NCBI GenBank assembly: GCA_030390025.1
Contig: CM059430.1
Location: 42,966,001-43,030,000 of the forward strand
Direction of reading: 5' to 3'
DNA from: Squalus acanthias
Taxonomy: Eukaryota
DNA: 64,000 bases
The stretch's first letter is position 1; each line of letters starts with the position of its first letter. The position numbers were made by a program, and so were the translations under genes. Positions 1-64,000 of this stretch are shown here, one piece after another. The notes beneath the pieces were generated by a model. It had not been told where the DNA came from. It did no database searches and worked only from the letters and a program-made list of their open reading frames with translations.

Positions 1-3000
1 ACCATTTACTTTGCTGAATAGTCAGAAACTCCATATAGATGTAAATTAAATGTTGCTACTGTCAATTTAAAGGTTAACATTCCCAGTGCACTCTAGAACT
101 TAATAGCTTTTTTTTTTGCAAAACCAAACATTATATTGTGAACGTGTGATGCGATGTTGTCAGCCTTGGCATTGTGCCAGCTTGCACCCTTCACTGCAAG
201 CCCAGGTTTTAGTTCATTGTTTTGTGACAGTTATTTTTTTTATATATATAGAATGGTCACTTTTATTCAATTCCTATAGGATATCAATTTTTTTTAAACT
301 CTCACTTTCAATCTCAGGTCCAAAATTGCTTGTGAAGGTTCTTGATGCGAATGGCACCATACACTGGCATGGATGTTTGCCTCTGTGATGATATTCCTAG
401 GCGTTTGTACACTTTCCTCTTGTTTTGTTGTTTCCCTCTGTGTCTTGCCTCAGTAATTGGAAGCCTGGAAGATGATATCAGAAGACTGGCAACAATGTGG
501 AAGTAACTTGGGCTTATCCAGGATCTTCTGACCATTATAGCAGCGCCCTATGACCCAACAGAATGAGATTTGTTTTGTAAGCTCCTGGTACTATATAAAA
601 ATACATTGTGCAATACATGTTATAATACCCCTGTTGTTATAAAACAGCGCATCCTGTAACTCACAATGAGCAGTCATCTTTCTTCTCATTCACACTATAA
701 CTATAGTACTGGTGTGGTTTAACTTTGCACTGATGCTGCAGTTATAGTGTTAATTCAGCCTGATACCAGAACAGAGTGGAGTGAGCGTTCTTGGAGGAGG
801 TTGTTTCACTCCACTTTCCTTTGGAATCAGTACAGGCCTTAACACCTGATTCACAAGGCAGGTTTGGCATTGGCTGTGAAGCTGTTTCAGCTAAACTTGT
901 CAAGTGTGACTGCATCACTGGTGTTGCTGGCTAACTTTTGAGCGGTAGAGATTTCTGTACAGCATCAAAAAGGTACAATGCATTATGGCCCAGTCTATTT
1001 TTTTAAATCATTTTGACTACAGTGTTTTAGTTTTTTATAAATTGTACCAGCATTTCCCTCAAAATAATTCTCTTTATCCACACAGTGGTCCTCAGTCAGA
1101 CAGCTTGCTGGCATATCAATTGATCTTATAAATATTAATGCTTGGTCAATCCATTAGAAAGCAGAGTTGGAGACTGTCACACCCCCAATGATACAGTTTT
1201 GTTCCATCCTTCTGATTAAGATTGACCAACTCACCTGATGGAGAAACCCCAGGTACACATCTCCCGAGTGATTGGGATTCAAATTTGAAACCTGAAGTAA
1301 GATCCCAATACTCTGGTGGTGTTGCCAGGCTGTCTAACTGTTGTTCTGACTAGTATTTTATCCACAAAATGATCACATTATTTTAAAGGGATAAGATTTT
1401 CATGGGAAAAGTATTTGGCAAAAGTTTTTTCTATGTGTTTGCAAACACACCACACATTGGCATAAATCGCATTGCTTGTGTATCATGTTATTATGTCTAA
1501 AAACAGCTCTCCTGCCCTTTCTGTCTCCTCAAACAAAATCAAAAATCAGCAGTTTTTTTTGTGAAGGCAATGTCCCTTTAATTGCAGCCTTTTTTTAATT
1601 GAGGGAAAAAAGATACTCCCATCGAGGCTTGAACATATTTTAACAAATCTAAGCAACAAAGTTCCATTGTTGTAAGCAAAAAAAAAATCACATAAGAGAT
1701 CAGCAGAAAGAATAATCATATGCTATAGCAAGAGCAAAATGACTATACTTCTAACAATTTGGATTGCAGTGAGGAGTATTAGATTCTGTTTGTCATGCTT
1801 TATGTAACCAAACATATTTTGGAGACACTGATTACAAACATATGTCAGGGATAGTGAGTGCAGTAGATGATGTTGGCATACTTCTGTTTCATCTTTAAAG
1901 CCCATGAGCCGTAAATCATAGAGTTGAAAATGCAGCAGTATTGAGCTTTATGAATTGATACAATTTTAAGACCGGCAGCTGCTCCTGCTGCAGGGAAAGT
2001 TGACACGACGACTTTTATAATAGCCGAACATTTAAGGTTATAGGAATAAAGGGAAGGGGAGAAATCAACAGTGTTGGTCTTAGCCTGCAGGCTCACTTGA
2101 CTAACTCAGTACTACAGCAATTATTTCAGCTCTGACTTTCTCTGCAGTTCATTTGGAATGAAGCACAAACAGACATGGTAGGATTATCGGTGTTGTCAAT
2201 TAACAGTTCACCGCATTTTAGGCACACAGTACCAAGAAAAAGAGTTTGATTTTGATTTCATATTATGTAGGATTCATATATTTCACCTTACCAACTAAAG
2301 ATAGCAGCTAATACGTGATTTGATTCTTCTAGTTTTGGAACTAGCAACATAGATGTACTGTACTACAAATGCTACAAGACATGGTTGACTGTGAAAATAG
2401 CTCTGAAAGATAAAAGAATACCCAGATGTATGATGGTCCACTCTGCATTTAATGAAGCCATTGATTTTATTTTTTTTGCCTTTTCCACTCTGGGGTTGGC
2501 CTACCTATAGCTCAAGTATAGCAGAGGAGTGTGGGGAGCTGGTTTGAGGCCACTTGTCAGTGATTAAGTTAGCTCAGACAAATGAGTAATTAGTTGTCTG
2601 CCTTCAACAATAATGTCAAATGCCAAAGGCCCACTTGGCTGCTTTATTTTTTTTTTAAGTCCATTTAAAAGTGCAGCGAGATTTCTCCTCAATAGTGAAA
2701 GAGTGCTTGCTTTATGTCAAACTCTCTCCTGTAGCAGACTGAAGGGGAGGGAAGAGCTATTCCTTGTATACCTGGGCATCCAGGCAGACTGCCATTGGGA
2801 TTGGCTTCTCTAATAGGACGGCAGTGGTTTTTTGAAGACAATAAGGCACTTGTGATTCATTCATCCAGAAGCACATGGTGACCCAGAATGGAAAATCCAG
2901 TCTCACTACCTGTCTGTGTTTGAGCACCTCCGGCTGTGTGGGTGCAGTACAGTCTCACTGCCTCTGAGTGTCTCTGCAGCTCATACCCTCACATCCTGAC

Positions 3001-3345
3001 TGTGTCGCACATCTGTTGATAGCAAGGTGCCTCTCACTCTTTTCTGGCAGGCTATGAAATCACATTTGTAAGCCCCAAGCAACTCCAAATTCCATTTTTT
3101 AATTATGTTTTCCCATATATATTTTTATGATTTTACTTCACTGTATAAAGTTCCACTGCTGGCTGTGCACATTCCTCTGTTCACAGTACTGCATGTGGGC
3201 AACAATAGGAATCGCTATGTTCACTTATCTAAATAAATTGACTTTAAATAAAGAATTATTCTGCCAGCCCACTGTCTAGAGTGATGAGTGGCAGCCCAGT
3301 CATGCCATACATCGGTGCAATAGTGCGCTGTGCCACAGAGTGATA

Positions 3346-3610
3346 GGAACATTAGGAACAGGAGTTGGCCATTCTGCCCTTCGAGTCTGCTCCGCCATTC
3401 AATTAGATCATGGCTGATCTGCACCTCAACTCCATTTACCCACCTTTGCTCCATATCCCTCGATACGGTTACCTAACAAAATTCTATCTATCTCAGTCTT
3501 GAAAGCTCCAATTGTCCCAGTATAAACAGTCTTTTTGTGGGGTGGTGGTGGGGGGAGACAGAGTTCCAGATTCCTGCTACCCTTTGTGTGGAAAAGGTGG
3601 TTCCTGATAG
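3346..3610 (-). mobile_element. CR1 LINE 3' fragment
   Basis: Degenerate ORF2 end (HTKGSRNLEL..FKTEIDRILL..IEGYG) and CR1 3' UTR similar to the copy at 32545. Confidence 0.8.
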
Positions 3611-4539
3611 AGCGGTTATTGCCTGTAATAACCCACACCTGAGTTCCTGATCTCAACTTGCCAAACTAAGGAGGAGGGCCTCACCATGGAGATGATCTTT
3701 ATACCCTATAGCTGACCAAAACATGTGGCAATATGAAATGTATCTGCTCCGTTCCCAGACTATACATGTGGTATAAATATAGGATAACTCACTTGGTTAG
3801 TTCATATGTGTGAAAGACTCATAACTCATGAGTTCCAGGGAGGGGGTGAGTGAGTTATGAAGGCCTTGCTCAATGAGTGCAATCACTCATTCCCAGCAAG
3901 CTATTCTGGTTATTATTATTATTATGGGCTACTATTTTACGTTTTTGTACATTTTTAGCATAAATTTGAAATGATAGATTTATATTCTAAGAGAGATTTA
4001 TATTCAAGAGGTACAATTTAATAGCCCTGCAGTTGTGAGGTAGTATTGTTAAACTGTTCGGTGGCTTAACGGTTTCTAAAATGTTCATGATGTCTGAGAC
4101 TGGGGCTCTGATGTTTTCAAGTGCCTCTGCTTGTGGGGCCTTCGTATAATGCTCACACCCACAATCAGGAGCTGCTTATAAATCAAGACAGAATTACCAG
4201 ACATTGTGTCGCACTACTCCTGAGACCCCCCCCTTTAACATTTGGAGAGTAGTCGGTCTTTCATTCCTATCCCGTGTGCACATTTAGAGTGCCAAACCGA
4301 TGACTTGTTTATAACTTCGATCCTCGTCTTCTCCCTGGTGATTAAAGTGACAGAGCTCAGAGTTTCATTGTGGAAGAGAAGCACCTGGCCCCTGACTGAA
4401 TTATTGTGCTAACACAATAATTAAATTGAATGAGTAAATCATTGCAATGGGATGGGGGGGAGGCGGGGGAAGGGGGGCCGTGCACTTTTTTATTACTTCT
4501 ATATTTTGGTATCAAGCTGAGGAATGTCGGTGCTGGGGA

Positions 4540-4925
4540 ATGGAATACTTTTCCACTTTGAGCATCCAGTTGCAGTCTCAAGCACTGCCAGATAAACTAT
4601 AGCATGGCCAGATACAGAGTCGAGTTCCCTCTGCTCTGCACAAAAATGTGTCTTGTATCAGCCTGAAAAGAACATCCCTACTATACCCGTGTGAATTTTT
4701 AATTTTGCAAATCCGCCTTCATATGACCTTGGAAACTGCTAGTGTCAAATTGTATGGATTCACATTCACTAGCAAGAGGATTGAGACTGCCCAAAAATAT
4801 TTCACAGAAGATTCTGACAGCTAGGAGATAGGAAAGAGACTTTCATTTTACCAATCTCACTGCTTTTAATCTGAGGTCCCAGAGGTGTAAGGACTGTGTA
4901 CTAACCCACTGCACTACCCGGTCCT
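4540..4925 (-). mobile_element. Old tRNA-headed SINE, LF-SINE-like
   Basis: Minus strand starts GGACCGGGTAGTGCAGTGGGTTAGTACACAGTCCTTACACCTCTGGGACC..; body is colinear with the copy at 14850-15235. Confidence 0.5.
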
Positions 4926-6304
4926 TGTGACAATATATCAAACTTCTTTAATGAATAGTAATTTCCTTTGAAAGTAAATTTTGTATTTAGGAGTAGTCAA
5001 CAACCCACTACATCCCAATATAATCAATGGTGGGATGGTAGCCTATTTGCCCATCAGTGCAAAATACAGTGAGGGTACTAGGACCCGTGATTCTCCAGGA
5101 ACCTACTTCCAGCTAACCCCAGCTGTGTCATTTCAGGACAGGCACTTAGTACAGCCCGGGCATAGAGCATTGCTGAAGTGCCAATGTGAGCTACCAAAGG
5201 TGGAAGTTGCAGGTTCAACCTCCCACTCTTGAGTTCCTGATCTAAACCACATATCTGTCAGGAGGTTTTGAGCACTTTGTGTAAAAGATGGGAAATATTG
5301 GAGAGAGAGTAGTCACTGGATTGCTCTTGCACACCTCTTAACAACTGGCTCAAAGTGGCATTGGTGGAGGCACGACAACGTATCAGCCATAGTAGCTACA
5401 TGGGTTAGAGTTACTGAGGTAAAAAAAGCAATGTCATATATAACCCTCAGAAACCCTACCCTGATACTTGCAGAGTCTGGGACTAGATCACCTACCTATC
5501 CTTTTGCCTGTAAATGGTGAGCGGCTTGAGGACACCTAGTGGCAAAGTTAATTTTACAAATAATGGAGCTTCAAGATAAATGACACTTCCTTCAGGTAAA
5601 TAGCCTCATTGTTTCATGACACAAAGAACTTGGGTAACTCTAAGTAGTGAGTAACTTTTTCTTTTTAATTCAACACCAATTGACAATCTCACTCCGAGAA
5701 GCCAAAGAATGGATGCGGTGGGAAATGGAAAATGTCAGACTGGTGAGTAGTGGGTGCTCTACTAAGTTTGTGCCTGAGATACATTGTTGGAGCTTAACTG
5801 TGCATTTAGCTAAGCAATATATGACATGCTTGATGCTCGTACTGGGAGCTTGAAATGGAAAGTGTTGCATTCCTCAGCAGTAACATCCTCACCTTTAATT
5901 AAGCGGAATCAAAAATGAGAACAAAATTGTAACGTGTTCTAGTTATTGGAACTGTACATATTCTTGATCAACAGCTCTTGGAGATGAGGTAGTCAGAAAT
6001 CCACGACCATTAGGTGGACTCCCATTGTAACTTCAGCAGGAGTCCGCTGGAACATCTGGAAACTAAGTCGCAATATGTTAGGCTCTGGCCTAGCGCCAAA
6101 GCTAGCATTGTGGAGGTTGAGCCTCAGCCTGCCCATTACAAGGCCATCACTGTAAGGGATGGAGCTGGAGGCAGGGACATCAAACATTGGAATCCCCATG
6201 CCCGAGGCCTTTGGTGGGACTGAACATATAGTTACCAGAGGCATGCCGGAATCGCTGGCCCGCTTATTTTTGGGGCTGAGATTTTTGTACAGGCAAGTTG
6301 ATTT

Positions 6305-6430
6305 TATAAGCTCTTTGTATAGATAGGTACATAGTGTGGGCAACTTGTACAATGTAAAGGCACTTTGTCTAGATAACTACAGTGTATAGGCACTTTCTCT
6401 AGATAGATACAGTGTATAAGCACTTTGTAA
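6305..6430. repeat. Degenerate 30-bp minisatellite (~3-4 units)
   Basis: CACTTTGTCTAGATAACTACAGTGTATAGG / CACTTTCTCTAGATAGATACAGTGTATAAG in register at 6361 and 6391. Confidence 0.7.
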
Positions 6431-7410
6431 ATGCGGTTATGAACTGTAACCTTTGGAAGAGAAGAGTCAAATTCATTGAGGGTTTCAGCAGTAGCAGCAG
6501 CCTTGGTGGAAGGTGACAGCAGTAATACAAAGGCAGGATGAATTGGAAAGCATCTGTCAGAAGATGCTACAGCTGTGAATAGGATCAGCTGTTTCCCAGA
6601 TTAAGGTGTGTTTATATACCGGAAATGTTATGTTTTTGTAACTGATCTGTCCTCAATATGGTAACGCTATTGAACAGTATTATAAATCAATTGCTACTTT
6701 GAAATAAAGCTCCATAAATTCTTCATTTAAAGTACATTCAGCGATCTGTGCTTAAAATGTATAGCCTTAGGCTGTATGTTGCAATTGAGATCCATGGAGA
6801 CACTGATCTCTTCTTTAACATTGCTCAAAATGCACTTGCTCAGGTGTGACCCTTGGTATTACCAGTGCATTCGTAATTATGCATAATGGGAGTGAGAACA
6901 CAATGTACAAGCAGCCCTGTCCATTTGCACAATGAGGGATATTTACTCCTCTTAGCTTGTGTTTTGACTCCCAGGCAATCCCTAAAGCATGTTGGAATCA
7001 GGTAAGACAATCTATCTACTCACTCATAAGCAGACCCAGACAACAAGCTACAAAGATTTCCTCTGCTTTCAACTGATGAAAGAGCAAACCAAATGGCACC
7101 GTTTCTAAAGCAAGCTCCTACAGTATGTAAACTGCAAAGGGGAGGCCGTAGTGGTTATTCATTTGGCAGCATCAGGGAGATGAAAGCATCGCTGATTCAA
7201 GTGAGTCACAACCACTATTTGTCTATCCTACCTATCACCAGGCAACAGAGGTGGCTGTTGGGAGTGTGCAAGCAAGAGAAAATGAAAAAGACATTAAAAT
7301 AATCAAAGGCTTTGAAAGATCCCGTTTGCTCATGTGTTGGTTTACGCGTCAGTCTTTCAGTGATCCTAAGGTCAAGGCTGGGATTTCTGGGCAAGGAAGA
7401 GAGAACGATA

Positions 7411-8175
7411 GATAGAATCATAGAACGGTTACAGCACGAAAGAAGGCCATTCGGCCTGTCGAGCCTGTGCCAGCTCTCTGCAAAAGCACTTCAGCTAGTC
7501 CCACTCACCCGACCCGCCCTTTCCCCGTAGCCCTGCAAATTTCTTTCCTTCAGATACTTATCCAACTCCCTTTTGAAAGCCATGATTGAATCTGCCTCCA
7601 CCACCCTTTCAGGCTGTGCATTCCAGATCTTAACCACTTGCGGTGTAAAAATGATTTTTCTTACGTCGCCTTTGGTTCTTTTGCCAATCACCTTAAATCT
7701 GCGTCCTCTGGTTCTCGACCCTTCTGCCAATGGGAACAGTTTCCCTCTATCTACTTTGTCCAGACCCTTTGTGATTTTGAACACCTCTATCAAATTTCTT
7801 CTCAATCTCATCTGCTCCAAGGAGAACAAGGAGAGCTTTTCCAGTCTATCAATGTAACTGAAGTTCCTCATTCCTGGAATCATTCTCGTAAATCTTTTCT
7901 GCACCCTCTCTAAGGCCTTCACATCTTTCCTAAAGTGTGATGCCCAGAATTGGACACAGTACTCCAGTTGGGGCTGAATCAGTGTTTTATACAGGTTCAT
8001 CATAATTTCCACACTTTTGTACTCTGTACCTCTATTTATGAAGCCCAGGATCCCGTAAGCCTTTTTAACTGCTTTCTCAACCTGCCCTGCCACCTTCAAC
8101 GATTTGTGCACATATACCCCCAGGTCTCTCTGTTCGTGTACCCCCTTCAGGGTTGTACCATTTAGTTTATATGTC
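7411..8175 (-). mobile_element. CR1 LINE, 5'-truncated (ORF2 C-terminus)
   Basis: ORF 7491..8111 with KAYGILGFI, LEYCVQFW, RTRG..FK, FTPQVVKIWNAQP motifs; ATTCTAT tail. Confidence 0.92.
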
Positions 8176-8309
8176 CTCTCATATCTATTTCAAGTTTGCA
8201 CTCACTAGCAAACTGCCTTTTTCTAATAAATTTTTGCTTTCACTCTTGTCTCTGATCAGGGTATAAAGTTGCTGCTCACTGGTAGTAACACAATCTATGA
8301 TTCTATAAC

Positions 8310-8404
8310 AGGGGAGTGGGACTAATTGGACAGCACTTTCAAAGAGCCGACACTGGCACGATGGGCCGAAAGGCCGCCTTCTGTGTTGTAAGATTCTATG
8401 ATTC
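8310..8404 (+). mobile_element. CR1 / CR1-dependent SINE 3' tail
   Basis: GGGGAGTGGGACTAATTGGACAGC...GATGGGCCGAA...CTGTGTTGTAAGATTCTATGATTC. Confidence 0.7.
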
Positions 8405-8933
8405 AATCATTTGATGTGAAACATAGTAAGAGGCAAATAATCTGGGCCTTGATGCTATTAGATTATTCAGGAAAGGCTGATTTCCTTAAGCTTTTAATAA
8501 TAGAATGGCAACAACAGGTTTACGCCGGTTTCTGTACCGATCTTGTTGATAGGAACTTACGGTGAAATTTCCTACGGGGCTCAGTTTCCTATGCCCTATG
8601 TCCATTGGGAAGGCTATTCCAGCTGCTTAGTTCTTCTGAACGTGTGGGGGGGGGGGGGGTGTAGGAGGGTATGAACAATTGTGGGTGCACTGAGACTGAT
8701 GGCACTTTGGTTAAATGCTGGTTTCAGTAAGAAAATGGAATTCAATCCGGAGAAGTGTGAGGTAATGCATTTGGGGAGGGCTAACAAGGAAAGGGAATAC
8801 ACATTAAATGGTAGGACACTGAGTAGTGTAGAGGAACAAAGGGACCTTGGAGTGCATGTCCACAGATCCCTGAAGGTAGCAGGCCAAGTAGATAAAGTGG
8901 TTAAGAAGGCATACGGAATGCTTGCCTTTATTA

Positions 8934-9935
8934 ACCATCAAACTCACCATGGACTACTCCTCAGAATCGATTTCATTCCTGGACACACGAATCTCCATCA
9001 AAGACGGACACCTCAGCACTTCACTCTACCGCAAGCCCACGGACAACCTCACGATGCTCCACTTCTCCAGCTTCCACCCTAACCACGTTAAAGAAGCCAT
9101 CCCCTATGGACAAGCCCTGCAAATACACAGGATCTGCTCAGACGAGGAGGAACGCGATGGACACCTACGGACGCTGAAAAACGCCCTCGTAAGAACGGGA
9201 TATGACGCTCGACTCATCGATCGACAGTTCCGACGGGCCACAGCGAAAAATCGCATAGACCTCCTCAGAAGGCAAACACGGGACACAACCAACAGGGTAC
9301 CCTACGTCGTCCAGTACTTCCCCGGAGCGGAGAAACTACGCCATGTTCTTCGCAGCCTTCAACATGTCATCGATGACGACGAACACCTCGTTAAGGCCAT
9401 CCCCACGCCTCCACTACTTGCCTTCAAACAGCCGCCTAACCTCAGAAGTACCATCGTTCGCAGCAAATTACCCAGCTTTCAGGATAACAGCGACCACGAC
9501 ACCACACAACCCTGCCACGGCAACCTCTGCAAGACATGCCAGATCATCAACACAGATACCATCATCACACGTGAGGACACTACCCACCAGGTACATGGTA
9601 CATACTCATGTGACTCGGCCAACGTTGTCTACCTCATACGTTGCAGGAAAGAATGCACCGCGGCATGGTACATCGGCGAGACCATGCAGACACTGAGACA
9701 ACGTATGAACGGACACCGCGCAACAATCACCAGGCAGGAGTGTTCCCTCCCAGTCGGGGAACACTTCAGCAGTCAAGGACATTCAGCCTCGGATCTGCGG
9801 GTAAGCGTTCTCCAAGACGGCCTTAGAAACACACGACAACGCAAAATCATCGAGCAGAAACTGATAGCCAAGTTCCGCACTCATGAGGACGGTCTCAACC
9901 GGGATCTTGGGTTTATGTCACGATACATGACGTGA
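8934..9935 (+). pseudogene. Penelope polyprotein C-terminal part: RT end/thumb, Cys linker, GIY-YIG endonuclease
   Basis: ISFLDTRI, LYRKPT, C-x4-CxxC linker, NVVYLIRC..WYIGET..LRQRMNGH..GEHF..E..GLN; uninterrupted frame but lacks the RT catalytic core. Confidence 0.9.
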
Positions 9936-10245
9936 TCCAGACTCGAGTCGTCGTTGGCTTGTTCACAGATGTGATTCCCAGAAAAAAGTAAAAATTTTAA
10001 AGTTTATTGTTTTACATACTGACTGCAGCTTTTGACACGTTAGACCCCCTGTAACTCCACCTCATTGTCTCAGTTGTATCTTGCTATGTCTTTGATGTGG
10101 GACCTTCCTGGCTGACCTGATTGCCTTTTGTCACATCTCGGCAGATAAACAGTCAGGATGATTAAATTTAGTCGTCTACCATTGTAAGGTACACATGCAT
10201 TGTTCTCTATCTATATATGCTTTGGCGATTCTGTATCTCTTTACT

Positions 10246-10283
10246 TCACCCGACGAAGGAGCAACAGCTCCAAAAGCTTGTGA
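10246..10283 (+). ncRNA. Minimal type I hammerhead ribozyme, mutated core (Penelope pLTR)
   Basis: TCAC-CCGACGA-A-GGAGC-AACA-GCTCC-AAAA-GCTT-GTGA; CUGA has become CCGA and GAAA has become AAAA. Confidence 0.75.
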
Positions 10284-10997
10284 TTTCAAATAAAACTGTT
10301 GGACTATAACCTGGTGTTGTGCGACTTCTCATTTTTGTCCACCCCAGTCCAACACCGCCATCTCCGCATTTATTAGCTGTGGCATAGAATACAAGAGCAG
10401 GGGGGTTATGCTTCAACTGTATAAAACACTAGTTAGGCCTCAGCTAGAGTATTGCGTGCAGTTCTGGTCGCCACATTGCAGGAAAGGTGTGATTGCATGA
10501 GAGAGGGTACAGAGGAGATTTACAAGGATGTTGCTGGGAGGAGAGAATCTTAGCTATGAGGAAAGACTGGATAGGCTGGGTCTGTTTTCCTTGGAACAGA
10601 GGAGGCTGAGGGGAGACATTATTGAGGTGTATAAAATTATGAGGGGCATAGATAAAGTGGATAGAAAGGACCTATTTCCCTTAGCAGAGGGGTCAAAAAC
10701 CAGGGGGCACAGATTTAAAGTAATTGGGGGAAGGTTTAGAGGGGATTTGAGGGGAAATTTCTTCACCCAGAGGGTTGTGGGGGTCTGGAACTCACTGCCT
10801 GAAAGGGTGGTAGAGGCAGGAACCCTAACCACATTTAAAAAGTACTTGGATGTGCACTTGGGATGCTCTAACCTGCAGGGCTATGGACCAAGAGCTGGGA
10901 AGTGGGATTAGGCTGGATAGCTCTTCGTTGGCCGGCGCGGACACGATGGGCTGAAATGGCCTCCTTCCGTGCTGTAACTTTCTATGATTCTATGATA

Positions 10998-11367
10998 AAA
11001 TTCAAAAAGATACATAGAAAGTCGCTATCAAACTCCGGAAATCTCAGTTACGCTGATATCAGATGGCATCGCCCGTGCTTTGCTTAAACCTTTGGGCGAA
11101 ATCTACGCCAGTGCACTATTCATGTAAATCCAGGAAACTCGTGTGAGCTGGTGTTGTGCATGGGGGCAGAGCTATTTAAAGGAGCGGCAGAGGCTGTCAG
11201 TGTGTATGTCTCGGAAAAGTCACAAACGATCGAGGAAATTCACACGCAGTGATGTTTCAACGTATAATCGGCGTAAATCAGCTTTGCGCAAATTTCCTCA
11301 GCGAAAAAAGGTGCTATGCTGCGCTTAAGCCTCAGTTACACTGAAACTTTCCAGGAAATTCCGGGCC
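10998..11367. mobile_element. Right part of a CpG-containing non-autonomous DNA element (left part probably ~8445-8730)
   Basis: Ends GGAAATTCCGGGCC, same terminus class as the MITEs at 15529, 26904 and 29119. Confidence 0.5.
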
Positions 11368-11544
11368 ATTATTCATTTTTTTTTAAATAAATTCAAGATA
11401 CTGATTTGATTTTTGTTGGTGTCAAAATATTTTTGTGCCTATTTATCCTGATTTCCATGAGGAAACAATGTGCCTTATTGGTGTTCCTCTCTCACAGTAC
11501 ACAGCAATCAGATTTCTTATGATGATGATGATTTTTCTAATTTG

Positions 11545-11757
11545 TCAATTTTCATGTGTGTGATTAGAATGAGAAGCCTGCCTGAGTTTTGTTGCCACCT
11601 TGACTAGCCCAGCTGATGTCCAATGGCACATGTCTATTACCATCCTAACTGAGCTTTGGTAACTCAACACAACAGGGATTGAACTTGGGACCTTTTGTGG
11701 CTTGTATGGTTCTTTCACAATGGGCAGCACACTTAGCAACTGAGCCAATGGGGCTGC
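11545..11757 (-). mobile_element. Old tRNA-headed SINE (unnamed family B), partial
   Basis: Minus strand TGGCTCAGTTG A-box and AGTTCAATCCC B-box; matches the head at 23130. Confidence 0.55.
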
Positions 11758-11984
11758 TCATTTCCAGCTTCCACTTAATCATTGCACAGGATAGCCGCTA
11801 TTGTTTTCTAACACCTTCACTTATCACTGCCCAGGGGCTCTTTTTTAGAGTTATGAATCAATAATCTACAGATAGCATTTTCAGCAAGTGAAATTACGAT
11901 TTGCAAATTTGATTTTGTTCAATCCACGACATTATTTCTCCAATCACTAAATCAGAAGTTTGTAAAGTATACAGGCAGTAAAAT

Positions 11985-12365
11985 AACAATACCAACCAAC
12001 AAGGAAAATAGAATACTGGATTATATAACCAAAATAATTGAGTACAAATTGAAGAAAGTCAGGCTTAATCTGTTCAGTGCTCTGGTCATACCGCACTTTG
12101 AGTACTGCCTCCAGTTCTAGTCACTGAACTGCAAGAGAAACAGTCAGCATCTGGAGATGGTGCAGAGATGAGCTACAAGACTGAGGAAAGACCGGAGAGA
12201 CTTTGATTTTTTTCAACCTTGAAAGTTAGCCGTTGCAAGGGGACTGATATGTGAGCTAGCAAATGGTATAGACAAATAAATTTGGAACATTACCTCAAAT
12301 GAAACTGCCGCAGTAGGACAAGGATACACAGTTTCAAACGAGTGAAAGGCAAAATTAGGACTGAT
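11985..12365 (+). mobile_element. Old degraded CR1 fragment
   Basis: Remnants of CR1 ORF2 DNA (GAGTACTGCCTCCAGTTCTAG, GTAGGACAAGGATACACAGTTTCAAAC). Confidence 0.65.
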
Positions 12366-13589
12366 TGTGACAGATAAAAGATCTGACTTGTTTCTTCTCA
12401 TAAAAATATGAATATTATTAATAACTGGCCACTTGGAGCCACTTTAATTTGTTTACTGTTTGGGTAACTGAAATGAATTTCATCTCTTAGTCACCTCTGT
12501 CTAGGTGGACAGCTTAATGTTGTTAGCTGCCTAGTCCACATAGTTATTAGAACACTTAATATTAGTAACCTGGCTGTAAGAAGGAGACAGAGCTTATTAT
12601 TTGGAATTGCCAGCTCATCAGGGGAAAAATCCAACTTTACCCTGTTTAAAAGTTGCTTTTTAAAGGCAATGGCAAACATTATACCAGGAAATCTTGTCAA
12701 GCTGACTATTGTCTTGAATCCTATTTTGATTGACAGCTTATTAAGGTATCCTATTTACATAGACGTTACAATACAAAAACAGGACATTCAGCCCAACCAG
12801 TCCATGTCAGTGTTTACCCTCCACGCAAGCAAATAGTTCTTTTGATCTTCCTATGTCCCAATTTCGACTTCAAAGCCATGAAAGGGTATAAATGGGGGTT
12901 CCATGTCAAGGTTTCTTAAGTGAATATCTGCTTCACCAAGCAGTTGATGAGCTGGAACAAGTGGGAAGCATTCTGTGATGTCCGATTTCATGAATAAACT
13001 TTTCCTCACAAGCGTGGGTTCCAAGTTATGAAAATTACTGGAAGTTTTGAAACATTTTATTATTTTGAAGTAGATTTTGTAAGTAAAATAAATACTGCAA
13101 ATTATCTTTCCTTCTACTAACTTTATTTCTTAGTAAATCTGGTGTGTTTTGATCAGTTGCTCTAAGTTTAGAAACCTGAAACTATATTTACCCTAACTGG
13201 CTTGCATGAATCGTTCAGATTCCAGATTCTGAATTGGACACTTTCAAGCAAATTGTAATAGGTTGGAAACAAGACCATCTTTTTTACTTGCCAGAAAATT
13301 TAAAGGAGCTTATCCTTTTACCTTTTCATGTTTCATAGACTTTCATACAATAAAAGCATTATGGAAATAAACATTGCTCCTTATTGAATGAATTGTGCCT
13401 GTGCCAAATGGTGCTTAACATACAATGCACTGAATGGTGTGAAGTTAACACCTGCCTTGTCTCTTCCAGTACAATTTTTTTTTGATTGAATTTTGAGATG
13501 AGCCATTCTGTTCATTGTATAGTGGTTGCTATGCTCTTCGCACAGCAATGATGGCACTATGCACACGCTAAGACCTGGAAAAAATGAAC

Positions 13590-13995
13590 AATTGCCCCAG
13601 GGCTCCCCAAAATTCTTATTGGATAGATATGCTGTGTGGTGGTACCACGCCATTCAGATCTCAGCTTTGATCCATGGTCTGTGCAGAGTTAGCTGGTCTC
13701 AGATGGAGTGGGAGGAAGGGGTGTTGTCAAAACTGGCCCGCCTCCTTGGCTAGGAAGGGAAAATTTAGCCAGGGTACCTACTCCCACGAGAAAGTGCACA
13801 TGTGGGGGCCATGCGGGATAACAGGATGTAGCTCAGCTGTGATACAATTCACATTCAAATAATCTGATGACGCTCACTGTCTATGCTCCCAGATGAAAAG
13901 TGGCCAGCTGGGTGAGTTACTGGATAGCTACTGGTTCTGATGGAATCACCACCTACAGGAGAGAGGGGGAGAAAATAGGGGGCAGGAGAGAAAAA
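13590..13995 (+). mobile_element. Old SINE family B copy
   Basis: Colinear with 23130-23922 (GGTCTGTGCAGAGTTAGC, GCTCAGCTGTGAT, ACGCTCACTGTC, purine-rich tail). Confidence 0.55.
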
Positions 13996-14849
13996 CTATT
14001 GCATTTGAAGAACCAGTCATTATCGACTCAGAAATTTGGGCACAAGACTGTTCCTGAACTTAACAAAATTGTTCAACAGCTAATGATGGACCTCAGTCCA
14101 CTTGTTTCAGGTGGGCTGTTCTTCATTGGAAATGTCTATTATATTCTATATTTGTAGTGGTTTTCTTTATAGATGGCAAATAATGTTTTCCTGAAGTTAA
14201 TTTTGCTGGTAATGGGCACCTGTGCAGAAATCTATAACATATGTTGAAGCATTTTCATGCTTTCAAAAAAAACACAAAGTAAGTAAAAATCTAAAAATTT
14301 GATTCGTTGCAGTCTACATTAGGCTACATTGAGGCTATAAATCCTTAACTTCAGACTCTACTGAAAGTGTTGGGAAATAGACATGAAATACATTACTGAT
14401 ATCACAGTGCACCCAAGCCATTCAGCCATACTTGCCTCATGTATAATCCTGATCTAGTGTGGAGTGGTGGCTTGTGGCTGTAAAATAAATCTTTCCATTC
14501 TTCTCATAAGTCACTCAGCAATGCACTGTTGTACTCCCATTTATACCCCAACCCGCATCATTCACCACTGACATAATGTGCATCATGAATGAATGCCACA
14601 GAATTACCTTTGTTCCTTATATGGACATCCGTGACCTGCTGAAAAACAGCCGGTTCACCATTGTACATAAAAACATACATTAAAAAAAAACTCCTTCAGC
14701 AACTACACAGTGAATGCACTAAAGACAGGAAACCCAAAATAGCCCAATTGAAATGGTCACAATTGGAATCATAAACATCAACTTTTTAATGTTTTTACTT
14801 TACTTTGGTTCAATGTGACGGATGTCAATGCTAAGGAAATGAACATCTT

Positions 14850-15235
14850 CCACTTCAGATACCCAGTGCCAGTGTCAAGTGCTGGTATAAAGCAGGCCAG
14901 GTAGAGCATGGGTTAGATGCAGAGTAAAGCTTCTTCAATGCTGCCCTTACAACATGACTCAACTCCAAACTCAGATGAGCAACTTTACTTCACAATGTAA
15001 ATTCCAAAGAAATCTCAAGTTCTCCCTGGACAAGATTTCCAATATGTGTTGAATTAAGAATAGTTAGGTGTTGTAGGCCCATGCTGACTAGGAACTGGAT
15101 TGATGCTGCCCAGTTTCATTTCACTTGGGACCTTCATAATCATAAGAGAGTAAAGACTTTCATTGCATTAGTCTGGAATGGATGCAAGTCCAGCTTTCAA
15201 AAGTGAAAGGACAGTGTGCTAACCCAATGTTCCTT
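14850..15235 (-). mobile_element. Old tRNA-headed SINE, LF-SINE-like
   Basis: Minus strand has CCTTTCAC in the head, ATGAAAGTC, and GTGAAATGAAACTGGGCAGCATCAATCCAGTTCCTAGT (15087-15124), resembling my recollection of the LF-SINE consensus. Confidence 0.55.
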
Positions 15236-15528
15236 CCACTCCCACAGCTCCACTGTTTGATGCTACTAAGTGTCACATGATCAATTTCCATGTTAAGTCT
15301 ATCTTCAGTTTCATTCATATGTTTTCACTTTTTCTCAAAAACAAAATGAATCATTTCTGATTATTTCAATGTACTATTTTACAATTAGAATATTCACCAG
15401 CTACACTATTAATCAAGAGGAAGAATCCAACATCATAATGTATATGGGAGTCTATTGCTCTGTGATTTGGTCAGGTTTGCCAGTGCACATGTTGTTCTTG
15501 GTACACATGCACTTATTAGTTCCCTAAT

Positions 15529-16272
15529 GGCCCAGAAATTAAAGACTGAGTGTTGACGCGGGGGTAAGGCTTCCCCGCGATATCTCACTCCGCGCCTACC
15601 TTTTTCCTCTGGGCCCACACGAACTTTAGTTTCAAGGCTGCAGCTGTGCAGTGCTTGTGTGACCCAGAGACGCAGTTAGTTCGTGCGAGCTCTGGGATCA
15701 CGTGATTCAGTTAGAGCCAATGGCAGCACACCATCTTTCATTCATAGTTTTGACAGGAAGACCTGTCAAAGCTATGAATAATATACCCCCCCAAAAGAAC
15801 AGCTAAACCTCAATTAAATTAAAAAAAAAGCCATCACATTAATAAAATAAGTATAGTTAAATAAATTAACCACTTTAAACAAAAAATTAAATTTTTGAAA
15901 AAATTTAAAATCTTTTTAAAAGTTATAAAAATAAACTTACCTTTCTTTAAAGTCTCTAAAAAAGATAAACCTGTTGAAAAAAATTTAAAATAATACTTAA
16001 TTAACTACTTACCTTGTTAAAAGAGGGTCTTACGCCTCCTTTCTTTATGTGTAAAATCTTCTATGCTTACCTGCGCGTTCAAAGCACTAAGTGCACTGCG
16101 TGCGCGCAGCCTGTAGCGCGCACGCGGTTCACCTAGGAACCGCCCCCTTTTGAATTCACGAAGTGCCGGTTTCCCGCGCATGCGCAGTGCATGCTGGAAA
16201 CCGGCAATTGGAGACCTAAAACGCGAGAGTACACAGTGCGTACTCTCGCGTATTAGGTCTAATTTTCGGGCC
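15529..16272. mobile_element. Non-autonomous TIR element (Harbinger-type MITE), TSD AAT
   Basis: TIR GGCCCAGAAATTA / TAATTTTCGGGCC; AAT at 15526-15528 and 16273-16275; CpG-rich arms, AT-rich centre. Confidence 0.8.
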
Positions 16273-18439
16273 AATATGTGGTAGCTATTTATTCTTCTGG
16301 AATTGTCATAAAAGCTCTGTTCTTTCAAATCCATTAATCAGCACAAACAGAGCGATACGGGCTTCAGCCTGGACTAACAATGGGGGGAGAATATATGTGC
16401 TGACACCTCTTGCAATGGAAAGCAAAGCGGCTGATCATGCATTGCACTGTGCAGAACTCTTAAACTTACTTGATGTTAATGCCCAATAGGAGAGTGGGTT
16501 GTAAATAAGTATGTATGAAAAATCATAGCTTTGTCATATGTACTCTTTTTTTAATTAAAAGCGCTTGCTGTTTTAATGCGCATTGATAAGGTATTTAACA
16601 TTATTAAGTGAATTGGTCCCTCACTCTGGATTCTGTTCTCTGACCCTGAATGTTTAGAGTTTGTGGTTTTAGTCAAACACCACATAGCCGAAGAATTCTT
16701 GTGAGACCATCAAGTTCATTGTAGATTCTGCAGGTGGTTTGCACCCCATTGATTGGCGAGTGGTTGATTTGAACATCAGGCTGTTGTTTCCAGCAGAATG
16801 GATTCATACTATGGTATATGTTGTATTTTAAGTGTTAGAACTTCATGACACATTGGGCAAGCGAAACTCTCTGACATTTAAATAAGCCTAATCAATAGAT
16901 TTTCTTGCATTATTATTCTCTGTGGAAGAAAAATTAGTACACAGATCCCACAGATCTGCTGGCTAATGAAGTATTAGTATGTACCAGACAGGGATTGAAG
17001 ATACCACCTTTGTTGCTGAGATGACAGAGCAGGAACAAATAATGCAGAGATTCACAGTCTCCAGAAATCTATTAGCATTTGTTATGTATGCCAATCTATA
17101 TGAAGTACAATGTTCATGCTGTTAAAACAGGATTTTTTTAGCAGCAACAATTAAAGAATTGTGTTGAAGAAAAAGCAAGAGCTAATCTCGTTTTTCCCCC
17201 CTTGGCTTTATTTTTAAAAGCAATTTTTTCCTCCATCCTTTTAGTCCACTAACTTCCTACACCATTGCCAACTGAAAAAGCAGATAGGGGATCTCTCCCA
17301 AGCCTTTGCGAATGTTACTCCAGCTAGCTACTTGGGAATTATACTAGAATGGCCCAGGCTGCTGGTCCTCTCCCTCCTTGTGGGGAACCATTGACTTTTA
17401 TTGATATCAGTTGGGTCATTGTGGCACCAGCTCCCAAAATGACTGATTCACTAAGGTCAGTGTACAGGAAGATCTCTCTGGACACTGGCCTCAGTCAATC
17501 TAGCAGGTTTGGTAGAGGAGAGTGAGGCCCAGTAGAGCTAGATGTGTCCCAGCCAGAGTGACCCAACATAACCAATACCACAACCTCCAGATTAAACACT
17601 ACCTCCAGAACCCAGCAATACTTTAACAGATTCTAGTGTAGCCAAGCTGCCTGGAACTCTTCCTCCACTCCTCAACAGCTCCCTACAGACACAACTCTAA
17701 CCTGGGCACTTTATTTATTTCCATGACAAAAGACAGTACAGAAATCTGAAAGGGGGCTGGAAATGAAACCTAGATCTTAAGTGAGCAGATGGGGGATGGT
17801 GAGAAGTATGAAGGCAGATGATCAACACTACAAAATGTGCAACAGCCAACTCAAGATCATATACTGCACATACCACAATCAACACAGACTTTAGAAATTT
17901 CAGTCATACATACAAGAAGATTGCTGGGGTGACTAGAGGCATTAGGACATCTTCTTACATATATTCTAGTCATGACTCCACATTTAGCTATTCCAGATAG
18001 CAGTCCAGGAGACGACAAGGACCTGAACAGGCTTGCAATTCCAGAGGACCCAACCCCACCTGTGAGACATATTGCAATCCAAAGGAGTAATGTTCGGCAT
18101 CCACCTGTAACTGGAGAAATATCAAGCATCCAGAGCCCACTCCTAGGTACTCACTTTGATGCAACCCCATCCCCCAAATGCCAAATAACCTCCTAGGAGG
18201 TGGAAGCAGATTAACAGCAATGATGCACCCATATCCAGGCAAGGACAAAGGCCTCAACTAACAGGACCACTAATAAGCATGACTCCCCCATCCATTCCCC
18301 AACCCAACTGAACCCCCAAGACTAAGAACAAAAAAATTGCTTCAACCCTTGAACCAACAATGCTCCAACCCTTGAACCAACATTGCTCCCAGCACAAGCA
18401 CAATGAATTGTAATCTATCATCCAGCAATCACCGTGCAA

Positions 18440-19063
18440 CGGGGGCAGATTTTGCTGATCTGCTGACTGTCCTGTTCATGCTGAAACATAGGACGGTAGG
18501 CAGACAAAGCTACCGCCCAATGGTTGTCAGAGGCCCTCCCACTCGATTTTTAAGCATGGCTTGATACAGACGGGAGGCCTTATTAAAATATTTAAATCAG
18601 GCATCCTACGCCAATTGTAGGACCCCAATGCAATTTTCAGGTACCAATGAGCAGAGGGTGGGCGGCACATGTTCCCTCCAGTGGTACTGGATGTGGATGG
18701 CCTAACCAGTGGTCCTTAAAGGGAGTGCTAAAGGCAGCTTCCAAATGCCCAAAAACAAACCTGTGGCACTGATTTTTGCGGGACCAGGAGGAGCATTCCT
18801 GGCCCCATGTAGATGTTCCCAATTGCTTTCAGCTGCTCAGTGCAAACTGCCCCCCTCCCCCCACCTAAAATGGTTACCTCGAGCTTGGTTCTGCAGACGA
18901 GCTGCCGGATTTCCCGCCCCGATTGTCAAGCTGCTCCCTAACCCACTCAAACAAGGTCCACCTGTGAAAATGGTTCGAGCCTCTCGTTTGTGCCGTCGGG
19001 CGGACGATGCGATCGCTTTGCCCACTGCCCGCCTGATGTGTGATCTTTATCACAATCATCCCC
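18440..19063. mobile_element. Older MITE-like element of the same class
   Basis: Starts GGGGGCAGATTTT; internal GGACCAGGAGGAGCATTCCT resembles the internal motif at ~40795; boundaries uncertain. Confidence 0.45.
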
Positions 19064-19899
19064 GGGATGTCTGTGAATATGCACAGCTTTTTAGTGAGTC
19101 CAAAGGAAACCTTTGGTCTGCTATATGTGCTCCCTCTTTTTATGAAATGTGCTGGTGGTATTTCAACGAGATCCGAAGTAAACACTCTTTTCCTCTTAAA
19201 ATACTGCAATCTGGTCCATTATATAGAATTCTTAAGTAATGAAAAACACCCTTCAGTGCAGTAAACCATGTGTAGGCATGTAAGAATCACAAATGAATAT
19301 GTTATAAGAAAATACATGGACATTTACTATCAGAAAACCAAGTTTATTACTGTATATATCCATATTTTTAAATACGGTCATTCTATAGCAGCCTGTGATG
19401 TTTCCCAATAAATATGGATGTTGGCTCCTTTTTGTTGCTTTATTCTTCCATGGCGACACTGTGTCAGGGACCAAGCAATGTCTTTAAAAGAATATGTTGA
19501 TGTGTTGCTATGACAGCTGAGCAAACCATTTTGTGAAAGTATAATCTTAATCTGCAGGCATCTTAAGAGTTATCCACTAGCTGTTAACAGCAAGTGCTTT
19601 TACCTACAAATCAAGCTGTTATTTATCAGGCAATACATAACCTTGTCTACACACAATTGCTGATGTGCGTTATCTCTGCTGTACTGTTGGATTGCTCATT
19701 TTTCATGTTAGTCATGAAAAATACTGCAAGCATTTACCAACGTTAATAGGCTGCTTTATAGTGTATTGTATGATAATAGTACTTCAAACACCCCATATCA
19801 AAGTGATTGTTTTGTGTTGCCTCATGGAATACGTCGCCTTTAGAAAATCATTATCCTACAATGTTTAGGTTAAAAAAGGCACTTTAAGCTATATATCTG

Positions 19900-20460
19900 T
19901 GGGTCATGTGGTGTCCTGGGCACATTGCGTCAGCACCATTCTCTTCCACTCTACCCTGTTTTTGGTTTGCTGCTGCACATTTTTCCAGGTGATGTCGGAT
20001 TTTTTTAAATTCCTTCTCGGGATGTGGGCAGCGCTGGCACTTATTGCCCATCCCTAATTGCCCTTGAGAAGGTGGTGGTGAGCCTTCTTCTTGAACCGCT
20101 GCAGTCCGTGTGGTGAAGCTATTCCCACAGTGCTGTTAGGGAGGGACTTCCAGGATTTTGACCCAGCAACGATGAAGGAACAGCGATTAAGCATCTATGC
20201 ATAAGTCTGAATGTTGCGTGACTTGGAGGGGAACCTGGAGGTGGTGGTGTTCCCTTGCATCTGCTGCCCTTGTCTTCCTAGGTGGTGGATGTCGCGGGTT
20301 TGGGAGGGCTTCTCAGAGATCCTTCTCCATAGTGCTTTGCCAAGTTATTCTCTGCCTTCCGCTCTTCTCATTTTCATTCGACAGTTGTTTCAGTGCTTGG
20401 CACGGTTCTCTGGAGTCTTGCACTCTGCGCACATGGCCCAACCAACTGAAGCATGCTGGC
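19900..20460 (-). mobile_element. RTE-clade LINE 3' fragment, interrupted by another LINE tail
   Basis: Minus translation WLGHVRRVQDSR..SGRQRITW..EKDL / WKNVQQQTKNRVEWKRMV, typical of the RTE C-terminus. Confidence 0.65.
20000..20308 (-). mobile_element. CR1/L2-group LINE 3' end nested in the RTE fragment
   Basis: Recognisable abundant LINE tail (TTATTGCCCATCCCTAATTGCCCTTGAGAAGGTGGTGGTGAGCC; WKSLPNSTVG motif on minus strand). Confidence 0.7.
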
Positions 20461-20754
20461 AGCTGCTTTGTTCTTTCTCTATCTCTGACTCCAAACTATT
20501 AAAACATCTGACAATTTCAACACTTTGCTAATGAGCAGACTTCTCTTCCAAGAGTTGTAAATCAGCTCGTAACATTGTACTTTTCACTTATTAGGATACC
20601 AGTGTCATATGGTAAATATCTCCATAAATAAACCAGACTGGAAAACTCACGAGCCCCTTGCTAGTGGATATTAATCATATCACATGGCTAAGAATGCCAT
20701 ATATATACCATTTAAAGTTTCCCACTCAACTGGGGTAAAAAGAACGGTTTCTGT

Positions 20755-21085
20755 GATAGTTCAGTGAATAAATAAATGCTTCATGTCAGCCATGCACACC
20801 AGAAAGGATCCAGATTTGATCCATGTTCTCTCCAGGGCCGCAGTAAGTTGTCTTAGTTAAACTGGGATACAGAGGGCTAAAATAAACCAAGTAATATGCC
20901 CTGATGCTATCCACTGACCCCTACTGCAAATTGTGAGGGTACTTGTGCAAACAGGGTGAGGCTTGTTTCTGTTGCCTCGTACAGTTGAATAGTTTGCACG
21001 TGATGAACGCTCACTTTGATAAGGTTGCTGAGGGTTGTTGGCCCATGAGGCAGCATCTTCTGGAGCAAGTCAGGGGGAAAAATTA
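20755..21085 (+). mobile_element. Old SINE family B copy
   Basis: Shares CTATCCACTGACC, ACGCTCACT and GGGGGAAAAATT tail with the 23130 and 13590 copies. Confidence 0.45.
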
Positions 21086-22694
21086 GACATTTTCCACCCC
21101 AAAAAAATGACTCTGTTATGATGTGATTTTTATTCCATTGGTAATTCCCCTCACCGGTGATTAAATGTTATTCCGATTTCTGGACAATGTAAATATATCC
21201 TTAGGGTTCTCTGCACACCTCTAATATAAATAACAAATAAATTCCCTAGTTATAAAAATCAAAGCATCTCTGATTTGGCAAAAATGGAGTTTGCAGACAA
21301 TACACTAAAACCGAAGAGCTGCAGTGTATATTAAATTACTACTTTTATTAAACATTTTATGACACCATTAATTTAAATCTTTAAAATATTAATTTACCCA
21401 GATTTATGATATTACTTTGAAATTGGTGAGCATTGAATGCAGCAAATTTTAACAACAGGGCTGTCAATTTTTTAAATTATAATAATCCCATCTCCATTAA
21501 ATGGATATTTTATGTATCTCAAAGTGTATGCGATTATATTACCAAGAGAAATTATATTAAGCAACGTAAGTTTAATTTTTTTTCTGAAACAAAAATTCCA
21601 TAGCTAATCTATGTTGTAGCAGATCACCTCCAGCCTATTTCGCACAGCATGAATGCATTATGAAAAATGATCTCTGTGGCATCATCTCTGCTTTACTAGA
21701 GCATAACAAAGCCGAGATACAATAAAGACTATCAGGTGTACTTTATTAGTATTCAAAATTCAGTTTATTAAACTTACCCCAAAAGCCCAAGAGAAAACTG
21801 CTTATACATCCCATAACACCGCCAACGTATTTATATTTGTTTATAATATAGATAAAAATATATTTTTAATTTAACCAATAAGTCTTTAGAATTTAGGGTA
21901 ATAAAATATATTTTTTTTTACATGGGGAGATTTAAAATTCATTGGACAGATGTGTTCATGGTTGTCAGAAATGTTCTCCTGTGGATTACACCATGACATA
22001 ATCACTTTCATCAGACATATGTGTTTGAGAATGGCTGCCCAAGACACAGAATCTGTCTCAAATCTAAATATTTTTCAGGTCACTAAATTCGGTGTAATCT
22101 CTTTGGAAATGTTAGAATTCTAATGACACATTAAATAGTTTTGTACTGGTAATTAATTTTAATTTCATGAAAAAAAATTCTTCATATTTATGGACCTTTA
22201 GTATGTTATATGTATTATGACAATGAGGGGATTAAAGGAAGATTTCAATCTTTCTTATTTTTCTAGCCCATAGCGAAAGCTCGCAGACGTGCTGGATGCA
22301 TGTCCCTGTCTGGCTCTTGCAGAGCTGAATTCTCCTGGCATGTTTCATCAATATAGAAATGGTAACTTTCAGAAGCACAATATGTTGCATAGACGCTTCA
22401 GTTCATACTTGTTTACATGTAAAGAAGCTAAAAGATTTGTTTCACCAGAAAACCTCAGTATTTTAAAGTGTTCTTAATTTGCACAATCGACAAACGTGCC
22501 CATAAAACTGTTAATTCATGAAGTCACTCACAGGAATCAAGTTAATCCAGTTTTTTATTTTTGTGATAAATAAACAATTAAAGTCAACCTTTATTTTAAA
22601 TTGCAAGGTTTGATTGTTTAAGTCATTTTTGGTGAGCAGATGTGCCCATTAATTTTTTCCCCAACGATTACATTTTGTGGCTCTATGGGCACTG

Positions 22695-23038
22695 AAAATT
22701 CCTCCACTACCTCACCCTACTGACAAACTTTGTACAAGTGTCAACATTGAGTGTCAGCAGGCTATTCAGCTGTGAAGAGACATCACAGCCAAGGCTAATC
22801 CTCCTCTCACCTGCCATACACAAACGTGCACATTCCAGCAGGAATCAGTTGTTAGCAATCAGGAGTGGGATCTCTGCCTCAGAGACACACAAGAGGATAC
22901 ATGTAGTGCCCCATCAGCAAGCCGGCTGTGGTCAGGTAACTTAGGAAAAGTCAAGGATTTAACTTAGGAACTCCCTGCTTCATATGGTTTAGCCTCATGC
23001 CGTATGGCGCATTTACCAAAAAGCCATCACAGGAAACC
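22695..23038 (-). mobile_element. Old SINE family B copy
   Basis: Reverse-complement match to family B body (GAGTGTCAGCAGGCTATT, CATCACAGCC). Confidence 0.5.
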
Positions 23039-23290
23039 CTTTGCATTTTTAAGCTCATTATCCCCACCACCCCTGATTGTTCCAATTACAGAAGTACAAC
23101 ATTAACTTTGGCTCAACTGTAATTCCCTTGGGGCTCCCCACTGTGGCTCAGTGAGTTTATCCAGTGATTAGCTGAGCAGTGCAGATAAGGAAAGTTCCCA
23201 GCTTCAATTCCCAGTCTGTGCTGATTTAGCAGTTTCAGCAGGGGCGGCTGTAGAGGCACCGTAAATGGCACCAGTGCCCTGTGTTAAAGA

Positions 23291-23519
23291 TGCGGAGATG
23301 CCGGTGTTGGACTGAGGTGGACAAAAATGAGAAGTCGCACAACACCAGGTTATAGTCCAACAGTTTTATTTGAAATCACGAGCTTTCGGAGCGCTGCTCC
23401 TTCGTCAGGTAAAGTGAAGGAATACAAATCAGCAAAGCATATGCTAAAACTTAGCATAAAGCAAAGCATATCAAATAAAACTGTTGGACTATAACCTGGT
23501 GTTGTGCGACTTCTCATTT
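23291..23519 (-). mobile_element. 229-bp Penelope pLTR-only insertion with inverted arm; TSD CTGTGTTAAAGA
   Basis: Reverse-complement match to ~10215-10368; 12-bp direct repeat at 23279-23290 and 23520-23531; 23471-23519 is a perfect inverted copy of 23325-23373. Confidence 0.9.
23376..23412 (-). ncRNA. Minimal type I hammerhead ribozyme with intact core
   Basis: Minus strand UUAC-CUGACGA-A-GGAGC-AGC-GCUCC-GAAA-GC-UC/GUGA: complete core, 5-bp stem II, palindromic AGCU stem III, CUC cleavage triplet. Confidence 0.85.
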
Positions 23520-23587
23520 CTGTGTTAAAGAAGGGAAGACTGGCCACGGTTCTGATCTCTATCCATTGACCTTTCCTGGAAGTGCAT

Positions 23588-23759
23588 GGGGGTAATTTTC
23601 ACTTTGGGCGCAAGCGGAAAACTGGCAGTTGGGGGGGATCAGCCTCCCGTTATGCACCCCGCCCGATTTTCCTTTCCATTGAAGTCAATTAAGGGATTAA
23701 TGGGTGGTCGATCCGCAACCACCAGTTTTCCACCCATGCCCACAGTGAAAATCGGCCCC
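23588..23759. mobile_element. Short palindromic MITE
   Basis: GGGGGTAATTTTCACT / AGTGAAAATCGGCCCC termini plus subterminal GGAAAACTGG / CCAGTTTTCC. Confidence 0.7.
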
Positions 23760-25589
23760 TTGGTGAGGATAAGTTCAAGCTCAACCGTGATGCCCACCAT
23801 AGTCAAATATCCTCCTGACACTCACTGTCAGGGCTCAGAAACAAATAATGGCTACTTGAATGAGATGGAACCGTACCTCAGCAAGGAGTCAACACCTTCA
23901 GGGGAGAAAGGAAAGGGAGAACATTGCTAATAAAATAAAACAAATCTGTAATATATTCAAACATTGTTTTTGTTTGATTTCAATAAATAGTCAAATTTTG
24001 AATTTAAAAAAATTCTCAATTTAAGATCAGTAAGATATTCCCGACCTATTCCTGTTATTCATGAACATGCAGAAAACAGTGAGTGCTATTCGCTCAGTTC
24101 AATATGAAGGACGTTACAGCATCCATTATAGAACATTCATTAGTGTAGAGATTCACATTGAATTCATTCTTATTGATTGCAAACGCTTCATATCAAATGG
24201 ACTTAGATTTGCTTTTAGAATTATTTTATGTTCCAGTATATATCTAAAAGTTTTAGCCCTGTAAATAGACATTTCAGTTATCCCTGGAGCTATACAACAC
24301 AGCTGCTCAGTTTCCTTAAGATATCAGAAATTACTGAAATTTCTAGGTGGAAATGGTTAAGGATGAACAAAAAATTCAGGTTTGAATTTTCTGTTTAGGA
24401 ACATGAGCCTTGAAATTGCTGTAAACAATATTATCTTAACAAGTTCACAGCAAATTCCTCTCCCGGTTATTCTACCAGAGGCTTAAACTCATTTATTTTA
24501 AACAGGTTAATGTCTCTGTAAAAAACTGAGAAAGGAATTTGATACAAATGTGTTAAGCGTTCCTACAATGAAATTGCTCACAGTAATTTCCAGGCTGACA
24601 TCCTTTGATGTGCACTATTTACTTTTTTTACTCTTCGAGGAGAGCAATGAAAGTGGTGGAATGGAACGTTTTTCCTCTTCCTATGCAGCGTCACTATTAC
24701 ATACTCCTAGGTGTGGAATAGCAAAGGTCAGCTGCTTCCCCAACAATTGCAGACAATGTGCCTGAACACTTCAAAGGAGCAGCCCTTGTGTGTACTGTAC
24801 TTTATCCTGTCAATGAGAATGCCAGATCATGGCCTTTTTTTTTGCTGTAGACTCGTGGCCACTAGCAACTGGGTAGATGCTGCCCAAACTCATTTCACTT
24901 GAGACCCCTGATAGCGATACGAGAGAAAAGAAAGAAATCAAAAAAAAAACCTCTCATTGAATCTATCTGGACTCGATTTGAACCCAATCCCAGAAGTGAA
25001 CATGGGAGTTACTTTGAACTTTATTGCCGTTTTTGTTACACCAGGAGTTTTCTTTATAGGTCTATTGTTCTCTGGAATTTTGGCCTGCAAATGAAAAAGT
25101 TCCTGATGAGAGTACCCACTTAGAATTTGTTCAAATCTGTCAACATTTTTCCAGAGAGTACAAACAGTGCTCTTAAAAAGAACCCCTCTACCTCCTGTAA
25201 AAGAGTACAAGAAATAGTTGGCAACTTTGTGAATACCACACTGTGTGCTCAAATCTCACTCGAGATAATCTCCAACTGTTCTCTGAGCAACAATTATGCT
25301 TACAGCTAGTGGGAGAAGTCAAATGGGATGATGAGGATCTGGAACAAGAATGCCATACGGTTTTCAACACTTCTAGCTTTTCATGTAGCTGTGCATCAGC
25401 TCAAACACCCTCCTCCCACATCATACTGTTTGTATTTGAAAAATATCGCCGATCTTCGATCAGTCCTTTAAATACTTTTACCTCTGTCATTCTTTCTTTC
25501 ATTGCCGCCTTCACATTGTTTGGCTTTTCTTTACTGTTAAGATATTTAGAATCTGAGGAAAGACACTCTCAGTAAGTGCAATGAATGGT

Positions 25590-26504
25590 ATGACACAAAA
25601 CTTGGAAGTATAGTGAATAGTGAGGAGCAGAGTGATAGACTTCAGGAAGACATAGACAGGCTGGTGAAATGGGCAGACACGTGGCAGATGAAATTTAACG
25701 TGGAAAAGTGTGAAACGATGCATTTTGGTAGAAAGAATGAGGAGAGGAAATATAAACTAAAGGGTACAATCCTAAAGGGGGTGCACGAACAGAGAGACCT
25801 GGGGGTATGTGTGCACAAATCGTTGAAGATGGCAGGGCAGGTTGAGAAAGCAGTTAAAAAAGCTTACGGGGTCCTGGGCTTCATAAATAGAGGTATAGAG
25901 TACAAAAGTGTGGAAATTATGATGAACCTGTATAAAACACTGGTTTGGCCCCAACTGGAGTACTGTGTCCAATTCTGGGCACCGCACTTTAGGAAGGATG
26001 TGAAGGCCTTAGAGAGGGTGCAGAAAAGATTTATGAGAATGATTCCAGGAATGAGGGACTTCAGTTACATTGATAGACTGGAGAAGCTGGGGTTGTTCTC
26101 CTTGGAGCCGAGAAGATTGAGAGGAGATTTGATAGAGGTGTTCAAAATCATGAGGTGTCTGGACAGGGTAGATAGAGAAAAACTGTTCCCATTGGCAGAA
26201 GGGTCGAGAACCAGAGGACACAGATTTAAGGTGATTGGCAAAAGAACCAAAGGTGACGTAAGAAAACACTTTTTTACGCAGCGAGCGGTTAGGATCTGGA
26301 ATGCACTGCCTGAAAGGGTGGTGGAGACAGACTCAATTTTATCTTTCAAAAGGGAGTTGGATAAGTATCTGAAGGAAAAAAATTGCAGGGCTGCGGGAAA
26401 AGGGCAGGGGAGTGGGACTAGCTGAGAGTTGGCACGGGCTCGACGGGCCAAATGGCTTTCTTCCGTGCTGTAACCATTCTATGATTCTATAAATTCTATG
26501 ATTC
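25590..26504 (+). mobile_element. CR1 LINE, 5'-truncated, open ORF2 C-terminus (270 aa)
   Basis: LQEDIDRLVKWADTWQMKFN..KCE, RDLGV, LEYCVQFW, FFTQR..WNALP; (ATTCTATG)n tail; same subfamily as 7411-8175. Confidence 0.93.
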
Positions 26505-26728
26505 GTCGGTTGACTATCGTCGGAGCTCCTGTGACTGTCTTCCACACTTCTTTATTCATCATACATGTTGGTAATTCTTCTATCGGAATTTCTGTATCTT
26601 GTACAAGTTGAGTGTTGTGCTTAGTTCTAGGCAGATCTCTCTTTATGTTTCCATGTTTTGGTTCCCCGAATAATAGTTCTGAAACTGGTCCCTCATTTGG
26701 TCTGAAGTAATAGCCAGCAAGTTTCAGA
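26505..26728 (-). mobile_element. RTE/RTE-X LINE 3' fragment
   Basis: KLAGYYFR..ELLFGEPKHG..LVQDTEI..EELPTCMMNKEVW resembles an RTE-group C-terminus. Confidence 0.6.
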
Positions 26729-26903
26729 ATGGTGTAATACTGAGCCACATGGACCAAGAAAGTCCCGGACTCAATTCCAAAGGTAGGTGGGAGAATTCCA
26801 ATTGGCCCTGATTATTCTCCAGTGGAAAGCACTTGTGTGTAGACATTGGGTGAGGCTGGAATCTGGCTTGACTGCAATAGTGGTGAAGTGGTCAGCTTTC
26901 ACT

Positions 26904-27048
26904 GGCCAGGAATTTCCTTGGAGCTGCTCCTGCTGTAACTTCGCTGGAAGTGCGACAGAATGTTTGCAGGTGTAAACGAGGTTATCCGTTGCACTCCCAA
27001 TGAAGTTACCACAGCAGAGCAGGAGTAGCTCCGAGGAAATTCCTGGCC
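26904..27048. mobile_element. 145-bp hairpin MITE, TSD ACT, inside a family B SINE copy (~26730-27150)
   Basis: GGCCAGGAATTTCCTTGGAGCTGCTCCTGCT vs AGCAGGAGTAGCTCCGAGGAAATTCCTGGCC; ACT at 26901-26903 and 27049-27051. Confidence 0.88.
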
Positions 27049-28650
27049 ACTATTTTTTTCAGGCTCACACATGATGATTGGCCACTAGGAGTCAGGAATC
27101 ACCATCTTTCAAGAAAGAAAAGAAAAAGAAAATTAGGAATAGAAAATTGGAAGTTAAATGTGACTCTAAATATTGTAACATGGAAATTATTTTAGCAAAG
27201 GAGAACCCTGCCTATGGTTTACAAACATAAACCAAAATCAGACACTTAGCAAAGTAATTCTCCCTCAAAGAGGAAAGCTGAGTCTTAGCTATTCACTCTT
27301 CCTTAGCCTACACTACAAATGAGTTCTCCTTACTGTGCCAAAGTTTGTATGTACTGTGAAGACTAATAGATTGGTCTTGGTTTGTTTACGAGTAGACTTA
27401 ACTACATTTTGGACTGCGGCAGGTATCCCTATTCCTATTTACAATCAAGTAGAGAGCATTACAGAAATCATTCACTAAAACAAAGTATGAAGAAACTCAT
27501 ACACTTCCCTTGGGCTAATAAAAAAACAGAAGCTCCTTATGTCCAAAGCATTTTGGTGCTTCACTTCTGCTTAATCTCTATTTTCTATCAGTTTCAACAA
27601 CCCCTTGTGTTGTTGTAACCTCTCGCCAACCCTAATTTCAAACTGCATTTACATTGGATTAGTGATTTCTACAGGTTGTCTGCATAGAATATCTTATTGA
27701 GCAGTCCCTGACTGCAGCATAAAACGAGACAGATGATTCGAAAACCAGCCCGTCGAAAAGGATTTGGCCTAATTTAGCCTTCTGTTGCTCTTAGTTGATT
27801 AGAAGAAGAAGATGGTGTGATCAACATTGTTGAAATTCAGCATCTTTCCCCTGTATGTCATTTAATTAGGAAGTGCTTGTCACTGCTCTGGCTGTAAGCT
27901 GCAAATACTCCCGTGCTTGTTTGCTTGCTTGCTTTTGTTAAGCACCTGAGACGCCAGAAAATATTCCCCAAAAAAGCAGCGGACATTTTTGCTATTTTAT
28001 GGGTGCATGTGAAGAGTGTAATACAAGGCAAATAGCGGCAGATACATATGTTACGAGCTCTTTGGCGTTGGCCGCACGTCACTCAGCTCCTGTGACCTAA
28101 TGTTCCTGTGATGATGAAGCGTGACTGAGCTTGGGGTATGGGAGGGTGGGAGGCACCTCCTAGTTAGCATGAAAGTACTGCGGAGGCTCCAAAGCCCCAG
28201 CCAGTGTCACACACCACCGTAATCTGTTTCACATCTGCGTCTAGCAGCAGAAAGGGAGAGAGGTGAAGTGGATCAAACTGCAGGAGGGGGGCAGCGGTAA
28301 GGGAGCTGAAGAGATTTTCTCCACTCTGCATAAGACCACCTGTCCAACCTTGACAGATTGCTACATGGGGAGCCATACTAGATTAAATCAAATGCATGGG
28401 ATATTCTTTGTCAAAATACAGTGCATTCCTATTAAGTCTGTAACTGATTTTCCGCAATGTTTTTACAGTTAGCAGCAAGCTCTTAAAAAGAGTCCATAAA
28501 AACTATGTTGTAGCATAATGCAAATGTATATGTGGAAAATGCATGTACAACTGACTTTATTTTCCCAGTGAAGGACCGTTGTTTGATATTTGCACTAGCT
28601 AGACGGTAGCAGACAGATAAAGGGATATAGAATGTAAGGTAACGCACTTA

Positions 28651-28885
28651 AAAATAAAAAACTGAAAATACTGGAAATAGACAGCAGGTCAGTCAGCATC
28701 TATAAAGAGAAAAGACACAGTTATGGCATTTTGGACGCACACCCTTCATCAGACTGAAGGCTGACGAAGGGTACAGTGTTGAAGTCTCATAACCTGCCTT
28801 ATCGATTTTCAGTCACTGACTGATCTGCTGTGTATTTCCAGCATTTTCTCCTTTAATTTCAGATTTTCAGAATTTGGATTTTTCC
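28651..28885. mobile_element. Inverted (palindromic) pLTR pair of a second Penelope family with two decayed hammerhead cores
   Basis: GAAAATACTGGAAATAGACAGCAGGTCAGTCAG mirrors CTGACTGATCTGCTGTGTATTTCCAGCATTTTC; centre ACCCTTCATCAG..CTGACGAAGGGT. Confidence 0.7.
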
Positions 28886-29118
28886 TTCTTATATTACCCT
28901 TATTATTAACAGTTAACAGTTAATAGTTAACCAAGCAAGCTAATGATGACGCTAATAGAGAAACAGCATTGGTCTGGCCTCAGTTGGTATATTTATTTTA
29001 TGGTTTTGGGTGCTTTACTTTAGGAATGAGGTCAAGATCTTGGAGGAGTTGCAAAAGAGACTCATTAAGATGATAGCAAAGATGTAAGGTTTTAGTTATG
29101 AGAGGCTAGAGAAACTGG

Positions 29119-29930
29119 GGCCTAGAAATTCGGGTGGGTAGCACCATGAAAAAACGGTGGTGGGCGTTCTTCCGCCAGCTGGTGCCGGGTACCGCAGCGG
29201 CCGCCATTTTCGGCAAGTCGTCTGCGCTATCATTGCCTGCTATTGGTGAGAATATGTTAATGAGGTGGAGCGTGATGTCAATCGGCGCGCAATGCCGAGT
29301 TGACGCCAGCTCATCCATTTTGGAGTTCTCCGCTCACATTACCGCCCGCACTAAATCACGGCAGTTTTTTCTGCCGCTAAAAGGTCTTTCAGCAGCATTA
29401 ACAGTCATGAGGAGTCTGGCAGGACTTATGAGGATGGACACCGGGACTTCAAACGCCTCCTTTGCCAAGGTTCTTCTTTTAAACTTTCAGTTTTTGCCCA
29501 TCAGGGGAGGGGGGGTTGCATTTTCTGGCAGCTTTCCCGGAGGCTGCAGAGTTTGTGGGTCAGTAAATCAATGGATGAACTCCATTGCAATGATTGAAGC
29601 TGATCTGTGATAAGATCTCTTTTATCTGCATTCATGTCATAAACAAACAAAAAATCGACCAACATCGGGTGGCAGCTAATATTTTTTGAGTACTGATTGG
29701 GTCGCTCCTTTCTTCCCCTGCACTGCGAGCGGGATACAGAGGTGACCTTTGGCCTCCTTCTGAGATTAGCGCTGCAAAGAGTGCATTGCACTAGAAAATC
29801 ATCGCCACGCTGATGATAATGAGCAGGCAGTACCAAAATGCTGGTACTGCCTGCGCTCTCTCGGCCGGCGGCCATTATCCTTGGCCGCCAGTGTTACCGG
29901 TAGGTTTCCAGTGTTCCGCACTTCAAGGCC
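29119..29930. mobile_element. Non-autonomous TIR element (Harbinger-type), TSD TGG
   Basis: GGCCTAGAAATTCGG / CCGCACTTCAAGGCC; TGG at 29116-29118 and 29931-29933; removing it restores GAGAAACTGGGTCTCTTTTCA of CR1. Confidence 0.85.
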
Positions 29931-30051
29931 TGGGTCTCTTTTCATTGGAACAATGAAGGTTAAGAGGAGAAGCAATAATGGTGTTCAAAGTTGTGAGAGG
30001 TTTTGATAAAGTAAATCACGAAAAGCTGTATCGGTGAATCAGTAACTAGGG

Positions 30052-30391
30052 GACTCGCCCCTCCCTATCTCTACAACCTGCTCCAGCACTACAACCCTCC
30101 AAGATCTCTGCACTCCTCCAATTCTGGCCTCCTGCGTATCCCTGGTTTTCATCGTTCCACCATTAGCAGCCGTGCCTTCAGCTGCTTTGTCCCTAAGCTC
30201 TGGAATTCCCTCCACTTCTCTCTCCTCCTTTAAAACATTCCTTGAAACCTACCCCTTTGACCAAGTTTTTGGTCACATGCCCTAATATCTCCTTATGTGG
30301 CTCGGTGTCAAACTTTGTTTGATAATGCCCCTGTGAAGTGCCTTGGGGTGTTTTACTACATTACAGATGCTATATAAATGCAAGTTGTTGT
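30052..30391 (+). mobile_element. L2-clade LINE 3' end
   Basis: APPYLYNLLQ..RAFS..PKLWNSLP..FKTFLETY motifs and tail GTGAAGTGCCTTGGG..GCTATATAAATGCAAGTTGTTG. Confidence 0.8.
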
Positions 30392-32545
30392 AGAGAGCAT
30401 AAATTTAAGATCATCACTGGCAGAATAAAGGGAGAGATTGAGAGAATATTTTACTTTGCAGAAGGTTCTTAGAACATGGAATACCCTACCAGAAAAAGTG
30501 ATGGAAGCAGGATCCATAATAGCTTTTAGAAGGGAAATGGATAAATATTTGAAAAAGAAAAATTTTAGAGTTTATGGGGGAAAGGGCAGGGGAATGAGAT
30601 TTCAGAGAGCTGGCGCAGGTTGGATGTGCTGAAATGGCTTCCTTCTGTGCTGTAAAACTCTATCATTTTATAAAAACGCAAATGTTCAAGAGTGCAGAGA
30701 CATAAATAGAGTTGTCTGAATTGAAGTAGGTTTTGATGCATTTATGCTGAGCTTCTGGCCAGGAAAAACCACTAACGCTGGGGAGTAAGTGTGTCTTCCT
30801 CCTTAAAGAAAGACCTGGTGACTCTCAAAGAAGCAGACGTGGGTTGAATTTAAAAGGTATCTTTTTTATTATGCCAAAATTTGCAGTTTTGAAAATTAAA
30901 ATGAGGCTAAAGAGGACAACGCTTGTGCCACTGTAATGAGCTGCCATCTATATCTACATCCCACAGAAATGAGCTTGTAGCACTCAAATGTTTCAAAGAA
31001 AGCACAAGGATCGTTTTAAGTAGGTGGTAGTATTAAAACTGCCTGCTGGGTAGAGTCATTTTTCAGTGTTCAATCCAGCCCCAGGTAAATCAGCAAGGAA
31101 TAGCCTTTGTCTCATCCATGATTATTCCCAGTGTTTGCTATTGCTATTGACTGCTGAATTCTGTAAAAATGAGTTACTGGCTTTTTACGATTTGCATTCA
31201 GTGACAAGTGCACAAGAAGAGTTGTGTTGAGAAGCAATATGTGTTTGTGGCTCTGACTCCAACTCCCCAATGTCGTTAACCACTGAGTTAAGCCACTTGT
31301 CCACGTGGGGGTACTGGGGGAGGGGAAGGAAGACAACTGACAATTGGTCCAGTCCTTTACACCTACTGGTAGCGGGTCAGGGTGTACTGTTGACAACGGT
31401 CTAAGAGTGTACCTGCTTATATTATTTATTGGGGATTGGTGCACAACGAGGAGAGGGAGAAAACTGATTTTGTTTTTTAAAAAAGAGTGTTTAAAATGAC
31501 AAATCAAAATTATTTAAATCAAATATCAATTACTCATGTACACCTTGGCACAGTTGCTTTAAATGTGTTGGTTAGGATGCCATTCAGTATAACATTCTGT
31601 TTTAGACCAATAATTTCAAATTCAAGCCAATTTACTTAAAAAAAAGACAACATGATGCCCGTGACGTACAAGATTTCTTCTGGCAGGCCCAGAAATATTT
31701 TCTTTATATTTGCTGTCTTGTTGCTTGGTGCAGTGTCACAAACAACATAAGAAAGGCACGTGTGTCAGGAACGTGCAGTGCAGTCAATTACAATTTGAAA
31801 AAGAAAATAATGAATTTAATGAGTTCTCTACAGTTGGGTGGTTAAATTAACTGTTTTCAGACAGACGTGTGAAGGTTGACATTCCAAGCAATTCATTGTA
31901 TTCACATGGAAGAGGACCGTTGCATTCCACTCCTGATTATGTACACATGCCACCTCCTGATGCAGCCTGGCAATGGAATGCAATAAAGGGGGAAAATGTC
32001 TTTTGAAGAATTTTTTTTTGGCCATCATTCATGTGCTTGAAAAATGTTTTTCATTTTTATTTTCTAATGTATGAAAAAAAAAATCCGGAAACTCCTCTGG
32101 ACAGCAGTTACTCTCAGGAACTTCACGCCAAGCAACAGAGCTTGAAGGATAAGTCTGATATCATCTGCAGACTGAGGAGCCTTCTTAAACCTGATTAGGA
32201 AGTCCTCAAAGGAAGGTGATACCAATCTGCATTGCAGATACTTATAGACCTTCTGTCCATTTCCAGCATTTTCTTTTCACTTCAGATTTGCAGCATTCAC
32301 ATTTTTATCTTTTTATAGCCCCAAAACATTCTTTGCTGGTTTAAATAAGTTGTGTGTGAATTCTTACAATTGGCTGATAAATAGGGCCAATCAGCCCCCG
32401 TTTTACAGGCGCTAACCAGCCTACTAAGCCCTCAATATGACGGGCAGGAAGCATGCGCACATTTCCGGCTGGAATTGTGCAGCCTGCTATATTGGGAAAA
32501 GAAAAAAAATTATGTGTAGTGCCCACGCTTGAAGTAGGCGTTAGA

Positions 32546-33683
32546 CATAGAAACATAGAAACATAGAAGATAGGAGCAGGAGTAGGCCATTCGGCCCCTT
32601 GAGCCTGCTCCGCCATTCGATGAGATCATGGCTGATCATCCAAACTCAGTACCCTGTACCTGCCTTCTCCCCATATTCCTTGATACCTTTAGCTTTAAGA
32701 AATATATCTAACTCATTCTTGAATATATTTAATGACTTGGCCTCAACTACCTTCTGTGGTAGAGAATTCCACAGGTTCACCACTCTCTGGGTGAAGAAAT
32801 TCTTCCTCATTTCTGTCCTAAATGGCTTACCCCTTATCCTTAGATTATGACCCCTGGTTCTGGACTCTCCGACCATCGGGAACATTCTTCCTGCATCTAG
32901 TTTGTCCAGACCTGTCAGAATTTTATACGTTTCAATGAGATCCCCTCTCATTCTTCTATACTCCAGCGAGTATAAGCCCAATCGACCCAATCTCTCCTCA
33001 TATGTCATTCCTGCCATCCCAGGTATCAGCCTTGTGAATCTTCGCTGAACTCCTTCCATGGCAAGAACATCCTTCCTCAGATAAAGCGACCAAAACTGCA
33101 CACAGTACTCAAGGTGTAGTCTCACCAAGGCCCTGTACAACTGCAGCAGGACATCCCTGTTCCTATACTCAAACCCTTTCGCTATGAAGGCCAACATACC
33201 ATTTGCCTTCTTAACTGCCTGCTGCACCTGCATGCGTACCTTCAGCGACCGGTGCACAAGGACACCCAGGTCTCGTTGCACTTCCCCTTCTCCCAATCTA
33301 TTGCCATTCAGATAATAGTCTGCCTTTCTGTTTTTGACACCAAAGTGGATAACCTCGCATTTATCCACGTTATATTGCATCTGCCACGCTTCTGCCCACT
33401 CACCCAACCTGTCCAAATCATCCTGGAGTTTCTCGGTATCCTCCTCGCAGCACACACGCCCACCCAGCTTTGTGTCATCTGCAAACTTGGAGATATTACA
33501 TTTAGTTCCCTTATCCAGATCATTAATGTATATTGTGAATAGCTGGGGTCCAAGGACCGATCCCTGCGGTACCCCACTAGTCACTGCCTGCCACTCGGAA
33601 AAAGACCCATTAATTCCTACACTCTGCTTTCTGTCCGCCAACCAGTTCTCTATCCAAGTCAATACCTTGCCCCCAATCTCATG
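32546..33683 (-). mobile_element. CR1 LINE with open RT C-terminal half
   Basis: WIENWLADRKQ, GVPQGSVLGPQLF, KFADDTKL, LEYCVQFW; (TTTCTATG)n tail; no stops over ~345 codons. Confidence 0.95.
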
Positions 33684-34188
33684 ACCCTGTGCATATGCCA
33701 CAACCACTGCAACATTGGTTGGCTCTGAGGCACTCAGTAAAACCATACCTTGGAATCGCCTGCTACCAAAAAGGTAAGTTTTTCAAATTTACGTACCTGA
33801 AGGTAGAGCCGGGAGGAGCAGGAGCTGCACCCCCCTTCCTCCCGATCACCACTATCTGCACACCCCCCGCGCCGATCACTCCTGCTCCATCTGACCCAGC
33901 CTCCAATTCCTCTCACTGGCCTCCTATCTCCCAACCCCCACTTACCTGAGGGCCGCTGCGATGCCCGATCTTAGTATATTCTTAACTGGCTTACTGTGCG
34001 CCATGATGGCTCCAACTCAGATGTTGATGCCACTGAGAAACCATCTAACAACAGAGAAAGGCTATGGGCTGCAAGCCTATTCCATATCTGCCATCTCTAC
34101 CTGCAAGGACAGTGTCCGATACAGCTTTAGCACAATGAAAGAGTATGTGCAAAAGAGCAATGTGTTGTGTACTGTACTTGAAATGATA

Positions 34189-34295
34189 CATAAGAACATA
34201 AGAACATAAGAAATAGGAGCAGGAGTAGGCCAATCGGCCCTTCGAGCCTGCTCCGCCATTCAATAAGATCATGGCTGATCTGATCCTCACCTCAA
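34189..34295 (-). mobile_element. CR1 3' tail only
   Basis: (CATAAGAA)3 followed by ATAGGAGCAGGAGTAGGCC..CCTGCTCCGCCATTC. Confidence 0.8.
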
Positions 34296-35616
34296 ATCTA
34301 AAGAACACAAGAAGTAGGAGCAGGACCTGGCCACATACATCCCAGAGGGTGTGGGAGTTCCTACTGTAACTTTGCGTCAAAGCTTTGTGAACTCTACAAG
34401 AAACATGAATAAAAGTATGGAGCACACTTCTTCCTCATTTGCAACAGTTGCAAGGGGCATGGGTGACGGCAGTGATTTAATTGGCACCCTTCCTCCAAGC
34501 AGCCTACAGCTGTGCTTTAACTGGAGGGTGGTCTTCAGCTCCAAGTAAGGTCACTCTCATTTGGGGTACCACTTTGCAGTCGAATCTCCTTCTGATGCAG
34601 GCAGCAAGCCAACTTCGTGCTGCCTGCTCATTAGCATGATTGCAGCATGCAGCCATGCTAAACACACTGTTGAGTGGCTGCATGCCTCAGTGGGGGGGGG
34701 CCCACAATTGTGAGATGCTAGCACCACTTAGCCTGCACTACTTAAAGCCAGTCTGCACCTTTTAAAGGAGGTGCATTGTGGCTGGAGTAGGTGGTGGAAG
34801 CTGTTGTGGAACTTATTCTGATGTAGAAAAGGACGGAATAATTGCACAACATAGGAGAGGGTGGACTCCAAGATTTTCTGACGCTGCACTGGAGGCCTTG
34901 GTGGAGGAGGTGGAGAGGAGGAGAGATGTGCTCTATCCACAGGCGGCCCTTCAGACAAACGCTCAGAAGGCAGTGGGACCAGATAGATGTGGCAGTCAAT
35001 GCCAGGATTCAAGCCCTGAGGACCTGGATGCAGTGCCGCAAGAAGTTCAATGACCTCACATGAGTGGTCAAGCTCAGTAAATGTATCTTCAAATGCCATA
35101 TCCTACCAACTGCACCACCTCAACCATTGCTCAATGCACACAACCCCATCACTCACCTACCAACAATCTCTATTAAACAGGACTCATATTTAACATCTAT
35201 AGTTGCACCTCACCCTCACACACTTTGCACTGCTGCAAGCCTCAAACTCACATCTCTCAGCTTGCACACACTGCCAGCTATTCAACCGTGACAGCCACAC
35301 CACACAAACAGATTGCACAACACTCACTGACACACTTCCCTCTCTGTTGCAGGACAAGGTGGCGCACAACCGGAGACAGCAGTCACTGGGGGCAAGGGTT
35401 ACTCAGATGCCAGCTCGCCAGAGGGTGAGGTCACACATGAGTTCTACTGCGGAAGACTCAGTTGAGCACTTTAATGGGGCGGCTGAAGAAGAAGGCCTGC
35501 CAGAAAGTCTGCGTGCAATGTCAAGGAGCATGGATGAGTCTGGTACCAACTTTGCACAGGGCTTTGTGCAGAGCCCATCCTTTCCAGTATGGAAGTGGTG
35601 GCCAACTCCATTAGCA

Positions 35617-36620
35617 CATAGAGTCATATAGAGTCATTTGGGGCGCGACTTTTAGCGCCCCGAAAAAATTAGCGGCCCCGCGCCGGAACTTCAGTGGTTG
35701 CGCCCCAAGAGGGAAGCGGGGCGCAACTGGAAGCAGCCCGCATCCCTCTTGGGGCGCTGCGAGTGAATATCCTGGCGCTACGTGCCGCAGCGCCATGCGC
35801 TGCGGCACGTCGCGCCGCGGTATTGCAGGCCTTCCTCCCCTTCTTAAAGGGGAGGGACCCTGCGCAGCGCGAACCGGGGCCCAGCTGGGCCCCCAGGGAT
35901 CGGGAGTGCCGGCAAAAGAGCCCGGCACTCAAGAGAAGTGCCGGGCTCTTGGAGCGCAGCCGGCACTTCACGGTGGGGGGGCTTCACGGGGGCCAGGGGC
36001 AGGTGCTGGCAGGCGGCCAGCAACAAAAATGGCCGCCTGCCACCTCCGCTTTAAATATCGCCGCCCCGGCCGCACGTACGCCTCCCTGAACCCGTCGGAC
36101 ATAGCGTCTGGCGGTAAATCAGGGGGCGCGACTGAAGATCACGGCCGGGGCGCGAGCGGGGTGCTGCGCACGGCGATGACGTCATCGCCGGCGGCGCAGC
36201 GCCACAGGGCGCTACCGGCTGCCGCCACCGCTAACCTCCCACTAAATTTTTCGGGAGGCGTGGGCGGCGCTGCGCCCGGGCGTTAGCTGCTTTACGCCCC
36301 ATTAGCGCCCTCTTAAGGCGCTAACGGGAGGCGCAAGCAGCTGAATTTTTCCCCCATAGAGTTATACAGCACAGAAAGAGGCCCTTCAGCCCATCGTGTC
36401 CGTGCCAGCCATCAAGCCCTGTCTATTCTAATCCCATTTTCCAGCACTTGGTCCGTAGCCTTGTATGCTACGGCGTTTCAAGTGCTCATCTAAATGCTTC
36501 TTGAATGTTGTGAGGGTTCCTGCCTCTACCACCCTTTCAGGCAGTGAGTTCCAGATTCCAACCACCCTCTGGGTGAAAAAGTTTTTTCCTCAAATCCCCT
36601 CTGAACCTCCTGCCCCACAC
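35617..36620 (-). mobile_element. CR1 3' fragment inserted in the Myb gene; its tail is split by a GC-rich MITE
   Basis: CATAGAGT repeats on both sides of the MITE; FFTQRVVGIWNSLPERVVEAG motif near 36500-36590. Confidence 0.85.
35640..36355. mobile_element. Very GC/CpG-rich non-autonomous element (young MITE-like)
   Basis: GGGGCGCGACTTTTAGC start, GCTGAATTTTTCCCCC end, repeated TAGCGCCC/GGCGCTA motifs; abrupt composition change. Confidence 0.75.
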
Positions 36621-37386
36621 TTGTGGACTCAACCATGATGCGTGTCTGATGGCCGATGTCTCGGTTTCCACTGCAGCACAAGCAGAAGCCACCCAACCTC
36701 TGAGTGCTGCAGTGGAAGATTAGATTTCTATCATGCAAGGTCAGCTTGCTGCCATCATGGCTGCGGATACCAGTGTCAAAGGGGCTTGCAGGGTGACACA
36801 GCGGTCCAGCAATCTGTCCTCCAACAGATTACTAGGATTGCTGAGGCACCGTCCTGGGAGAGTGGGAATGGCAGTGGCTCCGTGGAGCACGAACCTGCTG
36901 TCCGCATCACTCTCTCAGGGTGACAGCATTCGTCCTCCCAGCCCTGCCACTCTGCCAGTGCCCTTGCTGTTGCCTGTCAGCCAGCCAACCCAGACTGCTG
37001 CCGCCCATGCTGAGATGGTGCAGTCCGAAGCTGGGCCTTCTAGGCCTAGAGCTGCTCGAGGTCGTCCTCCAAGCCCATCTGCAGTCTCCCCTACTGAATG
37101 TCAGCAGTCTTCCACCAGCCATGCTGCAGCCTCTGGGGTAGCACTGCGTAGGAACTCAGGCAAAGGCACACAGAATACAGGCACTAAGGGAATTCACAAG
37201 GGTAATTGGGTGATTAATTGATGTTCGTATGCAATATGGCATGCTTTGATTTAAGAATTTGGTTTGGAATGTTTATTTTCTGTTGGCTTTTATTTTTGCA
37301 TTGTGGCCAAGCGGATGCTGTGATGATCAGTAACAAAGGGAAGGGAAGCTGTGGGACTGTTGGTGAATGGAGAATTGGGGTTGCGT

Positions 37387-38522
37387 TTACTGGCATCGCA
37401 ATGGGATGGGTTGTTCACGGACAACTCGGCCAGAAAGTGGCAGTCTAGGTTGCCTCCTCCCTTCCTCTTCCTCCGCCTCCTCCTCCTGCTCCTCGCCCTC
37501 CTCAGCTGCTCACTGTATAGCTGGTGGCTAGGGCTGTGCCCTCATGATGGCGAGGTTGTGCAGCATGCAGCAGACCACCACGAATCTTGACACCCGCTCT
37601 GCTGAGTACTGCAGGGCTCCTCCAGAGTTGTCCAGGCAGCGGAAGCATTGTTTCAACTCGCCAATTGTGTGCTCTATGACATTTTGTGTGGCAGCATGGC
37701 TTTCGTTGTATGCATGCTGCCCATGTGTGTGTGGGTTGCGCACCGGAGTCATGAGCCATGTCGTCAGTGGATAGCCACCCTCTGGTTTGTCGTCGTGGCT
37801 CAAATGCAGATGGCGCAGCGGACTGCCACAATATGAAGACATCATGACTACTGCCAGGATACCGGGCATTGACCTGCATGATTCATTGCCTATGGTTGCA
37901 CACCAGCTGGACGTTGAGGGAGTGGAATCCCTTTCAGCTGCGGTACATGTCAGAATTGACATGCGGCGCCCGCAAAGCGACGCATGTTCAGTCAATGGCA
38001 CCCTGCACCATGGGGAAGCCTGCAATCATCGCGAAGCCGTGTGCTCGCTCCGCCTGCTGCTCTCTGGCAAGAGAGAATGAAATGTAATCAGCTCTCATTT
38101 GAATACAGAGCCTCAGTGACCTCCCTTACTCAACAGTGGACAGCAAACTGGGAGATGTTGCAAATATCTCCAGCTCCAGCCTGGAAGGAGCCCGACGCAT
38201 AAAAGTTCATTGCCACGGTCACCTTCACAGCCACTGGTAATACAGTCCTCGCCCTGCTCTGAGGTTGCAGTTGTGGCTGCAGCAGGTGGCAAATTTCAGT
38301 GAGAACATCCTTACTGAAGCACAGATGTCTGACACATTGTTCCTCGCTGAGGTTCAGGTCGGAGAATTGCTCCCTTAACACCCTGGGCGGATATGGCCTC
38401 CTACTGAGAACTCGTCTCCCCCTCCTCCTCCCTCATCTAGCAGATTGCCCTGCTTTGTGTCGCCTCTGTTCATTCTCTAAGTCATGCTGTATTCCAAGGG
38501 GAATTCCTACTAGTGCACCCAT
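37387..38522 (-). pseudogene. Harbinger (HARBI1-family) DDE transposase pseudogene
   Basis: LSEEQCVR..LPVAVKVTVAMNFYASGSFQ..ISQ; GFPMVQGAID, KGFHSLNVQLVC, ARYPGSSHD, GYPLTTWLMTP, YNESH..VIEHTIGELKQCFRCLD, CCMLHNLA; several stops and frameshifts. Confidence 0.92.
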
Positions 38523-39003
38523 GTCTGGGAGCAAAAGGTTTGTGCAGAAGCCTTGAAGTCAGGACAAAGTCCTTCAGCACCTGCCACACCACTCCGTGTA
38601 GACTTTAGCAACTTTAAAGAACTCTAGAAAGCACCAAACACTTATACAATCATAGCAACAGCCAATAGAAATCAATCAGCAACTAACCTGATCCCTTTAA
38701 ATAGCGCTGGCGGGGGGTCCTTCCTGCTGCGGAATGCGTGTTCAGCAGTGCGAGCTTAAGAGTAGGCGTTAGCTGGAGCCTTGCGTCCAAAATGGCAGCG
38801 CTGGCATCAAATCAGTGTTACATGCTGATTGACGTCATGATCTGTCTACTCCGCATACTTCCGGCGGATGCTTACCGCGCGCTAACGCTCTCATGAATAT
38901 GGCGCACCAGAAGTGTGCACGTGTGCCGCTGATGCCATTTTGAACCTCTAAGGGCACTTGTAGCGCCCAAAAAGTGGGCGCTATGGATCTAAATTTTACA
39001 CCC

Positions 39004-39565
39004 ATCGAATTTACAGCCCAGAAACAGGCCATTCGGCGCAGCTGGTCTATGCCAGTGTTTATGCTCCACATGAGCCTCCTCCCACCCTACTCATCTAACC
39101 CGAGTGGCATACCCTTCTATTCCTTTCTCCCTTTGTACTTATCTAGCTTCCCCTTAAATGCATCTATGCTATTCACCTCAACTACTCCTTGTGGTAGCGA
39201 GTTCTACATTCTAACCAGTCGCTGGGTAAAGAAGTTTCTTCTGAATTCTTTATTGGATCTATTAGTGACTATCTTGTATTCATGGCCCCTAGTTTTGGAC
39301 TCCCCCACAAGTGGAAACATCTTCTCTACATCTACCTTATCAAACCCCTTCATAATTTTAAAGACCTATATTAGGTCACCCCCTCAGCCTTCTCTTTTCT
39401 AGAGAAAAGAGACCCAGCCTGTTCAGTCCTTCCTGATAGTTATAACTTCTCAGTTCTGGTATCATCCTTGTAAATGTTTTATGTACCTTCTCCAGTGTCT
39501 CTATATGATTTTTGTGATATGTAGACCAGAACTGTGCACAGTACTCAAAGTGTGATCTAACCAAG
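39004..39565 (-). mobile_element. CR1 3' fragment
   Basis: SHFEYCAQFWS, RLGLFSLEKRRLRG. Confidence 0.88.
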
Positions 39566-40483
39566 TTCTTTGGCTAAGCTTTTCCTTTGCCTGCAGCCTA
39601 TTCAAATTAGGGGGAGAGACCCCATTGGAAAATATGACTGGGCCAGCCCTCTGTGCTGCAGGCATAGATGAGCTTGTGCTTTGGACCAACTTCCACGTCA
39701 TTGTTTCAATTATTGGAAAATCAGGGACCGTAAGTGCTGTTTTACGCTTGGAATCCCCATTGCTGTTAAGTAGGGTTCAGTTAAGCCATTTATTAATGCA
39801 GTACATTCACAAATTTGTAGTATTTTAATACAAGCTGTACTTTTTCTGGAAAATACGGCAATGCATAAAAGTCGTAACAATGATTTATCACTGACAATTT
39901 TACGTTGAAAGAAAAACAGTAGTAGCATTGTGAAAGGTTTTTTTTTTACTCCGTATTATAAACCAAGGCTTTTGGAAAACGCACTGCTGGTGGCAAGAGT
40001 TGTAAGGTCTGCTTACTTTCTCCCTAATTGCTTGAGAAGGAGATACTGTCAGTTTATGCATACACTGGGTTTTGATCCAGAAGGCCTTTTGATGTGATGA
40101 TAGCTGCAATTTTAAAAAACAGTTACCATATTTTCCTTGGTACTTGATATTCTTTGATGCACTAAATATAAATAGCCTAAAAATAGCTGTTTTAATGCCT
40201 TAATATACTGCTAGAGGATCTGTCTTTAATTGCCATCATATGTAACAAATATTGTGGATATGACATGGGTAATAACTATGCCTAAAATAGATTAAACTAA
40301 ATTCAATGTGGCTACTATTAGAGTTTCCAAACAGACAGAGGGAGATAATTGTCTTATAAGATCAGGAAAATGCAGTTAGCACTGGAGATTCATGGCCATT
40401 ATAATGAAGGTTATGCGTAAGAATGTAGCTTATTTCAACTTTGTCCTTTATGAGCCATTTAACAGCAGGGCTATTGACTGTAT

Positions 40484-41472
40484 GAGGGGAATTTTAACCC
40501 CCAAAACATGTGGGTTTGGGTCGGGTGGGATGTAAACATTTTTAAAATCTCAAACCTGAACCCAACCTGCCCCGAACCCGCCACTTCCAGTTTTAATGGA
40601 GGTGGGATTGGGGGAGTGGGGGGTGGGGGCGTGGACAACCAAATATTTTAATGTTTCTGCGTGCCTCAGATTTTAGTTCCATTTTAAATTCAACCCTGGC
40701 CAGCTGGGTTTCCCAGGCTTTGGGAAACCTGACAGCTAAGGGAGGCGAGGACTGCTGCGAAAAAGAGGTAAATGGCTTTCCAGCACTGCTTGTGGGCCAG
40801 GAAGAGCAGGAGTGCTTCCTCCCAGCCCCCACAAGCTAACCTGCTTCCCTCCCTGCGATCTGACCCCCCTGCGATCGAACACCACCCTCCCAGCCCACCC
40901 CCCCCGCGCAATCGGACCACCGCCCCCTCCAGAATCGGACCCCTCTATGATATCACCGACTATCCCCCACGCTATCATCGACCACCCCATGATCGGAAAA
41001 CCCCCCCGCAATCACCGACCACCCCCCTGCGATTGGACCCCCCCCATGATATCACCAATCCCCCCTCCCCCCATGATCGGAACCCCCCACTATATCAACG
41101 ACCCTCCCCACAATATTACCAATTCCCCCCTCCCCACTATATCACAGATCCCACCCGCCCCATGATCGAAACCCCCCCACGATCACCTCCCCCCCTGACC
41201 CCACCCCACCGCGATCACACCCCAACCCTACAGCCACTTTGTACCCACCCCCCTCGCAATCTCTAACGCAGTAGCTCAAACTTACGTGCTCCTGGGCTGC
41301 AGCCTCTGCTGCAGTGTTCCCCGCCCGACAGGGAGCCAAGCCTATCAATCAGGTTGGCTTCCGGGCAGGGATCCTGTTTAAAAAAAATCCACGCACACTG
41401 TGGAGTCAAAACTCCACGGCGTTCGGTCCCGCTCAGAACTCCTCTCCCCACCCCACTTGGAAATCCCGCCCC
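40484..41472. mobile_element. Non-autonomous TIR element with internal C-rich degenerate tandem array (40850-41265)
   Basis: GAGGGGAATTTT / GAAATCCCGCCCC ends; recurring CCCCC(A/G)(C/T)GAT(C/A) units; internal GGGCCAGGAAGAGCAGGAGTGC motif shared with other MITEs. Confidence 0.6.
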
Positions 41473-44400
41473 TGTAAATATGGGGGCCTATGTCTCTTTA
41501 ATATTAGAGTGACAACATTGAACTTGAATAACTTTCCTTACTTTAGAATTAGAAACAAGAGCTTTCAATGGCTTTTTTCCCCCATTTAAAAATGTTGCCG
41601 AAGTTTAATTTTGCCCTTTGCCCTCAATCCCTTGCTCCTCTTTCTAACTAAGGCTGTAAGATTGAGACTTTAGGTTGAAGAATCCAGGTACATTTGATAT
41701 GAATTCAAAACATGCAGACATTCGCATTCATTGCTGTAAAACTGTCTGAAGTACAATTTGATGCCATTTCTGGTGAAAAAAACTTAGTAGTGACAAATCT
41801 CGTGCTGTTTTGACAAGATTCTCATTTCACGTGACTTTTTTTCCCCTTTGTCTTTCAATCATTGCAAAGAAATGTCAGTTTGAACTGTTAAAAGCAGGCA
41901 GCAAATTAAGAAAGCATTGCACAGCACTGCTGTAGAATGATTGCTGTGCACAGAGGTGGTGTACAAATGCCTCATACAGTTGCAACATTATTTTCCACAA
42001 TCTTGCTCTGAGCCTGCAGCTGGCCAGAATGACCTCCAACGCGCTTCCTAAACTTTAACATATCAAGTAGAGGAGAAAATATGTCTCCTTAGTTCACATG
42101 GTGAGGCGAGATTCTGTACTACAATGATAAATAATGTGCAAAGATGAGAAAGTACAGACCTGTTGATTCTTTGCCTTCTGCTTGTCAGATGTGTGGCACG
42201 GAGAGTATAGTATTCATCCTGCTAAATTTGTAGAACTGAAAAATATGTTGGCATGGCAGGAACTTATGGCAGCAGACCTGATGATTTTGCCAAACATATT
42301 GCATGCCTGGCAGTCATCTGCAATCTTAGCTCACTGGGGCCTGTTCATAGGAAAGATGACATGTACTAACACGTAGCTTACATGAACCCATTTCTAGGTG
42401 TCACTCAGCCGGTGTTGTTTTTCACTTCCTTCCCATATAACCTTCAAAGGCTGTCTTTTAACGTACATTTATTAAAACTTTTTATCATTGGTCAATTGAC
42501 TGCTAGAGTGACTCCTCAAAACCTTCATGAAATGATTGCCTACTTGCCGAAAAAATATTGAGGCTTCGAGAGAAGCCTTGCTTTGTCAGGAGGAAGAAAA
42601 TAAAGAGAAATCGGCTGAGCATCAAAGGGCACATTTCCATAATTGCCCTGTAACTTTGGAAAAATAAATCTGAAGGGCTGAGAAAAGCACAGTCTCTCAG
42701 ATGAGTGCACTACAAAAGCCAAAGAGGTCCCCAGTCCCACTTGTTACTATTCCAATTCAGTGAGAGAATCCCGCTCCCTACCCTCCGCAACAAAAGCCAC
42801 AAAATCACTGTCCTGTTCTCTTAAAGGAGCTCGGCCTGAAGAATAGAATCTTATCCATCCTTTGTCTCAGTCTCAGCACCAACTACTCCTGGAAAGTTGT
42901 ACTGCAGGTCTTCTGTGCTCAGAATTGCTGGATATCCCTTCTTTTGACACTGACATTTTTGTTCACAACAAGACGAGCTTTTGTGGTGATATTCAGAAAG
43001 AACAATCAAGAGAGCCTAATAAACGGATTAGTAGGGCAGACAAAGAGCTGCGGTGGCTTCAAAGCTAGACCAACAACACAATAGAGATGACATTTGTTCA
43101 TCTTGGGGCTCAGGCAAGCACTGGGTGAATGTGCTGTCCGTGATGATGCCAGTAAACAATGGGTGAAGTTGGAAAGAGGGTGAAAAACACCAGACATCAG
43201 TCTTTGTTTCTCTGAGCATGGATAAGGCATTTGCAGCTAAGTATTGGAAATGCACTGTTTTATTTACTTTTGAATTTTCTCTTATTTGAATTATTGCTGA
43301 TGGCTTCTTCTTCTTTTAAGCCTTGTGAGAAGATAAACATACAGTTCATCACACAATATGAAGAATATATCTTTCAACTTAGTTGTGCTATCATTGCTTC
43401 TCTCTATAAGAAAACAGACGGATGCTGTTTAACATTATTTTCCACTTCGGCGTGCCTTGCAGAACTATAGCAAAAAGCAATAAAAGCGCAAAGTGGATTG
43501 AGTGACAATGGAACCTGAGCTGTAGCTTTTGGATTCAGGCTTTGCTTCATTGCTTCTCAATCTTATTCTCCAGTGTCTCAGCAAAGGGATTGCATCACAG
43601 TATTTAACATTGCTAGAAGCAAAGGAATAAAGTCAAGCCAGTGTTGATTATTGCTCATTAGCCACAAGGACATACTTTTGTGTGTGAATAAATGAATGAC
43701 ACCGTGTCCTGATGGAAATAGTCCTAGTGTAGCTCTAAGCAAAATGTCAGCTAACGTTTCCATTTGCTTATTATTAGAGAATCCTGTTGGATGCAAATGG
43801 GAATATAAGCATCCACGATTATTTTATTCCTTATAGACAATGTTTAACAAACCTGCTTAATTTCTTCTGTGATGCTATAACAAAGACATTTAGTGAACAT
43901 TTTTATTAAAATTGATGTTGGCTGGATTTAGCATTTTTGAAATCTTGACATGATATCCTATGAAATAGGATTGAAGTAAATCGGGTTCTGTGCTTTTTCA
44001 TCTAATAATGGTTGAAGTGCAAAGACGATCCCAATTGTAGCTGCAACTTTTGTCTCGTTTATATGCCATTGCAATTATAGATGTTTAAATAAAATGGAGA
44101 TGATTCTTGTTTTTAAAAGCCATGTGTGAAGCCTATTCATGAGCATATCTAAAACATGTCTTAGTTGAAACATGCTACCTGAAAGTCAGAGTGTCCACGA
44201 CTAAGAATCTGAATAGAAAATGTGACAATCAGCTGATAGTAACTCCGATGTCTGTACAGAAAGCAATATAAAACCTTTTAGTGGAGCCAGCATTGTCTGG
44301 ATCCTGCCATCAACACCTGTACCTGTATTGATACCTAATACAACACATTATCAGACTTATACCTATAAACCATTCCTATACCTAGAACCGAAACCAAACT

Positions 44401-45259
44401 TACATTCATACTCAAACTGTAGCCATAACAACCAAGTACTTAGTTTTCCCATTCATACATATCTCCATTTTATTCAAACATCTATAATTGCAATGGCATA
44501 TAATATTAGATTTAAATATATGTAAATTTAATTTAAACAAATTCTTGATATTTTTAAACTAGCCCATAATGTGTATTATATCGCTTATCAAATATTGCAG
44601 TATTTCCTGAAAATAATGCATTGCTGTTTTAAACATTCAGAAATCAGAATGCATGTTATTACTTTCCTAAATGTATGCACTTCAGAAATGACATACTGAT
44701 TGCAGTTTTGTACCTGAAACGTCACTTCATATTTCTGTTCAGGCTACCTAGTCACCTGTCCAATCAACTCACCCTGTTTAGCAAAAATAAATGTGTGGAA
44801 AAACTTCCTGCGTATGCTATTCAAAAAAACTGAAAGAACACTGGTCGAGAGTTCAAGAACAAAATCACATGGGGTCCCCAACAATTATGTATGAGTAGTA
44901 AATGTACATTTACATGGCCTATCCCTGCCTACAGACCACATTTACTTGTGAAAAAGATGTTTGCAAAAAAAACACTAGTCTCACACTATTATATCACATC
45001 ATACACAATGCGGACCAAATGGTCGTGCTTTATATAGCTCAATGACTACTATGTATTGTGAATAAAATTGAGTAAAATGAAGCGTTAATCACTAACTATT
45101 TGCCTTCATGGAGCTTCCTCAGATTTATTTTTGATGGAAGCAGATATTTGAATGGACCAGTTTAGTGAACAAGAACAAGTATTGTGTTGTCGTTTTCCTA
45201 TAAACTGAGAAATTACTGTCTACCGTTTTACAAGCCAGTGTATACATTTGATGGTTAAC

Positions 45260-45397
45260 TGCCGCAGCATATTTGCAGTGCTGTGACCATTTTCAATTAC
45301 AAAAATAACAACGAATTCATTCATTGGCTGTAAAGCGCTTTGGGGTGTCCTGAGGATGTGCAAGGTACCATATAAATGGAAGCTCGTTCTTCTCTTT
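45260..45397 (+). mobile_element. Deu-SINE 3' tail fragment
   Basis: CATTGGCTGTAAAGCGCTTTGGGGTGTCCTGAGG matches the reverse complement of the 46690 and 52262 copies. Confidence 0.65.
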
Positions 45398-46689
45398 AAC
45401 AGCAGTGAACCTCTCATGGACAGCTCACAGAGTTAAAGATGCAGTATGCCTTAGGCAGGATTTGTTGGTGGTAGCATCGCGAATAATAATCTGCCAAAGT
45501 AAAGAATATTTCTAAAATCTGACTCACTTTTTAAAGGAAATGATTAAAGGCTGTGAGAAACTCTGTCAGACCCATTAATGTTAATGTGAACGGCTGAGGT
45601 AATTGCGGCTACCTGCAGTCCACAATGCAATGGCACATGGACAGTTACATGGAGGCAGGCTGGAGCAGCTGAGACTAGGCCGTGTTGCTCTAAACATTTT
45701 CAATCTTGGTTGTTACATTAAAAAAATTCAAACAACACCTTCAAAGGATGAGGCTAAGGAACTCTACATCTTAAAAATAAAAGTTGAAAACTGAAACAGT
45801 GCCATTCCTTCAAAGCTCTTTCAAAATTTGAAATGTGATCTGCACAGACCGCCAAGGATAAGAAATGTCTCTTTAATTATTATTTATACTACATTTATAA
45901 CTTTTCTACCCCAGGACTAAGGTTCTGAAAATGCTGTTCTAGTAATACTCCTTAAAATTAGCTCTAGATTTTTACCTTCATTTCTCAACTTGTTTTGAAT
46001 TACTCAAATCAGAAACCACTTTATACATATATTATTTCTAGTTCTTTCACTATTAGTTCTTTTCGATGTTCAAATCACTGGAATGCAGAGACATTTGATG
46101 TCACAAAAGTACCTTAGCACTGCTGTCATTTTTTTGTATTAATTGTCAAGAAAAGGCAGTAACAAGAGCATAAAGTGGGTGTTTATCCCTTGAAAAGGAT
46201 TTCTTCCTGATGTTACAGACCTGATCTAGTTTGCCAGCAGAGTTATCCAGCCTGACAAAATCAACACCTCCACTAATTAACTGCCAACAAGGCTCCAATG
46301 TTAGGAAAGCAAAAGACATTGCACAGAATAAATTACAGCTGCAAACTTTTTTTTGATCAAAATTGCTGCACAGCAATTTTGTTTTTAAAAGTACAGTTTT
46401 CTTGGCCAAATTCCCCCTTAGCTGTTCGGCTCTGATGTGTGCTGTGTTGTGAGTGATGTATAAAATGGCTGACTCCACCAACTGAGGCCATGTGCGGCAA
46501 TGCCTCCATACATGGAAAATTGTCTGATTCGCAGCCAAAAAAGAATTTCAGAGTAACTGACAGGCAAATTGGTTGTTGTTTACGCAAATAAATAATCGCA
46601 GCAAAGACTTTAAAACTGATAATTTATTGTACTTTTACCACAACCTTGCATATACTTTCAAAGTCTGGGTCCTGGTTTAGAAATAGAAA

Positions 46690-47144
46690 AGAAAAAATGA
46701 CTTGTATTTACATAGCGCCTGTCACAACTTCAGGATGTCCCAAAGTGCTTTACATCCAATGAAGTACTTTTTGAAATGTAGTCACTGTTGTAATGCAGGA
46801 AACGCAGCAGCCAATTTGCGCACAGCAAGGTCTCACAAACAGCATTGAAATAAATGCTGATCATCTGATTTAAGGTTTGGATGAGGGATAAATGTTGGCC
46901 AGGACACTAGGAAAACTCCCCTGCTCTTCTTTGAAGTGGGATCTTTGACGTCCACCTGAGAGGGAAGACAGTGCCTCGGTTTAACATCTCATTCGAAAGA
47001 CAGCACCTCCAACAGTGCAGCACTCCCTCAGTACTGCACTGGAGTGTTAGCCTAGATTATGTGCTGAAATCTCTGGAATGGGACTTGCACCCACAACCTT
47101 CTGACTCAGAGGGGAGAGTGCTACCACTGAGCCACAGCTGACAC
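46690..47144 (-). mobile_element. Full-length tRNA-derived Deu-domain SINE (SacSINE1-like)
   Basis: Head GTGTCAGCTGTGGCTCAGTGGTAGCACTC..GGGTGCAAGTCCC; Deu core GCAGCCAATTTGCGCACAGCAAG; L2-like tail. Confidence 0.85.
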
Positions 47145-47254
47145 TAAAGGTCAGTTATCGTATCTCACTCGCACACAAATCTCATTCAGCACCTCTCTGC
47201 CCAGCAGACAGTTTGAATGCTTCTATGGTGCACATTTTATGCATATTGTAGATG

Positions 47255-48266
47255 TAGTGGTGTTCCACAAGGATCAGCGCTGGGACCACTGCTGTTCACA
47301 ATTTACATTAACGATTTAGACTTTGGAATCAAAAACACAATTTCTAAATTTGTGGATGACACCAAATTGCGGGGGGGGTGATAGTTAATACTGAGGAGGA
47401 CTGCAACAAATTACAGGAGGACAGAATGGGCATATAATTGGCAAATGAAGTTCAACACAGATAAATGTGAGGTATTACATTTTGGTAGAAAGAATAGGGA
47501 GGTCACTTATTACTTGAAGGGTGCGAGTCTAGGTGGGGTAGAGGAACAAAGGGATCTCGGAGTACAAATACACAAATCACTAAAAGTTGCGACAGAGGTT
47601 AGCAAGGCCATAAAAAAAAGCAAACCGAGCACTAGGGTTTATTTCTAGAATTGAAAAGTAGGGAAGTTATGCTTAACCTGTATCGAACCTTGATTAGACC
47701 ACACTTAGAGTACTGCGTACAGTTCTGGTCGCCATATTATAAAAAGGATATAGAGCCACTGGAGAGGGTGCAGAGAAGATTTACAAGGATGACACCAGAA
47801 ATGCGAGGATATACATATCAGGAAAGGATGTAGGTCTCTTTTCTCTTGAAGAAAAAAGAAGGTTGAGGGGTGACCTAATAGAGGTCTTTAAAATTATGAA
47901 AGGTTTTGATAGAGTGGATACAGAGAGAATGTTTCCACTTATGGGGAAGAGCATAACTAGAGGCCATGAATATAAGATTCCAATAGGGAATTCAGAAGAA
48001 ATTTCTTTACCCAAAGAGTGGTGAGAATGTGGAACTCGCTACCACAGGGAGTGGTTGAAGCAAATAGTATAGATGCATTTAAGGGGAGGCTAGACAAGCT
48101 ATGAGGGAGAAGGGAATAGAGGGTTATGCAGCTAGATTTAGATGAGGAAAGACGGGAGGAGGCTCGTGTGGAACATAAACACCGGCATGGACTGGTTGGG
48201 CCAAATGGCCTGTTTCTGTGCCATATATCCTATGTAATCCTATGTAATGTAAATCCTATGTAATGT
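47255..48266 (+). mobile_element. CR1 LINE fragment with frameshifts
   Basis: [42 protein letters not shown]; (AATCCTATGT)n tail. Confidence 0.92.
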
Positions 48267-49854
48267 AACTTTTCACACTTGTAGAGTTTCACTCCCCAAA
48301 CCAAAATAAAACACAGATAACACAACATCAAGAGATTATAGCAATAATCACTTTAACTCCTGGTGTCAGATCTTACCACAGCCCTTCAACCTCTTTAAAA
48401 TACATCAAAGAAATGTCATTTCGAACCATGGTTTCACAATATATCTTACAACACGATCATACTTAATAAGCCACAAGTGATGAGTCATGAGTGAGTATAT
48501 CTGCTGTAATGAATGGGAGATTATTGTAAACCACTGCCCTTTAATTTATAATACTTTTACCAGAGCCTCATACACACTTTTTTTATTATAGGTAAACTGC
48601 AGCATCATTTTTTTAAATGGTGACACTTTTCCCACGGGAACTGTTTTTTCATAAAATAACCCCTGTTGTGGCATCACTGGGAGAATTTAGTCAAAAATTT
48701 GAACTCCTAAAATTCTGAAATCATATATTTGTTTCTTAACTCTTACCTTACAGAATGAACAGGAACAACAATTTCAAGCTCAACGTTACCTAATCATTGC
48801 TTCCTAATTGACCTTATTTTCTCTCCTACTCCTTTAATCCTTGGTTATGTCCTGCTTTATAATCCTTGGTCCTTCACCAAAGTTTCTCAATTAAAAATAA
48901 GTCAAATGGCATTTTAAAGATTAAAAACAGGTAGAGTTTTCTACCCACAAGACTCTGCTGTTATCAGGATTGCAAGCGGAGGTAAATTGCTTTTAAGTGA
49001 CTTGCTGGTAAATGGACTAATCTGTAAGATATAGTGCAACAGTTCCTTAAAACCAAAGCAAACATTACGTGATAACTGACAGCTAAATGCTTGTTGGGAA
49101 ATCTGGCCTACAGAAGCAAACAGACACATTGGCTTATTCTCAGCTTTTAAAACTAAGACTATTAAACAGGCTGTGGCTTTTTTGTATCACTATAAGTCAT
49201 TAATATGGTGATTACTAGACAGGCTAAAGGACAAAGTGTACAAGGTCACGAAAGGCACTTTTACACTATAGCTGGGATCCGAGGAGATCATTCTCAAAAG
49301 GAGACCTGTAAATCGCCGTGCACATAGTGCCACCACTCCTAATCAAGGCCTGTTGGAAGCCATATTTTGTTCATGTGGATCCATGTTTTCCATATATATA
49401 TGTGAATTACACAGCTACACATACACAAATGTGGGCTGGAAGGGGATTCCGTGAATGATCCTTGCTGAGGAAGATAGGACTCAGTGAGAAAGATTTCAAT
49501 GGAGAAGAATCGTCTTTTTGGTATTTCTATAGATAATACATGCAGGAAAGAGTCAGGTTTTTGTGGCAGGGCAGTGCTGGTTCTCTGCATCTGCATGCTT
49601 CAGTCATGATGTAAGTCCATGGAACCGGTTTTGTACATTTAGCGGGCCAGAGCAGGAAGCACCTAATCTATGGTTAAAAAAAAATCTAGATTTGAATTTT
49701 CATTCACATGACATTGCATCCTTTATATTAGAAAGAATAGTCCATGACTACTATTGCTGGCACTCTCTCAAGGTAAAAGTACATTTAGATCACTGGGACT
49801 CAGTGGTGTTGTTGAAACCGCCTTTCGGTATTTTTGCACTTTTTTTTCTAGCCA

Positions 49855-50245
49855 ACTTTCTCCCCCTCTCCTCCTCTTCTGAGTTGTCCACTACTCACTG
49901 GGATATAGTTCTGCAGGCACTGGTTGCTCTCTGGTACCTTACCCAGGTAGCCATCATTTATATATAGTCTTAACAATGACAGTGATGGGACCATGGCAAC
50001 ATCATAGCCTGGCTCAATCTTGTCCTCACGCATCATTCACATGCATTCAATTCCAGCAGGTGTCACTGGATACCAATCAAGAGCGAGAACTTTGGCCAAT
50101 TTTTCCCACCCAAATCAAAGAACACTTTTAGGGCAACTACTGCTGCGGAGCTAACTAATTAACCAAGGATCAAACTTGGGACTTTCTTGGTCTTTGTGGT
50201 TCATTTAATCACTGGATAAACTTGTTGAGCCATCAATGGTGCTCA
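49855..50245 (-). mobile_element. Old SINE family B copy
   Basis: Pyrimidine-rich tail at left, CATCATAGCC and TCCAGCAGGTGTCACTGGATA body, GGATCAAAC..TGAGCCA head. Confidence 0.5.
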
Positions 50246-52261
50246 GAAACCTTTGTTTTTAAGCGAAACACTTTGCACTTAACAATAATTTTGAACAACA
50301 GAAATAAATAGTGGGAAATTTGTACTAGTAGAAATCTTTCTATTTACTGGAATATAGTAAATTAAATGGAATAGCTGGTGCAATTTCTTATATCTTTGAA
50401 CAACTTCTGTGATAATAAATGATGCAATTCAATCCTGATTGTCTTGAAAGGAAATATCAGGTCTTATTGCTGTCCCATTGTATTTAGAGCACATGCCTTT
50501 GCCTGCGGGTGTGGTGTAGTTTATATATTCCATAGAGGTTACAATGAGAGTATTGAATTTATGGTGAGAGTAAGCAATAACATGATACTTCTAATTATTC
50601 AGAACGAGCTGGATGGGCCAAATTGCCACCACTTGTTCCTTGTTGTCTTATGTTCTTAACTGACAAGCGATGAAGTTTCCAGCGAATTATTAAGGGAAAG
50701 CTTATAAACAAGATAAACTTCTTAACCTACTGCTACGCTACTTTCTGGCCTATTTAACTTGTACAGTAAATACATTTTTGATACTTCTTTTTTCATATTG
50801 TGTGTGGAAAGTGTTCGAGTCATTGCCATGATATCAGATGATGTGTCTCTGTTTGTTTTTTAAAGAACTCACTAGTTGGGTTGCTAGGTACAGGATGTGT
50901 GGGATGTCTTTATACAAATAAAAGAACACTGTAACAGCAAACAAGCATTGTAATGTCAAAAAAGGTAGAAACTTCACTCCACTGTAGGTATCAGTGATAT
51001 GAAAATCTGAATAGCAGATCTCGCTGACACGGCCTTCACACACATGAAACGTATACTGTCATCTTGCACCTCATGCTTGGGAAGGCCTGGATGGGATGCA
51101 TTGTCTGTGAAGCAACTTCTAACTGTTTTCTATTGCGATGCGACAATCCAAACAAAAACATGTTTGAATGCCAATGTGATTAAATAAACCTTACATTTGT
51201 GGCTGGTGAGCAGCCAGTGTGAAGCTGCCAGAACAAAAGGCAGACAAGGATATAATCAGATGAATAACTAAAATGTTTTTAACAGTGTACTAATTTTGGA
51301 GCAGTATGAGGCTCCCTTTTTAATGTGGAACACTAAATTCATTCTGTCATCAGTAGTCCTGTTAAGTTTATTAAAGAAATACCCATAAATTATATTGGTG
51401 TAGATATTAGCATTAGCCTACGATGAAAGGATACAATTTCAGAAACATTTTATCAATGGAACTCAACCTGACAGACCAGGGTTTGTGTATTAGCTGCAGA
51501 GCATTCTGCATAATGTGTACTCACTGAGAGGTTTTATTTAAAATTTTCTTTATAAATCAACATGCCACTCTTGACCAATCACTCCATTCAATTGCTAAAT
51601 GGATGACACTCTATTCCTGCACAAGCATCCTGGGCTCTACTTGTGCCAGCTCCTGCTTGCTAAGGACATAGCCTCTGGGCCACAAGCAAAATCTCACCAG
51701 CATTTGGTGGATCCGGGAAGTAGCCTCATTCCATTAGATAAAGCACAAATAAAGTGCAAAATCCCAGTTTATATTAACATATAAAACAACTATGCCGATC
51801 AGAAAGCCTATTCAATATTCCATTTACTGACAAATACTCCACTGAGAGTTCAGAGGATCATCAATTCTCAATCTCATGGGTCAGAACTTCCAGGCATGCT
51901 ACAATGCCCAGTGGAGTCCCACTGCTAACCAATCAAGCACCAAGGTTTGATCACATGCCCTGAAACCAAGAGAAAGTATTAATTCTTGAATGAGTGACTC
52001 CTTCTGATTGAACATGTTGAAACTAAAGTTTTGGGGCGATTTACACTGGTGCACTCAAGAAGATATTTATGATGACCTGTTGTTTCCGATCCCAATTTTT
52101 TGCTACATCTTTCAGGAAAATAAAAGATAAGTACAGGCAAGTGACTTACAAGAACCACTTGCCTTGCTGGGTAACCATAGACAATATTTACAAAGAACTG
52201 TGCAGTATGTTTTCACTGCTATAATGTGTGTGCATTAGGGCCACCTGTTGGTTTGGACAGA

Positions 52262-52702
52262 AAGAAACAACTTGCAACTATACAGCAACTTTCACAACCT
52301 CAGTACATCCCAAAGCACTTCACAGCCAATTAAGTACTTTAAAAAAAATGTAGTTACTGCTGTAATTAGGAAACGTAGCAGCCAATGTACGCACAGCAAG
52401 ATCTCACAAACAGCAATTAAATAGATAACCAGACTATCTATTATAGGTGCTGGTTGAGAATGTTGGCTAGGACACCGGGACAACCCCCTGCTCTTCTTTG
52501 AATAGTGCCACGGGATCTTTTGCGTCCACCTGAGAAGGCAGACGGGCCTCGGTTTAACGTCTCATCTGACAGTGCAGCGCTCCCTCAGTGATACATTGAA
52601 ATGCCAACCTTAGATTATGTGCTCAAGTCTCTGGAGTGGAGCTTGAACCCATGACCTTCTGATTCAGAGGTAGGAGTGCTACCACTGTGCCAAGGCTGAC
52701 AC
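52262..52702 (-). mobile_element. Full-length Deu-domain SINE (SacSINE1-like)
   Basis: Colinear with 46690-47144; GGGTTCAAGCTCC B-box. Confidence 0.85.
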
Positions 52703-55319
52703 TTACCAGATAGTCTAATATTTGAGCAGCCTATCCAGAAATTTCTAAACTGTAAGTCAATAAAACAAGGTTTTCATTTTTCCATTTATTTCTGTGCCGT
52801 ATACTGTTAATCATTAAGGTTCTCAACAGTAGCAAAGCAAACCTCATAATTCAGGCCAATCATACCATCCTACCATGCCCTTATCTTGTCCTTTGTCCGG
52901 CTTTGGACTTGGCGGAAGGTAGAAACTGTAATACGCGAGTTAGCATAGAAAAAAGCTCATAAGTGCTTTAAGTATGAAAACAAGCAGATTTCTGCGTAGA
53001 GATGTTAGTACCTGCAGGGCCCAGATCACAAAAGGTAAGATGGAGCTTTGAAATGTCAGAAACCTCTATTACACAAATCCCAACCAATGACCCTGGCAAC
53101 TGCCTGCATTAGAATTTGCACAAGGAAACTTAATATAGCTAGTGAGAGAATGGGCTAAGTATTTACTTTCACTTCAAAGACCATCCTCTACTTTTCTCCT
53201 TTGCTTTTAGTGATTTTGAATGACCTATTTCCACTATTTTAACTCAAAGTGATATCATTGGATCAACATAATGGGTGTCTAAAAATACATTGTTATGCTG
53301 CAAAAAACTGTTCGAATTTGAGTCACTGCAATTCCTAAATGTTATATATAATGATTAGTGATTATAAGAATATCGTTTCGTTAAGGGTTCAAGTGATGCC
53401 ACAAGCAACTGAGAATTAAGTCTGGGCATTTTATTTTCACTGCAATCATTCCCACTTGCCCATTATGATTTAGAAGCTACAAAGCAATGTTATCTTGAAC
53501 AAGTATACATGTTATTTATGGTATCATCACCGAAGTCTCAAATACTTGGTGTCACCACTCCAAGCTCACAGGAATTTTAATCTACAGTCTGCTCTATAAA
53601 ATCAGAATTGTACCACGGCCGTTTCTTGCTCTTTTGGATCACCAAAAATAGACGATTTAGAATAAACTTATTCGTAAACTCGTGCAACTTTGCATCTCTG
53701 CTTTTTAAAAAAAATCATTAACTCACTTCCAACCAATCAGAGAACCCAATTGATGCAGAGGCGGGTTATTGCCTTGCTGTTAACTCACTCTCCAACCTTC
53801 GCTGTGAACCCCATGCGCTACCCTGCACTTGGTACCAGTGCACCCGAATACCCACATTTGATTTCTTCGCAGGGAGTGGCGGCAAAATCTTATGTTACCG
53901 GGTATTCTAAATAAACAGAGACATAACTTTTTAAGAAAAAAAAACTTTGTTGACATTCCGAAGCTTTTACTCCCATTTACAGGGCGAGATTCTCCAGACG
54001 CCATACAATCGGATATCACAGGGGAAACTTCCCCCAAACAACACAAAGAACCTCTGGACATACAATGATCGAATAAAATAATCTCTTTAAGCTCTGTGTA
54101 TATATAAAACGGTGGGTTAGATGCCTCGCAGCCCTCTGTTACTAGGAGTACATACCGCACAAAGTATCCCAACAAAGCCATAAACCTAGCAGCAAACTGA
54201 AAGCAACCAGATTTTAAATTATTTCCATCAGCAACTTGACTCCTGCCTGATGTACCAAAGCGATTCATACAAGATGTCGTGCAACATGCGCCAAATTAAA
54301 GGGACTAGTGCTAAAGTCTGGAATGTGTTTAGTATTGTGGAAATATGAAAACAAATGGGCCGACAGCTCCTTCTTCGCCCGAACATATTTGGTGATCGAG
54401 TATTCCAGAGTAACGGTTTACTGGGAAATCCCGCTGTCACTCGCGCGGTTAGCGATGCCGAGAAGCTGCCCCTTTACCTGGGGGATGTGGGCCAGCAGCT
54501 GGCACACCTGTCTGTTCAGGGCTGCGGCGCCGTGCCCAGGCGCGGCCTCTATCCCCCCCCAAATACAAACGCCTCCACTGCTGTTAATACAGGAGAATAT
54601 ATCGGGTGGAGGATTTCACATTTCGAAAAATATCATTCATGTTATGATCGTGATATTTTTCCCCCCCCGGTAAAACTTCGACTCCCGCGCGCTCAAGATC
54701 TACTTGTAAATATCGGGTGAGTTTCAACAGCCAAAGATCCGACTATTTTGGGGCTCTTTTAAAAGACGGCTCAGTAAATCGATACGTTTGTTTTTTTAAA
54801 TAATCGAATTCAATGATTAATTAAAGTAAAAATGACTGGCATTAAATCATTTAAAAAACTTAAACAGGAAAGCGCGGACTGTTTTATTAACAACACGAAC
54901 TCATGATGAGCTCAAGGCGCGGAATAATCCAACTGTGGTGAGATACAACATATTGAAACAATATGCCGACTGGGCCTATCCAGGTTTATGTTTTTTTGTA
55001 AACACTAGGGCAAGCTGCAAAAGTTTAAACTATGTAACTCGTAAACAAGCCATGTTTTCAAACAAGTTCAATTGGTGTCCAGTGTTAAAGTTATCCCCAC
55101 TTAAGTCAGTCCTGCTCTTGAAAATGCCCGAGTCTATGTGTGTGTTTAAAACAAAATCCTTCATCAAGCAAACTAGTGAAAAACTGAGTAAAAGAAAAAA
55201 AAAGATGATTGCATCAATCAGTGTCAGGCCAACCAGAGATGATTTATGAATATGCGTAATGAGTTCTCACTTTTGAACAGGAATAGTGGGCAGGTAATTG
55301 ATTAGACAGGAAAGGGGCT

Positions 55320-55415
55320 GAGTGAGAGCGCGAGAAAGAAAGGGAGGGAGGGAGGGGGTAACAGAGGGAAAGGAGATGGGGAGCGAGTGAGAGAGAAAGA
55401 TGTGTATTGGAGAGA
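55320..55415. repeat. GA-rich low-complexity tract
   Basis: GAGAGCGCGAGAAAGAAAGGGAGGGAGGGAGGGG...GAGAGAGAAAGA. Confidence 0.6.
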
Positions 55416-58400
55416 GTTGCCATATACATAACTGAGATGGGTAGACAGGGCGACAGAAACAGTAACTGCCTGAGTTCAGTCCAGTTTAGGCCTGTGGTTG
55501 GGTCTGTACATAACTACTGCCTTGAGTTGCACACAATTCCCCAATATAATCTGCAATTTCGAAACCTTTAATGAAAAATAAAACAAAGATCATGTTAATT
55601 GTGATGTTGCTGACATATGATGCTTCGCTGCCTAAATGGAAGTGAGTGCTGTCGAAAGTGAGCTTGTAGCTTAAATTAGCAGGAACACCAAACACAAAAT
55701 TACAAGCATCAAAAGAAAGCGGAAAAGTCCAAATAAAGCCCCAAATTGTGACACGGGCTGCCGCCAGACTGTGAAACGTTCTATCGTGCACAGAGGTGTA
55801 CCAGGGGACCAAGCCGAGTAACGTGTCAGCCCCCCAGCCTCACATTACTGAGTCCTGGCGAAAGTTTCTACACTCCCATAAGACGCGAACGGTGCAACTG
55901 CCAAAACTCGCCAAGTGCTTTTAATTTAATTGTATTATTTTAACTGATTCTAAAGTAGGACTCGTGAAATAAAACAGAAGTGTCAGCTGCGATTGTGCTG
56001 ACCAAGAGAGACGGCTGGTAGCCCGCCTGTATATTGCACGAAGTGTTTGGTGAGACAGATTCGGCATTAAATATTGCACTGTCTACTGAGCACAGAACCA
56101 TAATGAAGGAGGGTGGGGATCTTGGCTAAACAACGAAACCATAATATTCGAACACTTTAATTAAAACAGCCTTGCAAAAATACTTTGAGCGAATTCTTAC
56201 CCAAAAAAATACTTGCACGTTCCATTCCCTTGAATAAATGTCGCAATCGCAACTATTTGCACCAGCCCTGCATTTCAATCAGAAAACTAAAATATGTACC
56301 GCAAACTGCAGAAAGATGGAGATTTTTAAAAAGGTGTAAAATAGAAATCGCTCTCGATTAAGTTACTTGGCCCTGATTTGCAAACCTATAACCTAAATCA
56401 CAGTATTTCCTTGTCACGCCGGCGTAAAGAGCGTATTTTATCCCACTTTTATTCAAAGATATCTTTACATATTAAAAAAGAAACAGATTGCAAAGCTGTT
56501 ACACGACCCGACCAAGGAATCTCAGTCTTTAAATGACTTTATTTTAATAGTTCTCTATTTTACCTTCAGTTACCCTGAGCCTAAACGCAGGAATCGATTG
56601 CACTTCAAACGGTTGTACTTTATTATGTTATAAATTAATGCGATGCGGAAACCTTAATTTAACAAGGGCTAACCGCGCAATCTGCAGAATGCTACTTGGT
56701 GAAAGATCCGCCGGAGTGAAGAGTTTAGTAATAAAATGATGTGGGAACTATCACACCCCCCCCCCCACCCCCCCAACCAAAAAAAACCTGAAGGCTTGGG
56801 GTAACCCTTGTTGGTGCTTAATGTAACACTTAACGATATTCTTGATTCTAGCGCCCATTCGCTCATTATTTTGACAGAAAATACTTAACGAAATTCATTA
56901 GGTTGATTACAGTGGGAATCATTTGCAACCACAACGAAACACACCAAATATTTCAAAGGGTCTGGCCACAACAGTGAATAAATATGTAAAAAGAGCTGTT
57001 AGCCTCATTTATTATTAATAGAGTTTCTAAAGGAAACGGCTAGGGTTTTTTTTTAGAAATGAGGATAAAACTTGGATCAAGCATTTTGACGCCGTAATTC
57101 AATCGGGAGCCGATTCCTTTTTTTAAAAAATGAATAATCAACACACTGAGTGATCGTTTTCAATACTAGTTTTTTTTTCACAATTACTAATATGTCAGCA
57201 GAAACAACTGGCAGGGGCCTGTTGAAACGATTCTGCATATTTCATTGGTGAAAATGTTTCCGTTCCTGTGAATGACAATTCACGGGAGGAAAGAAGCTGG
57301 CTTACTCCCAGCGAACAAACTCGGCAACTTCTGTACAAAGTTGGGAACCGATTAAAGCCTGACTTGTGACCTCGATCATTTCATAATTCACAGCTAGGTT
57401 TTTTTTTGCAAAAAACCACCAAGGAAAAATCGCAGTTTCACCGAATGGCAGAGCTCGGAAAACAACCTACGCAGTGAATAAAAGTTAAGATCGTTTTTGC
57501 ACAGACCATCAAATTTTACAAAATGAACGGTTTGAACGTAGCAGGAGGAAATTAGGCAGCTGCCGTTTTATGACTCTTCTCCCCATGATGTAGCACCATT
57601 AATTTGTGTCGGTTCTCTCTGGTTATTACTGTGGCGTTTCAGAATGTCTACCTGTAGGAGGCGCTCTTAGCCCGACTTTCCCCCCCCCAACCCCCCTCCT
57701 CCCTCTCAGTCCAAAACCCAACACATCAATGCCTGCCCTTCGGGGGTCTGGTATTATACAAGTCATTTAGTCATTATACTGCATAAGTGTCTCAAGCATC
57801 TACAATCATCTCGCATTAAAATATTGCCGTGGTGTTTAACCACAATCATATATTTTGATGATCAATTTAAATTATGATTTCTAACAACCAGTTAAGATAT
57901 TTACTGAAATCTACAACACGATGATTCTCAAAGCATCGCTTTACAAATATCGTCCCTCAACAAACGCCGAAGCTATACTTGAATGCAGTATTTTGGTCTC
58001 CTCAATAATATTGTAAACAAAGTGTAGCAATTTAATCTCAGCGTTGTTTCGGCACTTGGGAATAGTTTAACAATTAGCTGCTAAAAGCGATTCATGGTAA
58101 CTGAATGTTCACGCTTAAAAAACGACACCAGTATTTAAAAAGAAAGCAGAGGGAACGGTACGTGTATACAAATTGATGCGGACTATATTAAAGGTTATTT
58201 AAAAAAAATCTTTAAAATGGTATATAAAAGTTTTCAGTTAAACCGCTTACAATCTTCCTTTGCTGGGATTTTAAAATGGCACAAATTCAGGCACCATTTA
58301 CATGGGGAAATTTTCAATACGGATTTTTTGTTGGCTGAAATGTCAATTGATAATCATGTGTATGGTAAACAAAACATTGATACGTTCCTGGGGAATAGCT

Positions 58401-58453
58401 ACCCATTGACAGCTTTGAAAATACAGACACAAAGGTAAAGTCGTAACTGTTCA

Positions 58454-58459
58454 TTTATT
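58454..58459 (-). terminator. Probable irx3 polyadenylation signal AATAAA (alternative at 58653-58658)
   Basis: AATAAA on minus strand ~310 nt past the stop, preceded by TGTA-containing AU-rich UTR sequence. Confidence 0.55.
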
Positions 58460-58770
58460 AGCCAAAAATATATACTTTCTTGTACAATTTCGTTCACACG
58501 TATGTACATGTTTGTTTGCGGTATATACAAAACATCTCGAACACCAGGTGATAACTAATCCTCACTCGACTTACAAAAAAAACTGGGTTCCACTTATATC
58601 ACAAACTCAACTAAGTGATACGCGCCTTGTCGGCCAGTATTACATTACCAATTTTATTTTAATACACATACATGCTTACAGGTTAAACTATACAGGGGAA
58701 AAAAACATTTTTACATTCCATTTAACAAGAAAATGGTTACAAAATAAAGTTAAAAAATAGCCAAAATGGA

Positions 58771-58825
58771 CTATGCGGAGGAGAGCGCCGACAAAACCAT
58801 GGCTGCATCGAGTTGGTTCTGGGGT
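58771..58825 (-). CDS. irx3: irx3 exon 4 coding part to TAG
   Basis: TTTCAG|ACCCCAGAAC...; encodes [17 protein letters not shown] then TAG at 58773-58771. Confidence 0.9.
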
Positions 58826-61514
58826 CTGAAACGAATAAAATTATTGTGGATCAGTGTTTACAATTTTTTGTAATAAAGTTTTGACATCCATATTTTGCAT
58901 AAAATGTTGTAATTTAAGTTTCGAATGCAGATCAACTGCGGTGGAAAGTACGCAAAAAGCTGCACGCCTGTTACTGCAGAGATCTGGAGTCTGGTGCAAA
59001 ATCGTGGGAATGTACAGAGAGGAATGAAATGTGTTTCTTACCGTCTCTGAACCGGCTGAAAAGCTGTCTTTACTATTTTTTTCTCTATTTCCAAGGTACT
59101 GCTTCGATCTGTAAATAATAACGAGTTCTTATAATTGGTATTGTTCGCCATTACCGAGTCCACTGTTACTCAGAGACACACGCTGAAATTCAACTTTGTT
59201 ATGGAATCGTTATCAATTATACGACTTAAAGGATACAGTGACCCGCATATAATATATGGTAAGTGTTATCTTATTACACAGGTCTTCTTTTGCCATCTAA
59301 TACTTATTGGAAAAAGTTATTGTAATCAAATTATAAATTATCTTTTAAACTGGTGCTGAAGATCAGTTTATAATAAATGCAATTTTGACCATCAAAAAAT
59401 CATTATCCCATGACTTTGATTGCGCCTTGTAGGAGTTATATCTTGTATTTAGTTACAGTCGAGCAATGGTACTTTTCGTGAGCAGGATGTACAAATCTCT
59501 AGGTATCGATTTAAAAAGATGGAGAAATCGCTTTTGTATAGATATTACCAGCAAATAAAATTAATTCGGAAGAGTATGGATCCCTTTGGAGATCGTCACT
59601 GAGTTAATCTTTCCTTTTAAATTTGAAGTTTTAAAAAAGGCCCAACTGTTAAGGCTGCTAATACAATATTATTCACATATTATTTATTTTGTGCATTAAG
59701 TTGATCCTTCTCTTTGAAAATGGTGTAGGGTGTTCTCACAGTCTGGCTGGAGCGTGTTTTTGTGATTGCAGTTAACAGCTCTGTACCTGTTACCGTGGGT
59801 TCTGCTGTCTGAGCCCGCTCCTCGCCTCCTCTCACTGTACAAAATGCGGGGACACCGGCAGCCGGGGCTGCCTGGCCAGCACTAAGTCCGAGGAAGTGGT
59901 TTGAATTGATTAAAGCCAGGGGGTGGTGAGAAAAGGTTCGGTTTGTCCAGTTCTGAAATTTGCCCATGGGGCAGGCGAAAAGTCTGTGCTGGCCCAGGAG
60001 GGACGAGGCTGCAGGCCCCGCAGGAGAGCTGCTGATCTGTGGGGACTTGCGAGGATTGTCCGGTGTGGTGGCGGTTTCAGCCAAAGACCAGATCTTAGGC
60101 TTCTGGCTTATCGGTAGACTGCTCTCGGGCGGAGGGGAGACGGGGCTTTTCCTCTCGGCGTTGCTTTTGGTCTGATCGCCACTGGACTGTCCTGAAATCT
60201 CGGGCGAAAGGTCGCCCCGTTTGTCTTCAGTCACTCTGCTCTCTTTTACCACCGATTTCAGAAAACCGTCCTCTGAACCGTTCAAGTCATCAAAAGTGTC
60301 TGAGATTTCAGAATCACTTCTGCCGTCTAGTTTGCAGTCCAAGTTTAAGTCCGGGTCGTGCTCGTCCTCGTCCTCTTTGCTCTCGATATTCTCCGTATCG
60401 ATATTTTCTAAATCGATCTCCTCGTCGTCCTCCTTTTTCTCGCCTTCCATGTCCGGGTCGCTTCCATACGAATTGCCCTCTTCGTCGGTGCGGTTCCTGG
60501 GAGTCCAAGTCATCTTGTTCTCCTTTTTAAGCCTTCTCCGGGCGTTGGCGAACCAGGTCGACACTTGGGTCAGGGTCATTTTGGTGATAATGGCCAGCAT
60601 GATCTTCTCCCCTTTGGTGGGATACGGGTTTTTCCTGTGCTCGTTGAGCCACGCTTTCAAGGTGCTGGTACTTTCCCTGGTGGCGTTTTTCGGCCTGGAT
60701 GGGTCCCCGAACTGGTATTGGCCATAAGGGTAATAGGCGGCGTGGTGGTGGGGAAAAGCAGGGTGCTGCACGCCTGGGCTCTCCTTCAGTTCGTACTGGG
60801 CACCCTACACAAGAGCAGAAAATGAAGGGCGAAAGTGGTAATTTAACAAAAAAAATAGTAAAAATGAAGTGTAATTATTATTTGAATTATGTTCTGCACA
60901 GCTAAATGATCCGCCCATTTTCAAACTAAAAAAATATGTGGATGCGGGGGGGGGGGGGAGGGGGTGCTAACCAAATTGGGGGGGGGGGGAGAGAAAGTTT
61001 TAAGAGTTCAAACTGGCAAGAAACAAAACAAAAATGAAACTGCCACAAAAAATCTGCAAGTGAAATTGACAAGGAAGCTTGAGTGAAACTGACAAACGCG
61101 ACCCAGAAACAGACTAAAAACTTTTCGGGAGAAAACTCGACAGGAAAAATAAAAGCGGCATTACCGCAACGGCCAACAACTCCTCTTCCTCATCTCCGCG
61201 TCTTGTTCTGATAATCGCAACAAACTTTTTTTCCCCCCCTTTTTAATGATTTACCGGATGAAAGGGACTAGGAGAGAGCGAATTGACGTAAATGTTCTTA
61301 CCAGCTGAGGAAACATGGGGAGATCGGCTGCATAAGGCAAAAAGGCGCCGTATCCTTGAGCGGCATAAGGGGATCCATACATGGTTAGTACAGTAGAGGC
61401 AGCGCCGGACGCCGTCAGATCGCTCCCAGTCCTGGCAGACGATATACCCTGGCGATCTGGGTAAAGTGGCCTAGTAGCAGCAATGTACTGATATCCCAGT
61501 TGTGGGAAAGACAT
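58771..61514 (-). CDS. irx3: Iroquois-class TALE homeobox protein Irx3, spliced CDS: join(61302..61514, 59787..60804, 59042..59108, 58771..58825), 1353 nt, 450 aa
   Basis: N-terminus [15 protein letters not shown] homeodomain ([59 protein letters not shown]), acidic [11 protein letters not shown] segment, IRO box ([12 protein letters not shown]), and an Irx3-type C-terminus ([40 protein letters not shown]). All three introns are GT..AG and exon phases (0,1,2) join into one open frame. Confidence 0.95.
59042..59108 (-). CDS. irx3: irx3 exon 3 (67 nt; not in ORF track)
   Basis: TTACAG|ATCGAAGC...AGACG|GTAAGA; encodes (D)[21 protein letters not shown](R). Confidence 0.9.
59787..60804 (-). CDS. 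irx3: irx3 exon 2 (homeodomain + IRO box)
   Basis: Acceptor GTGTAG|GGTGCCCAGTAC ([14 protein letters not shown]); donor ACAG|GTACAG; 1018 nt. Confidence 0.93.
61302..61514 (-). CDS. irx3: irx3 coding exon 1 (71 codons)
   Basis: ATG at 61514; ends ...CCTCAGCTG|GTAAGA donor. Confidence 0.93.
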
Positions 61515-61729
61515 GGTCAGTGACTACTGCGAGAGAAATCGCTGTGTAGAAAGAGCCCGAGTATCCACCTTTAATGCTACAGACTCAGTTGAAAGTATAC
61601 GTTTCCACATGCAGACGCACTGTAACCGATCCGATCGCTCTCTCTCAACTTGCTATTGATCTGAGGGTGCCCAGGTCAGGTCCTAACAGATTCGTAGAGA
61701 TTATTCGGAGTTGATGGCCTGATTGACAT

Positions 61730-61920
61730 TTCTGCTAAGCCCCTCCTATTTCTTTCGGGTCCGCCGCAGCTTTTACTCAATCTCTGCCTTTGTCACAGAG
61801 CGTGTCTTTTCCAAATCTATTTACTGACGTCGCGATCTTTTATTTCTGTTGCTTTCAAGTCGCAGTTTGCGATCGCCAATCAGTACTAGCTCTCCGGCAA
61901 AAAACACGCCCGCCCCAAAT
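61730..61920 (-). promoter_or_regulatory. Putative irx3 proximal promoter
   Basis: CCAAT box 61876-61880, GC box GCCCGCCCC 61908-61916, CRE-like TGACGT near 61825, CpG-rich, 220-400 bp upstream of the ATG. Confidence 0.55.
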
Positions 61921-62072
61921 TTTTTAAAGAAGAACCTTCGCCTCCCACTTTTTGCCACAGGGTTTCTGTTAAAAGCTACGTATTTGTAGAACCATAATTG
62001 GAAACAAAAAAAAAACAAGAGAAAGAAAATCGACCTAAGTAAGACAAGACAGAATTTGAACAACTTTAAAGC

Positions 62073-62388
62073 CCTTTGATGTAGTTTTTCAAGCAGCGTG
62101 ACAAAACTTTATTCTCCCCACCTATTGTTTTAACTTTGTTAAGCAGATGCTTAGTTGTGGTGACGTAGACGCAAAATGCATATACTCCAGCTTTGATCTT
62201 GATATGTATCCTATTAAAGTTAGTTTGTTTGGTACAAATGGGTTTTTTTTTAATTGAGCTGGTGTTCCTTACGCTGCAGGAACCCAGTAAGCGTAGGCTG
62301 AGAGTGGGCAGTACAGTTCAGGATCGAGTTAATTCTTTGTTAATAATGGACTTCAAACGGTTGTAGGGTCACCACTTTACATCAAAGG
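62073..62388. promoter_or_regulatory. Cluster of TCF/LEF consensus sites upstream of irx3
   Basis: CCTTTGATG 62073-62081, CTTTGATC 62191-62198, CATCAAAGG 62380-62388. Confidence 0.55.
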
Positions 62389-64000
62389 GAACTAACGCAA
62401 ATTTAAAACAAAAAAAAACCCCAGCACAAACCCAGAAGCTGGCAGTCCTGTGGTTACACTGGTAAATAAGTGGTGTGAAATGCACAAACACCAGCACCTT
62501 CATACCAAACTCATTATCACTTTTTGTCCTGTCCCTAAACTGTAATTAGCAAATTTATGACCCCACGGTGTTTATTCCCTGTTCCTTGCTACTCTGCGGT
62601 GTTCAGAAACGATAGGTCTGCATGATAAAGCTAAATACGAGGTTGTAATAAATGCGGATTAGAGTGAAGCAAGTCCCTGGATTGAAATTCTCCGAATCAA
62701 TATATTAAATCTGTATGTACCACATCTAATCGCTTTATGGCTCATCTTTCTGGTATTTGATGTCAGATAATCGCCCACCCATTGTTTGAAGAATAAAGTC
62801 ATTTTTAGATTTTATTTTTCCGGTCTTGTTAGGTGACGGTAGGTGATAAGTTCGTGTATTGAATTTAGTGGAAATACAAATTAGAAATCGAATTATTGAC
62901 TGATTTCTGAGAAAGGTGTTGAAAATAAGACATTCATTTTGTTATTTAATCGGTTCGTGCATTTAAGCAGAAAGAATACAAAAAGTAACTCAGTGATCTG
63001 TACTCATAAATTTTAAATAGCAGTCCAGTGCTGCCCTGAGCTTTCGATTATGCGACTTCGGGTATGAGGAATTCACTGCGTTGCGACTTTGCGCACACTC
63101 TAGGACCCTGTTGCCTGCATAGTTTAAAAAACTGCTTCATTAAACTCAAATCATTCATTTTATACGGACTTAATTCTGTTTTCTGTGTAGGGGAGGGTTC
63201 TCGAAGGGATCCGTGTCTAGCGATTTTGCAAGGACAAACCCCCATCTACATCTCTGGTTATAGATCGGCATTGCAGCACATTGGAAAGCTGTTTGCTATT
63301 TAAGTTTGATCTGAGCTGAGCTTGGGGCGGAATCAGCCTCAGTCCAGTTTCTGAACAGACTATTCGCAGGGAGGAGGGGAAAAAAGGGATTATTAGCTTA
63401 TTAATTACCTCAAATACACTGCCATGTGTCATGTAGACAGAATTTTAATCATCTTGGAAAAATTCAATATTGTGTGTCTGCGCGTTTAGAAGGCTGTTTC
63501 AGGAAACTCTCCACTCGCACATGTGGGGGGGAAAGGCAGAAATCAAATCAGCGCAAAGTGGTACAAAAGAATAGAAATGTGTCCGTAAAAGGAATGAGAA
63601 AGTAGTGATGAAGAGTAAAGTGTCAAGAAAATGGATAGACGGCATTGAACACATTTTTGAAAAAGGTAAAAGATTAAACACTGTTAGAGGAATTGAAGAA
63701 CGTGGAGGTTGAAAGGAAAGGAGGGAAAGTAAGAATGAAAAGCCAAGAACACAGGCTGAAAATATGATAATCTAAAGCAAAGAGAACTAGAGAAGCAGAC
63801 TAAGGACAAGAAAGAAACAGATTGAAAGACTGAGATAAAAGAGAGCAGATCACAAGCCAAGAACAGAAAAGACGAGAATAGGAGACACGGAGAGAAGACG
63901 TTAAAAAGTCATTTCAAGCAAATGTGTGAAGAATTTGTGAGCAGAAGCACGGAGCACTAAATCTGGGAAACGGGAAGGACTGGGAAAGTGAAACAATGGG

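Follow-up and report, generated by a model that had tools for sequence, protein, structure and literature searches.

The insert of 229 bases at positions 23291-23519 of the window (the whole 64,000-nucleotide stretch of Squalus acanthias DNA analysed here; coordinates were checked on its letters) is best explained as the recent, 5'-truncated pLTR end of a high-copy Penelope-like element (PLE) together with an inverted piece of the pLTR, formed when both strands of the target were primed and the cDNA ends were joined. We assign this reading a probability of roughly 0.6. We have high confidence that what was inserted is a truncated PLE and does not constitute a separate family.

The insertion and its empty site

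The two edges of the insert carry the same 12-mer (12/12 identical), of which eight bases are A or T. One copy lies at 23279-23290, the 3' (tail) end of the element, and the other at 23520-23531, neither having a strand; these are the only two occurrences in the whole 64-kb window. With 441 offsets allowed, the chance of such a flush 12-nt pair is about 3.5e-5. Contigs from four of the 24 listed sequencing runs were compared with the window, namely X1 and X5 (organism A), X7 (organism B) and X8 (organism C). In organism B a contig (X7 record 17) runs straight from position 23278 to 23520, and so does a contig of organism C (X8 record 24). Both contigs have at least 100 letters on either side of the join, and their flanks are about 94-98% like the window. 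The 241 nt absent from the empty site correspond to the 229 nt of the insert plus one copy of the 12-mer. Because the empty site holds a single copy, the target-site duplication (TSD) is proven, beyond inference, and the 12-bp duplication that the initial annotation had placed around 23291-23519 is borne out. In run X1, 63 family contigs align from 23289, and therefore the last one or two nucleotides of the copy at 23279-23290 may belong to the end of the element too.

Bridging contigs were counted only if they had at least 31 letters inside the insert. Left-flank contigs of organism A enter it by 25 nt (X1 record 1) and 21 nt (X5 record 9), both below this bar, and there is a hint that another individual of organism A also carries the insert, X1 possibly being the source sample. 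The arms of the inverted repeat are identical, as are the two TSD copies, and CpG is not depleted, its observed/expected ratio being 0.92 for the insert arm but 0.46 for the window. Since the site is moreover empty in both other organisms (2/2), this is a real and young insertion. It is a presence/absence marker that distinguishes organism A from B and C.

The insert was originally described as devoid of coding sequence. In substance this is right, but two ATG-started frames of about 55 codons do exist, one on each strand; they arise from the inverted repeat and are taken as incidental.

Anatomy of the insert

Positions 23471-23519 are the exact reverse complement of 23325-23373 (49/49), with no exact extension on either side, and 97 nt separate the two 49-nt arms, precisely as first annotated. 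This is the longest of 13 inverted repeats in the window with arms of at least 25 nt lying within 400 nt. Inclusion of junction bases lengthens the alignment of the arms to 56 nt, at 96%. The minus strand of the insert is predicted to fold at -106.3 kcal/mol, and none of 200 shuffles was equally stable (z = -12.3).

The key diagnostic feature had been left out of the earlier description. Outside the stem, and at one end only, there are 34 nt (23291-23324, minus strand) that match the end of a related PLE copy at 10215-10369 and represent the 'tail' of a PLE. Read on the minus strand, which is the sense of the element, the order is: TSD; the inverted 49-nt piece of pLTR (23471-23519, plus strand), whose outer end lies at the pLTR/tail border; 28 nt of filler; 118 nt of pLTR, which include the hammerhead; the 34-nt tail; and TSD.

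Origin from a Penelope-like element

The first 152 nt of the insert are the 3' end of a PLE. Positions 23290-23442 show 91% identity (141/155 columns) to 10215-10369, the end of an element at 8934-10368, so the proposed link to Penelope-like elements stands. The stretch 23325-23442 (minus strand) is the 3' part of the pLTR, 5'-truncated at 23442; its portion 23325-23373 is one of the repeat arms.

The PLE family of the insert is present in great abundance. In all four runs the contig depth summed over 23342-23375 was in the millions, compared with 12-31 on the unique flank, although depth is not the same as copy number. Near the tail border, loose ends with long and diverse flanks were seen in X8 (organism C) in 232 contigs at 23330 and 162 at 23514, counts that rest on 24 of 1567 rows; at the inner border, the loose ends of organism C partly reflect subfamily differences a few bases from the border. 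Other loose ends, at 23410-23423 (X1, X7 and X8), come from further subfamilies with the same hammerhead and tail that differ just upstream of helix I, and several pLTR types therefore have a common 3' module. A search for an exact 24-nt pLTR pattern gave no match in metagenome_contigs, genome_contigs or viral_contigs, which are microbial and viral collections and have no bearing on the family.

The related copy at 8934-10368 (plus strand) is itself 5'-truncated. It has its own 7-bp TSD (8927-8933 / 10369-10375) and carries no inverted piece. It consists of a 333-aa ORF remnant (8934-9935) with a GIY-YIG-type end, located upstream of the pLTR end, followed by pLTR and tail. The ORF starts mid-protein, and its Atlas features match at 0.96 to clusters with HTH_animal and GIY-YIG; it contains a YIGET motif, which we take to be a GIY-YIG-type mark. 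No Pfam family was assigned to it at E 0.001, the one match (E 0.041) falling below the cut-off, and a scan of this window copy detected neither a [YF]xDD motif nor an RT core. Its hammerhead is changed at two core positions, U4 and G12. Because of the mid-protein start, the lack of [YF]xDD, the two hammerhead changes and an identity of only 91%, this copy is a dead relative and not the donor or mobiliser of the insert. The suggestion that the GIY-YIG Penelope at 8934 mobilised the insert thus has to be given up, and we infer that the enzyme came from some intact relative located elsewhere.

The hammerhead motif

A descriptor scan followed by numbering identified a minimal type I hammerhead motif on the minus strand (23376-23412) with the marks of the minimal hammerheads of PLEs (PMC4209133; this and the other papers are cited for the accessible parts of their texts). 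It is the only descriptor match on either strand of the 64 kb. Helix I (23412-23409 / 23379-23376) has 4 bp including one G-U pair; the core from C3 to A9 spans 23408-23402 and is followed by an extra A at 23401; helix II (23400-23396 / 23392-23388) has 5 bp; G12 to A15.1 lie at 23387-23384, U16.1 at 23381 and C17 at 23380. From this numbering, the cut site is predicted between 23380 and 23379. The initial annotation called the hammerhead intact. This holds for the catalytic nucleotides, as all core positions are present, but not for the fold: helix III is absent, with just a palindromic 4-mer (AGCU) in its place, and the window has no match at gathering score to any hammerhead model of Rfam. 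Within 22500-24500 a search up to E 10 produced eight Rfam matches, all below gathering score and none of them a hammerhead. A microRNA reading of Rfam matches was also tried and rejected, these being generic hairpin matches of which the best scored 55 bits against a gathering score of 249.

The motif thus displays the features of minimal metazoan PLE hammerheads: the core, helices I and II, the extra base, the G10.1-C11.1 pair and the palindromic positions 15.2-16.2. With the PLE motifs of PMC4209133 it has in common the short helix I, the extra base between positions 9 and 10.1, the G10.1-C11.1 pair, the palindrome at 15.2-16.2 and the missing helix III; those motifs, too, are mostly single ones from truncated PLEs. 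Helix II is 7-8 bp long in the Schistosoma motifs (PMC4209133) compared with 5 bp here and, unlike the published examples, the insert contains a local 7-bp hairpin that is predicted to compete with the core. We found no account of Penelope hammerhead ribozymes of sharks in the literature searched.

For the whole insert, helix II is predicted with a probability of 0.08-0.10 and helix I with 0.01-0.02. Forcing both helices would cost only 2.0 kcal/mol, and the isolated motif is predicted to fold both. When two copies of the motif were cofolded the helix II strands were swapped and no helix III appeared, energy models being blind to the tertiary folding of hammerheads. At position 17 the insert has C, whereas U makes up most of the depth summed over the family in X1 (2.62 of 4.31 million); one pair of its helix I is G-U, whereas G-C predominates in the family depth (1.39 of 1.81 million). 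A single minimal motif did not cleave in the study of PMC4209133, and dimers cleaved little; the motif of the anole element cleaved only with protein and was dispensable for insertion in vitro (PMC11167929). By itself, with neither helix III nor a partner copy, the motif of the insert is predicted to remain uncut.

The junction

The 28 nt at 23443-23470 (no strand assigned) are not family sequence, because family contigs (20 in X1 and 14 in X5) run past 23442 with letters unlike the insert, and the copy at 10215 leaves the reference at the same position. The filler is a patchwork drawn from the neighbouring sequence on both sides: 5-mers found no more than 25 nt from either end cover 25 of its 28 nt, a coverage that was reached by 101 of 20000 shuffles. 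A 12-nt direct duplication, in which 23460-23471 copies 23431-23442, lies exactly where it had been reported. The small hairpin reported with it is real as well, but is 8 bp long (23440-23447 / 23451-23458, with a 3-nt loop) and not 6; a 10-bp palindrome is also located at the junction. Patchwork templated insertions have been described for microhomology-mediated end joining (MMEJ), where polymerase theta usually inserts less than 25 bp (PMC12426944), slightly below the size of this filler. The filler looks like an end-joining scar, but the RT of the element itself could also make such a patchwork.

Of 197 rows of joints in the family, the 15 shown all connect the tail-side and inverted arms head to head, with 15 different break-point pairs; the remaining 182 rows include other kinds of joint. 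This indicates that head-to-head junctions are varied in the family. The ratio of the depth of the junction bin (23444-23477) to that of the next bin was 0.028 and 0.029 in organism A compared with 0.047 in B and 0.065 in C, a blunt test, as matches to the arm dominate the bin. The higher ratios belong to B and C, the organisms that lack the insert locus.

Comparison with known systems

PLE insertions are known in which an inverted, 5'-truncated copy adjoins the 5' end and a tail of 30-40 bp is often confined to one end (Craig et al. 2021, PMC8557442). The same inverted layout was described for rotifer PLEs, whose TSDs measure 8-10 bp and whose tail is 31 bp long (Arkhipova et al. 2013, PMC3846280), and published tails measure 30-40 bp (PMC8557442, PMC3846280, PMC11167929). 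Like the endonuclease-positive insertions of these studies (PMC3846280, PMC8557442), the insert has an inverted piece at its 5' end, a one-sided tail and a TSD. The marks of theirs that it displays are identity to the pLTR end of an element with a GIY-YIG-type ORF, an inverted 5'-truncated copy, a one-sided tail in the range of 30-40 bp and a TSD made by the insertion. The tail is 34 nt long, compared with 31 bp in rotifer Pen2a, and the TSD 12 nt compared with 8-10 in rotifer PLEs (PMC3846280). Palindromic features at the inverted junction are common to the insert and to complex PLE insertions (PMC3846280). Unlike the latter, as far as their accessible descriptions go, the insert retains a direct copy of only 152 nt with no ORF left, and has a 28-nt filler made of several pieces. 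The Poseidon element PAc of Anolis carolinensis (Frangieh et al. 2024, PMC11167929) resembles the insert in the location of the hammerhead near the tail, in the two insertion ends that bound the tail and in the AT-rich target; host and sequence are different, and the accessible text on PAc does not treat inverted copies.

Non-LTR retrozymes consist of units repeated in tandem, head to tail, each with its own hammerhead, and they give rise to circular RNA (PMC7229834; bioRxiv 10.64898/2026.07.22.740005). Those of animals (Cervera and De la Pena 2020, PMC7229834; Li et al. 2026, bioRxiv 10.64898/2026.07.22.740005) are like the insert small and non-coding, with a type I hammerhead, a relationship to pLTRs and a TSD of more than 4 bp. 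In contrast to tandem retrozymes, however, the insert is a single head-to-head unit with one minimal motif. Tandem units with two or more complete hammerheads were absent, the single motif in the 64 kb being in a head-to-head setting, and in place of the helix III of a canonical type I hammerhead (PMC7229834) there is only a 4-nt palindrome. The insert should not be filed as a retrozyme.

Formation of the insert

The layout of the insert could have arisen as follows. The enzyme of an intact family member would nick the two strands 12 nt apart, which would give rise to the TSD. One 3' end would prime at an outer start site, the end of the tail, and be extended by 152 nt through the hammerhead; the other would prime at an inner start site, the tail border 34 nt further in, and be extended by 49 nt. 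Two cDNAs of the same sense on opposite strands would read as an inverted repeat with a one-sided tail. Rounds of short templated synthesis would then join the cDNA ends and leave the 28-nt filler. Priming of 12-nt staggered ends at the outer and inner sites would thus produce the anatomy of the insert, with the middle needing end joining, and the hammerhead would be a passenger from the pLTR. The PLE protein of the anole cuts and extends both strands in vitro and uses two start sites whose interval is the tail (PMC11167929), sites measured in a lizard element and not in the family of the insert. Among the rows shown, loose family ends with diverse flanks are located at both borders, 23289 (63 contigs, X1) on the one hand and 23330 and 23514 (232 and 162 contigs, X8) on the other, in favour of this route. 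In the target next to the inverted arm, three of four bases match the template beyond the tail border, as in the twin priming of L1 (PMC11702581).

A related process is the twin priming of L1, the original description of which is reportedly that of Ostertag and Kazazian in 2001. Like the route proposed here, it involves priming by both target ends, a discrete TSD, microhomology at the second end and end joining in the middle (PMC11702581). The difference is that in L1 the second primer lands beside the stop of the first cDNA and the pieces barely overlap (PMC11702581), whereas in the insert both pieces copy one stretch and make up an inverted repeat. A search by title and start of abstract, with subscription literature mostly outside its scope, found no study of the PLE mechanism that deals with twin priming and inversion.

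Alternatively, the inverted arm of the same truncated PLE insertion may come from fold-back or self-priming, in which the first cDNA, or else an antisense template, turned back on itself; we consider this route possible but tentative. A stutter would then make the filler, and copying would proceed up to the tail border, to be resolved there by the endonuclease or by end joining. Self-priming has indeed been proposed for the palindromic inverted junctions of PLEs (PMC3846280), and the tail has been ascribed to resolution by the endonuclease (PMC8557442). The 10-bp palindrome and the 8-bp hairpin of the junction, and arms that continue to 56 nt at 96% into the junction bases, fit this route, which also requires identical arms, as seen. 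However, an extra reason is needed for a stop exactly at the tail border, for which two-end priming has a measured second start site, and the 12-nt direct duplication is more simply understood as one cDNA end copying the other. One locus cannot tell the two routes apart, as identical arms and junction microhomology are expected under both.

It might also be supposed that the 229 nt are a non-autonomous hairpin mini-element that is itself transcribed and then re-inserted as a unit by the PLE enzyme, and the initial annotation had offered a retrozyme-like family as one of two options. Such a ribozyme-bearing PLE derivative with a fixed junction, spreading as single head-to-head inserts and in this respect unlike tandem retrozymes, we regard as quite unlikely. 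The unit has indeed lost neither the tail nor either of its borders, its catalytic nucleotides are in place, and putative non-autonomous PLE derivatives have been reported (PMC8557442; bioRxiv 10.64898/2026.07.22.740005). It has, however, one hammerhead, minimal and not canonical, and no tandem repeat; helices II and I are predicted in the whole insert at the low probabilities given above, and the transcript is predicted to lock the 49 nt beside the tail in a duplex. Nor does the blunt junction-bin test reveal an excess in organism A. The varied joints of the family and a junction that resembles a repair scar also count against a family, and support instead the other option of the annotation, a one-off product. 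It is very unlikely, in our view, that a longer PLE insertion with inverted ends later lost its middle by a deletion whose repair left a templated insert. Longer copies with inverted pLTRs at their flanks do exist and form hairpin-prone DNA (PMC3846280), and repair of a later break would also leave templated filler (PMC12426944), but no longer allele was seen among the longest X1 and X5 pieces shown, none of which spans the insert, and heavy 5' truncation is normal for PLEs (PMC8557442). A MITE or a microRNA-type hairpin unrelated to retrotransposition is hardly credible: the very stable hairpin (z = -12.3) and the weak Rfam matches to plant microRNA models would suit it, but the repeats do not lie at the termini, since one side has 34 nt more, and the identity of the sequence to a PLE end contradicts it.

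The surrounding window

The flanks of the insert at 23138-23239 and 23580-23900 are moderately repeated, with summed depths of hundreds to thousands and up to about 40000 at 23648-23681. The left flank (23138-23239) may be an old SINE, which it resembles, and inverted arms at 74% are located at 23585-23762. Self-BLAST revealed related LINE 3' fragments at 7491-8189, 8733-8933 + 10369-10993, 25550-26490 and 32646-33782. The second of these is the fragment that is split by the PLE copy at 8934, and 32649-33782 matches RVT_1 (E 7.7e-14). A 445-nt unit at 44059-44503 with 43-nt terminal inverted repeats (98% complementary) and AT-rich flanking bases is a candidate non-autonomous DNA transposon. 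A DDE_Tnp_4 fragment (37528-38025, minus strand, E 9.8e-16), situated in a GC-rich region of about 34000-38000 with several short palindromes, is likely the remnant of a Harbinger-type transposon. Shorter inverted-repeat units at 26903-27049 (32 nt, 94%) and 28664-28848 (54 nt, 78%) are possibly small MITE-like inserts. An exon-sized open frame at 59680-60804 (minus strand) encodes a TALE-class homeodomain (Pfam Homeobox_KN, E 2e-18) with PKNOX1, TGIF and Meis as best PDB matches. From its appearance we take it to be part of an Iroquois (Irx3-like) gene; the insert is located about 36 kb downstream of it.

Significance of the insert

The insert shows, in a very short version, a layout already known for PLEs, and it is likely a one-off product, not a new ribozyme element. 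As a locus it matters little, since it merely adds a further short insertion to those of a highly abundant family. It is nevertheless a clean specimen: its empty site is proven, its arms are untouched and its junction can be read. The papers cited leave open, in their accessible parts, whether the inverted copies of PLEs stem from two-end priming or from fold-back, and thousands of such inserts could decide between the two.
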